Positions 1 to 64,000 of a DNA stretch of 64,000 nt are shown one piece after another. Location of the stretch: assembly GCA_037380845.1 (NCBI GenBank), contig JARRRI010000007.1, positions 1-64,000 on the forward strand. The letters are read 5' to 3'. Origin of the DNA: Candidatus Sulfobium sp. (GTDB lineage Bacteria > Nitrospirota > Thermodesulfovibrionia > Thermodesulfovibrionales > UBA6898). How positions within the stretch are numbered: the first letter of the stretch is position 1; each line of letters begins with the position of its first letter. A program made the translations under genes and the position numbers. Under the pieces are notes generated by a model that made no database searches, was not told the DNA's origin, and saw only the letters and a list, made by a program, of their open reading frames with translations.

Positions 1-2
1 TC

Positions 3-2714
3 CAGAGGTTGCCCGTCTATTTCAATGAGGTGGGCGCTACGGGAAGAATAAGGGATTATACGACCGAGATAGACTCCTGGGGCAACGACACGGTGCTTTA
101 TTTCCTCAGGAAGCAGGTCCACGTCAATGCAAGCAACTATAATATCCGCCTCATTGTGAAGATCATGGAATGCTGGGCCGGTGAAGACACCGGTCACCTC
201 GAGGGGTCGGTGCCGGAGGACGTGGTCCGGAAACTTGATGCCCGCCTCCTCTCGCAGTACGCCTCTGCGGTCCGCCCCCTTTTTGAGTCTCTCGGCCTGC
301 TGGAAGAAGGGAGGTTGCAACCCGAGAGGCTTCGCGGTATCAAAGAGGTGGAACTCCGCCGGGCACTGGAAGAAGTCGAAACAACCGATGAGATACGGAC
401 AAAGATACTTCTGCTCTGCCGGATCTATCAGGAAGTGGTAAAAAAATACTCCCCGGCAGCCCCCGATGTTGAAGAAGATGACATATATGAAGACCTGCGG
501 CGGCACATCGAAAGGATGAAGGAACTGAAGGGCGTAATCGTTTCGACGGAAAAGACCAGACCGGAGGAGTCGCTCTACTTCAAGAGGCACATAGCCTTCG
601 GTATTCCTTCTGTTATGGGCTCATATCACGAACCCAAGTTCAATGCCATGGGGGAACTTCTGAGGAATGAGGAAAGGGTCCGCGTCGTATTCGAAAAGAT
701 CTCTGCGGCGATACGGAAGAAGAAGGAAGATTCCCGGTATCAGGATCTGGACCGGTGGATTGCGAGTCTCTCCGCGATGAACGACCTGTTCCATCTCCTC
801 GGTCTCGGCAACTTCCAGGTGGACGAACTGGTCACGATTTTCCGGACGAACAGGCTGCACACATCCCAGATTGCCGACATGCTCAAGCTGTGGCGGAAGG
901 AACTCACCTGGATCGTGGAATCCTTTCAGCGTACCTTTTACACCCCCCTCACCAGGGTCCTGGAAGTCCTGCCTCAGGAGGACCTGTCCGGACGCCTCCA
1001 TGGCATCGATCGCTCATCGAAAGATTTCGCCGGCAAGGCGGCCGACATAATCATCAGGGATATCCTGGGCAGCCTTGTCGGTCCCGTCGAACTGGACAAT
1101 GTCCTCGATAACCTTATTGCTTTCCTCAGTGCCCCGGCGAAAGTCGACCGGATATTCAGTCCCGCAGGAGCGGTCCGGACCGAAAAGGAGTTTCTTCCCC
1201 TTGACGAAGCGGGAGAAGGCGAGGCCATGAGACTGGGGCCCCTGATAGGGACGAAGGCAAAGAACCTCGTTTACCTTAAGAACAGGGGACTTCCGGTACC
1301 GTCCGGGGTGGTTTTTCCCTCAAGAGGTGCCGACAATTACGGGAAGTATACGGAAACCCCCGGCTTCGCATCGGCCCTCCGGAGGGCGGTGAAAAAGATA
1401 GAAGAGACGACCGGGGCCTCTTTCGGGGGTGAGGAAAAACCGCTTTTCCTGTCCGTCAGAAGCGGTTCGTATATATCGATGCCGGGCATCCTCTCCTCCG
1501 TATTATACTGCGGTATGAACAGTAAGACGCTCAAGGCCTTTATAACCGTCACAGGCGAGCCCTGGACCGCCTGGGATTCCTACAGACGGTTTCTGTTTCA
1601 TTACGGGACAGTCGTCCATGGCGTGGATGCAAAGGTGTTTGAAGATATCGCCGACCATTTTCTTCAGGAAAGCGGACTTGAAAACAGCGAAGACCTTGAT
1701 GCCGGCGCGATGGAAAAACTTGCCGGCCTTTATCTGGGGGAACTGAAGACAAGAGGTTTGCAGGTCCCGGGAAATGTCTATGACCAGCTGAAGGAGGCGG
1801 TTAAAGCTGTTTACCGGTCGTGGCATTCCGGGAAGGCCGTTCAGTTCAGGAAAGCGCTGAGGGTCTCCGAGCACTGGGGAACTTCTGTAACGCTGATGCA
1901 TATGGTACCCGGAAACGGAAGAGGAGCGGGCGCCTCGGTTTTTTTCACCAGGGACCCGTCTACCTTCGAAAGAGGTGTCTTCGGAGACACGCGGGAGAGG
2001 GCGACCGGGGATGATCTTGTATACGGGCGGCTCGTCAACCGCCCTCTCGCTAAAAGGCAGGCACTGGAAGGGCAGAAGAGTCTCGAGGAAGGCGATCCTG
2101 AACTGTACCGTCTCCACCGGGACCTGGCACGGCGCGTCGAGGAGGCGATGGGGGAACTGCCACAGGAGGTTGAGGCCACTTATGTGAGAAGACCTGACGG
2201 GAAAAGGCTCATACACGTACTCCAGACGCGCCGCATGGAGTCCCACAGGGGCTTCACAAGAAGTTTCAGTGACGTCTGCAGGATGGAGGAATCCATAATC
2301 GGGAGGGGGGCCGGCGTCCACGGAGGTGCCCTCAGCGGCCTCGCCACCTTTACTTCCTCACCTGATCAAATAAGAGAAATGCGGAGGGAGCAGAATATGC
2401 CGGTCGTCCTCTTGAGGAAGACTACAAGTACCGACGATGTCACCCTTATGCCCGGGATCGACGGGATTCTCACCTCCGCCGGCGGGGCGACGTCCCATGC
2501 CTCCATCCTCGCGCAGAAGTTCGACCTGGCGGCGGTCGTGGGCTGTTCTGACATGGCCATTGAAACGGATGAACGGGGTGAATTCTACGCAAGGATCGGT
2601 GGTTACACCGTGACTGAAGGATCTGTGATAAGCATCGACGGGTCGACGGGGCTGGTTTACTCCGGCACGTGCTTTCTTACCGGCGGGGGAGATTCCCCTC
2701 CGGACCTTGCCTAA
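3..2714 (+). CDS. PPDK-like dikinase (5'-truncated by the window): large helical N-terminal region, ATP-grasp domain and phosphohistidine swivel domain, with no C-terminal PEP/pyruvate TIM barrel
   Basis: Frame is open from the window edge. PPDK motifs GTKAKNL, LSVRSGSYISMPG and WDSYRRF; His-domain GGATSHASILA; the protein ends just after ISIDGSTGLVYSG. Confidence 0.85.
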   Translation, partial: QRLPVYFNEVGATGRIRDYTTEIDSWGNDTVLYFLRKQVHVNASNYNIRLIVKIMECWAGEDTGHLEGSVPEDVVRKLDARLLSQYASAVRPLFESLGLLEEGRLQPERLRGIKEVELRRALEEVETTDEIRTKILLLCRIYQEVVKKYSPAAPDVEEDDIYEDLRRHIERMKELKGVIVSTEKTRPEESLYFKRHIAFGIPSVMGSYHEPKFNAMGELLRNEERVRVVFEKISAAIRKKKEDSRYQDLDRWIASLSAMNDLFHLLGLGNFQVDELVTIFRTNRLHTSQIADMLKLWRKELTWIVESFQRTFYTPLTRVLEVLPQEDLSGRLHGIDRSSKDFAGKAADIIIRDILGSLVGPVELDNVLDNLIAFLSAPAKVDRIFSPAGAVRTEKEFLPLDEAGEGEAMRLGPLIGTKAKNLVYLKNRGLPVPSGVVFPSRGADNYGKYTETPGFASALRRAVKKIEETTGASFGGEEKPLFLSVRSGSYISMPGILSSVLYCGMNSKTLKAFITVTGEPWTAWDSYRRFLFHYGTVVHGVDAKVFEDIADHFLQESGLENSEDLDAGAMEKLAGLYLGELKTRGLQVPGNVYDQLKEAVKAVYRSWHSGKAVQFRKALRVSEHWGTSVTLMHMVPGNGRGAGASVFFTRDPSTFERGVFGDTRERATGDDLVYGRLVNRPLAKRQALEGQKSLEEGDPELYRLHRDLARRVEEAMGELPQEVEATYVRRPDGKRLIHVLQTRRMESHRGFTRSFSDVCRMEESIIGRGAGVHGGALSGLATFTSSPDQIREMRREQNMPVVLLRKTTSTDDVTLMPGIDGILTSAGGATSHASILAQKFDLAAVVGCSDMAIETDERGEFYARIGGYTVTEGSVISIDGSTGLVYSGTCFLTGGGDSPPDLA

Positions 2715-2782
2715 TCGGCCTCAAAAACGGTAAACTATGCAAACATTTGTTCTCAAGCCGTGGGGGAAGTCTGCAACAAATC

Positions 2783-4426
2783 ATGCTGAAAAAGAAATTC
2801 CAAAGGCTCTTAAGTAAAGGCCTGCTGACGGAAGATGAACTGGACCGTATCGTAGAGGCGTCCGTTTCTTCCGGAAAATACCCGGAGGAACTTCTTCTCG
2901 AAAAAGGGGTCCCCAGGCACGAGGTCCTTTTTTGCCTCTCCGAATATTACGACTGCCCTTTTGCGGAATACGATGAAGGCCTCATGGCCCCCTACCTGGT
3001 TACCATGAGGCTGCAACTCGAAAAACACAGGCGCGAACTCTGGTTCCCACTGGCTGTAAGAGAGGACTCCGCGGAGGTCGTTGCATATAATCCCGGCGCC
3101 GCCGAAGTAATCGAAGACATCAGAAATACCCTTGGAGTAGAAGAAGTCAATTTCCGCGTCGCCCTCCCCGCCGATATTACCCGCATTGTCGAGAACAACT
3201 TCGATGTCAACCCCGGCTTCCCCTTCGGCGGTGGAAGGACCCCCCTTGCCCTCGTAAGGGTGTTCCTTGCCTACAGACGCTCCACCTTCGCACATTACAG
3301 GACGCTTTTTGCAAAGGGACGGACGGGCCTGGCCTTTGTCCGGACCGGTCTGGCCTTCATCGCGATTTCACTTACCTTTCTGAGGGTCTTCGGCACTGGT
3401 CTCTGGTCAGTGCTGGAAGTGCCGTTCATCCTGGCCGGTCTGGTAATGATCTTTGACGGCACCAGATGGTATATCCCTTCTCGGGCCGTCGGCCGTAACC
3501 CCATGGACAACTCTTCGACGGAGCCGACGGGAGGGACGAGCATGCTTACGGTTTCGATTGAGAAAGGCCACCCCGTTTTCAGGAGGACCGGAATAGTGGA
3601 GGGGGCCGAGAAATTGAGGGCCGGCTGGGACTGCCTTTCGCCGGTCATGAGACGAAGGTTCATCGCCTGCGACAGGTCTGACTTTGCCGAGGAAAGGACC
3701 GCTCTGGCAGGCCACAGGACGGTGCTCGCAAAGGCCAGGACCGGCCTTGCATTTACGCGGACCGGCATAGCCTTCGCCGGAATAGGGATAGGGTTGATCA
3801 GGCATTTTCACGCCAGCGGCTGGACCATATTCGACCTGGCCCTGATAGCCGCCGGCGTATTGATGTCGGCGGAAGGCTTTTACTGGTATTTCGGAGGACG
3901 CCGGGCCGGGATAGAGAGCTTCAGGGCCGTCCGCCGCATGAACATGAAGGAAAGCATATGGGATTTTGTAATTCCACTGCGTCACAAGCGGACAGGTCCG
4001 AGGAAAGGCAGCGCCTGCCCTCCCGTACTCGCCTCGCATCTTCCGGGGATCTGGGCCACCACAGGCCTTGCTTTGGAGAGGACCGTGCTTGCAGAAAGGC
4101 GTTGCGTGATGGCCCGTCTGAGGACCATCATGGCCAGGGCCAGGACCGGTCTGGCCTTTATAAGGACGGGCATCAGTATTACGGCCGTAGGCGCCGGCCT
4201 CATGGTTTTTTTCGGCACATCCGCTGCCGGCTGGACGATATTCAATACAGTACTTATAGTCGGAGGGATTACGCTGGTCGCCGACGGCTTCTATTGGGCG
4301 GTCCCCGCCGAGAATATCAGGGCACAGTACCCGTATTGTTACGGCGACATGGAGATAACCGTCCCTGATTATGGCAGGCCGGCGCGCCGGTGGGGAAAGG
4401 CTGTTTTCAGTCATGACGATATCTGA
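2783..4426 (+). CDS. MshEN/GspE-N-like domain fused to three DUF202 (YidH/Vtc1-like) membrane units
   Basis: N-terminus LLSKGLLTEDEL...EELLLEKG...LSEYYDCPF...WFPL...VVAYNP resembles T2SSE_N. Three R-T-x-L-A-x-x heptad ladders end in RTGLAFxRTG, each followed by two hydrophobic helices. ATG 2783 chosen as start. Confidence 0.75.
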   Translation: MLKKKFQRLLSKGLLTEDELDRIVEASVSSGKYPEELLLEKGVPRHEVLFCLSEYYDCPFAEYDEGLMAPYLVTMRLQLEKHRRELWFPLAVREDSAEVVAYNPGAAEVIEDIRNTLGVEEVNFRVALPADITRIVENNFDVNPGFPFGGGRTPLALVRVFLAYRRSTFAHYRTLFAKGRTGLAFVRTGLAFIAISLTFLRVFGTGLWSVLEVPFILAGLVMIFDGTRWYIPSRAVGRNPMDNSSTEPTGGTSMLTVSIEKGHPVFRRTGIVEGAEKLRAGWDCLSPVMRRRFIACDRSDFAEERTALAGHRTVLAKARTGLAFTRTGIAFAGIGIGLIRHFHASGWTIFDLALIAAGVLMSAEGFYWYFGGRRAGIESFRAVRRMNMKESIWDFVIPLRHKRTGPRKGSACPPVLASHLPGIWATTGLALERTVLAERRCVMARLRTIMARARTGLAFIRTGISITAVGAGLMVFFGTSAAGWTIFNTVLIVGGITLVADGFYWAVPAENIRAQYPYCYGDMEITVPDYGRPARRWGKAVFSHDDI

Positions 4427-5657
4427 TCTGGAGAAAGGTTTGGAATTCGAGGTATTAGCGGAATGGGGGGCAGTCAGCCGGGATCGCCTGCGTGAGGCGG
4501 AATACGCATCCCGCGCCAGGGGCGTCAGCCTGGAGAGGATACTGCTGTCCGATTACGGGATCCCCAAATATCTTCTCGTTCAGGCCCTTTCGAAGCATTA
4601 CGACTGTCCCGCCATCGAATACGACGAACGACTTCCGATCCCTCCCGAACTTCTGGAGGATCTTGACGCAGAGGTACTTTCAGGAAGCCTCTGGATGCCG
4701 GTGATAAGATGCGAGGACGGGACGGTGGTGATCGCTGCAAACGACCCTGAGAGCCCGACGGTGAGGGAGGAAGCCGGAAGATACCTCAATGCCCCGAATT
4801 ATGAATTCAGGGTCGCCCTGGAGGAGGATATACGCTGGTTTATCCAGGACTTCCTTCATGCCAGGCCCGGCCTGCTGATCGGCACGGAGAGGACCGGCCT
4901 CGCCTTCTGGCGGACCACCATGGCCCAATGGAGGACAAGACTCGCCTGCTACAGGACTGATCTGGCGAAGGCGCGGACGGGGCTTGCCTTCCTGCGCTGG
5001 GGACTCGGTACGGTGGCGATAGCCAACACCTTGCTAAAAAACAGAAACGTCAGCTCTTCGCCCTATTTCTATGTGGCGATCCTGGTCTTCGGTCTCGCCC
5101 TTTGTTCATACGGACTGCCGGTCTATCTGAAGGTGAGAAAATCGAGGATAAGTCCCCCCGGCAACCAGACCATCGTGGAAGTCACGGCCGCCACCCTGAT
5201 CTTCCTCGAAAACTATCATTTCATCGAAGACACCGGCGTCCGGCCGGAAACGAAGGGGACTATGCTCGCCCGGATGGAAACGAAGGGGACTATGCTCGCC
5301 CGGATGAGCGATTTTCTTGCCGACCACTGTACTGTACTCGCTCCCTCGCCTTCAAGCAAGGTCCGGACGATGTTTGCGCGGGAGAGGAATGTACTGGCGG
5401 CCCAGAGGACAATCGCGGCCTGCTACCGCACGATATACGCCCGCGCCAGAACAGGACTGGCCTTCATGCGCACCGGTTTTTCGTTCCTCAGCATAGGCCT
5501 CGGTCTGCTGGTCTATTTCGGCATCGGGCTTTTTACCGCCATCGACATCCTCCTGGTTCTGGCGGGGCTTTTGATGTTCGTCGACGGCATCCTGTGGTAT
5601 ATGCCGGTCAGAAAAGAGCAGGCCGAAATCCCCAGAAGCATCGCCTACCCCGACTGA
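4413..5657 (+). CDS. MshEN/GspE-N-like domain fused to two DUF202 membrane units; paralog of the upstream gene
   Basis: LAEWGAVSRDRL...ERILLSDYG...ALSKHYDCPAI...WMPV...IAANDP; two ladders ending RTGLAFLRWG and RTGLAFMRTG; overlaps the upstream gene by 14 nt. Confidence 0.75.
   Translation: MTISDLEKGLEFEVLAEWGAVSRDRLREAEYASRARGVSLERILLSDYGIPKYLLVQALSKHYDCPAIEYDERLPIPPELLEDLDAEVLSGSLWMPVIRCEDGTVVIAANDPESPTVREEAGRYLNAPNYEFRVALEEDIRWFIQDFLHARPGLLIGTERTGLAFWRTTMAQWRTRLACYRTDLAKARTGLAFLRWGLGTVAIANTLLKNRNVSSSPYFYVAILVFGLALCSYGLPVYLKVRKSRISPPGNQTIVEVTAATLIFLENYHFIEDTGVRPETKGTMLARMETKGTMLARMSDFLADHCTVLAPSPSSKVRTMFARERNVLAAQRTIAACYRTIYARARTGLAFMRTGFSFLSIGLGLLVYFGIGLFTAIDILLVLAGLLMFVDGILWYMPVRKEQAEIPRSIAYPD
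5246..5305 (+). repeat. Exact in-frame 30-bp tandem duplication (ETKGTMLARM x2)
   Basis: GGAAACGAAGGGGACTATGCTCGCCCGGAT at 5246-5275 and 5276-5305. Confidence 0.95.
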
Positions 5658-5712
5658 CTTCATAATGTCTTCATAATTTCTTCATAATCTTTTCATAATT
5701 TCTTCACAATAC
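5658..5712 (+). promoter_or_regulatory. Five 11-bp direct repeats; Pho-box/OmpR-family-like operator upstream of a -10-like element
   Basis: CTTCATAATGT CTTCATAATTT CTTCATAATCT TTTCATAATTT CTTCACAATAC, followed by TAATAT at 5720-5725. Confidence 0.65.
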
Positions 5713-5769
5713 CGTTGGATAATATAGAAACATCGCAATAAAACGGAGAAAGGAGAGGAGGGGAGTACT

Positions 5770-5874
5770 TTGAACTCGAATCTGGATTTAAGTGAGTATC
5801 GACCGGGGAAGACAGGGCCGCCCATAAAAAGCATTTCTGTCCGGGCCATCAGCAAGACCGGACAACCCGCCTGA
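5770..5874 (+). CDS. Putative 34-aa small protein or leader peptide
   Basis: TTG start after a strong SD-like GGAGAGGAGGGGAG; MNSNLDLSEYRPGKTGPPIKSISVRAISKTGQPA*. Confidence 0.3.
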   Translation: MNSNLDLSEYRPGKTGPPIKSISVRAISKTGQPA

Positions 5875-5954
5875 GCAGTTCGAAGTATTACAGTTAGACA
5901 AGAAATCCTGAAGCTACAGGTTCGTAAAAAAACAACGAAGGTAGGTATATACAT

Positions 5955-6854
5955 ATGCATCTCATAAGCTATTATCTGGAGGCCTTTTTGTGGGCCATTT
6001 TTGTGGGGTTCGTATACACCTCGACCGGCGGCGCCGGGGGAGTGCTGGCGGTCTTTGGGTTCATAACCATCATGCATGCCCCTGTCAACCCCACAAAACC
6101 GATGAGCCTGATACTGGTCATCATCGCCGCCCTGGTGGCGATCCCTACATACATGAAACAGGAAAGGGTCAGGAAAATAAAGAAGGTGATAATTTACGCC
6201 GCCCTGTCGCTGGCCTCGGGTGGCATGATAGGAGGGATCGTGGGCCCATGGCTGTCTACGACATACCTTGCCAACGCCAAATCTTTCAAGTACTACTTCG
6301 GCTACATGATTCTTATCGTGTCCATTTTAATGACCTATAAAATCCTGAAGCAGGCAATGAGGGAAAGACAGTTGAAAAAAGCCTCCGCGGGCCTGGCCTT
6401 TGAGGACGATCCGCCCGCCGGCGAACTGCTGACGAAGACCGGAACGTTCACGCTGAAAAGGATGGATTATACGATCCTGGGCGTCGACTACTCTTTTTCT
6501 CCCGTAGCACTTTTTTGTGCGGGCTTAACCATTATAACGGTAGCCACTTTCTTCGGTGTGGGAGGCGGATTTCTGATTTCTCCTTTTTTTATCGACATGG
6601 TGGGGTTCCCCGTATTCGTCGCGGCGGGGGCCAGCGTTTTGGCGGTAATGTTTTCGGCGGCGGTAGCGACTGCCAATTACATGAGGATGCATGTTCATCT
6701 TATAACGCCCTATCTTTCAGTCGAAGCCGCCGGCATGGTGGCCGGCTCAATACTGGGGCCGAAGCTCTCCCCGCGTATAAACGAAAAATGGTTAAAAACC
6801 TTGCTCATCGGCGTGCTCTTTTTCATAGGAGCGCTATATCTGCTCAGATCCTGA
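5955..6854 (+). CDS. TSUP (TauE/SafE) family anion transporter
   Basis: Two repeated glycine motifs (TGGAGGVL and FFGVGGGFLISP) and about 8 TM helices. Confidence 0.85.
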   Translation: MHLISYYLEAFLWAIFVGFVYTSTGGAGGVLAVFGFITIMHAPVNPTKPMSLILVIIAALVAIPTYMKQERVRKIKKVIIYAALSLASGGMIGGIVGPWLSTTYLANAKSFKYYFGYMILIVSILMTYKILKQAMRERQLKKASAGLAFEDDPPAGELLTKTGTFTLKRMDYTILGVDYSFSPVALFCAGLTIITVATFFGVGGGFLISPFFIDMVGFPVFVAAGASVLAVMFSAAVATANYMRMHVHLITPYLSVEAAGMVAGSILGPKLSPRINEKWLKTLLIGVLFFIGALYLLRS

Positions 6855-6982
6855 AGTACGGGTGGTGATTTCGTCTGTTTCGACCTTCGCGCGCTGATCG
6901 ATGGAGCGGCTCAATGGTAAAAGTATTGTAATGGTCTTTGATATTGGAACGTCAGTTGGGGTTGCAGCCGTTCAGGTGAAAA

Positions 6983-8776
6983 ATGGACGCCGTTAGTCTT
7001 GAGGCCGGCGAAGGGCAGACCGGCAGACTTTCCGGTCTCATCTCCTGGCTTGAATCTCATATACACGAGCACACGGCACTTATTATCCTTTCCGTTATTA
7101 TCGGGGTTCTGGCCGGCCTTGCCAACGCCTTTCTGCATTTCAGCATGGACTTCGTCCACCATATTTTTTTCACACGGCTGGGGGGCTTTCTTTCACTCGA
7201 GCACGGAGGAATATACAAGGTATTACTGCCCCTTCTTCCCATCGGCGGCGCGCTCCTGCTGATACCGCTGTCGCTTGCCTTTCCCGGCGAGATAAACGGC
7301 TACGGTTTCCCGAATTTCATCGAAAAGGTGAACTTAAAAGGCGGCTTTCTCAAGCTGAGAAACATCCTGCTTAAGACCTTTTCCGTCGCCATCACCATAG
7401 GCAGCGGCGGGTCGGCCGGCGTGGAGGGACCGATAGCCGTAATCGGCGGCACCGTGGGCTCCGGGATAGGGCAGTATTTCAGGGCCTCCGGCAAAAGGCT
7501 GAAGCTCCTTATAGCGGCGGGCTCCGGCGCGGGAATAGCGGCGACTTTCAACGCCCCCATCGCGGGTGTAATGTTCGCCATGGAGATAGTGCTGCTGGGC
7601 GATTATGAGATGTCCTCCTTTGCCGCTATCGTCATAGCCGCAGCCATGGCCACGGTAGTAACGAGGGCTGTTTACGGCCCCAATCCGGCCTTCACGGTCC
7701 CGCAATACCACTTAAAGAGCATGGCGGAGCTGCCTCTCTATATGATATTCGGAGTCCTGATGGGATTTCTGGGCGTCTTGTATATCAAGGTCTTCCACGG
7801 CATCGCCGACAGATTCGAGAAGATTAAGATCCATCCCCAGATGAAGCCTGTGCTGGGGGGGTTGATAATAGGCCTGATCGCCATATTCCTTCCTCAGGTC
7901 ATGGGAAACGGCTACGACATCGTCAACCTGGCCCTGGTCGGCAAGATAACCTTCGTCATCGTCTTACTGCTCACCTTTTTCAAGATCGTGGCCACATCCA
8001 TAACCATCGGCTCCGGCGGTGCGGGCGGTGTCTTCGCCCCCTCGCTCTTCATAGGGGCCATGGCAGGGGATACTTACGGCTACATCGTCCACTGGCTCTT
8101 CCCCGGCTTCACCGCTTCTCCCGCGGCTTACGCGAGCGTCGGGATAGGCTCTTTCCTCGCCGCCGCGACGCATGCGCCGCTTACGGGGATCTTCCTCATG
8201 TTCGAGATGACCGGCGACTATCAGATCATAGTTCCGGTCATGCTGGCATCCGTAATCGGCACACTTGTGGCCAGGAGGCTCTTCCATGACTCCATCGATA
8301 CGGTCCCCCTTACCAGGAGGGGCATAAATTTACACGCGGGGCGTGAAGTAGGCATCATGAGCAGTATCAAGGTCAGGGATATCATGAGAAAGGACTTCGT
8401 AACGGCTCCTGAAGACTCCAGGCTGGACAAGCTCATAAACGAAATGATCAACAGGGAGAATTTCTATATTCCCGTACTTAACGCCGACGGACTGATGACG
8501 GGGATAGTCTCGTTCCACGACGTAAGGCTCATTGTGACGGAGGCGCGCGTAAGGGATGTTGTCCGGGCGAAGGAGATAGCCACTGAGGACGTGCTAGTCG
8601 TATTCCCGGACCAGGACCTCAATGCCGCTGTGGAGAAGTTCGCGCTGAAAGCAATAGACGAACTGCCGGTTGTGGAAAGAAGCGAACCCGGAAAGGTAAT
8701 CGGCATGATAAGCAGAAAAGATGTCTTCTCGGCTTACAATAAAGAAGTCCTGAAAAAAGCCGCATCGGCTGTCTGA
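6983..8776 (+). CDS. ClC family chloride channel/transporter with tandem CBS domains
   Basis: GSGGSAGVEGP, ATFNAPIAG, GGVFAP, HAPLTG, EMTGDY; C-terminal CBS pair starting VRDIM. Confidence 0.92.
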   Translation: MDAVSLEAGEGQTGRLSGLISWLESHIHEHTALIILSVIIGVLAGLANAFLHFSMDFVHHIFFTRLGGFLSLEHGGIYKVLLPLLPIGGALLLIPLSLAFPGEINGYGFPNFIEKVNLKGGFLKLRNILLKTFSVAITIGSGGSAGVEGPIAVIGGTVGSGIGQYFRASGKRLKLLIAAGSGAGIAATFNAPIAGVMFAMEIVLLGDYEMSSFAAIVIAAAMATVVTRAVYGPNPAFTVPQYHLKSMAELPLYMIFGVLMGFLGVLYIKVFHGIADRFEKIKIHPQMKPVLGGLIIGLIAIFLPQVMGNGYDIVNLALVGKITFVIVLLLTFFKIVATSITIGSGGAGGVFAPSLFIGAMAGDTYGYIVHWLFPGFTASPAAYASVGIGSFLAAATHAPLTGIFLMFEMTGDYQIIVPVMLASVIGTLVARRLFHDSIDTVPLTRRGINLHAGREVGIMSSIKVRDIMRKDFVTAPEDSRLDKLINEMINRENFYIPVLNADGLMTGIVSFHDVRLIVTEARVRDVVRAKEIATEDVLVVFPDQDLNAAVEKFALKAIDELPVVERSEPGKVIGMISRKDVFSAYNKEVLKKAASAV

Positions 8777-8808
8777 TCCGGCGTCGATTCCCCGCAAAGC
8801 CGTAAACG

Positions 8809-8843
8809 GACCTCGAAGATGGTAATCCGCGGGGTCTTTTTTT
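8809..8843 (+). terminator. Possible intrinsic terminator after the ClC gene
   Basis: GACCTCG...CGGGGTC stem (one G-U pair, long loop) followed by T7, between convergent genes. Confidence 0.4.
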
Positions 8844-10422
8844 ACCCGCCGCCTGCTTCCTTCGCCGCCGCGACTGCCTCGTCGCCCGGCCGCTCATTTC
8901 TCAGGACAGACAGGAAGGCCGAGAAAAGGCCGAGAGCCGCCAGCACTCCCAGCACGACGAGATATCCCTTCATAAAGGCGGCATCTTTTACCGAAACAGG
9001 TATGAGCCGGTTATGGAATATATGCTGGACGTCGTAGAACCCCTTGTCCACCACATATTTATCCTCCAGACTGGTGAAAATAAGGCCGGAGATATCCACG
9101 CCGAATATGAGCCCCAGAGAGCGCATCATGTTCAGTATGCCTCCGGCGACGCTCAGTTTGTCCTTCGGGGCTGCGCCCATTATGGCACTGTTATTGGGCG
9201 GCGTAAAAAGTCCCATCCCTACACCAAGCAGTATCAGTATGACCACAAGAACCGCAAGATGGGAGGACTCCCCAAGAAGCATGAGAAGGAAACAGGCCAG
9301 GGCGCAAAGAAGCATGCCGGCGGTGGTCATCAGCCTCGGGCCTCGCCTGTCCGAGACGCTGCCGGCAAGGGGGGCCACGAGCCCCATGGCAAGAGGTATC
9401 GGCACAAGCAGGCTGCCCGTCAGCGCTACGCTGTAGCCGACCACCTTTTCGAGGTAGAAGGGCATCAGGAACATAATCGCAAAAAGGACGTAATAAGACA
9501 GCATGCCGGTCAGATTGCCTGCGGAAAACGTGAAGCTCCTGAACATTTTAAGGTCTACAAGCGGATATCTGACCTTGAGTTCCGTAATGATGAAGAGGCC
9601 GAGCAGAACGACCCCGAGGGCGAAAAAGGAAATTATCCTCGGCGATGTCAGCCCCAGTTTGACAACTTCGTTGAAGGCCAGCACCAGGAAGAGAAGACCG
9701 GTGGAGAAAAAAGCTGCACCCAGGTAATCAATCTTCTCTTTGTGCTCTTCCACCCGGTCGCGCGGCAGAATGAAGAGGGCGGCCAGTGTGCCGAAAATCC
9801 CTATGGGTACGTTTATATAGAATATGGCGCGCCAGCCTATCGCAGCTATGAGAACGCCGCCCACGAACGGACCGATAGACATCGCCACTGCCTGTACCGC
9901 CCCCTGGATGCCGATCGCCTTGCCCCTCTCATTGGACGGAAAGGCCGCCGTGATTATGGCAATGGAATTTGCCTGAAGAAGGCCGGCCCCTATCGCCTGC
10001 AGGGTGCGGGATCCGATTATGAAGTGGGCCGAAGGGGCCATGCCGCAAAAGGCGGAGCCGATGGTGAAGACTACGAACCCCGCATTATACAGTCTGGACC
10101 GGCCGTATATGTCGGCCAGCCTTCCGAAGAGTGGCAGAAAGATGGTAAGCGTAAGCATGTAAGCTATTGCGACCCACTCGATGGTGGCCAGCGAAACGTT
10201 GAAGTCGGACTTCAGTGTCGGCATGGCGATATTTACTATGCTTACATCCAGGGCGGACATGGTCGCGCCTATGAGAACGGTCGTCAGGATAAACCACCTC
10301 CATCCCGGATGTGAAGAGAAGGATGGATGTGGAAAAGACCGCCGCCTGGACATATCACGGGCCTCCTTAACGCCTCTTTCGGACCGGTCAGCCATGGGAA
10401 CGGCCTTCCCGGTTTCGGACAT
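8842..10422 (-). CDS. DHA2 (EmrB/QacA) family MFS efflux transporter
   Basis: LDVSIVNIAMP, GRLADIYGR, GPFVGG, WRAIFYINVPIG; about 14 TM helices. Confidence 0.9.
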   Translation of the reverse strand: MSETGKAVPMADRSERGVKEARDMSRRRSFPHPSFSSHPGWRWFILTTVLIGATMSALDVSIVNIAMPTLKSDFNVSLATIEWVAIAYMLTLTIFLPLFGRLADIYGRSRLYNAGFVVFTIGSAFCGMAPSAHFIIGSRTLQAIGAGLLQANSIAIITAAFPSNERGKAIGIQGAVQAVAMSIGPFVGGVLIAAIGWRAIFYINVPIGIFGTLAALFILPRDRVEEHKEKIDYLGAAFFSTGLLFLVLAFNEVVKLGLTSPRIISFFALGVVLLGLFIITELKVRYPLVDLKMFRSFTFSAGNLTGMLSYYVLFAIMFLMPFYLEKVVGYSVALTGSLLVPIPLAMGLVAPLAGSVSDRRGPRLMTTAGMLLCALACFLLMLLGESSHLAVLVVILILLGVGMGLFTPPNNSAIMGAAPKDKLSVAGGILNMMRSLGLIFGVDISGLIFTSLEDKYVVDKGFYDVQHIFHNRLIPVSVKDAAFMKGYLVVLGVLAALGLFSAFLSVLRNERPGDEAVAAAKEAGGG

Positions 10423-10725
10423 GCCCTTTACTGTGCATCGCCCCCCGCACGCATTTCATATGAAAAGTTTAGCTATTGCCCGGACGGATTACTACGCCTT
10501 TCTTGAGGACTTCGTGGTCATGCCCGGAGACAGGCTCGAAAAACAGAATATGCTAAAGAACGGAAGAGATGCGGCAGCCCGGGTCCGATCGAGTAACATT
10601 CAGCCCTTCTTCGCACCTTTGCGGGATTGTCTTCACTAAGCATCTGAAATGAGATAAACTTATTTCCGGATGGTTTGACTTCGCACTTTTGTGCAAGGAA
10701 GCTGTATAAATAAAAGGAGTTTCAA

Positions 10726-11148
10726 ATGATTACCAAAATGCTTGTCGGCTTTGACGCCTCCGAAGAATCATACAAGGCCTTTGATTTCGCACTTGACATG
10801 GCTGTTTCCCACAAATCCGAGCCGGAGATTCTGGTCCTTTCCGTGGTCAGGCCACCAGAGGGCATGAACCTTTTCGACACAGGCAGTCTGATCGATGAGG
10901 CCACTAAAGAATTCAAAACTGAGTTAAAAGGTCTTGAAGAAAAGGCCGGGCACACGAACGTCAGGATCAGCACCGAGGTTGCCGTAGGGCATCCGGCCGC
11001 CACGATCGTGAAGTTCGCGGAGGAAAGGAGTTGTTCACTGATAATAGTAGGCCACAGGGGCAGGTCGAAGCTTGGGGGTCTGCTCCTTGGGTCAGTGTCA
11101 AGACATATTGCCTCCCTGGCCGGGTGCACTGTTGTGATTGTCAGATAA
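10726..11148 (+). CDS. Universal stress protein (ATP-binding type)
   Basis: KMLVGFDAS...GHPAATI...GHRGRSKLGGLLLGSVS; SD AAGGAG. Confidence 0.92.
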   Translation: MITKMLVGFDASEESYKAFDFALDMAVSHKSEPEILVLSVVRPPEGMNLFDTGSLIDEATKEFKTELKGLEEKAGHTNVRISTEVAVGHPAATIVKFAEERSCSLIIVGHRGRSKLGGLLLGSVSRHIASLAGCTVVIVR

Positions 11149-11160
11149 TCTGCGGGTTCC

Positions 11161-13857
11161 CTACTTCCTGTTCATCCGCCTCAGGATATCACCGAGCTTC
11201 TGAATCTCCTCCCCGTAAAGCGGCCAGTCTCCCCTGCGCTGGGCCTCCATCGCCCGCTCAAAATGCTCTACCGCCCTGGAAGGCAGGTTCACTTCAGGCA
11301 CCGCGGACGGTGCCGGCCGGACAAGCGCTTCGACCTTCTCCATGGTCGACTGGCCGAATATACTGGCAAGGGCGCCATCGAGAGTCGTATCCATGGCTAT
11401 GCGGTCTTCGTATGCCACGATGACCCTCTTCAGCTCGGGTATCTTTCCCGTTTCGGCCCTGATATAGAGCGGCTGTACGTAGATCAGCGAATTCTCCACC
11501 GGAATGACGAAAAGGGTGCCCTGTCTCACATCGGAACCCCTCTGGTTCCATAGGGAAAGCTGTTGTGATATCTCAGGCTCCTGGTTTATCCTGGCGACGA
11601 TCTGCTGCGGCCCGTAAACAAGCCTGTCTTTCGGGAACCGGTAGACAATGAGCTTCCCGTAATCCCCGCCGTCGCATCGTGCGGCCATCCACGCCGAGAG
11701 GTTGTCCTTCTCCTTGGGGGTAAAGGGGAGCATGAGGATATACTCCTCGCTTTTCTCTCCCGGAAGCTTCATGATGGTATAGTACGGGTCCATCTGTGCA
11801 TGCTCGCTTCTGCCGCCCATAACCGGTATCTCCCATTCGTCTTCCCTGTTGTAAAAAGTCTGGGGATCCCGCATGTGATACGTCGTGTATACCGCCGTCT
11901 GAATGCTGAAAATATCCTTGGGATAGCGGATGTGCTTCCTGAGGTCCGGCGGCATGTCCGAAATGGGTTTCAATATTCCCGGGAATATCCTGCTGATCGT
12001 GCGGATGATCGGATCGTCTTCGTCCGCGATATAGAACTTCATACTTCCGTCGTAGGCGTTTATCGTCACTTTCACGGAATTCCTTATGTAGTTTATGCCC
12101 GAAAAAGGCTGAGAATAAGGAAACCGGCTGCTTTCCGTGTATGCGTCATATATCCAGAAGAGTTCGCCGTCTTTCGATATCACCATGTAGGGGTCCCGGT
12201 CCAATACGAGGAACGGCATTACCGCCTGCACCCTCTTCGTTATGTTCCGCTTGAACATGATTTTGCTCTGAGGGGTCACATACCTCGACAGAAATAACTT
12301 GAGAGAGCCGAAATACTCTGCAAAGATCAATTTTCTAAGGTCCGAGCCGACCCTCAACCCCCCTTTGCCCGCATATGTGTCATAGACGTTCCCGTCTTCC
12401 GAAGGGTAGTTGAACTCCTTTGCCTTCGTGTCGACTATCGCATAATCACTGGCAAGCTCGCCGTAATAGATCTCCGGCCGCTTCACCTGCAGGCCCTTTG
12501 CCGTGGAGCCTGGCGGGATGTCCTTTATCATCATTACCGGCAGCCCGTCGGGGGTTATCTCGTTGCTCAGACCGAGGGTCAATCCGTATCCGTGCGTAAA
12601 TGTAAGGACCTCGTTGATCCAGTTCCTGGTAGGGATGCTCTCGGTCGACAACTCCCTGGGCGAAAGGAGAGTCTGCCGGTATCTTCCGTCGATCATATAA
12701 CGGTCGTTGTCGATGGACACGAACTGGTAGTAAGTCCGTATCTCCTGCACCTGACCGAAAGTGTCGAGCAGCGGTCTCCGCTCCCAGAGGCGGATATTGT
12801 CGATCGTAGCCTTGTTGCGTTCGATGTCGGCGTTGCTGAGGGCCATGTCTCCGGAGATGTCTTTTTCCTCAACCCTGTTGAGATCGAAGGCCTTCCTCGT
12901 CGCCGCAATATTGTATCGTATGTAAGGAGTTTCCATTTCAAGTTCGCTCGGAGCTACCAGGAACTTCTGGAGAAGAGAAGGGTAAACAAGGCCGCCCAGG
13001 AAGGTAAGGACGACATAGGCCCCGATAGTACCGACGACGAGCCATCTTTTTTTCAGCAAGAGGTTGCTCAGGACGAGTAGCCCGGCAATTATCGCCGCCA
13101 TCAGCTGAACCTTCAGAAAAGGAATCATCGCATGGACATCGGCGTAGGTAGCTCCGGCCACGTGTCCATGGGATGAATAGATGATCTCGTGCATCTGAAT
13201 ATAGGCATTGAAAGCCAGTATCCAGAATAACAGGGCCCCAAGGACTGTAAGATGTATAGAGGGGACCTTCTCCATGGCAACCCCGTTCCGGCGCACAGAC
13301 ACCGTCCCCCTGGCAAGATAAATGCCGGCAACCAGCAGAAAAGAAATGACCAGAAGTGAAAGGACAGTCCCGCCGATGATATCGAAGACCGGAATGGCGA
13401 AAAGATAGAAAGACACGTCTTTGTGGAATATGGGGTCGGAGTGCCCAAACGGTACGGCATTGAAATAGGACAGAAAGTCAAACCAGCTGTCATGGAAGAG
13501 GACTGCGACAATAAGACCGAACATGGCGGGCATGATCAACTTCAGCTTGTCCAGATTATCGACTATGCGCCGAACGAGCTGAGTGTCCCATGCCGCCGGC
13601 AGGTTCACCGCCCTGCCCTTCGTGGCCCCCAGCGCGAACGCTATGCTGATATAAGTGATCACAAACCCGGCAGCGAATCCGGCAAGGGAAGAAATGGTCT
13701 GGGCTGTGACCTCCTTTTCAAATATTCCCTTGAACTGAAGGCCGCTGAACCAGAGCCAGTCGACATAGAGGGAAAGAAGCTTCGGCACGATCATTGCGGC
13801 CAAACCGATGCCAACGATTACCGCTATCTCAGTGCGTGAAAGTCTGCTGCTTTCCAT
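11161..13857 (-). CDS. UPF0182 (COG1615) family membrane protein
   Basis: YVDWLWF, DPIFHKDVSFYLF, NIRLW, DNDRY, FTHGYG, PEIYYGE, NYIRNSVK, YVQPLY, IPELKRV. Start moved to ATG 13857, which follows SD AGGAGGA. Confidence 0.92.
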   Translation of the reverse strand: MESSRLSRTEIAVIVGIGLAAMIVPKLLSLYVDWLWFSGLQFKGIFEKEVTAQTISSLAGFAAGFVITYISIAFALGATKGRAVNLPAAWDTQLVRRIVDNLDKLKLIMPAMFGLIVAVLFHDSWFDFLSYFNAVPFGHSDPIFHKDVSFYLFAIPVFDIIGGTVLSLLVISFLLVAGIYLARGTVSVRRNGVAMEKVPSIHLTVLGALLFWILAFNAYIQMHEIIYSSHGHVAGATYADVHAMIPFLKVQLMAAIIAGLLVLSNLLLKKRWLVVGTIGAYVVLTFLGGLVYPSLLQKFLVAPSELEMETPYIRYNIAATRKAFDLNRVEEKDISGDMALSNADIERNKATIDNIRLWERRPLLDTFGQVQEIRTYYQFVSIDNDRYMIDGRYRQTLLSPRELSTESIPTRNWINEVLTFTHGYGLTLGLSNEITPDGLPVMMIKDIPPGSTAKGLQVKRPEIYYGELASDYAIVDTKAKEFNYPSEDGNVYDTYAGKGGLRVGSDLRKLIFAEYFGSLKLFLSRYVTPQSKIMFKRNITKRVQAVMPFLVLDRDPYMVISKDGELFWIYDAYTESSRFPYSQPFSGINYIRNSVKVTINAYDGSMKFYIADEDDPIIRTISRIFPGILKPISDMPPDLRKHIRYPKDIFSIQTAVYTTYHMRDPQTFYNREDEWEIPVMGGRSEHAQMDPYYTIMKLPGEKSEEYILMLPFTPKEKDNLSAWMAARCDGGDYGKLIVYRFPKDRLVYGPQQIVARINQEPEISQQLSLWNQRGSDVRQGTLFVIPVENSLIYVQPLYIRAETGKIPELKRVIVAYEDRIAMDTTLDGALASIFGQSTMEKVEALVRPAPSAVPEVNLPSRAVEHFERAMEAQRRGDWPLYGEEIQKLGDILRRMNRK

Positions 13858-14078
13858 GTATGTTCCTCCTCTGCCAGAAAAGGCGCGGCTTCCAGGAGCT
13901 ACTGCACTTTTTATGTTAATCCCACCGGCCGCAAAAATACCACTCCCCGGGACGCAGTAGTTCGTGTCCGGCGGCACGATTTTCCGGGAAATACGGCGGC
14001 AAGCGGCGGTTCTGACCTGACGCCGCAAGGGTCCCGGTGCGCAATCTCACACGCGTCAATAGAGTATAATAGGGGAAA

Positions 14079-15497
14079 ATGAAGATAGAAAATAATATCA
14101 TACTATCGAATGTGTTCAATATCGCGCTGATTCTCCTGGTCGGTTTTTTTGCACTGCAGAACCTCAATGTCATGCTCACCAAGCTGAGGTTTGTCGAGAT
14201 AGCCGACGACCTGAACGCTTCATTCCTTGAAATGCGGATTTCCGAAAAAAATTATTTCCTTTACGGAGACGAGGCTGCACTGTTCGAAATAAGGGACAAG
14301 ATAAACAATACCATGGAGTCCATCGAGGCGGTGAAAAACGATATTTCCCGGGCCATCGGTGAAGGCAATCTCGAAAAGCTCAGGGACTATCTGAAGAGGT
14401 ATTCCATTGCGGTGGAAGAGATGAGAAGAAGCGGTACCAGGGACATACAGATGGAGACGATGCTGAGGGCGGCAGGCAGAAAACTGAGGGAGTTCTCGGA
14501 AGAAACCACGAGGCTCGAAAAGAGAAAGGTGAACGAGATCATCGCCAACTCCAAGAAGGTGCTGTTTTATTCATTCTGGGCCATCGTCGCCATGGCCATA
14601 GTCGTGAGTCATTTCATATCCCAGAAAATCCTGCGCTCCCTGAGGGAAATAGAGAAACTGGCGAAGTCGATTTCCCAGGGGAACTTCAGCGGGGTAAGGG
14701 GGGCGGTGCCGGCCGATGAATTCGGAACGGTAATGAACGCTATCAATACCATGTCGGAAGAACTGAAGACCCGGGAGGAAGAGCTTATCCAGTCAAAAAA
14801 ACTGGCGTCCCTGGGGGTCCTCACTGCGGGCGTTGCTCACGAACTGACCAACCCGTTGAACAACATATCCATGATCGCCCAGAATTTTGTGGAATATCAT
14901 GACTTCCTTAACAGGGAAAACAGGATAGAGCTTATGAAGAAGGTGGAAGGCGAGGCCGAGAGGATCCAGGAGATCGTCAGGAACCTCCTGGACTTCTCGA
15001 AGCCCAAAGAAGCGAACCTCAGGGAAGCCGACATAAACGACACCGTGCAGAAATCGCTGGCACTCATGCAGAACACTCTGGACATCTCAAACATAGAGAC
15101 CAGCCTGTCTCTGCGACCGGGTCTTCCCCACGTGTTCATAGACGACCACCAGATACAGCAGGTGCTTGTGAACCTCATCCTGAACGCGGTACACGCGATG
15201 TCGCCCGGGGGAACCCTGTACCTTTCAACGGAAGCCGGCGAAAACGGCGACACGGTCAGGATCGATGTCAGGGACACCGGCAAGGGGATACCTCCGGAAT
15301 TTATTTCCCATATATTCGACCCCTTTTTCACCACCAAAGGGGTAGGGGGGACGGGCCTCGGTCTGTCGGTCAGCTACGGGATAGTCAAAAACCATGGAGG
15401 CTACGTGAAGGTGGAAAGTACGGTGGGTTCCGGGACCACGTTCACCATAGAACTTCCGGTATACAGAGGAAAGGAGGCAGGAAATGGACAAATATAG
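14079..15497 (+). CDS. Membrane sensor histidine kinase with a HAMP domain
   Basis: Two TM helices, periplasmic LEMRISEKNYFLY, H-box AGVAHELTNPL, N-box NLILNA, DTGKGI, FDPFFTTK, GTGLGL. Confidence 0.95.
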   Translation: MKIENNIILSNVFNIALILLVGFFALQNLNVMLTKLRFVEIADDLNASFLEMRISEKNYFLYGDEAALFEIRDKINNTMESIEAVKNDISRAIGEGNLEKLRDYLKRYSIAVEEMRRSGTRDIQMETMLRAAGRKLREFSEETTRLEKRKVNEIIANSKKVLFYSFWAIVAMAIVVSHFISQKILRSLREIEKLAKSISQGNFSGVRGAVPADEFGTVMNAINTMSEELKTREEELIQSKKLASLGVLTAGVAHELTNPLNNISMIAQNFVEYHDFLNRENRIELMKKVEGEAERIQEIVRNLLDFSKPKEANLREADINDTVQKSLALMQNTLDISNIETSLSLRPGLPHVFIDDHQIQQVLVNLILNAVHAMSPGGTLYLSTEAGENGDTVRIDVRDTGKGIPPEFISHIFDPFFTTKGVGGTGLGLSVSYGIVKNHGGYVKVESTVGSGTTFTIELPVYRGKEAGNGQI

Positions 15498-15858
15498 GAT
15501 AATGGTGATCGATGATGAAAAGATAGTCTGTGACATGGCAAAAATGTCTCTCGAACAGGAAGGCTACGAGGTTGAGACATTCCTCAATGCGGAGCCGGCG
15601 CTAAAGAGGCTGGCGGAACAAAAATTTGATATTGTGGTCACCGACTATAAAATGAAAGGTATAGACGGGATGGAGGTGCTGAGGACCGTACGGAAGCTTT
15701 ACCCCGAGACGAGGGTAATAATGATTACGGCCTTTGCAAACCTGGATGCGGCCATCGAGGCGTTGAGGTCCGACGTGCATGATTTTTTTCCGAAGCCGGT
15801 AAAGATCAAGGAGCTGAAGGCGTCTATCCAGAGGGCGCTGGAAGAAGAAAACAGGTAA
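15484..15858 (+). CDS. Single-domain response regulator (receiver only)
   Basis: MVIDDE, VVTDYKMKGIDG, MITAF, FFPKP; 124 aa with no output domain. Confidence 0.92.
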   Translation: MDKYRIMVIDDEKIVCDMAKMSLEQEGYEVETFLNAEPALKRLAEQKFDIVVTDYKMKGIDGMEVLRTVRKLYPETRVIMITAFANLDAAIEALRSDVHDFFPKPVKIKELKASIQRALEEENR

Positions 15859-15933
15859 CTGGACGGGGTGTCGAAACTCCCGCGCAAAGGACACGGGAAT
15901 TCTCTTGATTAACTTGTCTGCAGAATTTGGCGA

Positions 15934-18498
15934 ATGAAGGATATTGTGGGACATTTGAAGTCTCTCCTGGGGCTGTCCAGGAAGCTGCACGGGGGGAGTC
16001 TTCCGTTCACAGAGGTCTTCAGGAGGTTCAGGGACGTCCTCGACAACAACAACCGCGCGCTCGAGATAATCACCGACATGGGGGAAAAACTGGGTGGCGA
16101 CTATCTCTTCGACGTGAACTACATCAGGGACGCTTATTCGCGGCTGTCGGGCGTCGTCGCCGGAGCTGTCCACAACTTTGACATCCTCACCCGCGGCCGG
16201 TACGGGCAGTTGCCGAAAGTATTCGAAAGAATCGACTCCCGGGTCACGGGGATGATATATGATGTGGCTTCCGTTTCGGGGGAGAGGGTTTTCTTTTATG
16301 AGGACATCTCCTGGGACATGGCGCGGGAAGTGGGGGGGAAGAACTCCGCCCTCGCCGAGATGATGAATTATCTGAAACTGAACGTGCCCGGCGCCTTCGC
16401 CATCACGACCCATGCCTTTGACGAATTCATGGAACATAACAGGTTGAATGCTGTGGTGGAAGAACTTCGGCACGGCGGGCCGGATGAGGCGAAGCTAGCC
16501 CGGATCCGGGACCTCATCATGCAAGCGGAAATCCCTGCGGGGCTGGACGCCGACATCGACGCGGCACTGGAAAAGATGAAGGAGAGATGCGGCGGCCCCT
16601 GTTTTCTGGCGGTAAGAAGCAGCGGGGAGGAGGAAGACGGGGAGTTTTCGTTTGCCGGACAGTTTGAGACCGTGCTGAACGTGACCCCTGAAGGCGAGGA
16701 ACTAAAAGCGGCCTACAGGAAAGTTCTTGCGAGCCTGTTTTCAGCCAAGGCGGCTGCCTATCAGAGGAGGCTCGGATATGAACCGGGGAAGATGAAGATG
16801 GCGGTGGGTTGCGTAGTCATGGTGGACGCGGTGTCGAGCGGGGTGGTCTATTCCTCCAGTCCCGACGGCGACAGGGGGACCCTTATCGTCAACGCGACGT
16901 GGGGGCTGGGAGAGTCGATCGTCGAAGGCCGGACAGACAGTGATTTTTACAGGGTGAGGAAGGGTGCTGAACCCGAAATATTGAGCGAGCAGGCAGGCAG
17001 CAAACAGTTCATGATCGTGAACCGGACGGGAGGAGGGACCGAGAGGATCGCTACCCCGGCTGACCGGGCGGGAAGACCCTGCCTTACACCGGAACAGGTG
17101 AAGGAACTCGCGGGTGTGGCCATGTTGATAGAGAAGCATTTCAGGAAACCGCAGGACATCGAATGGGCGATCGATTCCGGCGGGAGGATTTTTATTCTCC
17201 AGGCCAGACCCCTGCGAATCCAGGAAGAGGCGACAGCAAGGACCGTCCACGCCCCCCGGCCGGAAAGGCCCGGACCGGTCCTGATTAAAGACAGGGGGGT
17301 TGTCGTCCAGAAGGGCACGGGCGGAGGGACGGTATTCATCGTCCGAAACCCCGGTGAACTGGAACATTTCCCGAAAGGGTCCGTACTGGTTGCAAAACAT
17401 GATTCCTCGGATTTTGTACGGGTCATGCCGTTCGTGTCTGCGATCATAACCGACACGGGTACGCCCACCAGCCACATGTCCTCCCTCTGCAGGGAATTCA
17501 GGGTGCCCACCATAGTTAACGCAGGCGACGCGACCGTAACGCTGAAGCAGGGTCAAAAAGTTACCGTGCACGCCACCGGGGAAGGCTCCGTAGAGGTATA
17601 TGAGGGCATCAACAGGGACCTGATCGAGCATGAAGAGAGGGTCTCCATGAAGATGGAGGACGTCTATGAATACCGGAAGAAAAGGTTTGTGCTCAGATAT
17701 ATATCGCCCCTGAACCTCGTCGACCCCCTCCTGGACGATTTCGTGCCCGAAAGATGCAAGACCATACATGACATACTGAGGTTCATGCATGAAAAGTCGG
17801 TGGCGGAACTCGTCGACAGCGCCCGCTACGGCACCTCGATGCTGAAGAAACAGGCCGCAATCAAACTCGATCTGCCTATACCGGCAGGGATAATCGTAAT
17901 CGATATCGGCGGTGGTCTGAGCGTCCCCCCCGGCCGGGAAAAAGCGACGCTTGAACAAATCACTTCTGTTCCGCTCAGGGCCATTGTGAAGGGAATGATG
18001 CACCCGGGCGTATGGCATTCCCATGCGGTTTCATTGAAGGTGAACGACTTTCTGTCGAGCATGATGAGGATGTCGGACATAACTGCCGGGGACAATGAAT
18101 ACGTAGGCTACAACGTCGCGGTCGCTTCGGGTGAGTACATGAACCTCAGCCTGAGGTTCGGTTATCACTTTAACATGATAGACTGCTACTGCAGTGAAAA
18201 CACCCGCAACAACCATCTCTATTTCAGGTTTGTCGGCGGCGCTACCGACATCGTAAAACGCTCACGGAGAATAGAGCTTCTGGCAGCAATTTTGAGAGAA
18301 TATGGTTTTAATATAAAATCGAAGGGAGACCTTATCATCGCGAGGCTGGCCAATATAAGCAGGGAAGAGCTGGCCGGACTCCTCGATCAGACAGGCAGGC
18401 TGATCGCCTTCACAAGACAACTGGACGCCGTCCTTAACGATGACTCCGATGTTGAGCTGTACTCCCGGAATTTTATTGAGGGGAATTACGAATTCTAG
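15934..18498 (+). CDS. PEP-synthase-like dikinase: ATP-grasp and phospho-His domains plus a non-TIM-barrel C-terminal domain
   Basis: GGKNSAL, AVRSSGEEED, FAGQFETVLNV, DIEWA, LQARPL, TPTSHMSSLCREFRVP; the C-terminus (HDILRFMHE, RFGYHF, FRFVGGA, RQLD) is unlike PpsA. Confidence 0.85.
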   Translation: MKDIVGHLKSLLGLSRKLHGGSLPFTEVFRRFRDVLDNNNRALEIITDMGEKLGGDYLFDVNYIRDAYSRLSGVVAGAVHNFDILTRGRYGQLPKVFERIDSRVTGMIYDVASVSGERVFFYEDISWDMAREVGGKNSALAEMMNYLKLNVPGAFAITTHAFDEFMEHNRLNAVVEELRHGGPDEAKLARIRDLIMQAEIPAGLDADIDAALEKMKERCGGPCFLAVRSSGEEEDGEFSFAGQFETVLNVTPEGEELKAAYRKVLASLFSAKAAAYQRRLGYEPGKMKMAVGCVVMVDAVSSGVVYSSSPDGDRGTLIVNATWGLGESIVEGRTDSDFYRVRKGAEPEILSEQAGSKQFMIVNRTGGGTERIATPADRAGRPCLTPEQVKELAGVAMLIEKHFRKPQDIEWAIDSGGRIFILQARPLRIQEEATARTVHAPRPERPGPVLIKDRGVVVQKGTGGGTVFIVRNPGELEHFPKGSVLVAKHDSSDFVRVMPFVSAIITDTGTPTSHMSSLCREFRVPTIVNAGDATVTLKQGQKVTVHATGEGSVEVYEGINRDLIEHEERVSMKMEDVYEYRKKRFVLRYISPLNLVDPLLDDFVPERCKTIHDILRFMHEKSVAELVDSARYGTSMLKKQAAIKLDLPIPAGIIVIDIGGGLSVPPGREKATLEQITSVPLRAIVKGMMHPGVWHSHAVSLKVNDFLSSMMRMSDITAGDNEYVGYNVAVASGEYMNLSLRFGYHFNMIDCYCSENTRNNHLYFRFVGGATDIVKRSRRIELLAAILREYGFNIKSKGDLIIARLANISREELAGLLDQTGRLIAFTRQLDAVLNDDSDVELYSRNFIEGNYEF

Positions 18499-18653
18499 AG
18501 CGGCAACCGGCCGTGAGTCTGGCGGGAAATCTGACCAGGGAATCCATGAGGAACCGGATGCCTCCGATCTGGCCGGAGCGTTACATGTTTCATCTATATA
18601 ACCTCCGAAACAATAAAAAACCATACATCCGGGCACCCTGGAGGAGTTGATAC

Positions 18654-19325
18654 ATGATACCCCTGAGTGATGCCGACCGGCGGCCCGTCCGGTTTCCGCT
18701 CATCACCGTCCTCATCATCGGCGCCAACTCCGCTGTCTTCCTGCTGGAGCTCATGAAGGGCCGGCACTTCATATTGTCGCTGTCCTATATCCCGGCGCAC
18801 ATCGTCGGAGGCAGGGACCTGCTCACCATTATTACGGCGATGTTCGTTCACGCCGGATGGCTGCACATACTCGGGAACATGGTTTATTTCTGGGCCTTTG
18901 CTCCCGAGATCGAAGACGTCATGGGCCGGTGGCGGTTTGCGGTATTCTATCTGGTAGGAGGTATCGTAGCCTCACTCGTCCAGATAGGGATAAACCCCGC
19001 CTCGACGCTCCCCAACCTCGGGGCCAGCGGCGCCATAGCGGCTGTAATGGGGGCCTTCCTCATCACTTTTCCGCGGGACAGAATCCGCACCATTGTTATT
19101 CTCGGCTTTTTTGTCATTATTCCGTTTATCCCCGCGATGGTACTCGTCGGGATATGGTTCGTCCTGCAACTGTTCATGGAGGCAGGATCGGTGATGGCCG
19201 GTCAGACTGGAGGGGTGGCCCATATGGCCCACATAGGCGGCTTCTCTTTCGGGCTCCTGACGGCGCGCATTTTTGAAACTTCAAGGAAGCGGTCCGGCGG
19301 CCGCGGGACCGGCAGGCAACGGTGA
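18654..19325 (+). CDS. Rhomboid family intramembrane serine protease
   Basis: MFVHAGWLHILGNM, GASGA, AHIGG. Confidence 0.92.
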   Translation: MIPLSDADRRPVRFPLITVLIIGANSAVFLLELMKGRHFILSLSYIPAHIVGGRDLLTIITAMFVHAGWLHILGNMVYFWAFAPEIEDVMGRWRFAVFYLVGGIVASLVQIGINPASTLPNLGASGAIAAVMGAFLITFPRDRIRTIVILGFFVIIPFIPAMVLVGIWFVLQLFMEAGSVMAGQTGGVAHMAHIGGFSFGLLTARIFETSRKRSGGRGTGRQR

Positions 19326-19888
19326 GTCTGCTTCAGCGTATTTTTTACATCAGGGTCCCGGCGCACATGTCGGAGGGGAACCTGAGTTTAAGACCTCTCC
19401 GGTTCTCAGACGCCCCGTTTCTGAAATCCGGATTCAACCGGGAGGAGAGCCTCAGGGCAAACGGCCTGACGTCGCCGGTTTCTGCATCCGGCACGGCTAT
19501 ACGCCGCTGGATAAAAAAGACATATGATCTTGCCTGGTGTATCGAGGTCGATTCGCGGCCCGCGGGGTTTGCCGGGGTATACCGTCTAAGGCCGGGAAAG
19601 TCGGCAGAGACCAGCCTGATAGTCTTTGACAGGGCCTTGTGGTGCCGCGGTTATGGCGGAAGAGCGTTCAGGCTGGTCGCCGGGACACTCTCCGTGCGCG
19701 CCGGAGTAAAGGAGCTTGCCGTCAGCGTCCTGAAGGACAACCTGGCGGCCCTGTCCTTCTGGAAGAAGATGGGCTTCGGATATTCCGGCTGCAAAGACGG
19801 CATCTGCAGGATGAAGCTTGATCTGTCGCGCGGCTCTTCGTGTCTCTCTCCGGCGAAGCAGTTGGCCGTCAAAGAGGATTCTTCCTGA
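19322..19888 (+). CDS. GNAT (RimJ/RimL-like) N-acetyltransferase
   Basis: LSLRPL, WCRGYG, NLAALSFWKKMGF. Confidence 0.75.
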   Translation: MSLLQRIFYIRVPAHMSEGNLSLRPLRFSDAPFLKSGFNREESLRANGLTSPVSASGTAIRRWIKKTYDLAWCIEVDSRPAGFAGVYRLRPGKSAETSLIVFDRALWCRGYGGRAFRLVAGTLSVRAGVKELAVSVLKDNLAALSFWKKMGFGYSGCKDGICRMKLDLSRGSSCLSPAKQLAVKEDSS

Positions 19889-19993
19889 TTATCCCTGAGC
19901 GCACTTGCCTCCGCCGGGTCCCGGGTCAATCACCGGCCGGAGGTCAATCCCCGGGAAGGAGTAACGACCGGAGGTCCGTGGCGGCGTTATGCT

Positions 19994-20022
19994 TTGAAGA
20001 CGCGCTTCGCATGAGATATAAT
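19994..20022 (+). promoter_or_regulatory. Sigma70-type promoter for the usp and H+-ATPase genes
   Basis: TTGAAG-N17-TATAAT. Confidence 0.55.
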
Positions 20023-20103
20023 GATTCAAAGTCAGGCGGCCGTGCCCGTGTCCGGACGACCCGTTGCCTTGACGCCATGTCTTTTCAACAGGAGGTGTTA
20101 CAG

Positions 20104-20571
20104 ATGGAAGACGTGAAGCGAATTCTTGTTGTGAGCAGGATGACGAAGTACTGTGCAAAGGCTGTCAGGTACGGCGTCTCCCTGGCCCGGCAGTCAGGGG
20201 CAGAACTGCATGTTCTGCATGTGTTTTACGACCCCTTTGTCCTGGGCGGCTGGAACATGCCTTACCCTGCGATAGAAGACGCCTACAGAAAATCCCTGGA
20301 GGACGCAAAAAAAGAACTCGACAATATCGTTTACCATGAAGTGAAGAAGGGCATGACGGTCAGGGAGGAAGTGAGGGGAGGCAGACCCACCAGGCAGATA
20401 CTGGATTACGTCAAAAAACAAAACATAGACCTGATGATATTGCTTTCTCACGAAGAATGGCGACTGGAGCACTTCCTTTTCGGCCGGTCCAACGAAGAGA
20501 TCATCCGCAAAATGCCCTGCTCGGTCTTCATGGTAAAACAGGAACCCGAGCCGGTACCGTTTGAAGATTGA
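20104..20571 (+). CDS. Universal stress protein with a degenerate ATP motif
   Basis: SD AGGAGG before ATG 20104; RILVVS...AELHVLHV...IDLMILLSHEEWRLEHFLFGRS...MPCSV. Confidence 0.9.
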   Translation: MEDVKRILVVSRMTKYCAKAVRYGVSLARQSGAELHVLHVFYDPFVLGGWNMPYPAIEDAYRKSLEDAKKELDNIVYHEVKKGMTVREEVRGGRPTRQILDYVKKQNIDLMILLSHEEWRLEHFLFGRSNEEIIRKMPCSVFMVKQEPEPVPFED

Positions 20572-20787
20572 TGCCGGCCGGGACATTCCGGTCCCGTTGT
20601 CTTCAGGCAGGCGACAGCAAAAAGTGCCGGTCAGTCGTCGTGTCCTCGAAGTTCCCGGCCGGGGGCACCCGTCGGTCTCGTTCTGAAACATGCCTGATCC
20701 CCCGACCGCTGCCTGAAAGTGACAGACAGATGCTTTTGCAAGGGCCGAATGAAAACGTGTTCGTAAGAATGCCCCCGGAGGCCATAC

Positions 20788-23391
20788 ATGCCGAAGAATA
20801 CAGATGACTACAAGAAGCTTTCCGTCGATGAGACACTGAAGGACCTTCACACTGCCAGGGAAGGGGGACTGACCGAAGAGGAGGCCAGTAAGAGGCTCGA
20901 CTCTTATGGTTTGAACGAAATCCCGGAAAAGGAAGAATCGACGCTGGGCAGGGTAATGAGGCGCTTCTGGGGCCCCATCCCCGGGATGATCGAAGCGGCG
21001 GCCTTTCTTTCCGCCGTCGTGCACCGGTGGGATGACTTCATTATCATCATGGCCCTGCTTCTCACCAATGCTTTCATCGACTTCTGGCAGGAATCGAAAG
21101 CGCTGAACGCACTGAGAGTATTGAAGGAAAAACTGGCAAAGCAGGCCCTGGTTTTCCGGGGCGGAGGGTTTCAGTCGGTTGAGGCGAGACTGCTGGTTCC
21201 GGGGGACATCATAAAGCTTAAGATAGGCGATCTCGTCCCTGCGGACGTAAAACTCATCGAAGGCGATTTTATTCAGGCCGACCAGTCGGCACTGACGGGA
21301 GAATCCCTCCCCGTCGGCAAGAAGGTGGGCGACATAGCCTATTCCAACTCCGTAGTAAAGCAGGGGGAGATGCTCGCCGTTGTGGTCAACACGGCGCTCA
21401 ACACTTTCTTCGGAAAGACCGTCGCACTTGTGGCCAGGGCCGAAAAAGAAGAAAGGAGCCATTTCCAGAAGGCCGTTCTGATGATCGGCAACTACCTGAT
21501 CGTGATGACCATATTCCTGGCAGCCATCATCCTCCTTACCGCCATGTTCAGACATGAGAATATGCTCGAAATTGTGAGGTTTACCCTGATCCTGACCGTG
21601 GCCGCCATCCCCGTAGCCCTGCCCGCCGTCCTTTCGGTAACAATGGCGGTGGGAGCCATGAACCTGGCAAAAAAACAGGCCATCGTGAGCAGGCTTGTCT
21701 CCATAGAAGAACTTGCAGGCGTCGATGTCCTCTGCTCCGACAAGACGGGGACGCTGACCTGCAACAGGATGACTGTATCAGAACCGGTGGCATACGGGGA
21801 ATATACGGTCGAAGACCTGATGCTTTATGCGGTCATGTCGTCAAAAGAAGAAAACAGGGACCCGATTGAGGTCCCGATATTCGAATATATGCAGAAGTCC
21901 GGTGTTTCGCCGGCGGGACGGCAATATGAGCAGACGAAGTTCGTCCCGTTCGATCCGGTCAGAAAGAGGACTGAGGCGACAGTCAGGTCCGATGGTAAGA
22001 CCTTCATGGTAACAAAAGGAGCGCCTCAGGTTGTCCTGGGCCTCTGCGAGGAAGAGGCGGGCAGAGTCGGAATCCTGGAAAAGGTGGAGGAACTGGCCGC
22101 AAAAGGGTTCAGAACGCTGGGGGTGGGGATCAGGCATCAGGAAGACAGGACCTACCGGTTCATCGGGCTCATTCCCCTTTTTGACCCTCCCCGGGAAGAC
22201 TCCATGGAGACCGTCGGGGAAGCCGGAAGGCTGGGACTGAACGTAAAGATGGTCACGGGCGACAACAGGGCGATTGCCGTACACATTGCCGAAATCCTGG
22301 GGGTGGGAAACAACATACTGGATGCCCGTGAACTCAAAGGCGCAGGCAACAAGGAGCTTATTCTCCTGGGGTCTGTTATCGCCCGGGCGGTATACAGGAA
22401 ATTGTCCCCGGATGTTACGGAAAGGGAGGCCGGAAAGTTCGCCGATAGCGTCGTCGGGGAACTTGAGAAAACGTTTGAAGGCCTTGCCCTGCCGAAAGGG
22501 TATGTGAAACAGCATGAATCCGAAATAATCGACCTGATCGAAGATGCTGCCGGGTTCGCCCAGGTCTACCCGGAAGACAAATACCTGATCGTGGACAAAC
22601 TTCAGAAGGCGGGCCACATCGTCGGCATGACCGGAGACGGGGTGAACGACGCACCGGCCTTGAAGAAGGCCGACGCCGGGATAGCAGTCTCCGGGTCGAC
22701 GGACGCGGCCCGGGCGGCGGCCGACCTGGTGCTGCTCGCACCGGGGCTGTCCGTGATAGTCGACGCCATCAAGGGGGCGAGGATCACATTCGAGAGGATG
22801 AAGAGCTACAGCATTTACAGGATCGCCGAGACCATCAGGGTGATCCTTTTCATGACGGCTTCGATAGTGGTCTTCAATTTTTACCCCGTCACTGCAATCA
22901 TGATAATCATACTGGCCTTTCTGAACGACATCCCGATACTGGCTATCGCTTATGACCGCACGAAGATCGACGACCATCCGGTGAAATGGAATATGGTCGA
23001 GACCCTGACAGTATCCACGGTCCTCGGATTTCTCGGGGTGATAGCCAGCTTCGGAATTTTCTATATCGCCGAAGAATACATGCGTCTTCCGCCTGCCGCC
23101 GTCCAGACCTTCATCTTTCTGAAGCTTGCGGTGGCCGGACATCTCACCATATTTCTTACAAGGACTGAAAACCGTTTCTGGCGGAAGCCCTACCCCGCCC
23201 CACTCCTTTTCTGGGCGGCCGTGGTCACCAAGGTGGTAGCCACCCTTTTTGCGGTATATGGATGGTTCGTTGCGCCGATCGGCTGGAGAAACGCCTTCCT
23301 CGTCTGGGGATATGCACTCCTCTGGTTCGTGGTCAACGATTTCGTAAAGGTCTGGACATACAGGCAGCTTAAACGACACGGCCAGATCTGA
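20788..23391 (+). CDS. Plasma-membrane-type (P3A) H+-transporting P-type ATPase
   Basis: FWGPIP, LTGES, IPVALP, CSDKTGTLT, KGAPQ, DPPRED, TGDGVNDAPALK, YRIAETIR, FLND (proton-acceptor Asp), IAYD. Confidence 0.92.
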   Translation: MPKNTDDYKKLSVDETLKDLHTAREGGLTEEEASKRLDSYGLNEIPEKEESTLGRVMRRFWGPIPGMIEAAAFLSAVVHRWDDFIIIMALLLTNAFIDFWQESKALNALRVLKEKLAKQALVFRGGGFQSVEARLLVPGDIIKLKIGDLVPADVKLIEGDFIQADQSALTGESLPVGKKVGDIAYSNSVVKQGEMLAVVVNTALNTFFGKTVALVARAEKEERSHFQKAVLMIGNYLIVMTIFLAAIILLTAMFRHENMLEIVRFTLILTVAAIPVALPAVLSVTMAVGAMNLAKKQAIVSRLVSIEELAGVDVLCSDKTGTLTCNRMTVSEPVAYGEYTVEDLMLYAVMSSKEENRDPIEVPIFEYMQKSGVSPAGRQYEQTKFVPFDPVRKRTEATVRSDGKTFMVTKGAPQVVLGLCEEEAGRVGILEKVEELAAKGFRTLGVGIRHQEDRTYRFIGLIPLFDPPREDSMETVGEAGRLGLNVKMVTGDNRAIAVHIAEILGVGNNILDARELKGAGNKELILLGSVIARAVYRKLSPDVTEREAGKFADSVVGELEKTFEGLALPKGYVKQHESEIIDLIEDAAGFAQVYPEDKYLIVDKLQKAGHIVGMTGDGVNDAPALKKADAGIAVSGSTDAARAAADLVLLAPGLSVIVDAIKGARITFERMKSYSIYRIAETIRVILFMTASIVVFNFYPVTAIMIIILAFLNDIPILAIAYDRTKIDDHPVKWNMVETLTVSTVLGFLGVIASFGIFYIAEEYMRLPPAAVQTFIFLKLAVAGHLTIFLTRTENRFWRKPYPAPLLFWAAVVTKVVATLFAVYGWFVAPIGWRNAFLVWGYALLWFVVNDFVKVWTYRQLKRHGQI

Positions 23392-23489
23392 TCCGGCGCA
23401 CATGCAGCCGGCGACTCTGACTGACCATACTACCCGGTTGTAAGGCCCTATTTTCTGTGTTATACATGGAAGTAACAGGAGGGGCTGCC

Positions 23490-23588
23490 ATGAACACCGA
23501 GGGACATTTTTCACGAAGGAGTTTTCTCAGGACGGCAGGCGCCGTTGCCACGATGGGGGCACCCGTCAGTGAAAGGATGCTGCAGTGA
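23490..23588 (+). pseudogene. 32-codon ORF made of little more than a Tat signal (gene remnant or small peptide)
   Basis: SD AGGAGG; MNTEGHFSRRSFLRTAGAVATMGAPVSERMLQ*. Confidence 0.55.
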
Positions 23589-23706
23589 TCATAAATTATC
23601 TGGCTGAAAAATACGGGACCGGACAATAAAGGGTGAACTTTCCGGTCACGCCCTGAGTGTTTTTCGTTGCCGCCAAAGGGCTGAAGGACGTTAAGGGCCT
23701 GGAACA

Positions 23707-24360
23707 ATGAAGCCTTTGCCGGAGAACCTCCATGTGCTGACGCCCTATCTTCAGGCGGTCGCGCCCTATCTGGACCGTTATGGCTACCTGGCTGTTTTTT
23801 TGGGTGTTTTTCTTGAAGACTTCGGCATACCGGTACCCGGCGAAACGCTGCTGATCGCCGGTGCTCTTTTCGCCGGGCTGGGAGAATTCAGGATATGGTG
23901 GATCGCTCTCCTGGCCTTCCTGGGGGCGGTTGCAGGGGACAATGTGGGATATGCCATAGGCTATTTCGGGGGACGCAGGCTGGTTTTGGCCTATGGCCGG
24001 TACGTCTTTCTCACCGCGGAACGGCTGCAGAGGCTGGAGGCTTTCTTCGCCCGCCACGGCGGCAAGGTTGTTATGGCTGCACGCTTTATTGAGGGGTTCA
24101 GGCAGTTTAACGGGATCGTTGCAGGCATCAGCGGAATGAGATGGAGAAGGTTCCTCGTCTTCAACGGCATAGGTGCTGCTCTCTGGGTTTGCTTGTGGGC
24201 CGGGGGCGCCTATTTCCTGGGGAACAGGCTGGGCGCGGTCTTCGTCCTGTTCAAGGGCATCGAAACCTACCTGTTGACAGGATTTGCAGTACTGGTCATA
24301 TTCTGTATCGGCTACCGTCTCTTTAAAGGAAGGTGCGGCAAGACCGGTAAGAGGGAATAA
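23707..24360 (+). CDS. DedA family membrane protein
   Basis: FLEDFGIPVPGETLL, GDNVGYAIG, ARFIEGFR, AGISGM. Confidence 0.92.
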   Translation: MKPLPENLHVLTPYLQAVAPYLDRYGYLAVFLGVFLEDFGIPVPGETLLIAGALFAGLGEFRIWWIALLAFLGAVAGDNVGYAIGYFGGRRLVLAYGRYVFLTAERLQRLEAFFARHGGKVVMAARFIEGFRQFNGIVAGISGMRWRRFLVFNGIGAALWVCLWAGGAYFLGNRLGAVFVLFKGIETYLLTGFAVLVIFCIGYRLFKGRCGKTGKRE

Positions 24361-24501
24361 ACTCCGACCCATTCCATGGGAAACAGGAGCTTTCCGTCGT
24401 CCCTCCGGTTGTCTCAATCCGGCTTTTGTGCTATATTGTCTCCAGTCTTATTTTATTTTCTTGAGATGCCCTCGAGAAATTTTCGATCCGGGAGGCTGAA
24501 A

Positions 24502-24966
24502 ATGGACGATGTGAAACAAATTCTTGTCGTGAGCAGACTGACCACGGAAGACGAGAAGGCAGTGCACTACGGCGTGTCACTTTGCAAGAAGTACGGCGCC
24601 GAACTCAATATTATTCACGTCATCAATGACCCTTTGCTCGGCGGCGGCTGGAACCTGCCGATACCGGCCATAGAAGAGGCTTACCGGGAATCCCGGGAGG
24701 AGGCCAGGAAGGCGTTGGACAGGATCACGGGACTGGAAAGAGAAAAGGGCATGACTATCAACGAACTCATACGTGACGGGGAACCTTCCAGGGAAGTTTT
24801 CAAGGCGGTGGAAGAAATGAAGATCGACCTGATTGTCATGGTTTCCCATGAAGAGGGGCGGCTGGAACATTTCCTCTTCGGGCGCACCAATGAACGGATA
24901 ATACGCAGGATGCCCTGTTCCGTCTTCCTCGTGAAAAAGGAACCCGAAGCCGCCGATTTCGAATGA
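24502..24966 (+). CDS. Universal stress protein; paralog of 20104..20571
   Basis: SD GGAGG; MDDVKQILVVSR...GGWNLP...SHEEGRLEHFLFGR...MPCSV. Confidence 0.9.
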   Translation: MDDVKQILVVSRLTTEDEKAVHYGVSLCKKYGAELNIIHVINDPLLGGGWNLPIPAIEEAYRESREEARKALDRITGLEREKGMTINELIRDGEPSREVFKAVEEMKIDLIVMVSHEEGRLEHFLFGRTNERIIRRMPCSVFLVKKEPEAADFE

Positions 24967-24992
24967 ACCGGTGCAGGGAAGAGAGAGGAACA

Positions 24993-25442
24993 ATGATTAC
25001 GAAGATCCTTGTTGCAACAGACGGATCGAAGACAGCCGTAAACGCAGTTAAATACGCGGCGGACCTCGCAAGACAGACGGGTGCAGGCGTAGTATTGCTG
25101 AGTGTCATTGACAAGAATTCCGTCATTGCCCAGTCGATACCTGCTTTTTCCACGCCGACCCATATTACGGAGTCGGTGGAAGACTATATGAGGCGCGCAG
25201 CGGAGGCTTACCTGTCGGCGGCAGAGAAGCTCTGCAGAAAGAAAGGTGTCGAGGCCGGGAGTATCATAAGGTCCGGTCATCCGGTAGAGGAAATTGTAAA
25301 GGAGGCCGGGAAATCAAAGGCCGATCTGATCGTAATAGGCTCGCAGGGGAAGAGCGCTCTGGAATCCGCCGTGCTGGGCAGCACCACTTACGGCGTGATA
25401 CACAGCGGCACAAAGACACCGGTGCTTGTAACAAAAAAGTGA
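24993..25442 (+). CDS. Universal stress protein (ATP-binding type)
   Basis: KILVATDGS...GHPVEEI...GSQGKSALESAVLGST. Confidence 0.92.
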   Translation: MITKILVATDGSKTAVNAVKYAADLARQTGAGVVLLSVIDKNSVIAQSIPAFSTPTHITESVEDYMRRAAEAYLSAAEKLCRKKGVEAGSIIRSGHPVEEIVKEAGKSKADLIVIGSQGKSALESAVLGSTTYGVIHSGTKTPVLVTKK

Positions 25443-25479
25443 AGCGCAGCCTCCGGACGGCTGAAATGGAAGGCTTTGA

Positions 25480-25905
25480 GTGACACCCGAAATCCCGGAC
25501 GACCCCCGCAACTCCTCCAGGGTCCGCAACCGCCGGGTCCATATGGCGAACGAACGGACTTTTCTCGCCTGGATACGGACCAGCCTGGGTATCATGGCCT
25601 TCGGGTTCGTTGTCGAGAAATTCGCCCTCTTCGTGCGGCAGATATCTTATTACATCGAGCAGACCGGGATGCCCAGGGGGTTCATGCCTCCGCCTTCGCC
25701 CCGTTATTCCTCCACCCTCGGGATATTCCTGGTGGGGCTGGGGGCAGTGGTAGGGTTCATGGCCTTTGTAAGGTACAAGAAAGTGGAAAGACAGATAGAC
25801 GAAGACACCTACCACCCGTCGGTGATATTGAACACTATGCTCACCGTATCGGTAATGGCGATCGGCATATTCCTGATTTTCTATCTCATCCAGAGCATCA
25901 TGTAA
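25480..25905 (+). CDS. Stand-alone DUF202 / YidH family membrane protein
   Basis: HMANERTFLAWIRTSLGIMAFGFVVEKF; three TM helices. Confidence 0.92.
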   Translation: MTPEIPDDPRNSSRVRNRRVHMANERTFLAWIRTSLGIMAFGFVVEKFALFVRQISYYIEQTGMPRGFMPPPSPRYSSTLGIFLVGLGAVVGFMAFVRYKKVERQIDEDTYHPSVILNTMLTVSVMAIGIFLIFYLIQSIM

Positions 25906-26142
25906 CCCACGTTATGTCGGGAACTTCGTGCGAGTCCCGAAGCGAATCTCCGCGCAGGGGCGCTACGACTTCTCGAGAGCCGCTTGGACCTCCTGTAAGG
26001 CCGCCTAAAGGTTCCGGGCGGGACTACCGCCTCTGGCGGCGCGGAAGGCGACCGGGACGGAACGGCAAAGGCTTCGAAATTTTTCTGCATATTGCAGGAA
26101 TAATGATAATCCGGGGTTAGAGCAGGAGCAGGACCCGGCTTG

Positions 26143-27321
26143 TCAGACCATGGCCTTAAGTACTTCACCCAGTCTCTTGATCCCCGTCTGTATGGTCTCT
26201 TCATCCACGCTGGAATAATTCAGTCTCAGGGTATTGACGTTGCACCTGTTGACATAAAAGGGGTCTCCCGGAACAAAGGCCACCTTTTTCTCTATCGCCT
26301 TCCCGAAAACCTCCACCGCCGGCAGGCTTTCCGGCAGCGTAATCCAGAGGAACATTCCGCCCTCAGGTTTCGTGTATTTCGTCTCCTCCGGGAAGTGTTC
26401 CTCTATCGCCGCCACCATGGAGTCGCGCTGCCTGCCGTATGCTTCTCTTATCTTCTCTATATGTTCGTCGATGTCGTAGTCGGTCAGATACTGGAGTATG
26501 ATCCGCTGGCCAAAGTAGTTGGTGTGAAGGTCTGATGCCTGTTTCGCAATAATCAGCTTCTCCATGATCTCATCCCTGGCAACAATCCACCCTATCCTGA
26601 AGGAAGGCACTATGATCTTCGAGAAAGAGCCCAGGAGGACCGTGTTATGAGGAATGAGATTGTGAAAAGAAGGCTTGTCTTCCCCCATGAACCGCAGTTC
26701 CCCGTAAGGATCGTCTTCCACAAGGAGCGTGCTTTTCCCCTCCAACATCCCGGACACCTCTCTACGGTTTTCCTCGGAGTAGCTGATTCCGGAGGGATTC
26801 TGGAAGTTCGGGACGCAATAGAACAATTTGCTTGCCCCGCCGCTGAACACCCTCTCCAGTCCCGCCAGGTCGATTCCGCCCATGTCCACCGGGACAGGAT
26901 AAAAAGTCGAGCGGTAGACAGAGAAGGCCTGTATAGCCCCCAGATAACCGGGCTCCTCGATTATAACTCCGTCGCCTTTGTTCAGGAGAGTCTTCCCGAG
27001 CAGGTCCAGCCCCTGCTGTGAGCCCGTAGTGATCAGGATGTTGTCCGGACTTACCGAAATGCCCTTGTTGTCCGCGTACCTCGCGGCGATCCATTCCCTC
27101 AGCTCACGGTGGCCTTCGGAGGAGCTGTACTGAAGGACGTCCATGCCGGCTTCGTCGAGCACCTTGTCTGCTGAGGCCTTTATCTCCCTGAGGGGAAAGA
27201 GATTGCGGTTCGGCAGCCCGCCGGCAAAGGAGATGACGGATTCATCGACCGCAACCTTCAGGATCTCCCTGATGAAAGACCTCGGCACATCCGATATCCT
27301 GTCTGAGAAGATACTTCCCAT
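26143..27321 (-). CDS. PLP-dependent class I aminotransferase (LysN/ARO8-like)
   Basis: ISFAGGLP, TGSQQGLDL, PNFQNPSG, EDDPY, GSFSK, RIGW, GGMFLW, LRLNYS; SD GAGGAG upstream of ATG 27321. Confidence 0.9.
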   Translation of the reverse strand: MGSIFSDRISDVPRSFIREILKVAVDESVISFAGGLPNRNLFPLREIKASADKVLDEAGMDVLQYSSSEGHRELREWIAARYADNKGISVSPDNILITTGSQQGLDLLGKTLLNKGDGVIIEEPGYLGAIQAFSVYRSTFYPVPVDMGGIDLAGLERVFSGGASKLFYCVPNFQNPSGISYSEENRREVSGMLEGKSTLLVEDDPYGELRFMGEDKPSFHNLIPHNTVLLGSFSKIIVPSFRIGWIVARDEIMEKLIIAKQASDLHTNYFGQRIILQYLTDYDIDEHIEKIREAYGRQRDSMVAAIEEHFPEETKYTKPEGGMFLWITLPESLPAVEVFGKAIEKKVAFVPGDPFYVNRCNVNTLRLNYSSVDEETIQTGIKRLGEVLKAMV

Positions 27322-27474
27322 GTTGTCTGGCTCCTCGCTTCTTCCGGTTAATCGAAAGAGTCCGTTTTTTAGCTTACCACAGATCACCCTCGTTTCAATA
27401 TAGGTGCTGTAATTCTTACTGGCCCCGGAGTTGCCCTGCTTGCGAAATCGGGAGCGCAGCTTTTAAAATGTTTC

Positions 27475-29145
27475 ATGGCAACCATTAAGGTCCTTCCCGA
27501 GGGCCTCAGGAGCAGGATCTCCGCAGGAGAAGTAGTCGAGAGGCCCGCCTCCGTCGTCAAGGAACTGATCGAAAATTCCATTGATTCGGGGGCCGCGGAC
27601 ATCAGGGTCGAGGTCTCCCACGGAGGGAAGCGGGTGATAAGGGTCTCCGACGACGGATGCGGCATGGACAGGGACGATGCGCTGCTCTGCTTCGAGCGTC
27701 ATGCAACGAGCAAGCTTCTGGATGAAGAGGGCCTCTTTGACATCAGGACCCTCGGCTTCAGAGGGGAGGCGCTTCCCTCGATAGCCTCCGTATCCAGGGT
27801 CAGACTCGTTACAGGGATAAAGGGCTCTTCGGCCGGTGTCTCACTGGAGGTCGAGGGAGGAGAAGTTAAGGACATAAGGGAATCCTCCTTCGCCGGGACT
27901 TCAATCACGGTAAGCGACATATTTTTCAACACGCCGGCGAGAAAGAAGTTCCTGAAAACCGACAGCACAGAGTTGTTCCATATCATGGATTCCTTCACAA
28001 AGGAAGCTATCTCTAACTGTGGTATATCATTCTCCCTCTTCACGGACGGCAGGGAGGCCATGCTTTTTCCGAAGGCTTCCGGTCCCAGGGAAAGGATAAT
28101 GCAGGTCTTCGGTCCGGAATTCCTCGACGGCCTGATCGGGGTCAGGGCCGGGCAGGGACATATGGTCCTTAACGCCCTCATCTCCAAAGGTACGAATTTC
28201 AGGAAGAACAGGTCCCATCAGTTCGTCTTCGTCAACTCGCGCCCGGTAAAAGACCAGACCGTCAGCGCAGCCCTTTACAAGGCATATGAGGGCATCCTGC
28301 CGGGCGGGAGCCATCCGGTCTTTTTCCTCTTCCTCGAACTTGACCCAGGCAAGGTCGACTTCAATGTCCACCCCGCAAAGAGGGAGGTCAGATTTGAGGA
28401 AAAGGAGCTCATTTACAGGTTCATCTACAGCCATGCCAGAGACGCGGTAAAAGGCGAGCGGAACGAGTACACCGGAAAGTTCACGGAGATAACCTCGGCG
28501 TCCGTTCCGGCGCCCCGGTCCTGCCCGTCTTCCGCACCTTCACCCGGAAATGTCCTCGTATCTGAAAATGCCTCTCTTTCTTACAGGCCGGTCGTGCCGT
28601 TCATCTATCTGGGTGACACCTTTGTCGCTGTTTCGGGCACGGGGGGGCTTACCGTCATAGACCACCACGCCGCCCATGAGAGGATACTCTATGAAAAATT
28701 CCTGCAACAGGTAGACCTCGACTCTTGTCAACTCCTCTTCCCGGTGCAGATCAAACTCTCCCATAAGGAGTACAGACTCATTCTCGAAAATAAGGACATC
28801 CTCTCGGACTTCGGCATCGAGGTAGACGACTTCGGGCACGACGTGCTCACGGTCAGGGCTTTGCCCTCTGCGCTCAATGGAGCGGACCTCAGGGGGATTC
28901 TCTCCGATGCGGCGGAGGGGGCCCGCGAAGGAGTGCGGCCGGGTAAGTCTCTGAAAGAATCTCTTGCAGCGAGAATCGCCTGCCATGGCTCCGTGAGAGG
29001 CAGGGAAATTCTGAACCAGGAAGAGCTGTCCCGCCTGCTGGACGATCTCGAAAAGACGGAACATCCTGACCAGTGTCCCCACGGGAGGCCGACGAGGATC
29101 TTTTTCTCCCTGGATGACCTTGGAAAGCTCTTCAAGAGAAAATGA
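27475..29145 (+). CDS. mutL: DNA mismatch repair endonuclease MutL
   Basis: AGEVVERPASVVKELIENSID, HATSK, GFRGEAL, DFNVHPAK, DHHAAHERILYE, CPHGRP. Confidence 0.97.
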   Translation: MATIKVLPEGLRSRISAGEVVERPASVVKELIENSIDSGAADIRVEVSHGGKRVIRVSDDGCGMDRDDALLCFERHATSKLLDEEGLFDIRTLGFRGEALPSIASVSRVRLVTGIKGSSAGVSLEVEGGEVKDIRESSFAGTSITVSDIFFNTPARKKFLKTDSTELFHIMDSFTKEAISNCGISFSLFTDGREAMLFPKASGPRERIMQVFGPEFLDGLIGVRAGQGHMVLNALISKGTNFRKNRSHQFVFVNSRPVKDQTVSAALYKAYEGILPGGSHPVFFLFLELDPGKVDFNVHPAKREVRFEEKELIYRFIYSHARDAVKGERNEYTGKFTEITSASVPAPRSCPSSAPSPGNVLVSENASLSYRPVVPFIYLGDTFVAVSGTGGLTVIDHHAAHERILYEKFLQQVDLDSCQLLFPVQIKLSHKEYRLILENKDILSDFGIEVDDFGHDVLTVRALPSALNGADLRGILSDAAEGAREGVRPGKSLKESLAARIACHGSVRGREILNQEELSRLLDDLEKTEHPDQCPHGRPTRIFFSLDDLGKLFKRK

Positions 29146-30074
29146 AAAAGGTCCTTATACTTCTCGGACCGACCGGAGCGGGCAAGACGGGCGCGTCCAT
29201 ACTCCTTGCAGAGGCCCTCGACACCGAGATCATCAGTGCCGACTCCATGCAGATATACAGGGGGATGGACGCAGGCACCGCAAAGCCGACAAGGGAAGAG
29301 AGGAAGGCAATCAGGCATCATATGATCGACGTCGCAGACCCCTCCGGTTCCTTCAGCGCCGGCCGGTATATCGAAGAAATAGTTCCTGTCATCGACGGGC
29401 TTCATAAGGAGGGACGAATCCCGCTTATCGTAGGCGGAACCGGCCTTTACATCAAGGCCGTCACCCGGGGCATTTTCAGCGGTCCTCCTGCTGACTGGGA
29501 CCTGAGGGAAGAACTGCTGTCCCTGGAGGAAAACAACAGGGGGGCCTTGTACTCCTGGCTCAGGGAAGTGGACCCCCGCACCGCCGAAAAGATTGAGCAG
29601 AATGATACCAGGCGGGTACTGAGGGCGCTGGAAGTATGCCTCAAAAGCCGCAGGAAGATGTCGTTCCTTCAGGAGACACTGACAAGGCCCCTGCCCTACG
29701 ACTTCATCAAGATAGGCCTGACCAGAGAGAGAAAGGAACTCTATCGCATTATAAATGAGAGGGTGGATGCCATGTTCCGCGAGGGGCTTGTGGCAGAGGT
29801 GGAAAGACTTCTCGCCCTTCATCCGGACAGGGCTCCCATGCAGGCCATCGGCTACAAGGAACTGTTCCTTTATCTTAACGGGACAATTGCGAAGAAAGAG
29901 GCTGCGGACCTCATAAAGAGAAACACCAGGAGATACGCCAAGCGCCAGTTCACGTGGTTCAGAAGGGAAGAGGGGATTGAATGGGTGGACATTACCGGGA
30001 TATACGACAGCCGTTCCGTATTCGCGAAGATCAAATCCGTCCTTGAGGCACTTCATCCGGGCGTCCTTAAATAG
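29142..30074 (+). CDS. miaA: tRNA dimethylallyltransferase
   Basis: GPTGAGKT, SADSMQIY, GTAKP, VGGTGLY, AIGYKE, YAKRQFTW. Confidence 0.97.
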   Translation: MKKVLILLGPTGAGKTGASILLAEALDTEIISADSMQIYRGMDAGTAKPTREERKAIRHHMIDVADPSGSFSAGRYIEEIVPVIDGLHKEGRIPLIVGGTGLYIKAVTRGIFSGPPADWDLREELLSLEENNRGALYSWLREVDPRTAEKIEQNDTRRVLRALEVCLKSRRKMSFLQETLTRPLPYDFIKIGLTRERKELYRIINERVDAMFREGLVAEVERLLALHPDRAPMQAIGYKELFLYLNGTIAKKEAADLIKRNTRRYAKRQFTWFRREEGIEWVDITGIYDSRSVFAKIKSVLEALHPGVLK

Positions 30075-30313
30075 GGCTTGCAAGAACCCGCGGTTTGTAT
30101 CCGTCGACTGCATTCCGGACCTGCTTGCCGGTATCCGGTCCGGAATCTCTTTGCGTCGTTTCCGGTGCCGGTCGCGGGTCGGTTCACCGCACTGTTCAAT
30201 TCTAGCCTTCACCTGAGTTATAATAATGCCGTATAATATCGTGAAGAAATCCGGAGTGATGAAAAATAATGAATGACGGGAAAAACTCCAATGACAACAG
30301 GGGGGGCAGGGGA

Positions 30314-30553
30314 ATGACTACTGCGAAGACTCAGAGTTTCCAGGACAGCTATCTCAATCAGCTCAGGAAAGACAAGATGCCGGTAGTGGTGTATCTTACA
30401 AACGGAGTCAGACTGAAGGGAGTAATAAAGGCCTTCGACAACTTTGTGATCCTGCTTTCGGACATGAACCAGCAGCTGATCTACAAACATGCGGTCTCCA
30501 CCATCGTTCCTGAAAGGGATCTCGACTTAAGATTTGAAAGCCAGCAGCAGTAG
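30314..30553 (+). CDS. hfq: RNA chaperone Hfq
   Basis: [35 protein letters not shown]; mutL-miaA-hfq synteny. Confidence 0.97.
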
Positions 30554-30944
30554 CCACAGAAATCCGCTCCCCACAGTGGACATCATCATCCGGCATATGA
30601 AAGGGATCGTATTGATCGAAAGGAAAAACCCCCCTTCAGGGTGGGCGCTACCCGGAGGCTTTGTCGATTACGGAGAGACTCTTGAGCAGGCCGCAGTAAG
30701 GGAGGCCCGCGAGGAGACAGGGCTCGACGTAAGGCTGCTCCGCCAGTTCCATACTTACTCCGACCCGGCACGCGATCCGAGACAGCACACGATCTCGACG
30801 GTGTTCGAAGCCGAGGCGGAAGGGGAGGCCAGGGCCGGCGACGATGCGGCGAAGGCCGGCGTCTTCACCGCCGGCGCTCTGCCCGAAAATATGGCATTCG
30901 ACCATAGACAGATTCTCGAAGATTATTTCACAGGGAGGTATTGA
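30534..30944 (+). CDS. Nudix hydrolase
   Basis: Nudix box [29 protein letters not shown]. Confidence 0.92.
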
Positions 30945-30948
30945 TTCG

Positions 30949-31608
30949 ATGCTGAAGGTGATGAGGGAAAAAGCCAAGTATTTCTATGTGCTTTTCTTTA
31001 TCGTGATACTCTCTTTTGTTTTCTGGGGAGTCGGCACGATGGACAAGGGAAAAAGCGCCAATGTTGTGGCCGAGGTCGGGAGCTACAAGATCTCGGGACA
31101 GGAATACTGGAGGAGCTATGAAAACATGGTCCGTTTCTATCAGGACCTCTACAAGGACAAATTCACCGACGAGATGCGGAATCAGCTCAAGGAGCGCGTC
31201 CTTGATTCGATGGTAGTCAACAGAGTCCTCCTTATCGCCGCCCAGGAAAACAGCGTAAGCGTGAGCGACGAGGAACTGAACGATGCGATAAGAAACGACC
31301 CGGCCTTCCAGAGGGACGGCCGTTTCAATCTCAATGTTTACCGTAACAGGTTGAGGCTGTCAAGGATAAGTCCCGAGGAATTCGAAACAGCCAAGCGACA
31401 GGAGCTGCTTGCCCGGAAGATGCGCCGGCTGATAGAACTGGCTGCCGCCGTCCCCCCCGAAGCGCCGCAGGTCTCGGGCAGTGAGAAGACAGCTGAGGCT
31501 GTGAGACAGGCAATGACGAACCAGGCAAAGGAGGAGGCGGTCAGGGCTTATGTCGGGGCGTTCCAGAGAAAGATAAGGATAAAGATCAACAGGGACCTCA
31601 TCTCATGA
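30949..31608 (+). CDS. SurA/PpiD N-terminal-domain chaperone
   Basis: MLKVMR...ILSFVFWG...VAEVG..KIS...VSDEEL...PAFQRDGRF; no PPIase domain. Confidence 0.8.
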   Translation: MLKVMREKAKYFYVLFFIVILSFVFWGVGTMDKGKSANVVAEVGSYKISGQEYWRSYENMVRFYQDLYKDKFTDEMRNQLKERVLDSMVVNRVLLIAAQENSVSVSDEELNDAIRNDPAFQRDGRFNLNVYRNRLRLSRISPEEFETAKRQELLARKMRRLIELAAAVPPEAPQVSGSEKTAEAVRQAMTNQAKEEAVRAYVGAFQRKIRIKINRDLIS

Positions 31609-32579
31609 CAGGAGAAGGAGGGAGAAAGGACCTTAAATGGCTGAGACAGGTCTCATCCTTTACCTCTTCGCGGATAATTCTGACCGCCAACCGTTACCGA
31701 ATATTCGACCTTCTTGAAAACGGGGAAAAGTCTTCCTCCCAGGTTGCCCGGGCGCTCAGGACCGACGGGAGAGCTACCGAGCTATTGCTCAACAGTCTGG
31801 CCGCTATAGGGCTTTTGAAGAAGAAAGCGGGCAGGTACCGCAACGAAGGCGTCGCCTCGAGATATCTCGTCAAAGGCAAGCCCGACTACCAGGGGGATAT
31901 CCTCGATCATTATCACATTTTATGGGAAAACTGGTCCGATCTCGACAGGGTGGTCAGGACCGGCAGACCTTCGAGAAGATCGCATGACCACAGTTCGTTT
32001 ATTCTCGGCATGCACAACATCGCCCTTCAGAGGACAGGGGATGTCCTGGCTGCCATCGACTTGCGTGGTGTAGGGAGTGTGCTGGATCTGGGAGGCGGAC
32101 CCGGCACTTATGCTATGGCATTTGCGAAAAAGACTATCGACGTCACCCTCTTTGACGCCCCGGAGACAATGAGGATCTCAAGACGCCTCATCAGGGAGGC
32201 GGGGTTGCGGAAAAAGGTCACCCTTAAGGCAGGCGATTTCATGAAGGACGACCTGGGAGGTGATTACGACATGGTCTTTATATCGCAGATATTCCATGCC
32301 TTCGGCCCTGAAGCATGCACGGCTCTGCTCAGGAGATGCCGCTCATCTCTGAACCCGGGCGGGAAGGTGGTTGTTCAGGAATTCTACCTCGACGAGACGA
32401 AGGCCGGGCCGCCCCAGGGCGCAATCTTTGCCATCAATATGCTGGTCAACACCCCTCACGGCAGGACTTATACCCCGAAGGAGATTTCCGCCTGGATGAA
32501 AAAGGCAGGCTTCAGCGGAATCAGGGTGAAGCTCCTTGGCGAAACGGTGCTGATCACCGGGAACAGAAAAAAACGTTAA
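31605..32579 (+). CDS. SAM-dependent O-methyltransferase (family 2, with dimerisation domain)
   Basis: VLDLGGGPG, AGDFM, SQIFH, LNPGG, NMLVNT. Confidence 0.85.
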   Translation: MTGEGGRKDLKWLRQVSSFTSSRIILTANRYRIFDLLENGEKSSSQVARALRTDGRATELLLNSLAAIGLLKKKAGRYRNEGVASRYLVKGKPDYQGDILDHYHILWENWSDLDRVVRTGRPSRRSHDHSSFILGMHNIALQRTGDVLAAIDLRGVGSVLDLGGGPGTYAMAFAKKTIDVTLFDAPETMRISRRLIREAGLRKKVTLKAGDFMKDDLGGDYDMVFISQIFHAFGPEACTALLRRCRSSLNPGGKVVVQEFYLDETKAGPPQGAIFAINMLVNTPHGRTYTPKEISAWMKKAGFSGIRVKLLGETVLITGNRKKR

Positions 32580-32603
32580 GGCAGACTTCAGTCTGCCCGT
32601 CTT

Positions 32604-33059
32604 TTACTCCTTCTTCAATTCCGCAGTGCAGTAAGCGCAGCGCGTAGCCTGGAGCGGAATTACGGACAGACAGTACGGACATTCCTTCGTGGTCGGCTTG
32701 GGGGGCGGCGCCTCCTGTTTCCGTGAGAGCCTGTTCATGTTCCTGACCACCAAAAACATGGCAAACGCGACGATGATGAAGTTTATGATCGTATTGACGA
32801 AAACGCCGTAATTTAACGTGACTGCTCCGGCCTTGTGCGCCTCGGACAGCAATTTGTAGGGCCCGGCGGCCTGTCCCTGCTTGAGAACAACGAAGAGGTT
32901 TGAAAAATCGACGTTCCCGACAAGCAGTCCGATCGGCGGCATGACGACGTCGGAAACGAAAGATTTGACGATAGCACCGAACGCCACCCCTATTATTATG
33001 CCCACCGCCATGTCGACCACATTCCCTTTCATGGCAAACTCTTTGAATTCCTTGAACAT
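32604..33059 (-). CDS. mscL: Large-conductance mechanosensitive channel with a C-terminal Cys4 ribbon
   Basis: [33 protein letters not shown]; tail CPYC...CAYC. Confidence 0.95.
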
Positions 33060-33226
33060 ATCCCCTCCTTCTGTTTGGAAGCCAGTACAGGCTTGCAGGC
33101 CTCATGGCCGCGAAAAAAATGGCCTCACCCACGGTTAAAACATATCACAAAAGAACAGGCTTTTGAAGAACTGTGAGGCTTTTTCCCCGTGATTCCCGCA
33201 AGCCGGAAGACCCTGCCTGACCGCTT

Positions 33227-34519
33227 CTAACGGGCCTGCCGGTCCTCCCACCTCAGAAGCAAAGCGTTGTCTTCAGTCATTTGAACGCTGGTGCCCAGGC
33301 TTCCGCCCTCCCTGTCCAGCACGTCCCTGAGCCATGCGGCATCGGCCTCCGATGCCCTGCGGACGCTGAAACGCCTGACCTGGGTGGGGACCATCCGGAG
33401 AGAAATAAGCCTGCCTGTCAAAGGGTCCAGGGCGGCGAAGTACATCAGCCCGAGGTCCGCCCGGTATTCCTCGTGCCCTCCGATGCCCTCGTAGTCGTCG
33501 ATGAAATCACCGCAGCCGTAAAGGATGAGCTTGTCGTGGTAGACCTCGATTCCCTTGACGTGATGGGATGAATGACCGTGTATCAGGTCTATGCCCGCAT
33601 GGTCGATAAGCCCGTGGGCGAAGGCCTTCTGCTCCCCGGTGATTTCATACCCCCAGTTCCCGCCCCAGTGGAGGGATGCGACAACCACGTCCCCTTCCTT
33701 TTTCACACTACTGACACGTTTGCTGATACGCGAAATGGCCTCTTCCGAAAGGCCGCCGAGCAGGTTCACTCCCGGCCCGTCATCCGTTGCCGCCCAGTCG
33801 AAGGGGATACCGCTTGTCACGGCCCCGAGGGAAATTACCACCACTCTTCTGCCACCCTTCAACGGTATTACCGCCGGGGTCTCCGCCTCCCGGATGTCCT
33901 TGCCGGCTCCGCAAGTGCCCACCCCCGCCGCATGGAGCGTTCCGACGGTCTCGGCCAGGCCGGCGTACCCCCAGTCGAGGACGTGGTTGTTGGCCAGCGA
34001 ACAGAGATCAGTCCCCAGGGCTGTTATACAGGGGATATTCGCCGGGTTCATCCTGTAATTGATCCCCTTGCCTTCCAGGTAATCGTCGCTCTTCGTTACG
34101 GCCGTCTCGAGGTTGATGATCCGCGCATCGGGATGGACCCGCTTCAGCTCCTCCAGGGCATCTCCCCAGATATAGGAAAAACTCACCGGCCTTCTGACCG
34201 GTCCGTTCACCTCTTCGGCGATCTTTACATATCCCTCCGCACTTTTCATAAAAGGTTCATGGATCGCCGGATCGGAGGGGTGTGGAAGCACCTGGTCGAT
34301 GCCCCTCCCGGTCATCACGTCTCCGCTCAGAAATATCGTGATCGGGGCCGGCTCTCCGGCAGATGCATTCACAACGTCTGTTCTTTCCTCACATGGTCCG
34401 GAATCCGGAAGAAACGCGAGTAATACCAGTGTCGCCCCGGCGGAAAGCAGGATTTGCTTCCGCCGGCGCTCACCCTCTCCTGGCCGGCCCCATAAAAGAC
34501 TTCTGAAAGACACCTTCAC
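33227..34519 (-). CDS. CapA family metallophosphatase-fold protein (start uncertain)
   Basis: GDVMTGRG, INLET, LANNHVLDWG, SLHWG, HGHSSHH, YGCGDF. Confidence 0.88.
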   Translation of the reverse strand: MKVSFRSLLWGRPGEGERRRKQILLSAGATLVLLAFLPDSGPCEERTDVVNASAGEPAPITIFLSGDVMTGRGIDQVLPHPSDPAIHEPFMKSAEGYVKIAEEVNGPVRRPVSFSYIWGDALEELKRVHPDARIINLETAVTKSDDYLEGKGINYRMNPANIPCITALGTDLCSLANNHVLDWGYAGLAETVGTLHAAGVGTCGAGKDIREAETPAVIPLKGGRRVVVISLGAVTSGIPFDWAATDDGPGVNLLGGLSEEAISRISKRVSSVKKEGDVVVASLHWGGNWGYEITGEQKAFAHGLIDHAGIDLIHGHSSHHVKGIEVYHDKLILYGCGDFIDDYEGIGGHEEYRADLGLMYFAALDPLTGRLISLRMVPTQVRRFSVRRASEADAAWLRDVLDREGGSLGTSVQMTEDNALLLRWEDRQAR

Positions 34520-34579
34520 CCCGGGCAGCCGGTCCGTTCATCCTTCCACGATTCCGGCCTGACAAGAGATCTTGCTTTA

Positions 34580-34744
34580 TTATCGCGCCTTTTTGACAGG
34601 ATGTAAGCCGCGGCGGAAAAAAGTCCGGGCCTTTGTACGCCGACTTTCGACGGCGTCAGGCAAAAAAACTTCCTTTTCGTCATGACTCCTGATCATGAAC
34701 CCGCATTTGGGATCACACTCAACCTTCTTCAAATTTCCGGTCAT
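34580..34744 (-). pseudogene. Truncated DUF1059-like small metal-binding protein
   Basis: SD AAGGAG; MTGNLKKVECDPKCGFMIRSHDEKEV followed by an unrelated tail that lacks the His ligands. Confidence 0.5.
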
Positions 34745-34768
34745 CTCGACTCATCTCCTTTCTCCGGA

Positions 34769-34801
34769 TTCAGAGGCGAAACCCCGGGCTTCGCCTCTGA
34801 A
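34769..34801. terminator. Perfect 12-bp hairpin downstream of 34828..35127
   Basis: TTCAGAGGCGAA-N9-TTCGCCTCTGAA; no long U tract on the minus strand. Confidence 0.5.
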
Positions 34802-34827
34802 AGATACTTTTCGTCTCTTTCCGGGTA

Positions 34828-35127
34828 TTATCCACCGATGTCGCTTTGCGAAATGGACCGGGCCGTTTCATTGACATAGTCCGGCCATAATATCCGGTGC
34901 TTCTCCTCTTCGCTTTCCGGCTTCCAGTTGAGGTCACATGCCCTTGAAAGCCCATCAAGCCGCTCGTTCAGCTCTTCTATTATCATGTGCAACGCGAAAA
35001 CCTCGGGGACAATCTTTTCCTTTTCGCCGGTCGAAAGGTTATCGAACTTCCTGGCAACTTCGAAAACCTTCGCCTGCCATCCGTTTAGCTCGGTGCTCAT
35101 ATTGTCGCAATAATCTTTTATCGCCAT
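34828..35127 (-). CDS. Small helical hypothetical protein
   Basis: SD AAGGAGG; 99 aa starting MAIKDYCDNMSTELNGWQAK. Confidence 0.75.
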   Translation of the reverse strand: MAIKDYCDNMSTELNGWQAKVFEVARKFDNLSTGEKEKIVPEVFALHMIIEELNERLDGLSRACDLNWKPESEEEKHRILWPDYVNETARSISQSDIGG

Positions 35128-35428
35128 AATCGTCCTCCTTTTTGTTTAACTCTTCTATTTCGATTCAGCTCTTTCACTTTTTTTCCCTTTACCTGTCTTA
35201 AGGATATTGCAGGCCGGCGGGAATATCAAAATTCCTTTTTGACGCTTTTGGGCAAAGAAAGGGAAAAAAGGTCGAAATAGTCCTCTTTTTAGGAAAGTTC
35301 AGATGCTGCCTCCATCTCAGCTACGAATACGGCCCGTTTAACAACGGTGGTACGATGAAATGATCAAGCCGTACATGAAATAAGCATAACCCTTTGACGG
35401 GAAAGCCTTTTTCATTGCAGCCGACTCG

Positions 35429-35995
35429 TTAGTGAAGCCAGACCGACGCCTTGACCGCCCACAAACTATCGGGATATCGCTCCTTCAGGACTGCACCGGC
35501 TCTGCCCAATGCTGTATGGTCGTCTGTGTCTTTGTAACGGCTCACGCCCTCCCAGTATATTGCTTCGGGAGCGGCCGCCGTCCCCGGGAAACGCTCTGCG
35601 ACCAGGCCGTATTTCCCCGTCGCGTCAATCCACCTCTTCTGCAGGAAAACGAGACGCGCCAGCGCCATCTCCAGCCATGCGCGAAATTCGTCCCCGGGCA
35701 GGTAGCCCTCGCTGCGCCCCCTTTCGACGCCCTGTGAGTCCATGATCAGGACAGTGGGGGTCCAGAGGACGCCGAACCTGTGAAATGCGGCGGCATTATC
35801 CCTGATGTGTGCCTCGACAGGTATAAATTCACGGTGTATGAACGCGGCGATTTCATCGTTTGAGAAAGATTCGGCCTCCAGCCGAACACACCCTCCTCAA
35901 CCCGGTGTCGCGCTGAAGTCGAGCAGCACCGGCCTGTCCTTTTCCCGGGCATCCGCCAGTGCCGCATCGACATCTTTTACCCAGTTCACAGCCAT
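35429..35995 (-). CDS. Selenocysteine-containing thioredoxin-fold protein (UxxC) with a helical TPR-like C-terminus, 188 aa
   Basis: SD AAGGAGG; MAVNWVKDVDAALADAREKDRPVLLDFSATPG-TGA(35899-35897)-GGCVRLEAESF...WTPTVLIMD continues in frame into the 104-aa ORF of the track. Confidence 0.9.
35862..35896 (-). promoter_or_regulatory. Bacterial SECIS element
   Basis: Directly after UGA: GGAGGGUGUG UUCGGC UGGAG GCCGAA UCUUUCUC, with a G-containing apical loop about 17 nt from the UGA. Confidence 0.75.
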
Positions 35996-36097
35996 ATCAC
36001 CCGCCTCCTTTTTGAACCGGAAATGTATCTGTCTCACATTCAAGGTCGCAGCAACAGACCCTGTCCCATTATTGCGCGCTACCCGGAGAAGTTCAAG

Positions 36098-37912
36098 CTA
36101 GAGCCCTATCTTCGTCAAAACACCGTGGAGCTTTCGGGTAGGAAACTTGTAAAACTGGATAAAGGAAGGCGTAAGCCTCTTCATGGCCGCGAATGTCTCC
36201 CATACAGGGTTTTTGGTAGAGATGTCCTCGAGGCCGTAAAAAACGACCCTTTCGTCTATCCCGGCGTCTTTCAGGATCTCTTCCACCTCGATCACCTCCA
36301 TGTATCCGGCCTGAATCTCGAAGACCCGCAGCCCCTTTGCCAGGTCCTCCTTAAAGAACCCCGTGACACCGAACGGGTCGTCCCTCATTATGATGGATAC
36401 AAAGATATTGTCTTCATACAGGATGCCGTGATAGAACATGGTCTGCGTGATATAAAAGGGGATTTCCTTGACGTCTTTCAGCAGGAAAAGAACGGTACCG
36501 TTGATCTTTTCCGTCGTGGCATAAACTCTGTTGAACTTCAGCAGAAAGTCGTCCAGGGGCATGAAGTCCATCATGCGATAAAGTTTCCTCTGCCCCTGCG
36601 TATAAAGGACTATAGTCGTCAGGGGGATAGAGGCCAATATGAGCGACCAGTAGCCCCCGTGCGGTATCTTCGTGAGGTTCGCGGCCAGGTACACGATATC
36701 GATAACCGTCACAATTGCGGATATCGCCACAAGAAGAGGGTTTTTCTTGAGATAGAAGATCCAGATCATCATGATCCCGGTCAGGGTCATCGTTCCGGTA
36801 ACGGCAAGACCGTAAGCCGCAGCGAGACGGTGAGACGCCTCAAACTCCAGCATGATGAAGAGGACGGCAAAAAGGAGAGACCAGTTTACGGATCCTATGT
36901 AAATCTGCGACTTTCTCTCGACGGATGTGTAGTCGACCTTGAACATCGGCATGACTCTTGTGGTTATACCCTGATATACGATCGAGAACATGCCGCTGAT
37001 CATGGCCTGTGATGCTATGATCGTGGCCGCGATGCTCAGGACAAGGAACGGGACATAAAGGATCTGTGCATAATGGAATATCATTTCAAAAAGCACGTTT
37101 TTCGCCTCGGGATGCATATACAGGAACGCCCCCTGGCCGAGATAGTTGAGCACAAGCGCAACGAACACCACCCCCCAGGACTGCCTTATCGGTCTGCTTC
37201 CCAGATGACCCATGTCGGCGTAAAGGGCCTCGCCGCCGGTGGCACAGAGAATAATCTCTCCCAGCGCCAGCACCCCCTTTATGCCGTGATGGAACAGGAA
37301 TTTTACTCCGTAATAAGGATTAATCGCCCAGAGAACGCCGGGCGCCTGCGAGATGGCAACCAGGCCGGCGAGCATAAGGGACGAAAACCATATTACCATT
37401 ATGGGCCCGAATGCTCCGGCAACCTTTTCGGTGCCCTTGCTCTGTATTGCAAACAATGCAACGGCGATGGCCATCGCTATGAGCACTATGGCGGCCCTCG
37501 ACAGATTGGCCATGCCCGGTATGAGCACGGCCCCTTCAACGGCGCTGAGTATACTGATAGCCGGTGTAATGACTCCGTCTCCCATGAGGAGGGAGATTCC
37601 GACAAAGGAAATAATAGAGACCAGCGCGATGCTCTTTTTGGATTTCAGACTCGACACCAGTATTTCCTTCAGCACGATGGTGCCGCCTTCTCCTCTCTTA
37701 CTGAGGTCCATAGCTATCCAGGCATACTGGACCGTCACCAGCGCCACGAGCGTCCATATGATCAGGGAGAGGACACCGCGTATGTTTTCATATGTCGGCT
37801 TGAGAATGAGAAATACGACCGTAAGCGTATAGATAGGGCTTGTGCCGATGTCCCCGAAGACCAGTCCCAGAGACCGGGTTATTCCCTTTACCAGAGAGGG
37901 CTTCTCTAACAT
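36098..37912 (-). CDS. kup: KUP/HAK/KT potassium transporter
   Basis: GLVFGDIGTSPIY, GEGG, GDGVITPAISILSAVEG, TGGEALYADMGH, AYGLAV, GGYW. Confidence 0.96.
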   Translation of the reverse strand: MLEKPSLVKGITRSLGLVFGDIGTSPIYTLTVVFLILKPTYENIRGVLSLIIWTLVALVTVQYAWIAMDLSKRGEGGTIVLKEILVSSLKSKKSIALVSIISFVGISLLMGDGVITPAISILSAVEGAVLIPGMANLSRAAIVLIAMAIAVALFAIQSKGTEKVAGAFGPIMVIWFSSLMLAGLVAISQAPGVLWAINPYYGVKFLFHHGIKGVLALGEIILCATGGEALYADMGHLGSRPIRQSWGVVFVALVLNYLGQGAFLYMHPEAKNVLFEMIFHYAQILYVPFLVLSIAATIIASQAMISGMFSIVYQGITTRVMPMFKVDYTSVERKSQIYIGSVNWSLLFAVLFIMLEFEASHRLAAAYGLAVTGTMTLTGIMMIWIFYLKKNPLLVAISAIVTVIDIVYLAANLTKIPHGGYWSLILASIPLTTIVLYTQGQRKLYRMMDFMPLDDFLLKFNRVYATTEKINGTVLFLLKDVKEIPFYITQTMFYHGILYEDNIFVSIIMRDDPFGVTGFFKEDLAKGLRVFEIQAGYMEVIEVEEILKDAGIDERVVFYGLEDISTKNPVWETFAAMKRLTPSFIQFYKFPTRKLHGVLTKIGL

Positions 37913-38040
37913 GGCGACTCAGTCATCTCCATAAGTCATATATTGTATACCTCAACGTCAGCGGAAACAAGCCAAAAGCAGCCCGGCGATGGATGCGGAA
38001 CAGCGAAAAGCCTTCGGGTTCTCCCGGCATTACGCATTTC

Positions 38041-38062
38041 ATTCACACTTTCTTCATAACTC
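38041..38062 (+). promoter_or_regulatory. Two 11-bp direct repeats resembling the 5658-5712 array
   Basis: ATTCACACTTT CTTCATAACTC in the divergent intergenic region between kup and ORF 38072. Confidence 0.4.
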
Positions 38063-38071
38063 GGGAATAGA

Positions 38072-38581
38072 ATGAAGAAAAGGGGAAGAAACTTGAAAAA
38101 TCATCGGATCCACGTGCCGCACGACAAGAGTGCCGGAATGTCCGTGTTCATAACGCTTCTGCTTCTTGCCGGGCTGGCAGGGGTATTTTCCTCCCCGGGG
38201 ATACGGGGAGGGAACGCCGTTTTTTCAGGGAGGGGGCAAAGCAGTGCCCTGGTCCGGGCCGGACATACTGAGAATCATTTCCAGAGGGCGCAAGAGGCGA
38301 AGACTCTGGCCCTGGCATACTATGCCAGAAAGTACGGCGACAGGGATGTCTCGATTGATATCAGAGCCGGCGGAAACCGCTCCGAAGAGGCTTTCATAAG
38401 GAAGAATGGGTTCCTCGTCAAGAAACTCTCTATCAGCGGCAACAGGGTCATTGAAGAGCATACCGGTCTTCACGACTGGATCTTTGATCTTCTTACAAAT
38501 GTAACTGACCCGAAACCCCGGAACAACTCCGTCATGCCCCGCGTGGCCGCCGGAAACTTTTATTCGGCAGCAGCCAAATAA
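38072..38581 (+). CDS. Hypothetical protein with an N-terminal membrane anchor or signal (start uncertain)
   Basis: Hydrophobic [15 protein letters not shown] segment; the ORF fills the gap between kup and the transferase. Confidence 0.6.
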   Translation: MKKRGRNLKNHRIHVPHDKSAGMSVFITLLLLAGLAGVFSSPGIRGGNAVFSGRGQSSALVRAGHTENHFQRAQEAKTLALAYYARKYGDRDVSIDIRAGGNRSEEAFIRKNGFLVKKLSISGNRVIEEHTGLHDWIFDLLTNVTDPKPRNNSVMPRVAAGNFYSAAAK

Positions 38582-38608
38582 CATCGGGGACCCGTCAAAA
38601 ATGGGGAC

Positions 38609-39418
38609 TCAGACCACAAACTCCCTCCATCTGCTGTTTTCAAGGACCTGATTCGGCCGGAAGAACTTCTTGTAAGACATCCTTGAGATTTCTTCGATAT
38701 GGAAGCCGAGGTAATAGAACCTCTTTTTCATAAAGAGGGCGAGCGCTATCTCCTGGAGTATGCTGAACACCCCGAGACGCCTGTCAAGGCAGGCCGGATC
38801 GTAATAGAAGTAGTTGGAAGAAAGAGAACTCCGGCCTTCATCGACAATGCCGACGCCCACCAGCCTGCCATCGAGATAATAGTCCATCTCGATCACGCCC
38901 GGATAACCGTAATGGAGTCCGGCCAGGAGGGCCTCGCAGGAGCATGACTTCTCCTCCTCTTTATGTTTCTTCAACAGGTACTCTTTGTAAAGCCGGATTT
39001 TTTCACGGGTAAGTGAAGGAAACGACGGGATTTCGACATGCACGTCGGCGTTCTTCTTCGCCGTCCTCTTCTGGCTCCTCCCCGGCCTGAACACGGAGGG
39101 CCTGAGGCGTATCGACCTGCATGACCGGCAGCCTTCACAAACATTTCTGTAAAGGATGTCCCCCAGTCGCCGGTATCCCGCGGAGAGAAATGCGTCGAAG
39201 CGGTTCACAACGGCACGGCCGGCGACTGCACATTCGATTGAAGCCTGTCTGCCGTCGTCAAAATAGGGGCACGGAAAATTATCCCGGAAGGAAGGTTTTC
39301 CGGCGACTTCCTCTCCGGCCGCCCCGTCTGTCCACAGTTCTTCTTTTTTCATGCCTTCAAGAGCGGTCGCTTCTATTTTACACCGATGATGCAAAAAGTC
39401 CGATTTCAAATTTTCCAT
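38609..39418 (-). CDS. Bpt/ATE family aminoacyl-tRNA-protein transferase
   Basis: CPY, GYRRLGDILYR..C..C..C..IR, YFYYDP, LGVFSIL, YYLGF, MSYK. Confidence 0.85.
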   Translation of the reverse strand: MENLKSDFLHHRCKIEATALEGMKKEELWTDGAAGEEVAGKPSFRDNFPCPYFDDGRQASIECAVAGRAVVNRFDAFLSAGYRRLGDILYRNVCEGCRSCRSIRLRPSVFRPGRSQKRTAKKNADVHVEIPSFPSLTREKIRLYKEYLLKKHKEEEKSCSCEALLAGLHYGYPGVIEMDYYLDGRLVGVGIVDEGRSSLSSNYFYYDPACLDRRLGVFSILQEIALALFMKKRFYYLGFHIEEISRMSYKKFFRPNQVLENSRWREFVV

Positions 39419-39533
39419 TGCCGGGGCACCAACCGGGAATCAGCTTTTCCGGGAAGGCGGGACCCCTGCTCCGGCAGGTCATGAAGCTTTCTTTGACCGC
39501 TCTCATGAAGAACTCCGGAAAGGGAAAATTGCC

Positions 39534-39561
39534 TTGACAATTTTTCAGGCTATGATAACGT
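39534..39561 (+). promoter_or_regulatory. Sigma70-type promoter of the nuo operon
   Basis: TTGACA-N16-TAACGT with an extended -10 TG. Confidence 0.6.
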
Positions 39562-39581
39562 TGTTAGTAAGGTCATCCCCG

Positions 39582-39980
39582 ATGAACACTGTAACGTCAG
39601 ATACAATTCTTCTTTGGCCCATGGCTGTATATTTCGCTCTTACTCTGCTGGTTGCGGGCGGGATGCTGTTGATGTCCTACCTCCTCGGCCAACGTCACAG
39701 GGAAACACAGACTGCAGAGCCTTACGAATCCGGCATCGCATCGACCGGGACCGCCAGGATGCGCTTCGACGTCAAGTTTTACCTGGTGGCGATGTTCTTT
39801 GTTATCTTCGACCTCGAATCGGTCTTCATCTTTTCCTGGGCGGTCTCGATACGTGACACCGGCTGGGCAGGATACGGGGAGATGCTCGTTTTCATCGGCG
39901 TTCTTGTCGCCGCCCTCGGATACCTCTGGCGCCTCGGGGCCCTCGACTGGGGAACGCAGAAGCAGAACATGCGAAGATAG
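39582..39980 (+). CDS. nuoA: NADH-quinone oxidoreductase subunit A
   Basis: PYESG, KFYLVAMFFVIFDLE, GALDW. Confidence 0.96.
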   Translation: MNTVTSDTILLWPMAVYFALTLLVAGGMLLMSYLLGQRHRETQTAEPYESGIASTGTARMRFDVKFYLVAMFFVIFDLESVFIFSWAVSIRDTGWAGYGEMLVFIGVLVAALGYLWRLGALDWGTQKQNMRR

Positions 39981-40018
39981 GAAATTGAGAAGAGAAAGAT
40001 TGAGGAGATAAGCACAGA

Positions 40019-40648
40019 ATGGACTGGTCTCTCGAAAAAACCTATTCTCCCAGAGGCAGGGGGAAATCCATAGAAGATGCCATAGCCAGGTCCGTGCTCT
40101 TTACAAAGCTGCAGGAGTTTCTGGCATGGAACAGGAAGAACTCGATCTGGCCCTTCAATTTCGGCCTTTCCTGCTGCTATGTGGAGATGGCGACGAGCCT
40201 GACGAGCAAATATGACATCGCCAGGTATGGGGCCGAAGTAATCAGGGGGACGCCCAGAGAGGCCGACCTTATCGTTATCGCAGGCACGGTTTTCAAGAAG
40301 ATAGCCCCCGTGATAAAGCGGCTATATGAACAGATGATGGAGCCACGCTGGGTGATTTCGATGGGCTCCTGTGCAAATTCGGGCGGAATGTACGACATAT
40401 ACAGTGTGGTGCAGGGCGTCGACTCTTTTTTACCTGTGGACGTCTATGTGCCGGGCTGTCCTCCCCGGCCTGATGCATTCGAGGAGGGGCTCCTCCTGTT
40501 ACGGGATGCGGTGGGAAAGGAGAAGCGCCCCCTGAGCTGGATGGTCGGCCCGCAGGGAGTCGAACGTGCGCCCCTGGTTCCACAAAGAGACCTCAAGAGA
40601 ACCGGGAGACGGAAGGCCGGCAAACTCCGCCCTCCCGATGAGGTCTGA
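40019..40648 (+). CDS. nuoB: NADH-quinone oxidoreductase subunit B
   Basis: [26 protein letters not shown]. Confidence 0.97.
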
Positions 40649-40683
40649 TCCGGCCCGGTGATGGCGGTCAGGACACAGACATC

Positions 40684-40746
40684 GCCACAAAAAACACCAG
40701 AGTCACAAAAGAGTTCTTACTCAACGTATTTTGTGCCCTATGCGGC
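40684..40746. repeat. Degenerate palindromic intergenic element
   Basis: GCCACAAAAAACAC..CACAAAA...TTTTGTGCCCTATGCGGC between nuoB and nuoCD. Confidence 0.45.
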
Positions 40747-40805
40747 TGCCGGCCATCGCGATGAAATATTTTTTGGATTCGACTACGCCGAATCAGGAGA
40801 AAAAG

Positions 40806-42554
40806 TTGGGAAGTGACAGCGGGATAATATCAGAGCTTCAGGACCGCTTTGGAGCCGGCTGGGCAACTGAACAGAAAACGGCCGACGGAATACCCACGTT
40901 GTGGGTGGACAAGGAGGCTGTCTGCGGGGTCCTGTCATATCTCAAGGCGGAAGCGGAACGCCCGTACAGAATGCTGTACGATCTCACCGCCATAGACGAG
41001 CGGGCACGTCTGAACCGTAAAGGACAGCCCGAAAGCGACTTCACTGTTGTGTATCACCTCCTCTCTTTCGACCGGAATGAAGATTTACGCGTCAAGGTCG
41101 GCCTCACGGGTGACTACCCGGCGCTCAAGACCGTAACAGGCATCTGGCCCGCTGCGAGCTGGTACGAACGTGAGGTATGGGACATGTTCGGAGTGACCTT
41201 CGAGGGCCATCGCCATTTGAAACGCATATTGATGCCGCCCACCTGGCAGGGACATCCCCTCAGGAAGGAACATCCGGCACGCGGCACCGAAATGGAGCCC
41301 TACCGGCTTCCCGAGGAGACGGGGATAGAAGAGCAGCAGGCACTCGAATTCGCTCCGGAAGAATGGGGGATGAGGCGCAGTCACGAAGGCACGGACTTCA
41401 TGTTCCTCAACCTTGGACCGCAGCATCCGGGGACTCACGGCCTGCTCCGTGTCATCCTGGAGCTCGACGGGGAGGAGATCAAAGATGCGGTGATGGACAT
41501 AGGCTATCACCATCGCGGGGCCGAAAAAATGGGTGAACGCCAGTCATGGCACACTTACATCCCATATACCGACAGGATCGATTACCTGGGAGGTGTCATG
41601 AACAACCTGCCCTACGTACTCGCCGTAGAGCAGCTTGCCGGCATAGAGGTCCCTGACAAAGCCAAGGTGGCCAGGATCATGACGGCTGAATTATTCAGGC
41701 TGGCAAGTCATCTGGTCTGGTACGGTACCTTCGCCCAGGACGTGGGCCAGCTGTCGCCGGTCTTTTTCACCTTCTATGACCGTGAACGCATCTTCAGCAT
41801 AATCGAGGCCGTTTGCGGGGGCCGTATGCATCCCAGCTGGTTCCGCATCGGGGGTGTGGCCCAGGACCTTCCAGCGGGCTGGGACAGGATGGTCCGGGAA
41901 TTCCTCGATTATATGCCGGGCCGCCTGAGGGAATACGACAAGATGGTCATGGCAAACCGTATCCTGAAGGCGAGGACACAGGGCATAGGGGCATACACTG
42001 TCGACGAGGCCGTCGAATGGGGGGTCACCGGCCCCGGTCTCAGGGCCGCCGGTCTGGAATGGGATTTCAGAAAGAAAAGGCCCTATTCCGGTTATGAGCA
42101 GTTCGAATTCGACATCCCCACGGCATATCGCGGCGACTGCTATGACAGGGGCGTAGTGCGAGTGGAGGAGATGCGCCAGAGCCTGCGCATAATAGAGCAG
42201 TGCCTGAAGAACATGCCCTCCGGATCTTACAGGGCAGACCATCCTGTTGCCACCCCGCCGATAAAGAAAAACACCATGCACGACATTGAAACTCTCATCG
42301 AACACTTCCTGGGAGTCAGCTGGGGGCCGGTGGTCCCCCCCGGTGAGTCGTTCTTCGGCATCGAGGCCACTAAGGGCAACAACGGCTACTATCTCATCAG
42401 CGACGGCAACACCGTCTCTTACCGTACGCGGATCAGAACGCCCTCTTACGCACATCTGCAGATGGTGCCGTTTATCAGCAGGGGACTTATGGTGGCCGAT
42501 CTCCTGGCTATCCTGGGGAGTATCGACTTCGTCCTGGCGGATGTGGACAGGTGA
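40806..42554 (+). CDS. nuoCD: Fused NADH-quinone oxidoreductase subunit C/D (TTG start after AGGAGA; ATG 40761 is an alternative)
   Basis: [60 protein letters not shown]. Confidence 0.95.
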
Positions 42555-42558
42555 AAAA

Positions 42559-42586
42559 AGTGAAGAGTGAACAGTAAACAGTGAGC
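42559..42586 (+). repeat. Heptamer tandem repeat (AGTGAAC-like x4)
   Basis: AGTGAAG AGTGAAC AGTAAAC AGTGAGC directly after the nuoCD stop. Confidence 0.75.
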
Positions 42587-42653
42587 AGAAACGGAAAAAG
42601 GACGAAGGCCGACTCTGTATGAGACTCTTGATGCCACGGACAGGAAATCAATC

Positions 42654-43145
42654 ATGTTGACGGAAGAGGAAAGAAGAGAAATAGAAGAGGAACTCAGGCG
42701 ATATACGCATAAGAGGGCGGCCTGCATAGAGGCCCTGAAGATCGTGCAGCGTCATCGGGGCTGGATATCCGACGAGATCCACGATATCGCCGGGATGCTG
42801 GACATGTCGGTCGATGAACTGGATGACGTCGCAACCTTCTACAGTCTGATTTTCAGAAGACCCGTGGGAAGACACGTCATCCTGATCTGTGACAGTGTGA
42901 GCTGCTATGTCACCGGCTACGAGCCGCTCCGGGATTACCTCGGGGAACGGCTTGGCATCGGTCTGGGCGAGACGACGGCTGACGGCAGGTTCACCCTTCT
43001 TCCCACCGCCTGCCTCGGGGCCTGCGACCTTGCACCGGTAATGATGATAGATGACGTGCTTTACGGAAACCTGACCCCGGAGAAAATAGACTACCTGCTC
43101 GCGGAACACAGCGGTCCCCGGACGGTGAAAGGGGGAGATTCATAG
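42654..43145 (+). CDS. nuoE: NADH-quinone oxidoreductase subunit E
   Basis: VATFYS, CDSVSC, CLGAC. Confidence 0.96.
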   Translation: MLTEEERREIEEELRRYTHKRAACIEALKIVQRHRGWISDEIHDIAGMLDMSVDELDDVATFYSLIFRRPVGRHVILICDSVSCYVTGYEPLRDYLGERLGIGLGETTADGRFTLLPTACLGACDLAPVMMIDDVLYGNLTPEKIDYLLAEHSGPRTVKGGDS

Positions 43146-44428
43146 TGGAGCGTCCTCTTACCCGGAACATTGTACCCGGAAGGGAGCCCATGAATATTTC
43201 GGAATACGAGAAGGCCGGCGGCTACAGGTCGGTGCGGAAGGTTCTGAAGGGCATGGCGCCGAAGGAGATCCAGGAAGAGGTGAAGAAGTCCAACCTGCGG
43301 GGAAGGGGCGGGGCGGGATTTTCCACGGGTATGAAGTGGAACTTCGTGCCCATGGGCGATGATGCACCCCGGCCCAAGTATATCGTCGTAAACGCCGACG
43401 AAATGGAACCGGGGACCTTCAAAGACCGCCTGCTTCTGGAAGGAAACCCTCACGGAATGATCGAGGCGGTTATCGTGGCCGCCTATGCGATCCAGGCCGA
43501 CATCGGCTACATCTTCCTGCGGTGGGCGTACAAGGTCGCAGCGAAACGGCTGCGCAAGGCCATTGCCGAGGCATACGAAAAGAACTATCTCGGGGAAAAT
43601 ATACTGGGGTCGGGCTACAGCCTTGACCTCCACCTCCATGTAAGCGCAGGCAGATACATGTGCGGGGAGGAAACAGGCCTTCTCAACGCGCTGGAAGGAA
43701 GGAGGGCCATCCCCCGCGCCAAGCCGCCATATCCGCAGGTGAGCGGGCTCTGGGGCAAACCCACCGTCGTCAACAATGTGGAGTCGTTCTATAATGTCCC
43801 CCACATAATCAATAACGGCGCCGAGTGGTTCAAGGGGCTTAGCAGGTCCGAAGACGGCGGGACGAAGCTTTACGGGGTGAGCGGCAACGTGAACAAGCCG
43901 GGGCTGTGGGAACTGCCTATGGCGACCACTGCGAGGGAGGTCCTGGAAGAACACGCCGGGGGAATGCGCGACGGCTTCAAATTCAGGGGTCTTATCCCCG
44001 GCGGGGCCTCGACAGACTTTCTCGTCGAGGAGCACCTCGACATCAAGCTTGATTTCGATACCGTGCCTAAATACGGCAGCAGGCTGGGCACCGGCACGAT
44101 GATCATCCTGGACGATCGGACGTGTCCCGTCGGCATGGTCCTCAACCTGTCGATATTCTTTGCCAGGGAATCCTGCGGATGGTGCACGCCCTGCCGGGAG
44201 GGGCTGCCGTGGATCGTAAAGATCCTCAGTGCAATGGAAAACGGCGAGGGAAGAGAGGGGGACATCGAAAACCTGGAGCGTCACTGCAAGCTTCTGGGGC
44301 CCGGCAATACGTTCTGCGCGCTTGCCCCGGGAGCTGTGGAGCCCCTGCAGAGCGCGATCAAATATTTCAGGGAAGACTTCGAGCGGCACATACGCGGGAA
44401 AGGCTGCCCATGGAAGAGACGGGCGTGA
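43145..44428 (+). CDS. nuoF: NADH-quinone oxidoreductase subunit F
   Basis: LRGRGGAGF, NADEMEPGT, YMCGEET, ESCGWCTPCREG, FCA. Confidence 0.97.
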   Translation: MERPLTRNIVPGREPMNISEYEKAGGYRSVRKVLKGMAPKEIQEEVKKSNLRGRGGAGFSTGMKWNFVPMGDDAPRPKYIVVNADEMEPGTFKDRLLLEGNPHGMIEAVIVAAYAIQADIGYIFLRWAYKVAAKRLRKAIAEAYEKNYLGENILGSGYSLDLHLHVSAGRYMCGEETGLLNALEGRRAIPRAKPPYPQVSGLWGKPTVVNNVESFYNVPHIINNGAEWFKGLSRSEDGGTKLYGVSGNVNKPGLWELPMATTAREVLEEHAGGMRDGFKFRGLIPGGASTDFLVEEHLDIKLDFDTVPKYGSRLGTGTMIILDDRTCPVGMVLNLSIFFARESCGWCTPCREGLPWIVKILSAMENGEGREGDIENLERHCKLLGPGNTFCALAPGAVEPLQSAIKYFREDFERHIRGKGCPWKRRA

Positions 44429-44507
44429 GATAAGGTGTTATAAACCTGGAAACAACGAACGGCACAAAAGGCAGAAAATCATGGAGAAAAAACAAGACCT
44501 GGGAAGT

Positions 44508-44585
44508 CGTCATTCCGCGGAGGCGGTGTTCGGGGCAGGCATAACTGCCGGAAATGGATTCCCGATTAAGAATTTCGGGATGACG
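44508..44585. repeat. Degenerate GTCATTCC...GGATGAC palindromic (REP/RPE-like) element
   Basis: CGTCATTCCGCGGAGGCGG...TGGATTCCCGATTAAGAATTTCGGGATGACG between nuoF and nuoG. Confidence 0.65.
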
Positions 44586-44622
44586 GTCTTAAGAAAAAAC
44601 TTTTTGAGAAAGAAATTCGGAC

Positions 44623-47367
44623 GTGAAAGAGAAGATGGTCACCATATATATAGATGACAAGCCCTATGAAGTCGAGGAAGGGCAGGACCTGCTGAGCGCC
44701 TGCCTTTCCCTCGGCTTTAATGTCCCCTATTTCTGCTGGCATCCGGCCATGCATTCAGTCGGGGCCTGCAGGCAGTGCTCGGTCAAGGTCTTCAAGGATG
44801 AAAACGACAAGAAAGGGAAGATCGCCATGTCCTGCCTGACGGCCGCAACGGAAGGCACCCGCCTTTCGATCGATGACCCCGATGCACGGCAGTTCAGGGC
44901 CAGCGTGATCGAATGGCTGATGCTAAACCATCCGCACGACTGCCCGGTCTGCGATGAAGGCGGAGAGTGTCATCTTCAGGACATGACGGTAATGACCAGG
45001 CACATCTACCGGAGGACGAGGTTCAGGAAGAGGACCCACCAGAACCAGTATCTCGGGCCGTTCATCAACCACGAGATGAACAGGTGCATCCAGTGCTACC
45101 GTTGTATACGCTTCTATAACGATTACGCCGGCGGACGGGATTTTTCTGTTTTTTCTGCGCATGACTCCGTCTATTTCGGGAGGCACGAGGAGGGTATTCT
45201 CCGGAGTGAATTCAGCGGCAACCTCGTCGAGATCTGCCCCACCGGGGTATTTACCGACAAGACTCTGAAGGCCCATTACACACGCAAATGGGACCTCCAG
45301 ACGGCGCCTTCGATATGCGTGCACTGCGGGCTGGGCTGCAATACCATTCCGGGGGAGAGGTATGGCTCGCTGCGCAGGATACTCAACCGTTATAACGGCG
45401 AGGTGAACGGGTATTTTCTTTGCGACCGGGGCCGGTTCGGCTATGGGTTCGTCAACAGCGACACCAGGGTCAGGAGGCCGCTGTTGAGCATCAACAAGGG
45501 CACGACCGGGGGACCTGCCTCAAAAGACGAAGTCCTTGAGCACATATCGAAGATACTTCACTTCGGGGCCAGGGTCATCGGTATCGGCTCTCCCAGGGCG
45601 TCAATGGAAGCGAACTTTGCGCTTCGTGACCTTGTCGGTCCCGAGAATTTTTACCAGGGTCTTTCGGAAAAAGAATACGAGACGATCTCGGATATAGCGA
45701 GGATCATGAAGAAAAGCCCCGCCCGCTCTCCTTCTCTCAGGGACGTGTCGATGTCAGATTCGGTCTTCGTCCTCGGCGAGGACGTATCCAATACCTCTCC
45801 GATGCTCGCCCTTGCCCTGAGGCAGTCGGTGCGCAGGAAACCGATGGAGATCGTCAGAAAGCTTCGCATACCCGAATGGAACGATGCGGCGGTCCGGGAG
45901 GCGATCCAGGACGAGAAGGGTCCGCTCTTCATAGGGTCGTCATATAGCACGAGGATCGACGACATCGCCGCAGAAGTCTATCGTGCCGCTCCCGCAGACC
46001 TGGCCCGCCTGGGATTCGCAGTTGCCCATGAGATAAACAAGGACCTGCGGCCTGTCAATGATCTGCCAAAGGACACAGCGTCCCTGGCTCGAAGGATCGC
46101 CAGGGCGCTGAAGGCCGCGAAACGGCCGCTTATTGTTTCAGGAGCCGGATGCGGCAGCAGAGAGCTCATAGGCGCAGCGGCGGATATAGCGCGGGCACTA
46201 TGCGATGCGGGCAGGGACGCCGGGCTCTGTTATGTCGTCCCCGAGTGCAACAGCCTCGGTCTCGCCCTTATGGGGGCGGAAGGCCTCGACAGGGCGGTGA
46301 GACGGATAACCGGCGGGACCGCGGATTCGGTCTTAACCCTTGAAAACGATCTCTACAGAAGGATTGATGCGGAGAAGGCGGACGGGATTTTCGGGACGGC
46401 AGGCCATGTTATTGCCATCGACCATTACCTGAACAGGACGACCTTCATGGCCGATGTGGTCCTTCCCGCAGGTACCTTCGCCGAAAGCGGCGGACTGTTT
46501 GTCAATAACGAGGGCCGGGCCCAGGCCTTCTACCAGGTCTTCGTCCCGGAAGGAGAAATACAGGAGAGCTGGCGCTGGATAAGGGACATAATGGTCCGTA
46601 CGAGGAGGGAATCCGCAAAAAACTGGAAGGGCCTGGACGATATAAGGGCGGCCATGATCAACGCCATGCCCTTCCTCGGGCCTGCCCGGGGAATTGTTCC
46701 CGGTGCAGGTTTCCGCATCGCGGGACAGAGAATTCCGAGGCAGCCTCACCGGTTCAGCGGCCGTACCGCCATCCACGCAGACATCACCGTCCATGAGCCG
46801 CGGCCCCCCAGGGACCCGGACTCCCCTCTCGCCTATTCTATGGAGGGATACGTCGAAAGACCGCCGTCTCCTCTGATTCCGCGGTTCTGGGCCCCGGGAT
46901 GGAATTCGGTGCAGTCGGTCAACAAATTCCAGAGCGAGGTTGGCGGACAGCTGGCGGGCGGCGATCCCGGACGTCGTCTGATCGAACCCGACGCCGCGGC
47001 AGAGGCCCCTTACTCCGGGAAGGTTCCTCATCCCTTCGAAAGGAAAGAGGGGAAATTTCTTATGCTGCCCCTGCATCACATTTTCGGTTCCGAAGAGTTG
47101 AGCGCCAGGTCCCCGGAAATTTCCGGCCTGGTACCAGCACCTTACGTAGGGCTGAATGCAGAGTCGCTGGGCGATCTCGGAATTCAGGAGGACGACGAAC
47201 TGGAAATAGAGATAGGTTCGCGGACACTTTTCCTCAGGGCTGAGAACATATCGTCGTTGCCTGCTGGGACGGCGGGTCTGCCTTCGGGCATTCCGGGACT
47301 GGAGGGGATTCCGCTTCCCTCCTGGGGCAGGTTGAAAAGAGGCGGGAAGACAGAAGGCGGCCCATGA
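44623..47367 (+). CDS. nuoG: NADH-quinone oxidoreductase subunit G (long, E. coli-type)
   Basis: CWHP...GACRQC, HPHDCPVCDEGGEC, RCIQCYRC, CVHCGLGC, CDRGRF. Confidence 0.96.
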   Translation: MKEKMVTIYIDDKPYEVEEGQDLLSACLSLGFNVPYFCWHPAMHSVGACRQCSVKVFKDENDKKGKIAMSCLTAATEGTRLSIDDPDARQFRASVIEWLMLNHPHDCPVCDEGGECHLQDMTVMTRHIYRRTRFRKRTHQNQYLGPFINHEMNRCIQCYRCIRFYNDYAGGRDFSVFSAHDSVYFGRHEEGILRSEFSGNLVEICPTGVFTDKTLKAHYTRKWDLQTAPSICVHCGLGCNTIPGERYGSLRRILNRYNGEVNGYFLCDRGRFGYGFVNSDTRVRRPLLSINKGTTGGPASKDEVLEHISKILHFGARVIGIGSPRASMEANFALRDLVGPENFYQGLSEKEYETISDIARIMKKSPARSPSLRDVSMSDSVFVLGEDVSNTSPMLALALRQSVRRKPMEIVRKLRIPEWNDAAVREAIQDEKGPLFIGSSYSTRIDDIAAEVYRAAPADLARLGFAVAHEINKDLRPVNDLPKDTASLARRIARALKAAKRPLIVSGAGCGSRELIGAAADIARALCDAGRDAGLCYVVPECNSLGLALMGAEGLDRAVRRITGGTADSVLTLENDLYRRIDAEKADGIFGTAGHVIAIDHYLNRTTFMADVVLPAGTFAESGGLFVNNEGRAQAFYQVFVPEGEIQESWRWIRDIMVRTRRESAKNWKGLDDIRAAMINAMPFLGPARGIVPGAGFRIAGQRIPRQPHRFSGRTAIHADITVHEPRPPRDPDSPLAYSMEGYVERPPSPLIPRFWAPGWNSVQSVNKFQSEVGGQLAGGDPGRRLIEPDAAAEAPYSGKVPHPFERKEGKFLMLPLHHIFGSEELSARSPEISGLVPAPYVGLNAESLGDLGIQEDDELEIEIGSRTLFLRAENISSLPAGTAGLPSGIPGLEGIPLPSWGRLKRGGKTEGGP

Positions 47368-48262
47368 GCGAAACGCTGAGGTCCATACTGATTATACTGT
47401 TCGTCCTGATCGTGGTCCTCACTATCGGCGGAGGCCTGATCTGGCTTGAGAGGCGCCTGCTGGGCCTCTGGCAGGACAGATACGGCCCCAACCGTGTCGG
47501 CCCATTCGGCCTGCTCCAGGTGATGGCCGATATGGTAAAGGTCCTTGCCAAGGAAGATTTCACACCCCCTTTTGCAGACCGGCCTGTCTTTGTCATAGCC
47601 CCGGCGATCGTTGTGGTGACGGTACTCATGACCTTTACCATTATCCCTTTCACCCCTATTATCAAGGTGGCCGACATCAATGTGGGCCTTCTCTTCTTTC
47701 TCGGGATGTCCTCTCTGGGAGTCTATAGCGTTGCCCTCGGGGGATGGGCCTCGGCAAGCAAGTACTCCCTTTTGGGGGGTCTGAGGGCTGCAGCCCAGAT
47801 GCTGAGTTACGAGGTCTTCATGGGACTTTCTCTCATGGGGGTAGTGATGATGACGGGGTCGTTCGATCTAACGTCCATTGTCAACGCCCAGAAGGGACTA
47901 TGGTTCTGTATCCCCCAGTTTCTGGGGATGGTCGTCTTTTTCATAGCGGGTATCGCGGAGACGCACAGACTGCCCTTCGACCTGCCCGAGGCCGAGAGCG
48001 AACTCGTGGCCGGTTTCCACTCTGAATATTCTGCGATGAAATTCGGGCTGTTCTTCGTGGGCGAGTATCTGGGCATCACTCTGAAATCCGCCCTGATGAC
48101 CGTCTTCCTTTTCATAGACCAGGCTCTGCCTGCTTACTGCTCAGGGCGTCGCTCCCCAGACCGCGCTACGACCAGCTCATGGCTTACGGGTGGAAGGTGC
48201 TGCTTCCCCTGTCACTTCTGAACCTGGTGGTAACAGCCACCATAATCCTGGCGGCGGGGTGA
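47364..48262 (+). pseudogene. nuoH: nuoH, frameshifted near 48102-48135
   Basis: NuoH sequence runs to [15 protein letters not shown]; the C-terminal [13 protein letters not shown]...GWK...AAG* is in another frame, and the GGW-containing segment is missing. Confidence 0.9.
48102..48134. repeat. 33-bp exact inverted copy of nuoI 48688-48720 inside nuoH
   Basis: GTCTTCCTTTTCATAGACCAGGCTCTGCCTGCT is the reverse complement of AGCAGGCAGAGCCTGGTCTATGAAAAGGAAGAC. Confidence 0.95.
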
Positions 48263-48276
48263 GGAATTTTTTTATA

Positions 48277-48306
48277 TGTAGAGGCACGGCATGCCGTCCC
48301 CCTACA
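48277..48306. repeat. GTAG-family REP palindrome
   Basis: TGTAGAGGCACGGCATGCCGTCCCCCTACA, a 30-nt palindrome with 2 mismatches, between nuoH and nuoI. Confidence 0.8.
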
Positions 48307-48339
48307 AAGGATGAACGAAAACATATTGTGGGAGGATAA

Positions 48340-48855
48340 ATGTTCAGCATCCTGAGGACAATCTGGACCGTGTTTCTTCATATGTTCCGGAAGCGGGTGA
48401 CCATACAGTACCCCGAGGAGAAGCCCTATCTCCCGCCGCGCTGGAGGGGCAGGATCATCCTTTCCCGGGACCCCGACGGCGAGGAGCGGTGCGTGGCATG
48501 CTACCTTTGCGCCGTGGCATGCCCGGTGGACTGCATCTCCCTGCAGGCGACCGAGGACGAATACGGCCGGAGATATCCGGAATTCTTCAGGATAAATTTT
48601 TCCCGGTGCATCTTCTGCGGCTTCTGCGAGGAGGCATGCCCTACCTACGCCATCCAGCTCACGCCGGATTTCGAGATGTGCGAGCACAGCAGGCAGAGCC
48701 TGGTCTATGAAAAGGAAGACCTCACGATAAGCGGCCCGGGGAAATATCATGATTACAACTTCTACCGCGTGGCGGGTTTGAAGATAAAGGGAAAAGACAA
48801 GGGTGAGGCCGAAAACGAGCAGCCGCCCGTCGACGTCAGGACCCTGATGCCGTAG
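48340..48855 (+). CDS. nuoI: NADH-quinone oxidoreductase subunit I
   Basis: [12 protein letters not shown] and [12 protein letters not shown]. Confidence 0.97.
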
Positions 48856-48865
48856 GAGATCATAA

Positions 48866-49387
48866 TTGGAAACACTTTTTTACATATCTTCCTTCGTAGC
48901 GGTTATAGCGACATTCTTGGTCATGGTAAAGACTAACGTCGTCCATGCCCTTCTCTACCTGGTCGTCTCGCTGCTGGCGGTGGCGCTTGTCTTTTTCGTG
49001 CTGGGGGCCCCGTTCATAGCAGCACTCGAGATCATCATCTACGCGGGAGCTATCATGGTCCTTTTCGTATTCGTGGTCATGATGCTCAACCTGGGCTCCG
49101 CCGATACGCAGCGAGAAAGTGAATGGCTTACCGCCGAGACCTGGGCGGGTCCGGTAATATTGGCGGCAGTACTCCTGGGGGAGGTCATCTTCATTCTGGT
49201 CCATAAGCCCGGGGCCGCCTTTCAGGCGGAAATGTTAGGGCCGAGGCAGGTCGGCATATCCCTGTTGGGGCCGTATCTCCTGGGTGCAGAGCTTGCATCC
49301 ATCCTGCTCCTGGCGGGACTGGCCGGGGCTTACCACATCGGCCGGCATTCCGGAGAAAAGGGCGGGGGAGGGAGGAAGCGGTCATGA
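48866..49387 (+). CDS. nuoJ: NADH-quinone oxidoreductase subunit J
   Basis: [34 protein letters not shown]. Confidence 0.95.
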
Positions 49388-49692
49388 TGTCCATACCGAT
49401 GGAGCACGGGCTTATACTTGCGGGAGTCCTGTTCGCCTTCGGACTGGCCGGTGTCCTCATGCGGAGAAACGTCATCTTCATCCTCATGTTTATCGAGGTA
49501 ATGCTGAACGCCGCCGGACTGGCCTTCGTAGTGGCGGGATCGAAGTGGAACCAGGCAGACGGCCAGGTCATGTTCATATTCATCCTTACCATGGCCGCCG
49601 CCGAGGTCTCGGTCGGACTGGCACTGGTGCTTAAGTTCTATCACAAGTTCAGGACGCTGGATGCCGATGCGGCCAGCAGGATGAGGGGGTGA
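49384..49692 (+). CDS. nuoK: NADH-quinone oxidoreductase subunit K
   Basis: [21 protein letters not shown]. Confidence 0.96.
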
Positions 49693-51587
49693 CGAATATG
49701 CTCGAACTCCTGTGGTTGATTCCGTGCCTGCCCTTTGCGGGGTTCATCGTCCTGGCGGTGGCAGGGAAGAGAATTGAGCCCCGGGCAGTAGCCTTTGTAG
49801 GAGTGGGCTCGGTGGCCGCCTCGGCCGTAATCTCCGTTATCGTGGCCGTTGATTTCATGACGGCCCCGCCCCCGGGATATGCATACACGCAGACCATCTG
49901 GCAGTGGCTTGACGTAGCAGGCTTCTCACCCGGCGTAACCTTCTATCTGGACGCCTTGTCCACGGTGATGATGCTGGTGGTGACAATAGTGGGATTTCTG
50001 ATCCATCTCTATTCGTCGGAGTTTATGGAAGAAGACGAGGGATACAGCCGGTTCTTCGCCTACATGAACCTGTTCGTCGGTTCGATGCTTGTGCTGCTGC
50101 TTGCCCGGAACCTTCTGCTTTTCTATCTGGGCTGGGAGGGCGTCGGTCTCTGCAGCTATCTTCTTATCGGGTTCTGGTATAAAGACCCGAACAACGGCTA
50201 TGCCGCCCGCAAGGCCTTTGTCGTGACCCGGGTCGGCGATGCGGCGATGGCGGTCGGACTCTTTCTGCTCTATAACGGCCTGGGGACACTCCAGATACAG
50301 GAACTCATGCAGCGCGCACACCAGAGCTGGTCTTCGGGCTCGCTTTTGCCCGTTGCAGCCGCTGCGCTTCTCCTGGGCGGGGCCGTCGGAAAGTCAGCGC
50401 AGCTTCCCCTGCAGACCTGGCTTCCCGATGCCATGGCGGGCCCGACGCCGGTGAGTGCGCTGATACACGCGGCCACCATGGTTACAGCAGGGGTCTACAT
50501 TATCGCCCGGACCCATGTGCTTTTCGAACTGGCTCCCCCGGTGCTCGCTGCCGTAGCGGTCATCGGCGCACTGACCCTCCTTCTGTCCGGGTTCAGCGCC
50601 ATCACGCAGAAGGATATCAAGAGGGTATTGGCCTATTCGACAATCAGCCAGATAGGATACATGTTCCTGGCCCTGGGCGTGGGCGCGTGGTCGGCAGCCA
50701 TATTCCATTTCATGACCCACGCGTTCTTCAAGGCCCTTCTCTTCCTGGGAGCCGGGGTGATCATCCACGGTCTCCACCACGAACATGACATGTTCAAGAT
50801 GGGCGGGCTGCGCAAACAACTGCCTGTTACGTTCTGGACCTTTCTCATAGGGTCCGCATCCCTGAGCGCCATCCCCCTTGTCACGGCCGGTTTTTTCAGC
50901 AAGGACCAGATAATCTGGCTGGCCTGGTCTTCGGGACGGGGCGGTACGTGGCTCTGGGCTGCGGGCGTTGCGGGCGCCCTGCTTACCTCCATATACACCT
51001 TCCGGATGGTCTTCATAACCTTTTTCGGCGAGGCCCATGCGCAGGTGAGCAAAAGACCCGGACTCCGTATGATCATTCCCCTGGTCGTTCTGGCATTCCT
51101 GTCTGTCACGGGAGGCTATATCCAGCTGCCGGCCATCATGGGAAACATCACGGTATTTTCAGGGTTCCTTCATACCGCGCTGCCGCCCGTCAGGCCGCTC
51201 AGCGGAGAACGCATGGAATGGATTCTGGAAATCATAGCGGTCGTCATCTCACTGGGGGGTGTTCTTGTTGCCTGGCTTTTCTTCCTCAGGACCAGAGGGC
51301 TGGCCACCAGGCTCGCAGAGACTTCCCCGGGCATGCTCCTGCACCGCTTCTGGTTTTCGGGATGGGCGTTTGACTGGGTTTATGATCTTCTGTTCGTAAG
51401 GCCCTTTGTCTGGCTGGCCCGCATCAACAGGGACGATTTCATGGACCTGGCCTATGCGGGTCTGGCGTGGTACAACCGGTCCCTTAACCGTATTCTGAGC
51501 CTGACACAGAACGGAAGGGTCAGGTTTTATGCGATGGGCATCGCCCTGGGGGCGATCATAACGGTCGCGATAGCGGTGCTGCGATGA
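49689..51587 (+). CDS. nuoL: NADH-quinone oxidoreductase subunit L
   Basis: [56 protein letters not shown]. Confidence 0.97.
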
Positions 51588-53014
51588 TACTTCTCCTGCT
51601 CATAATTATCCCCCTTGTGGGAGGGTTTTTCGCCTGGCTTTACGGACGCCGCAGCGAAGCCGCCCCGCGCTGGATCTCGCTCGTCTCCCTCCTGATCGAA
51701 CAGGCGCTCGTGATAGTGCTCTGGTTCCGGCACCCTGCGTCGGGAATCGGGCCGGGGGCATGGTTCGCCGACCTGCAGTGGTCGTGGATTCCCCGGCTGG
51801 GCATAAGCTTCCACCTGGCAATGGACGGCCTGAGCCTGCTCATGGTCGGCCTCACGGCATTCCTGGGGATCATGTCCGTCGCCATATCCTGGACGGAGAT
51901 CAGGGAGAGGGTCGGCTTCTTCCACCTCAACCTCCTGTTCATAATAGCCGGCATCAACGGCGTCTTCCTCGCGGTGGACCTTTTCCTCTTCTACTTCTTC
52001 TGGGAGCTCATGCTGGTGCCGATGTATTTTCTCATCAGCATATGGGGGCACGAAAACCGCACATACGCGGCCATCAAGTTCTTTATATTCACCCAGCTGA
52101 GCGGCCTCCTCATGCTCCTTTCGATCCTGGGCATCTATTTTGTCCATGCCAGCAACACAGGCGTCTACACCTTTGACTACTTCAGCCTGCTGGGGACTTC
52201 CATGGCACCGGCCGTCTCCTTCTGGCTGATGATGGGCTTTTTCATCGCCTTTGCGGTCAAGCTCCCCGCCGTCCCGTTTCACACCTGGCTTCCCGATGCC
52301 CACACCGAGGCGCCCACGGCCGGAAGTGTGGTCCTTGCCGGGCTGCTCCTTAAGACGGGGGCATACGGTCTCATCCGCTTCCTGGTACCTCTCTTCCCGG
52401 AAGCCGCCCGCAGCCTTGTCCCGGCGGCGTTTGTACTCGGGGTGATAGGCATCCTTTACGGCGCGGTGCTCGCCTTCGCACAGCGGGACCTCAAAAGGAT
52501 GGTTGCCTATACGAGCATAAGCCACATGGGGTTCGTCCTCCTGGGCGTCTTTGCATGGAATGAGCTTGCCCTCCAGGGCGCGGTGATGCAGATGCTCTGT
52601 CACGGGGTCAGCACAGGCGCCCTCTTCATGCTGGTCGGAGCGCTTCAGGAACGTATCCACACCCGCGACATGAATGTCATGGGCGGCATGTGGGAGAGGG
52701 TGCCCCGGATGGGTGCGGTGGTCCTGTTCTTCGCCCTGGCATCTCTGGGCCTGCCCGGACTCGGGAATTTCGTGGCCGAGTTCCTCGTGCTGCTGGGCTC
52801 CTACAAGGTCAGTGTAGTAGCAACATCTTTTGCCGTGGCGGGCCTTGTCTTCGCCACGGTCTATTCGCTCTGGATCGTCCAGAGGGCCTTTCACGGGAAG
52901 AAGAGGAAGGAATGGGCCATATCCGACCTCTCGCTGAGGGAGATGGCGCTTATGTTCTTCATGATCATCTCCCTCCTCTGGCTGGCTTTATTATTCTGGC
53001 GTTCGCTTCGGTAA
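51584..53014 (+). CDS. nuoM: NADH-quinone oxidoreductase subunit M, with its C-terminus truncated and replaced by the deletion
   Basis: FWELMLVP, HTWLPDAHTEAP, LLKTGAYG, LPGLGNFVAEF; ends LLWLALLFWRSLR without the GxYP motif and tail. Confidence 0.9.
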   Translation: MILLLLIIIPLVGGFFAWLYGRRSEAAPRWISLVSLLIEQALVIVLWFRHPASGIGPGAWFADLQWSWIPRLGISFHLAMDGLSLLMVGLTAFLGIMSVAISWTEIRERVGFFHLNLLFIIAGINGVFLAVDLFLFYFFWELMLVPMYFLISIWGHENRTYAAIKFFIFTQLSGLLMLLSILGIYFVHASNTGVYTFDYFSLLGTSMAPAVSFWLMMGFFIAFAVKLPAVPFHTWLPDAHTEAPTAGSVVLAGLLLKTGAYGLIRFLVPLFPEAARSLVPAAFVLGVIGILYGAVLAFAQRDLKRMVAYTSISHMGFVLLGVFAWNELALQGAVMQMLCHGVSTGALFMLVGALQERIHTRDMNVMGGMWERVPRMGAVVLFFALASLGLPGLGNFVAEFLVLLGSYKVSVVATSFAVAGLVFATVYSLWIVQRAFHGKKRKEWAISDLSLREMALMFFMIISLLWLALLFWRSLR

Positions 53015-54384
53015 TCGTCATGCTCGGCATAGGGTTCTACCGGGATCACGTCACTGCCAATCTGGTGACTCTCCTGGGGCTTGCTGTGTCCTTTCTGGCC
53101 CTCCTTATGGTGGTATCCTGGATTCCGAGACAGGTCACCCCTCTCATAATCGAGGACCAGTATGCCTTCTTCTATTCCGGCCTGATACTGGCCGCCACTT
53201 TCCTCACCGCCATGCTGTCTTATGACTACCTGGAAAGACTTCCCGGAGATCCCGAAGAATACTATCTCCTGCTCATTCTGGCGGCCCTGGGGTCGGTCAT
53301 TCTTGTGGCAAGCAGTCATTTCGCCTCATTTTTCCTGGGGCTGGAGATCCTCAGCATATCGCTTTATGCCCTGATAGCCTATCCCCGAAGCGGGGAGCGC
53401 CACATCGAGGCCGGAGTCAAGTACCTTATCCTGGCGGCCCTTTCGTCGGCCTTCCTCCTCTTCGGTATGGCGCTGGTATACGCAAAGACCGGCACTATGG
53501 AGTTCACCCGCCTGGCTTCGCAGGCCGCCAATGCGGAGGGGCCGGTACTTCTGGCAGGCCTGGCACTGATCATCGTAGGGGTGGGGTTCAAGCTTGCGGT
53601 AGTGCCGTTCCACATGTGGACTCCCGATGTCTATGAGGGTGCGCCCGCGCCGGTAACGGGTTTTATCGCGACCGTTTCCAAAGGCGCGATGTTTGCTCTT
53701 CTCCTGAGATATTTCATCGGGGTGGACGTGGTCTCGCACCGTTCCCTTTTTCTCGCCTTTTCGGTAATCGCGATCGCCTCCATGTTCGTCGGAAACCTGC
53801 TGGCCCTGCTTCAAAACAACGTAAAAAGGATACTCGCCTATTCCTCCATCGCCCATCTGGGATACCTGCTGGTCGCCTTTCTCGCGGCCGGGTCCTTCAG
53901 GGTTACCGCCGTCACCTATTATCTTGTCGCCTACTTCATTACCACCCTGGGCGCCTTCGGGGTAATCACCGTACTTTCCGGGAGTGAAAGAGAGGCCGAC
54001 GATATCAGCGATTATCAGGGGCTCTCGACAGAACGGCCCTGGATCGCTGCAGTTTTCACCGCCATGCTCTTTTCCCTGGCGGGCATACCGCTTACAGCCG
54101 GGTTCTTCGCGAAGTACTACGTGCTGCTTGCGGGGGTCGGTTCGGCGCTGTGGCTTCTGGTTATTATACTGGTGGTCAACAGCGCGATAGGTCTTTACTA
54201 TTACCTTAGAATCATCATCGCCATATACGGCCGCTCAGGTGAGAAAAGGCGTTCTCCAGCCGGGGGAATATCCATGATGGGCGGCTTCGTGATAGCCGTC
54301 CTAACCCTCCTTCTGGTATGGTTCGGTGTTTATCCGGCCCCCCTGGTAGAATTCATACAGAAGACCGCGGGCCTGCTGGGATAA
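52987..54384 (+). pseudogene. nuoN: nuoN lacking its native start and first codons (first in-frame ATG at 53020)
   Basis: NuoN-like FIILAFASVIVML begins inside the nuoM 3' end; GLEILS, GFKLAVVPFHMWTPDVYEGAP, LAYSSIAH, SLAGIPLTAGF. Confidence 0.8.
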
Positions 54385-54551
54385 AGTATAGACACCTGCC
54401 GCAGGCGAAGTCCCATCCAAAAAGACTCCCGAATTCTGCCTCACAACTGTCTGCGGTGTCTGCCTGATAATCTTCAGTCTCATCGCCTTGCAGCTCATGA
54501 AAGTTTCCGGCACTGCAAAAGCGGCAGTAACTATCGGGTCTTAAATTTTGT

Positions 54552-54923
54552 TTAAACGTATCGGATGGAAACTTCGTAGGCAATGGTGGAGTGGCCGGCG
54601 GAAGGACCTTCACCTTCGCAGCAGAGATCCCCTTTGACGGATTTCCTGCGGTCTATTATTGTCGCAGTGATAATCTGAGTGAGATCGAACCCCCCATCGA
54701 CGCAGTCCTTGTTCAGGCAGTCTATGATGAACAGTGCGGAACTGTCCGGAAAGAAATTGACGACCCTGGGCAAAGATTTCTGTAATCCCCTTTGATTATA
54801 TGTCATGTTGACTACGATGGCTGCGACCTCGGGGAACCGCTCTTTCACCAGACCTGCGTCGACCTTCTGCTGACGCCTTTCTTTCCGCATTTCATTCTTT
54901 CTGGTGTACATGCTGTTATTCAT
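54552..54923 (-). CDS. Hypothetical Cys-containing protein downstream of csp
   Basis: SD GAGGGG; CLNKDC...GGFDL...CC...H. Confidence 0.7.
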   Translation of the reverse strand: MNNSMYTRKNEMRKERRQQKVDAGLVKERFPEVAAIVVNMTYNQRGLQKSLPRVVNFFPDSSALFIIDCLNKDCVDGGFDLTQIITATIIDRRKSVKGDLCCEGEGPSAGHSTIAYEVSIRYV

Positions 54924-54977
54924 TTTCCCCTCTCATGAGCAGGCCCCTCCCATAAGGAAGAGGCCCGCTTTCGTTTG

Positions 54978-55175
54978 TTACAGTTTAACGACGTTTATCG
55001 CCCTGGGGCCTTTAGGGCCTTTTTCGGCGTCAAAGCTGACCCTGTCACCTTCTGCAAGGCTCTTAAAGCCGTTGCCCTGGATCGAGGTATGATGGACTAA
55101 AGCTTCAGTCCCGTCATCATTCGTGATGAATCCGAAACCCTTGCTGTCGTTAAACCATTTTACGGTTCCTTCCAT
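54978..55175 (-). CDS. Cold-shock protein
   Basis: [39 protein letters not shown]. Confidence 0.96.
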
Positions 55176-55227
55176 TACCTGTTACCTCCTTATCTACAGA
55201 CTCAAATCTCAGAAGGCATGGACAATT

Positions 55228-55262
55228 AAAAAAGGCCACAAAGTCAAAAGTCTTTGTGGCCT
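55228..55262 (-). terminator. Intrinsic terminator upstream of csp
   Basis: Minus strand AGGCCACAAAG-N8-CTTTGTGGCC followed by T6. Confidence 0.8.
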
Positions 55263-55294
55263 CAGCTGGCAAAAACTTCCAAAATTCTGCAATT

Positions 55295-55323
55295 AGAATA
55301 GCATGTCCGCGGATAATTTGCAA
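55295..55323 (-). promoter_or_regulatory. Sigma70-type promoter for csp
   Basis: Minus strand TTGCAA-N17-TATTCT with an extended -10 TG. Confidence 0.6.
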
Positions 55324-55407
55324 GGAAAAACGAGGTCCATCCCCCCCTCCCTGACCGCTGACAGTCCCGACACGGGATCGATGTTAACTGCCGGGCCAGG
55401 CCAGACC

Positions 55408-56175
55408 CTATTTGTCAGGGGAACCCCGGGCCTGCGGTTTCGCGGAGGGGGGCGGTCCGGCCAGAAGTTCGAGGGATGAAAGCCAGGAGGTGGAACTCTC
55501 GCCGGTATCGTCTGAATCGTCCATGAATGCGATGGCTGCCTGTGTCCTGGGCGGCATCTTCCCGAACGCCCGCTGGTAATCCTTCAGTATGTTTATCTCT
55601 TCTTCTCGCCATTGCCCCGCCCCCCTGTCGCCGGCCTCCAGAACTATGTATTTGATCGCTCCGAAGCTCGGACTCGAACTTATACCGTCCTTATGCGGCC
55701 GGCTGGCCCAGATATAGCAGAGGGCGCTCCCGGGCGGGTATTGCCCGTACATCTTCTTTGCCACGGAGTACATTATTCTCCTGAAAAAATTGGCCTTCTC
55801 AGGGTTGTATTTGAACATTACAAACAGACGCGCGGGAGAGTCGTTATACTTCTTCCCGAGGATGTTGCCTTTCAGGTAAACATTGCTGACCTTCCATCTC
55901 CACTTCACTACGGGGTATTCATATGGATCGAACTCCCTGTTCCAGACAACGGCCGAGGCGGAGTGGCGGCTCCGGGCTTTCAGGCAGGAGGCGCCGTTCT
56001 CAACACCGACCGAGTAGACGGTGTCTTTCTTGCTTTTGTCAAAGAGGAGGGGTCTCCAGTCAGAGGGGCCCTGAAAGTCTTCCCGGATGCACTGCTTTCC
56101 GTTGATAACCCGGGCACCGGAGGCGGTCGGAAGCGAAATAAGGAAAACTGCTATAAATACCGATTTCCACACCAC
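55408..56175 (-). CDS. DUF3047 family exported protein
   Basis: Signal peptide; YPVVKWRWKV, DSPARLFV, LCYIW, DYQRAFG, MDDSDDTG. Confidence 0.8.
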   Translation of the reverse strand: MVWKSVFIAVFLISLPTASGARVINGKQCIREDFQGPSDWRPLLFDKSKKDTVYSVGVENGASCLKARSRHSASAVVWNREFDPYEYPVVKWRWKVSNVYLKGNILGKKYNDSPARLFVMFKYNPEKANFFRRIMYSVAKKMYGQYPPGSALCYIWASRPHKDGISSSPSFGAIKYIVLEAGDRGAGQWREEEINILKDYQRAFGKMPPRTQAAIAFMDDSDDTGESSTSWLSSLELLAGPPPSAKPQARGSPDK

Positions 56176-56323
56176 GTATTATTTTATACCCCCTGCGGCC
56201 CGGCTTGCAAAAGGGGACTGTCTCCGCGGCTTTTTCAGGATCCCGCGGGATCCGTGAGGCCGTGAGGTTCGCCTTCCGTCTGATTTTTGGAGTTAGTGGT
56301 ATGATATAAATCAAAAAAAGAAA

Positions 56324-56515
56324 ATGGAGTCAGTAATGGCAGAGGACGAGGAGAAACTGGTAAAGACTTCCGTATATCTGGAAGAGGAAGTTATCGAGGC
56401 CCTCGCGGAAGCGGCCGAAGAACTGGAGAAAGAGACGGGCCGGAAGTGGTCGAAAGGAGCGGTAATAAGGGTCGCCCTCAGTGACTTTTTCACACGAAGG
56501 GGGAAGATCCTTTGA
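56324..56515 (+). CDS. Ribbon-helix-helix (CopG-like) DNA-binding protein
   Basis: KTSVYL...EAL...WSKGAVIRVAL; overlaps the nagA start. Confidence 0.7.
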   Translation: MESVMAEDEEKLVKTSVYLEEEVIEALAEAAEELEKETGRKWSKGAVIRVALSDFFTRRGKIL

Positions 56516-57375
56516 TGCAAACAGGGTTCATTGACCTCCATACCCATGGGTCGGGCGGATACGACACCAGGACTGACGATCCGCGGCACATCCTTAGGAT
56601 AGCTGAAATGCACGGCAGGGCAGGCACAAAAGCGATTCTTCCCACGATCTACTCGGGGACGGTCGAACGGATGCGGCGGGATATGGAGGCGGTAAGAAAG
56701 GCGATGGAGACGAAGGTCCCCGGGGAGGCTGCGATTATATCCGGTGTTCATCTTGAGGGTCCTTTTCTGAACCCCGCCAGGTGTGGCGCTCAGGACAGAG
56801 ATTCCTTCTCAAGACCATCCAGGGCGGCATTTAAAGAACTGACAGAGGGCTACGTGGAGATCATAAAGCTTATCACGGTCGCGCCGGAGATGCCGGGTGC
56901 GCTAAAAGTTATAGAAAGATGCGTGGAGGCCGGCATCAGGGTAAACATGGGGCATTCGGACGCTACCTGCCGTCAGGCGCTGGAGGGCAAAAAGGCAGGC
57001 GCCTCCGGGATTACCCATATTTTCAATGCCATGCGGCCCTTCCATCACAGGGAGCCCGGCATCGCGGGTCTCGGCCTGACGGACGAGGACCTTTATACAG
57101 AGGTCATTGCCGACGGTTACCACCTCCACACCGAGACCCTCCGTCTGATATTCAAGTGTAAGAGTCACCGGAGAATAATACTCGTCTCGGATTCGGTCAG
57201 GGGAGGCCGGAAGAAGGGCAGACCCGTTTATGACAGGACAGGGGCCCTGGCGGGAAGCGGGATAACCCTTTGCGATTCCCTTAAGATACTCCGGGATACA
57301 GGCATACCGCAAAAGGCAATCGTCGCTGCGACGATTGACAATCCGAAAAGATATCTGGGGACAGGGAAGATCTGA
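56512..57375 (+). CDS. nagA: Compact N-acetylglucosamine-6-phosphate deacetylase-like amidohydrolase
   Basis: GFIDLHTHG, HLEGPFL, TVAPE, GHSDAT, THIFNAM, DGYH, LAGS. Confidence 0.85.
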   Translation: MMQTGFIDLHTHGSGGYDTRTDDPRHILRIAEMHGRAGTKAILPTIYSGTVERMRRDMEAVRKAMETKVPGEAAIISGVHLEGPFLNPARCGAQDRDSFSRPSRAAFKELTEGYVEIIKLITVAPEMPGALKVIERCVEAGIRVNMGHSDATCRQALEGKKAGASGITHIFNAMRPFHHREPGIAGLGLTDEDLYTEVIADGYHLHTETLRLIFKCKSHRRIILVSDSVRGGRKKGRPVYDRTGALAGSGITLCDSLKILRDTGIPQKAIVAATIDNPKRYLGTGKI

Positions 57376-57660
57376 CGCCTGACAGCGCCATCCCAACAGC
57401 CGCGTCCGGGAATCCGCTATTTTCAGGCCTTTTTGTCTTCAGTCCTCTCTGAGGTAAATTTTTTGTACCTTATGTCATTTCCGGGAAGGTTCCAGCAGGC
57501 ACCGCCTTCCCGCCTGCATCCTACACATTGTAAGACAAATACTTACAACCTGCCTTATATATTCTTACATAAAAATCAGTGTTTCGCCGATATATATGTC
57601 CGGCGGGATTGCGTTAACCTAGAAAAAGAGCAAGATGACGTAAAAGAAAGGAGAACGACC

Positions 57661-58092
57661 ATGAAGACTATGACGGCTGGTGCAGGAAACAGAACAAGGA
57701 GGCTGGGTGGCAGCGGCGTGCCGGCTTTCGACTTCTCCAGTATTTTACGTAACATTCCAACATTGACCCAGGTCCGGCCGCCGAAAGAGGAGCCGGAACT
57801 CACGCGAAAAGGAACTGCGGTATCCTCAGGGCGGAAAAGGCCCGACGAAACCGGCCTGAAGAATCTCGCCGAGGCCGTCATACTGCAGTCTATCGAAGAC
57901 CTCTGGAGTAAGACCCATCAGAAGGAGAGCATAGAGTTCTTTATGGGTGAAGGGTTCCGTCACTGTGCAGATATGGCTGAGATGAGCGTCGTGGAACGGC
58001 TCAGGATCATCCGGATGCTGAGAAAAATCAACGCCGAGGCCTTCACGCCCAGACATACCCAGAAACTGGCACGCATCGCAAAGTCACTCTGA
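57661..58092 (+). CDS. Hypothetical protein
   Basis: SD AAGGAG before ATG 57661; C-terminal LAEAVILQSIEDLW...FFMGEGF. Confidence 0.65.
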   Translation: MKTMTAGAGNRTRRLGGSGVPAFDFSSILRNIPTLTQVRPPKEEPELTRKGTAVSSGRKRPDETGLKNLAEAVILQSIEDLWSKTHQKESIEFFMGEGFRHCADMAEMSVVERLRIIRMLRKINAEAFTPRHTQKLARIAKSL

Positions 58093-58126
58093 GGTCTCGC
58101 GAACCGCAGGCGCCGGCAAATCCGTT

Positions 58127-58390
58127 TCACAGAGAAATTGTGTTCCTGCGGTATATTTTCACCTCCGGGAAGGCCCGCGTGAACCTTTCGCTGACCGCCG
58201 CGGGGATGGTTTCCGATTCCCGCAGGACCAGATATCCTCCGGTGTGCAATATGCCGGAAATATTCGCAAGGACCTCTTCCTGCAGGGCCTTGTTCATGTA
58301 AATCAGCACATTCCGGCAGAGGATGATGTGGAATGACCGGCCGGTGATAAACCGCGCCCGGCGTATGATATAATGGAACGTTTTCACCAA
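58127..58390 (-). pseudogene. C-terminal remnant of a CheR-type methyltransferase
   Basis: FHIILCRNVLIYM...Q...LHTGGYLVLRESETI with no N-terminal or SAM-binding portion. Confidence 0.7.
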
Positions 58391-58460
58391 CGGGAAGGGA
58401 CGCAGGCGCGAACGTGCATGCCGTCCCGGAGTCAGGATCCAATTTGGTCCTCAAGGAAGA

Positions 58461-59429
58461 ATGATGCCGCACAGGGTGCTTCGTCTGCTTCCGGAGGGGG
58501 AAAAGTTCCTCTCCGGAGAAAAAATCAGCTCCGGGCTCGGAATAACAAGGGCGGCGGTCTGGAAGAAGATCGCGGCCCTGAGGGCAGAGGGCTTTGTCAT
58601 CGAGGCCACACCTTCACGAGGATATCGTCTGATACAGTCTCCCGACCTTTCCGGGAAGGAGATTATGGCCCGGGTGGGCGGTGCTCTATGGAAGGAGGTC
58701 CTCTGTTACAAGTCCCTGGATTCTACGAACGAGGCTGCCGTCTCCCTCTGCCTGAGAAACGGGCCTGAGTCGGGGACCGTCATCGTTGCGGACACTCAGG
58801 AAAAGGGGAGGGGCAGGCTCGGAAGAAAATGGGTTTCCCCCCCGGGCCTCAATATCTACATGAGCATTGTCCTCGTCCCGGGGGTCGCGCCCAGGGACGC
58901 TACGCTCCTGACGGTCCTCGCTTCGGTGGCCTGCGCAGCCGCCCTCAGGGAGAAATGCGGCGCCGCCGTTTCGATAAAATGGCCCAATGACCTCATGATT
59001 AAGGGGAAGAAGGCCGGCGGCATCCTTACCGAGACCAGGGCGGACCCCGACAGGATAGCCTGGGCCGTGACGGGAATCGGTGTAAACGTCAACATGGATC
59101 CGGCGTCCTTCACCGGCGAAATAAGGAGGACGGCGACTTCAATAAAGGCTGAGACCGGAAGGTATCATGCCCGAAGCGGGCTGATAATAGCGATACTGGA
59201 GCAGTTCGAGAGGTCCTACGGGATACTCCTGCATGAAGGGCGAAAACCGCTTATCGAACAGTGGAGACGACTCTCCTGCACGCTGGGCAGACATGTGACC
59301 GTGACTGCCCGTCCCCGGCCGATCTCGGGATTTGCCGAAAACATCGATAGTGAGGGCATGCTGCTGGTGCGTCTCCCGTCGGGCGAACTGAAAAGGATAG
59401 GCGCCGGAGACCTGACCGTGACGCGGTAA
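58461..59429 (+). CDS. birA: Bifunctional biotin operon repressor / biotin-protein ligase
   Basis: HTH SGEKIS..LGITRAAVWK; STN, QEKGRGRLGRKW, KWPND, KAGGIL. Confidence 0.96.
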   Translation: MMPHRVLRLLPEGEKFLSGEKISSGLGITRAAVWKKIAALRAEGFVIEATPSRGYRLIQSPDLSGKEIMARVGGALWKEVLCYKSLDSTNEAAVSLCLRNGPESGTVIVADTQEKGRGRLGRKWVSPPGLNIYMSIVLVPGVAPRDATLLTVLASVACAAALREKCGAAVSIKWPNDLMIKGKKAGGILTETRADPDRIAWAVTGIGVNVNMDPASFTGEIRRTATSIKAETGRYHARSGLIIAILEQFERSYGILLHEGRKPLIEQWRRLSCTLGRHVTVTARPRPISGFAENIDSEGMLLVRLPSGELKRIGAGDLTVTR

Positions 59430-59439
59430 AGAGGTCGGC

Positions 59440-59562
59440 CCCGTCGAGGATCTCCCTCACCTTCGCCGAGGGTTCGCGGGGAGAAACGGGTTCCATCATA
59501 TATTCCGCGTCCCCGGGAAGATATCCCTTTTTGTGGGCGATTTCGTCCATATAGCCGCCAGA
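59440..59562 (-). pseudogene. C-terminal remnant of a receiver domain
   Basis: SGGYMDEIAHKKGYLPGDAEYMMEPVSPREPSAKVREILD resembles the SGY...KP.SP.EL..KVREILD end of hybrid kinases. Confidence 0.55.
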
Positions 59563-59582
59563 CGAGGGGTGGGGTAGGGACT

Positions 59583-60137
59583 CTATTTCGCGGAGTATAT
59601 CCCTCCGGCCGACTGCCTCGAATAATACTCCAGCTTTATAAGCCTTCTCTTGATATCAGTGCCGGAAGAATAGCCGCCGAGAGAACCGTCGGATTCTATG
59701 ATCCTGTGGCAGGGGAATATTATGGGAAGAGGGTTCTTGCCCAGTGCGTTTCCTACGGCCCGGAACGCCCGCGGCCGGCCTATCCTGTCCGCAAGCCATT
59801 TATAGGTCCTGGTTTCCCCGTAGGGCACCTCTTTCAGGGCGCTCCACACCCGCCTTTCGAATTCGCTCCCTCCGGTAAAAGAGGTCTTGCACGAAAACTC
59901 CCTTCTCCCCTCTTCGAAATACTCGGTGAGCTCCTTCTTCAGAACGGGCGCAGCCCCCCCTCTTCTGAATATCATTCCCTGGGGACGGTCGAACGTTACG
60001 CCTGTCAGTACGGAGGCCCGGAAGACGAGGTGGAGGGTCCCCACCGGCGTTTCAAGGACATCGAAATATTCCTTACATGCAGGTGCCGGCCTTTTCGCCG
60101 GAACTCCATGGTTGATTTGTTCCGCAAAATTCCCCAT
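59583..60137 (-). CDS. ogt: Methylated-DNA-protein-cysteine methyltransferase
   Basis: VPYGETRTY, RAVGNA, NPLPIIFPCHRII, LGGY. Confidence 0.92.
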   Translation of the reverse strand: MGNFAEQINHGVPAKRPAPACKEYFDVLETPVGTLHLVFRASVLTGVTFDRPQGMIFRRGGAAPVLKKELTEYFEEGRREFSCKTSFTGGSEFERRVWSALKEVPYGETRTYKWLADRIGRPRAFRAVGNALGKNPLPIIFPCHRIIESDGSLGGYSSGTDIKRRLIKLEYYSRQSAGGIYSAK

Positions 60138-60347
60138 TACCTAATATACACCGGGCGGCGGTTTTTCCGTCAAGCGGCGGTTCCCGGCGGCCGCCCCCGA
60201 TGTGATCTGCCGCCGCCGGGGGCGCTGCGCATCTCCGGCCGATGATAAATTCCGGCCCGGCTGAACCCCGGCTCATGTTCCACTGTCCTTGCCGAAAAAG
60301 CGCCCGATAGTGCAAAATATCACTTAAACTTTTCTGGGGGCTGAAGC

Positions 60348-61268
60348 GTGACGGTGCGTGTTGGCGTAATAGGTGTAGGCTATCTCGGGCAGCATCATGC
60401 GAGGATATATTCCGGGCTCCCCGGCGTCGAGCTGGTCGGGGTTGCGGACACCGATGCCGCTGCGTCCGGGGAGATTGCCCGGCAGTACGGCTGCGTCCCG
60501 TGCGCCGATTACAGGGACCTGGTCGCGCGGTGCGATGCGGTAAGTATTGCCACCCCTACCTCCACCCACCGGGACATCGCGGTGCACTGCCTGCGGGAAG
60601 GGAGGGATGTTCTGGTCGAAAAACCCATAACAGGGAGGCTGGAAGAGGCGGGTGATATCATAGAGGAGGCACAGCGGAAGGAGCTGGTCCTGCAGGTCGG
60701 CCACCTTGAGCGATACAATCCCGGTGTGGTTGCAGTCTCCGAAATGGTCACGGACCCCGCGTTCATCGAATGCCAGAGGCTTTCCCCGTTTCTCGGCAGG
60801 GGGACCGATGTAGATATAACGCTGGACCTCATGATCCACGACGTAGACATCGTGATGAGCATGGTCAGGTCCGGCCTCAGAATCGTGCGGGCCTCGGGGG
60901 GAAGACTTGAAACGCCGAATATCGATGTGGCGAGCGCATGGCTTGAATCAGAGAGCGGCTGCACGGCCGTGCTTACGGCAAGCAGGCTTGAGCAGGACAA
61001 GAAAAGGACCCTCAGGGTCTTCCAGGCGGATTCATACATATCGCTGGATTACCAGAGCCAGACGGTCGTCCGCCACGGGAAAAACCGCGGCGGCACGCCC
61101 GACGTCATCAGGCCCGAGGGCAGGGAGCCCCTCAGGGAAGAGCTGGAAGATTTTATCCGTTGCGTCGAGACCAGGAAAAGGCCCCGGGTATCAGGCGAAG
61201 ACGCCATGACGGCGCTGCGCACTGTCCTGGCGGTAAGCGAGGCGATAAGGGGCGGACGGCCGGCATGA
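60348..61268 (+). CDS. Gfo/Idh/MocA oxidoreductase; probable UDP-GlcNAc 3-dehydrogenase (GnnA-like)
   Basis: GVGYLGQHHAR, EKP, VGHLERYNP, DLMIHD; adjacent to a DegT gene and lpxB. Confidence 0.85.
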   Translation: MTVRVGVIGVGYLGQHHARIYSGLPGVELVGVADTDAAASGEIARQYGCVPCADYRDLVARCDAVSIATPTSTHRDIAVHCLREGRDVLVEKPITGRLEEAGDIIEEAQRKELVLQVGHLERYNPGVVAVSEMVTDPAFIECQRLSPFLGRGTDVDITLDLMIHDVDIVMSMVRSGLRIVRASGGRLETPNIDVASAWLESESGCTAVLTASRLEQDKKRTLRVFQADSYISLDYQSQTVVRHGKNRGGTPDVIRPEGREPLREELEDFIRCVETRKRPRVSGEDAMTALRTVLAVSEAIRGGRPA

Positions 61269-61339
61269 GAGCGGTCCGCAGGGACAGGATTCAGGTGAAG
61301 GGAAGGCGGGTACAAAACAGTGGAATGGAGAGAGCTCAT

Positions 61340-62437
61340 ATGATTCCGATGGTCGACCTGAAAAAGCAGTTCAATGACATCAGGGAAGAGGTCTGCGCAG
61401 TCATCGTCGATGTACTCGAAAGCTCGCAATATATACTGGGCCCCAGAGTTGCCGAACTCGAAAAAAGGGTCGCCGTTTACCACGGCGTGAACGAGGCGGT
61501 CGGGGTGGCCTCCGGAACGGACGCCCTCCACCTTGCGATGGAGGCCCTGGGCATCGGGGAAGGCGACGAGGTGATTACCACGCCCTTTACCTTTTTTGCG
61601 ACGGCGGAGGCGATACTTTACACGGGGGCGACGCCCGTATTCGTGGACATAGAGCCGGACACCATGAACATAGACCCCTCCGGGATCGAGGAGAAGATCA
61701 CGAGACGGACCAAGGCAATCGTGCCGGTCCACCTCTTCGGCCACCCGGCCGATATGGAGCGCATAGTGGATATAGCGGACCGGCACGCACTGAACGTGAT
61801 AGAAGACTGCGCCCAGTCTTTCGGCGCGGAACTCCACGGAAGCAAGGCAGGCAGTTTCGGAGATGCAGGCTGTTTCAGCTTTTATCCCTCCAAGAACCTG
61901 GGCGCCTTCGGCGACGGGGGAATGATACTGCTGAATGACACGACGGTCGCCGGCGATATCCGGAAGCTCCGGAACCACGGGACAAAGGGGCCTTATCAGC
62001 ACCAGTCCGTCGGATTCAACAGCAGGCTGGACGAGCTTCAGGCAGCCGTGCTTCTGGTCAAATTCGGGAGGATAGATTCATACAACGAAATGAGGAGGGA
62101 GAAGGCCGCCCTTTATAACGAGCTGCTTTCGGACGGCGTCCTGCCCCCGGTGGAGAGACCCGGTGCAAGGCATGTCTACCACCAGTATACGATAAGAAGC
62201 GGGAGGCGGGACGAGATACAGAGGTGTCTCCGCGAAAAGGAGATCGCCTCGGTCGTATACTATCCGGTCCCCCTCCATCTTCAGGAGGCGGTGGAGTTCC
62301 TGGGGTACCGGGAGGGAGATTTTCCGGTTGCCGAGGAGGCCGCGGCAAAGGTCCTCTCCCTGCCCATGTACCCCGAACTTGAGGAGGCGGAGATCAGGGA
62401 GATCGCGGACAGTATCAACCATATCTGCCAATATTGA
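61340..62437 (+). CDS. DegT/DnrJ/EryC1/StrS aminotransferase; probable GnnB
   Basis: SGTDAL, PVHLFG, EDCAQ, SFYPSKNLG, NSRLDELQA, LSLPM. Confidence 0.88.
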   Translation: MIPMVDLKKQFNDIREEVCAVIVDVLESSQYILGPRVAELEKRVAVYHGVNEAVGVASGTDALHLAMEALGIGEGDEVITTPFTFFATAEAILYTGATPVFVDIEPDTMNIDPSGIEEKITRRTKAIVPVHLFGHPADMERIVDIADRHALNVIEDCAQSFGAELHGSKAGSFGDAGCFSFYPSKNLGAFGDGGMILLNDTTVAGDIRKLRNHGTKGPYQHQSVGFNSRLDELQAAVLLVKFGRIDSYNEMRREKAALYNELLSDGVLPPVERPGARHVYHQYTIRSGRRDEIQRCLREKEIASVVYYPVPLHLQEAVEFLGYREGDFPVAEEAAAKVLSLPMYPELEEAEIREIADSINHICQY

Positions 62438-62597
62438 CGGTTCCGAAATTGTATATGTCTGGTTATCAGCAATCCCCTGCCGACTTCGCCCTGCCCCCGG
62501 CAGGCCGAAGACCCGATCCGGGGATATCGCCCCTTTCCGGCAGCCGGGGTAAGGAGGGTTGCCGGTTTAACCTGCCTGATGCCGGCGGCGACCTGTA

Positions 62598-63776
62598 ATG
62601 TCCGATTCCGTCATGATCGTTACAGGAGAAAGCTCCGGTGAGCTTTACGGCTCTCTCCTGGCCCGCTCCCTCCACAGGAGACTGCCCGGCCTCAGGATCA
62701 CCGGGATAGGAGGCGAAAGGATGAAGGCCGCCGGAGTCGACCTGATATCGGGAATATCGGGCGCCTTCGGTCTCACCGAGGTGGTATCTTCTCTGGGAGC
62801 GCTGAGGGAGACTTTCAACAGGGCGGTCCGGGCCCTCAGGACCGACAGGCCGGCAATTCTGGTCCTGATAGACTATCCCGACTTCAACCTGAGGCTTGCC
62901 GCCGAGGCGAAGAAGAACAATATCGGGGTGCTTTATTACGTAAGCCCGCAGGTCTGGGCCTGGAGGAAGAGGAGGGTGAAAAAGATCGCCGCCCTGGCCG
63001 ACAGGATGGCGGCGGTGCTTCCTTTTGAAGAGGCCATCTACAGGGAGACCGGGCTTGAGACAGAGTTCGTGGGGCATCCCGTGCGCGATGAGATAGAGGA
63101 TCTGAAGTCGACCGGCAGGGCAGAAATCAAGAGGTCGCTCGGGCTGGAAGGCGGCCGGCCCCTTCTGTCACTTCTGCCGGGGAGCAGGCATAATGAAATC
63201 GGCAGGCTCCTGCCGGTGGTCACCGCCGTAGTGAGCGAATTCGGTAAAGAGTTCGGGGACTTCCAGTTCTGCGTTCCCTTCGCCCCCAACACCGAGATGG
63301 ACCGCTACGCGGGCGAAGTGGAAAAACTCCGCCGCATGGGGGTAGCCGTAAACCGCGGAGAGTCGCTGAGGACCCTGGCCGCTTCTGAACTGGCTGTCGT
63401 TGCCTCCGGGACGGCGTCCCTCCAGGCCGTTTTTCTCGGGGTCCCGATAGTCGTCATATACAAGCTCTTCCCACTCACCTACTGGCTGGGAAAGAAAATC
63501 GTCCGGGTGAAACACATATCCCTGGTGAACATACTGTCCGGCTGCGAGGTCGTCAGGGAACTGCTCCAGGGCGATGCGACTGCGGAAAACATCATGGGTG
63601 AAATACGGAGGATCATCAGGGAGGACTCTTACAGGGAGGGCATGCTGGCGTCTTTTGAAAAGGTCAACGGGATGTTTGCGGGGAAGAATGCGTCCGACAG
63701 GGTGGCTGGCATCGTAATGGAGATGGCGGGATGGGAAGGCCTTTGCGCCCGGGAGCAGGGTGAAAGCAGGGTCTGA
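62598..63776 (+). CDS. lpxB: Lipid-A-disaccharide synthase
   Basis: GESSGE, IDYPDFN, SPQVWAWR, LPFE, FVGHP, LPGSR, SGTASL. Confidence 0.96.
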   Translation: MSDSVMIVTGESSGELYGSLLARSLHRRLPGLRITGIGGERMKAAGVDLISGISGAFGLTEVVSSLGALRETFNRAVRALRTDRPAILVLIDYPDFNLRLAAEAKKNNIGVLYYVSPQVWAWRKRRVKKIAALADRMAAVLPFEEAIYRETGLETEFVGHPVRDEIEDLKSTGRAEIKRSLGLEGGRPLLSLLPGSRHNEIGRLLPVVTAVVSEFGKEFGDFQFCVPFAPNTEMDRYAGEVEKLRRMGVAVNRGESLRTLAASELAVVASGTASLQAVFLGVPIVVIYKLFPLTYWLGKKIVRVKHISLVNILSGCEVVRELLQGDATAENIMGEIRRIIREDSYREGMLASFEKVNGMFAGKNASDRVAGIVMEMAGWEGLCAREQGESRV

Positions 63777-64000
63777 TGTACCTGATATATAGTTTTTTAT
63801 ATGTCCTGGCGCTTATCTTCCTCCTGGTGCCGGAGTACCTCAGGAGACCTAAGGGCCTCAGGAGGAGATGGCTGAGGGAAAAGTTCGGTTTCCTTGACCG
63901 GGAAGTCCGGACCCCGGGGCCCGGGGGCATCTGGGTCCATGCGGTCTCGGTGGGCGAGGTAGGCGCCTCCATCCCCCTTCTGAAGAAGCTGAGGGAACTG
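63776..64000 (+). CDS. waaA: Kdo transferase (3'-truncated by the window)
   Basis: ATG overlaps the lpxB stop; MYLIYSFLY...EKFG...IWVHAVSVGEV. Confidence 0.9.
   Translation, partial: MYLIYSFLYVLALIFLLVPEYLRRPKGLRRRWLREKFGFLDREVRTPGPGGIWVHAVSVGEVGASIPLLKKLREL

Follow-up and report, generated by a model that had tools for sequence, protein, structure and literature searches.

A conserved bacterial gene pair with five arginine-ladder DUF202 modules: a possible counterpart of the VTC membrane ring

Two overlapping genes in a 64,000-nucleotide stretch of the Candidatus Sulfobium sp. contig JARRRI010000007.1 (positions 1 to 64,000, forward strand; hereafter the window) encode membrane proteins, A3 and B2, which carry three and two DUF202 hairpin units, respectively. 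Each unit begins with a ladder of arginines spaced exactly seven residues apart; the five units, their invariant ladders, the strict pairing of the two genes and the conserved operon around them recur across related genomes. We tentatively favor a reading in which A3 and B2 form a 1:1 inner-membrane complex, whose five DUF202 hairpins may be arranged like the subunits of the yeast VTC complex and surround a cationic conduit. The initial annotation had described the pair as a VTC-like polyanion channel; its domain make-up, unit and ladder counts, and pairing hold, while its Pho-box-like repeats are not sustained as such, each unit has two membrane helices, and the c-di-GMP motif of MshEN is missing.

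To our knowledge, the bacterial family DUF202/YidH is very large and has no known function, and the sole DUF202 members that have been studied are pore subunits of a eukaryotic polyphosphate machine. A literature search found no functional study of bacterial YidH-type DUF202 proteins.

Organization of the A3/B2 gene pair

A3 (2783..4426, forward strand, as are all features below) is a 547-aa membrane protein comprising an N-terminal GSPII/MshEN-fold domain (aa 1-141; 2783..3205), three DUF202 hairpin units and a conserved C-terminal tail (4310..4423). B2 consists of an MshEN-fold domain and two DUF202 hairpin units, and it starts either at ATG 4413 (4413..5657, 414 aa), which is favored by the ortholog alignment, or at ATG 4371 (4371..5657, 428 aa), giving an overlap with A3 of 14 or 56 nt, respectively. 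The DUF202 profile (Pfam PF02656, cut-off 23.4 bits) matches A3 in three stretches with 52.4 bits and B2 in one stretch only with 24.3 bits, the second B2 unit being detected by a unit HMM built for this analysis; the MshEN profile matches A3 with 29.6 bits and B2 with 41 bits. Both families are thus found in both proteins, and the earlier count of three and two DUF202 units in two overlapping genes is borne out by Pfam together with the unit HMM. In the genome scan, the DUF202 matches within A3 lie at 3299-3469, 3716-3892 and 4121-4279, and more than 1200 A3 homologs were found. Pfam detects no SPX domain at the N-termini of A3 and B2, where MshEN is found instead, and no TTM polymerase domain of the VTC type (PF09359) in either protein. 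The A3 tail bears a conserved YPYCYGDMEI..PDYG motif, with P517, Y518, C519, P528, D529, Y530 and G531 invariant in the ortholog alignment, and residues 517-547 are modeled by AlphaFold2 with low confidence (pLDDT <50).

Arginine ladders and membrane helices

The ladders of A3 comprise six arginines in unit 1 (3236..3478; R152-R187), six in unit 2 (3653..3895; R291-R326) and five in unit 3 (4058..4309; R433-R461), in which T426 occupies the place of the sixth; those of B2 comprise six each in unit 1 (4890..5141; R174-R209) and unit 2 (5364..5609; R332-R367). These 29 residues reproduce the originally reported counts at exact 7-residue spacing, as do the three heptad arginines of a YidH-like DUF202 protein encoded elsewhere in the window (25480..25905; R19, R26 and R33, counted by hand), a 141-aa protein with a single unit and, by eye, three hydrophobic helices, which serves for comparison only. 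When each protein was shuffled 20,000 times, ladders of at least five arginines arose in 53 shuffles of A3 and 29 of B2, never more than one per shuffle, against three and two ladders in the real proteins.

All 29 ladder positions are 98-100% arginine across 81 A3 and 77 B2 sequences. Column entropy averages 0.01 bit at heptad position a, compared with 0.7-0.9 bit at c, d, f and g, and b (Thr) and e (Ala) rank next after a in constraint. The five ladders together carry a net charge of about +33, as counted by hand on the window sequences. An ERTxLAWxRT-type signature leads into TM1, and the five units and the YidH-like protein align across this motif without a gap.

In every unit, the ladder leads into one hydrophobic helix that is followed by a second, as judged from hydropathy profiles and, for A3, from the AlphaFold2 model (pLDDT 76.5, pTM 0.67), which displays three long-helix hairpins at residues 153-203/209-237, 287-341/349-388 and 421-477/482-515. 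The likeness to VTC does not extend to a three-helix unit: each A3/B2 unit has two membrane helices and Vtc1 and YidH have three.

Pairing and unit number across genomes

B2 lies directly 3' of A3 in 79/79 related loci from two phyla, and A3 and B2 matches are adjacent in the phylum scan as well. The unit HMM finds three units in 83/83 A3 sequences and two in 77/81 B2 ORFs, the four exceptions stemming from one gene in two pieces (locus L005) and from two genes truncated at contig ends (L042 and L063). The expectation that the repeat counts of paired homologs sum to five is consequently upheld as 3+2 in every complete ortholog pair examined, although it fails in the three of 79 loci that have the order A3-A3-B2 and hence eight units. 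For a ring of five modules, these counts serve as a proxy only. No fused, single-chain protein with five units was found. A second A3 copy in the genome, on contig C70, adjoins a full-length dikinase of 1492 aa. One of the carriers appears to be Hydrosulfovibrio ferrireducens CB1MN (locus L074).

A tree of 85 units places each of the five unit types in a clan of its own, with support of 0.89-1.0, which implies that the unit positions were already distinct before the sampled lineages diverged. Such distinct positions are what would be expected of modules with fixed places in an asymmetric ring.

Relationship to the VTC channel and proposed assembly

The accessible text of PMC9911596 describes yeast VTC as a 3:1:1 pentamer with three transmembrane helices per subunit, in which the channel is formed by the TM1 helices and the basic residues K24 and R31 of Vtc1 line its upper part; this matches the VTC stoichiometry and cationic TM1 channel on which the initial annotation had drawn. 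When the unit profile was compared with 177,635 PDB sequences, the four best matches were Vtc1 chains (9umg, 8i6v and 7ytj), albeit at a marginal E of 0.02-0.05, and in this same marginal match, the fourth and fifth ladder positions are paired with Vtc1 K24 and R31, so that the sequence alignment points to homology between ladder positions and pore residues of VTC. For A3 residues 160-524, the structural search ranks arcs of designed alpha/alpha toroids and a helical barrel first (6xr1, Z 10.6, rmsd 3.7 Å, 166 aligned; 7rdr, Z 10.4; 8qai, Z 8.7), matches that are weakly indicative, being within the chance range of helical models; whole-chain searches of A3 are dominated by matches to the N-domain and to generic helical repeats.

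The A3-B2 order, the invariant arginines and the alignment with Vtc1 K24/R31 make a VTC-like ring of five hairpins a reasonable inference. In the proposed assembly, A3 and B2 would be co-translated partners that associate 1:1, and the first helix of each hairpin, which continues from ladder into TM1 over ~50 residues, would contribute to an inner ring. The invariant arginines, flanked on the same face by Thr, Leu and Ala, would point to the common axis, creating a strongly cationic conduit or vestibule that starts ~5 nm deep in the cytoplasm, reaches into the membrane and may bind or pass a putative anionic cargo. Working partners of the complex would be the sensor kinase, the single-domain receiver and the PEP-synthase-like phosphotransferase inherited along with it.

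Several observations sit uneasily with a channel, namely the two membrane helices per unit where Vtc1 has three, the A3-A3-B2 loci, the marginal Vtc1 match and chance-range toroid matches, and two representatives of divergent make-up, of which P0144 (399 aa) resembles a two-unit A3 and P0148 is devoid of the N-domain. Moreover, the distant relatives P0186, P0195, P0208 and P0229 are single hairpins with ~15 to 25 RTxLAxx heptads (counted by eye), beyond the need of any pore, and Glu or Asp flanks most of their arginines, which is more reminiscent of a coiled-coil stalk than of a pore lining. The arginine-striped helices might accordingly form a rigid cytoplasmic stalk, held together by Arg-Thr or Arg-acid networks or lying on anionic lipid head groups, that, anchored in the membrane, serves to scaffold or to transmit signals and holds GSPII-fold domains, receiver and dikinase in place, with nothing crossing the membrane. 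This would fit the signaling proteins (histidine kinase, receiver and Usp) among the conserved neighbors, the relatives P0189 and P0190, in which ladder and hairpin are fused to a receiver-like region recognized by eye, and the known use of GSPII-fold domains in protein docking, e.g., the complex of the PilB N-terminal domain with PilZ (7lko). However, the A3/B2 ladders are hardly charge-balanced, the equivalent Vtc1 residues line a real pore as described in the accessible text on VTC, and the constant total of exactly five units would be left unexplained; we consider a stalk possible yet rather unlikely.

MshEN-fold domains and c-di-GMP

The N-domain of A3 superimposes on 5htl_B (Z 14.1, rmsd 3.4 Å, 138 aligned), on 2d28, i.e., XpsE (Z 13.2, rmsd 3.5 Å, 136 aligned), and on 6f8l (Z 12.9), and Foldseek matches it to the PilF GSPII-B domain with an E of 1e-4 and a TM-score of 0.68 on the target. 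The nearest solved structures are thus the c-di-GMP-bound MshE and PilF GSPII-B domains, which, together with the Pfam MshEN match in both proteins, would suit a channel in which c-di-GMP, bound by both MshEN domains as it is in MshE and PilF, opens or closes the DUF202 ring. Binding of c-di-GMP is ascribed, in the available part of PMC5013675, to two tandem copies of the 24-residue motif RLGxx(L/V/I)(L/V/I)xxG(L/V/I)(L/V/I)xxxxLxxxLxxQ, given in strict and relaxed forms, and XpsE is noted there to share the fold and not to bind the nucleotide. Neither form of the motif, searched with the patterns in that part of the paper, occurs in 82 A3 or 76 B2 orthologs or in the two window proteins, and in the A3 and B2 alignments, as read by eye, the RLG triplet positions are occupied by other residues. 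Gating by c-di-GMP is extremely improbable on this evidence, and the regulation through MshEN-fold domains that had been envisaged for the pair is unlikely if it is taken to mean c-di-GMP sensing, the motif being absent from all 158 orthologs. In the proposed assembly, the two domains would instead serve a protein partner in docking or gating.

Conserved neighbors and dikinases

The conserved operon partners of A3/B2 include a HAMP-HisKA-HATPase_c sensor histidine kinase (14079..15497), whose cluster occurs in 55/79 loci and mostly begins ~24 nt after B2, a receiver consisting of a REC domain only (15484..15858; REC-containing cluster in 49/79 loci), and a PEP-synthase-like dikinase of 854 aa (15934..18498; 52/79 loci); Usp is also found among the conserved neighbors. 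This partner dikinase has an ATP-grasp domain, a mobile His domain and a conserved C-terminal domain of 295 aa, and it matches PDB 2ols at an E of 2.5e-63 and positions 6-478 of the 798-position NCBIfam model NF005057. Its last 295 aa have no Pfam match even at E up to 1 and no match among PDB sequences, and fold searches with them were uninformative (top Z 7.7, over 78 residues; top Foldseek E 0.018). Orthologs of this C-terminal domain were found in 47/52 carrier genomes and in 4/249 non-carriers; the ortholog group was delimited post hoc by a drop in score from 425 to 302 bits, and the related genomes are non-independent. Co-occurrence across genomes, which the initial annotation had anticipated for the flanking dikinase, is observed for this second one.

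The dikinase upstream of A3 (3..2714), to which the initial annotation had linked the pair, is represented by the C-terminal 903 aa of a ~1490-aa protein cut by the contig start, and contains a PPDK_N ATP-grasp domain and a mobile His domain; neither a PEP-utilizers_C match nor a PEP/pyruvate TIM barrel is detected in it with Pfam and NCBIfam. The 1492-aa protein on contig C70 is its full-length paralog or variant, and this dikinase type adjoins A3/B2 in only one (L002) of the 79 loci. An acceptor-less dikinase is hence genuinely linked to the pair, and more strongly than had been claimed, but the conserved partner is the enzyme at 15934-18498.

Downstream of B2, a TauE/SafE-family (TSUP) anion permease (5955..6854; Pfam) is encoded, and a TauE gene adjoins A3/B2 in 38/79 loci, mostly upstream. 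Five 11-bp direct repeats, CTTCATAATnT (5658..5712), begin one base past the B2 stop and precede the TauE gene by ~240 bp. Their earlier description as Pho-box-like is not sustained, as they are common only to the two closest loci (L001 and L002), and three similar sites elsewhere in the genome are near ATP synthase/MerR, OEP and ABC-2 genes rather than Pho genes.

Nature of the cargo

Polyphosphate, the cargo suggested by the VTC comparison, is doubtful, since PPK1, PPK2, Ppx-GppA and the VTC catalytic domain (PF09359) were not found in this genome, which is 100% marker-complete. The same absence could be turned around. The phospho-histidine domain and the C-terminal domain of the dikinase might build polyphosphate or another phosphate polymer and feed it into an A3/B2 conduit for export or sequestration, making the system a bacterial VTC counterpart in lineages lacking PPK1 and PPK2. 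PPK1 itself acts via a phospho-histidine intermediate. In keeping with such a counterpart are the homology to the VTC pore module, the close association across genomes with a dikinase lacking a recognizable acceptor domain, the scarcity of PPK1 (2/52) and PPK2 (0/52) among the carrier genomes, and a geometry, derived from the 7-residue spacing, of arginine rings ~10.5 Å apart over roughly 5 nm that would suit a linear polyanion. The absence of PPK, however, is a trait of the whole lineage and not of the carriers, as PPK1, PPK2 and the A3/B2 pair are each found in 0/11 members of family f6, and it is simpler to suppose that polyphosphate is made in these organisms sparingly or not at all; in addition, no TTM/CYTH polymerase is present, and the dikinase C-terminal domain yields no informative fold match. 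We regard such a phosphate-polymer counterpart as highly improbable, and the fuller version, a prokaryotic functional analogue of VTC in which the sensor-controlled dikinase, a phospho-histidine enzyme, would polymerize phosphate or another phospho-anion and thread the product through the five stacked arginine rings of an A3/B2 pseudo-pentamer, as slightly more improbable still.

Implications

The constant 3+2 modules and the 29 invariant arginines offer an evolution-based and independent hint that DUF202 modules work in fives in bacteria as well, with the arginine face as their functional surface. As a two-gene system, A3/B2 is a compact target for structure determination and flux assays. If the partner dikinase turns out to feed the conduit, synthesis and translocation would be coupled in a novel way; if the ladders merely form a stalk, the architecture would still be new in signaling. 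Were the VTC-analogue reading true, it would imply a PPK-independent route for polyphosphate in anaerobic sulfur-cycling Nitrospirota and Desulfobulbales, and bacterial DUF202/YidH proteins in general would be pentameric anion channels.

Comparison with known systems

The N-terminal domains of MshE, PilF and GspE (GSPII, MshEN, T2SSE_N) share their fold and the Pfam MshEN match with those of A3/B2, but they are borne by secretion ATPases, whereas in A3/B2 the domain is attached to a membrane module and devoid of the c-di-GMP motif. PEP synthase (PpsA) and pyruvate phosphate dikinase have the ATP-grasp and swiveling His domains in common with the partner dikinase; in contrast to their PEP/pyruvate TIM barrel (PEP-utilizers_C), the latter contains the 295-aa domain, and it has an extra ~117 aa at its N-terminus. 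YidH-type proteins share the DUF202 domain and the ERTxLAWxRT signature leading into TM1, but unlike A3/B2, they consist of one module with three hydrophobic helices and three heptad arginines and have no cytoplasmic domain.

The closest comparison is with the VTC ring (three Vtc1, Vtc3 or Vtc2, and Vtc4; 7ytj, 8i6v, 9umg), which belongs to the same Pfam family, DUF202. The VTC modules reside on five chains, with three membrane helices and ~2 basic residues each, whereas those of A3/B2 are distributed over two polypeptides (3+2), with two membrane helices and ladders of 5-6 invariant arginines; GSPII/MshEN-fold domains take the place of the TTM polymerase and SPX domains, and the hosts are bacteria in which the known polyphosphate enzymes were not found. 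What the two systems share is a set of five modules per (in A3/B2, presumed) complex, a first helix with basic residues seven apart, two ladder positions of which align with Vtc1 K24/R31, and non-identical modules in fixed positions.

Architecture of the A3 and B2 genes

Near the start of contig C7, whose first 64 kb make up the window (genome assembly of 3.18 Mb in 104 contigs), lie two overlapping plus-strand genes, A3 (2783–4426, 547 aa) and B2 (open reading frame 4371–5657, 428 aa). Alignment with 17 orthologs places the likely start of B2 at the ATG at 4413, giving an overlap with A3 of 14 nt, or 56 nt if the earlier start is used. The HMMER search that had been proposed matched both expected Pfam domains, MshEN and DUF202, in each protein; DUF202 scores 52.4 bits over three stretches in A3 and 24.3 bits over one stretch in B2 (cut-off 23.4), and a custom HMM of the unit resolves three units in A3 and two in B2. 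The five units can be aligned to one another without gaps and follow one plan, in which repeated R-T-x-L-A-x-x heptads lead into the first of two hydrophobic helices that are joined by a short loop. The Arg ladders keep an exact 7-residue spacing and begin at R152 (6 Arg), R291 (6), and R433 (5) in A3 and at R174 (6) and R332 (6) in B2. A ladder of at least five Arg arose by chance in only 53 (A3) and 29 (B2) of 20,000 shuffles per protein, with at most one such ladder per shuffle. The YidH-like gene at 25480–25905 encodes three Arg at heptad spacing and what by eye are three hydrophobic helices. Every unit and ladder count of the initial annotation, including the three Arg of this gene, was correct.

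In the AlphaFold2 model of A3 (17-sequence alignment; pLDDT 76.5, pTM 0.67), each unit consists of a continuous helix of 51–57 residues followed by a return helix of 29–40 residues. These lengths, taken together with the hydropathy profile, indicate that each ladder would reach roughly 5 nm into the cytoplasm, a stretch of about five heptads.

Residues 293–312 of B2 (5247–5306) contain an exact 30-nt tandem duplication encoding ETKGTMLARM twice, which is not present in 16 aligned B2 orthologs; the 30 nt are also missing from the contigs of all four public runs that were compared over this region, including near-identical contigs. The duplication is either an uncommon allele or an error of assembly. 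No RNA run is among the 20 runs listed.

Distribution and constancy of the pair

With an E-value limit of 0.001, A3 matches more than 1200 proteins, of which the top 120 are 472–612 aa long and 58–100% identical. A relative is encoded in 234 stretches of species-representative genomes, and the locus counts refer to the best 79 of these. These 79 loci belong to the Nitrospirota, including Thermodesulfovibrionales, Dissulfurispiraceae, and "Ca. Sulfobium", and to Desulfobulbales-type Deltaproteobacteria, including Desulfocapsaceae, Desulfurivibrionaceae, and Hydrosulfovibrio ferrireducens CB1MN. The A3–B2 pair is present in 52 of 301 genomes sampled from the phylum and is concentrated in one family (37 of 64).

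An A3-type gene is immediately followed by a B2-type gene in all of the best 79 of 234 loci. Three units were counted in 83 of 83 A3 sequences and two in 77 of 81 B2 open reading frames, the four deviating frames coming from one gene broken into two pieces and from two others truncated at contig ends. The ladder pattern is 6,6,5 in 71 of 82 A3 and 6,6 in 74 of 81 B2 sequences, and all 29 ladder positions are 98–100% Arg (81 A3 and 77 B2 sequences). At heptad position a, the column entropy is 0.01 bit; it rises to 0.29 bit at b (Thr) and 0.42 bit at e (Ala), and to 0.7–0.9 bit at c, d, f, and g. Furthermore, a tree of 85 units separates the five unit types into one clan each (support 0.89–1.0) and groups the first unit of A3 with the first unit of B2 (0.88); judging from this tree, the five unit positions are old and non-equivalent.

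The expectation that the repeat numbers of paired homologs sum to five holds for complete pairs, which combine three units with two, but not for three of the best 79 of 234 loci (L036, L043, and L055), in which two A3 genes, each with three units, precede B2 in tandem. Yeast Vtc2 and Vtc3 are alternative subunits, and the doubled A3 genes resemble such an arrangement. Two representative proteins also depart from the common form: P0144 looks like a two-unit A3, and P0148 has no N-domain.

Genomic neighbourhood

Neighbour sets were obtained by clustering all open reading frames in the best 79 of 234 loci. Upstream of the pair, these 79 loci encode a TauE/SafE permease (38 loci), an Alph_Pro_TM (TIGR02186) protein (37), tandem Usp (37), and a 166-aa protein with no Pfam match (27). 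Downstream are a HAMP histidine kinase at a median gap of 24 nt from B2 (55), a dikinase of about 858 aa (52), and a REC-containing cluster (49), and a DHA2 MFS pump occurs on either side (15). The gene order of the window is a rearranged version of this conserved set: TauE (5955–6854), a CLC protein with CBS domains (6983–8776), the DHA2 MFS pump (8842–10422, minus strand), Usp (10726–11148), a UPF0182 protein (11164–14028, minus strand), the histidine kinase (14079–15497), a receiver (15484–15858), and an 854-aa dikinase (15934–18498).

The regions 5955–14028 and 18654–23388 are rich in ion-handling and stress genes, namely, those for TauE, CLC-CBS, the DHA2 MFS pump, two Usp, and UPF0182, together with a rhomboid protease, a GNAT acetyltransferase, and a P-type cation ATPase. 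A Kup potassium transporter is encoded at 36101–37912.

Between B2 and TauE, starting one base past the B2 stop, are five 11-bp direct repeats of CTTCATAATnT (5658–5712). The window holds eight near-matches of this motif, against 2.4 expected. Among the best 79 loci, the window shares the doubled motif only with L001 and L002, and the motif recurs, with up to two mismatches, at three further sites in the genome. These lie beside ATP-synthase a/MerR, OEP, and ABC-2 genes; no Pho gene is found at any of the three, and the link to Pho suggested by the earlier description of the repeats as Pho-box-like is not supported. The spacing of 11 bp would fit binding by a winged-helix response regulator, and the repeats may serve as the operator through which a response regulator controls the TauE–CLC genes.

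The two dikinases

Two dikinase types, both without a recognisable acceptor domain, are encoded in the window. The large type (3–2714), directly upstream of A3, is different from and much larger than the 854-aa type, and it is cut off by the start of contig C7. A complete copy of 1492 aa, whose N-terminal part of about 990 residues matches no Pfam family, is found on contig C70 of the same genome (L080:1463–5941). On that contig (L080:1–5941), the dikinase is followed by an A3 copy 88% identical to that of the window and truncated at the contig end. This arrangement may be a real paralogous locus, or it may stem from a strain variant assembled along with the genome. A 1274-aa protein downstream in locus L037, considered as a relative of the large dikinase, proved to be unrelated.

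The similarity of the 854-aa type to PEP synthase is limited to the ATP-grasp and mobile His domains (model positions 6–478 of 798; E 2.5e-63 to PDB 2ols). Its last 295 residues are highly conserved, with a mean column identity of 61%; this domain has no Pfam match at E up to 1 and one marginal match among PDB sequences, 2joi (E 0.023). Its structural model (pLDDT 69) reaches a top Z of 7.7, to small ferredoxin-like domains, and Foldseek gave no match at E up to 0.001. The domain separates orthologs (at least 425 bits) from paralogs (at most 302 bits), with a threshold picked after the scores were known. By this measure, and with genomes matched up by hand, an ortholog of the dikinase was found in 47 of the 52 carriers of the pair and not in the other five, compared with four of the 249 genomes in which no pair was found, the remaining 245 giving none. 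The five carriers in which it was not found are assemblies of 170–460 contigs and 63–98% completeness. The association of the pair with the 854-aa dikinase is strong; it is not a statistical test, since related genomes are not independent. The proposed link to an acceptor-less dikinase stands for this type; the flanking large type adjoins the pair solely in L002 among the best 79 loci.

Polyphosphate and the putative cargo

Searches of the window's genome, whose marker set is 100% complete, found no PPK1, PPK2, Ppx-GppA, or catalytic domain of VTC (the yeast polyphosphate polymerase/translocase). Among the 52 carriers, PPK1 was detected in two and PPK2 in none. Across the 301 genomes of the phylum sample, PPK1 (50) and PPK2 (90) fall nearly all within three or four families and were not found in most anaerobic families; one family without carriers (f6) has PPK1, PPK2, and the pair alike in 0 of 11 genomes. 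An anticorrelation between PPK and the pair was considered as a specific link and dropped, as non-carrier sister families also have neither enzyme; therefore, the absence of PPK is a lineage trait.

This absence can be read in two ways: either no polyphosphate is made and the cargo of A3–B2 is something else, or the organisms have a novel polyphosphate synthase, for which the 854-aa dikinase would be the candidate, a second reading that we regard as very improbable. Polyphosphate is unlikely as the cargo. Small sulfur or phosphorus oxyanions would be plausible as cargo in view of the TauE neighbour and the sulfur-cycling hosts.

N-terminal domains

The N-domains of A3 and B2 have the GSPII/MshEN fold; that of the A3 model matches MshE with c-di-GMP (5htl_B; Z 14.1, rmsd 3.4 Å, 138 aligned), XpsE (2d28; Z 13.2), and PilF (6f8l; Z 12.9); in Foldseek, the A3 model matches PilF GSPII-B with an E of 1e-4. 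In its motif definition, PMC5013675 describes the c-di-GMP site as two 24-residue motifs and also gives a relaxed search form. Neither the strict nor the relaxed form was detected in 82 A3 orthologs, 76 B2 orthologs, or either window protein, and control of A3–B2 by c-di-GMP was therefore rejected. Given the missing motif, the N-domains are read as probable protein-docking or gating modules, with c-di-GMP sensing unlikely.

Distant relatives and the role of the ladders

A profile search of 1.84 billion representatives returned 58 proteins at E up to 1e-30. Nine matches of types other than A3 and B2 were judged by eye. Four of these (P0186, P0195, P0208, and P0229) carry a single hairpin after about 15 to 25 RTxLAxx heptads, as counted by eye, and two (P0189 and P0190) join a ladder-hairpin to a C-terminal region that by eye resembles a receiver domain. 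These proteins show the heptad to be a general building block. A search with P0229 across 151 genomes of the phylum yielded mainly A3 and B2 units and showed no evident single-unit gene with a long ladder.

In these distant relatives, most Arg residues are flanked by Glu or Asp. Such long ladders with acid-flanked Arg keep alive a structural reading, in which A3–B2 would be a non-conducting stalk or scaffold; we regard this as rather doubtful. The alternative that we favour, an Arg-lined anion conduit, draws on the comparison with VTC.

Comparison with known systems

Literature searches revealed no paper containing both "MshEN" and "DUF202" and, judged largely from titles, no study of this architecture. 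Titles and abstract openings on DUF202 and polyphosphate concern polyphosphate-binding proteins in general, dinoflagellates, and a diatom, and titles on YidH/DUF202 comprise a structure-prediction survey and codon-usage studies.

Fold searches with the whole A3 model, Foldseek included, gave no VTC chain among the matches listed; these searches are silent on the fold of the single module because the N-domain and generic helical repeats fill the matches. For residues 160–524 of the model, the best matches are arcs of designed alpha/alpha toroids and a helical barrel (6xr1, Z 10.6, rmsd 3.7 Å, 166 aligned; 7rdr, Z 10.4; 8qai, Z 8.7), which at best fit a curved arc of three hairpins, since such values are common for helical repeats. 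Additionally, no natural five-unit fusion was found among proteins of 959–2735 aa, which is weak evidence; one of the large proteins, P0171 (1003 aa), has by eye several MshEN domains without DUF202.

PMC9911596 describes VTC as a 3:1:1 pentamer of Vtc1, Vtc3, and Vtc4, with three transmembrane helices per subunit and a channel built from the five TM1 helices; the stoichiometry and the TM1 channel agree with the initial annotation. The upper channel wall is lined by Vtc1 K24 and R31, Vtc4 K622 and R629, and Vtc3 K694, K698, R705, and R709, and mutants in channel residues eliminated the vacuolar polyphosphate store in in-cell 31P-NMR (PMC9911596). When a profile of the five window units and the YidH-like protein was searched against all PDB sequences, the four best matches were Vtc1 chains, with E values of only 0.02–0.05; in this alignment, ladder positions 4 and 5 fall on Vtc1 K24 and R31 and position 6 falls on N38. 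Because of this register, the ladder would by homology extend the pore-lining stripe of TM1, adding three Arg toward the cytoplasm and one deeper in the channel. On a helical wheel, the invariant Arg lies between the conserved Leu (d) and Ala (e) and beside Thr (b), a pattern which would fit Arg facing the axis of a ring of helices while its neighbours make helix–helix contacts. That A3 and B2 together form a five-hairpin, Arg-lined anion conduit may well be the case, though we place it somewhat short of probable; the idea of a pseudo-pentamer is well motivated as a prediction.
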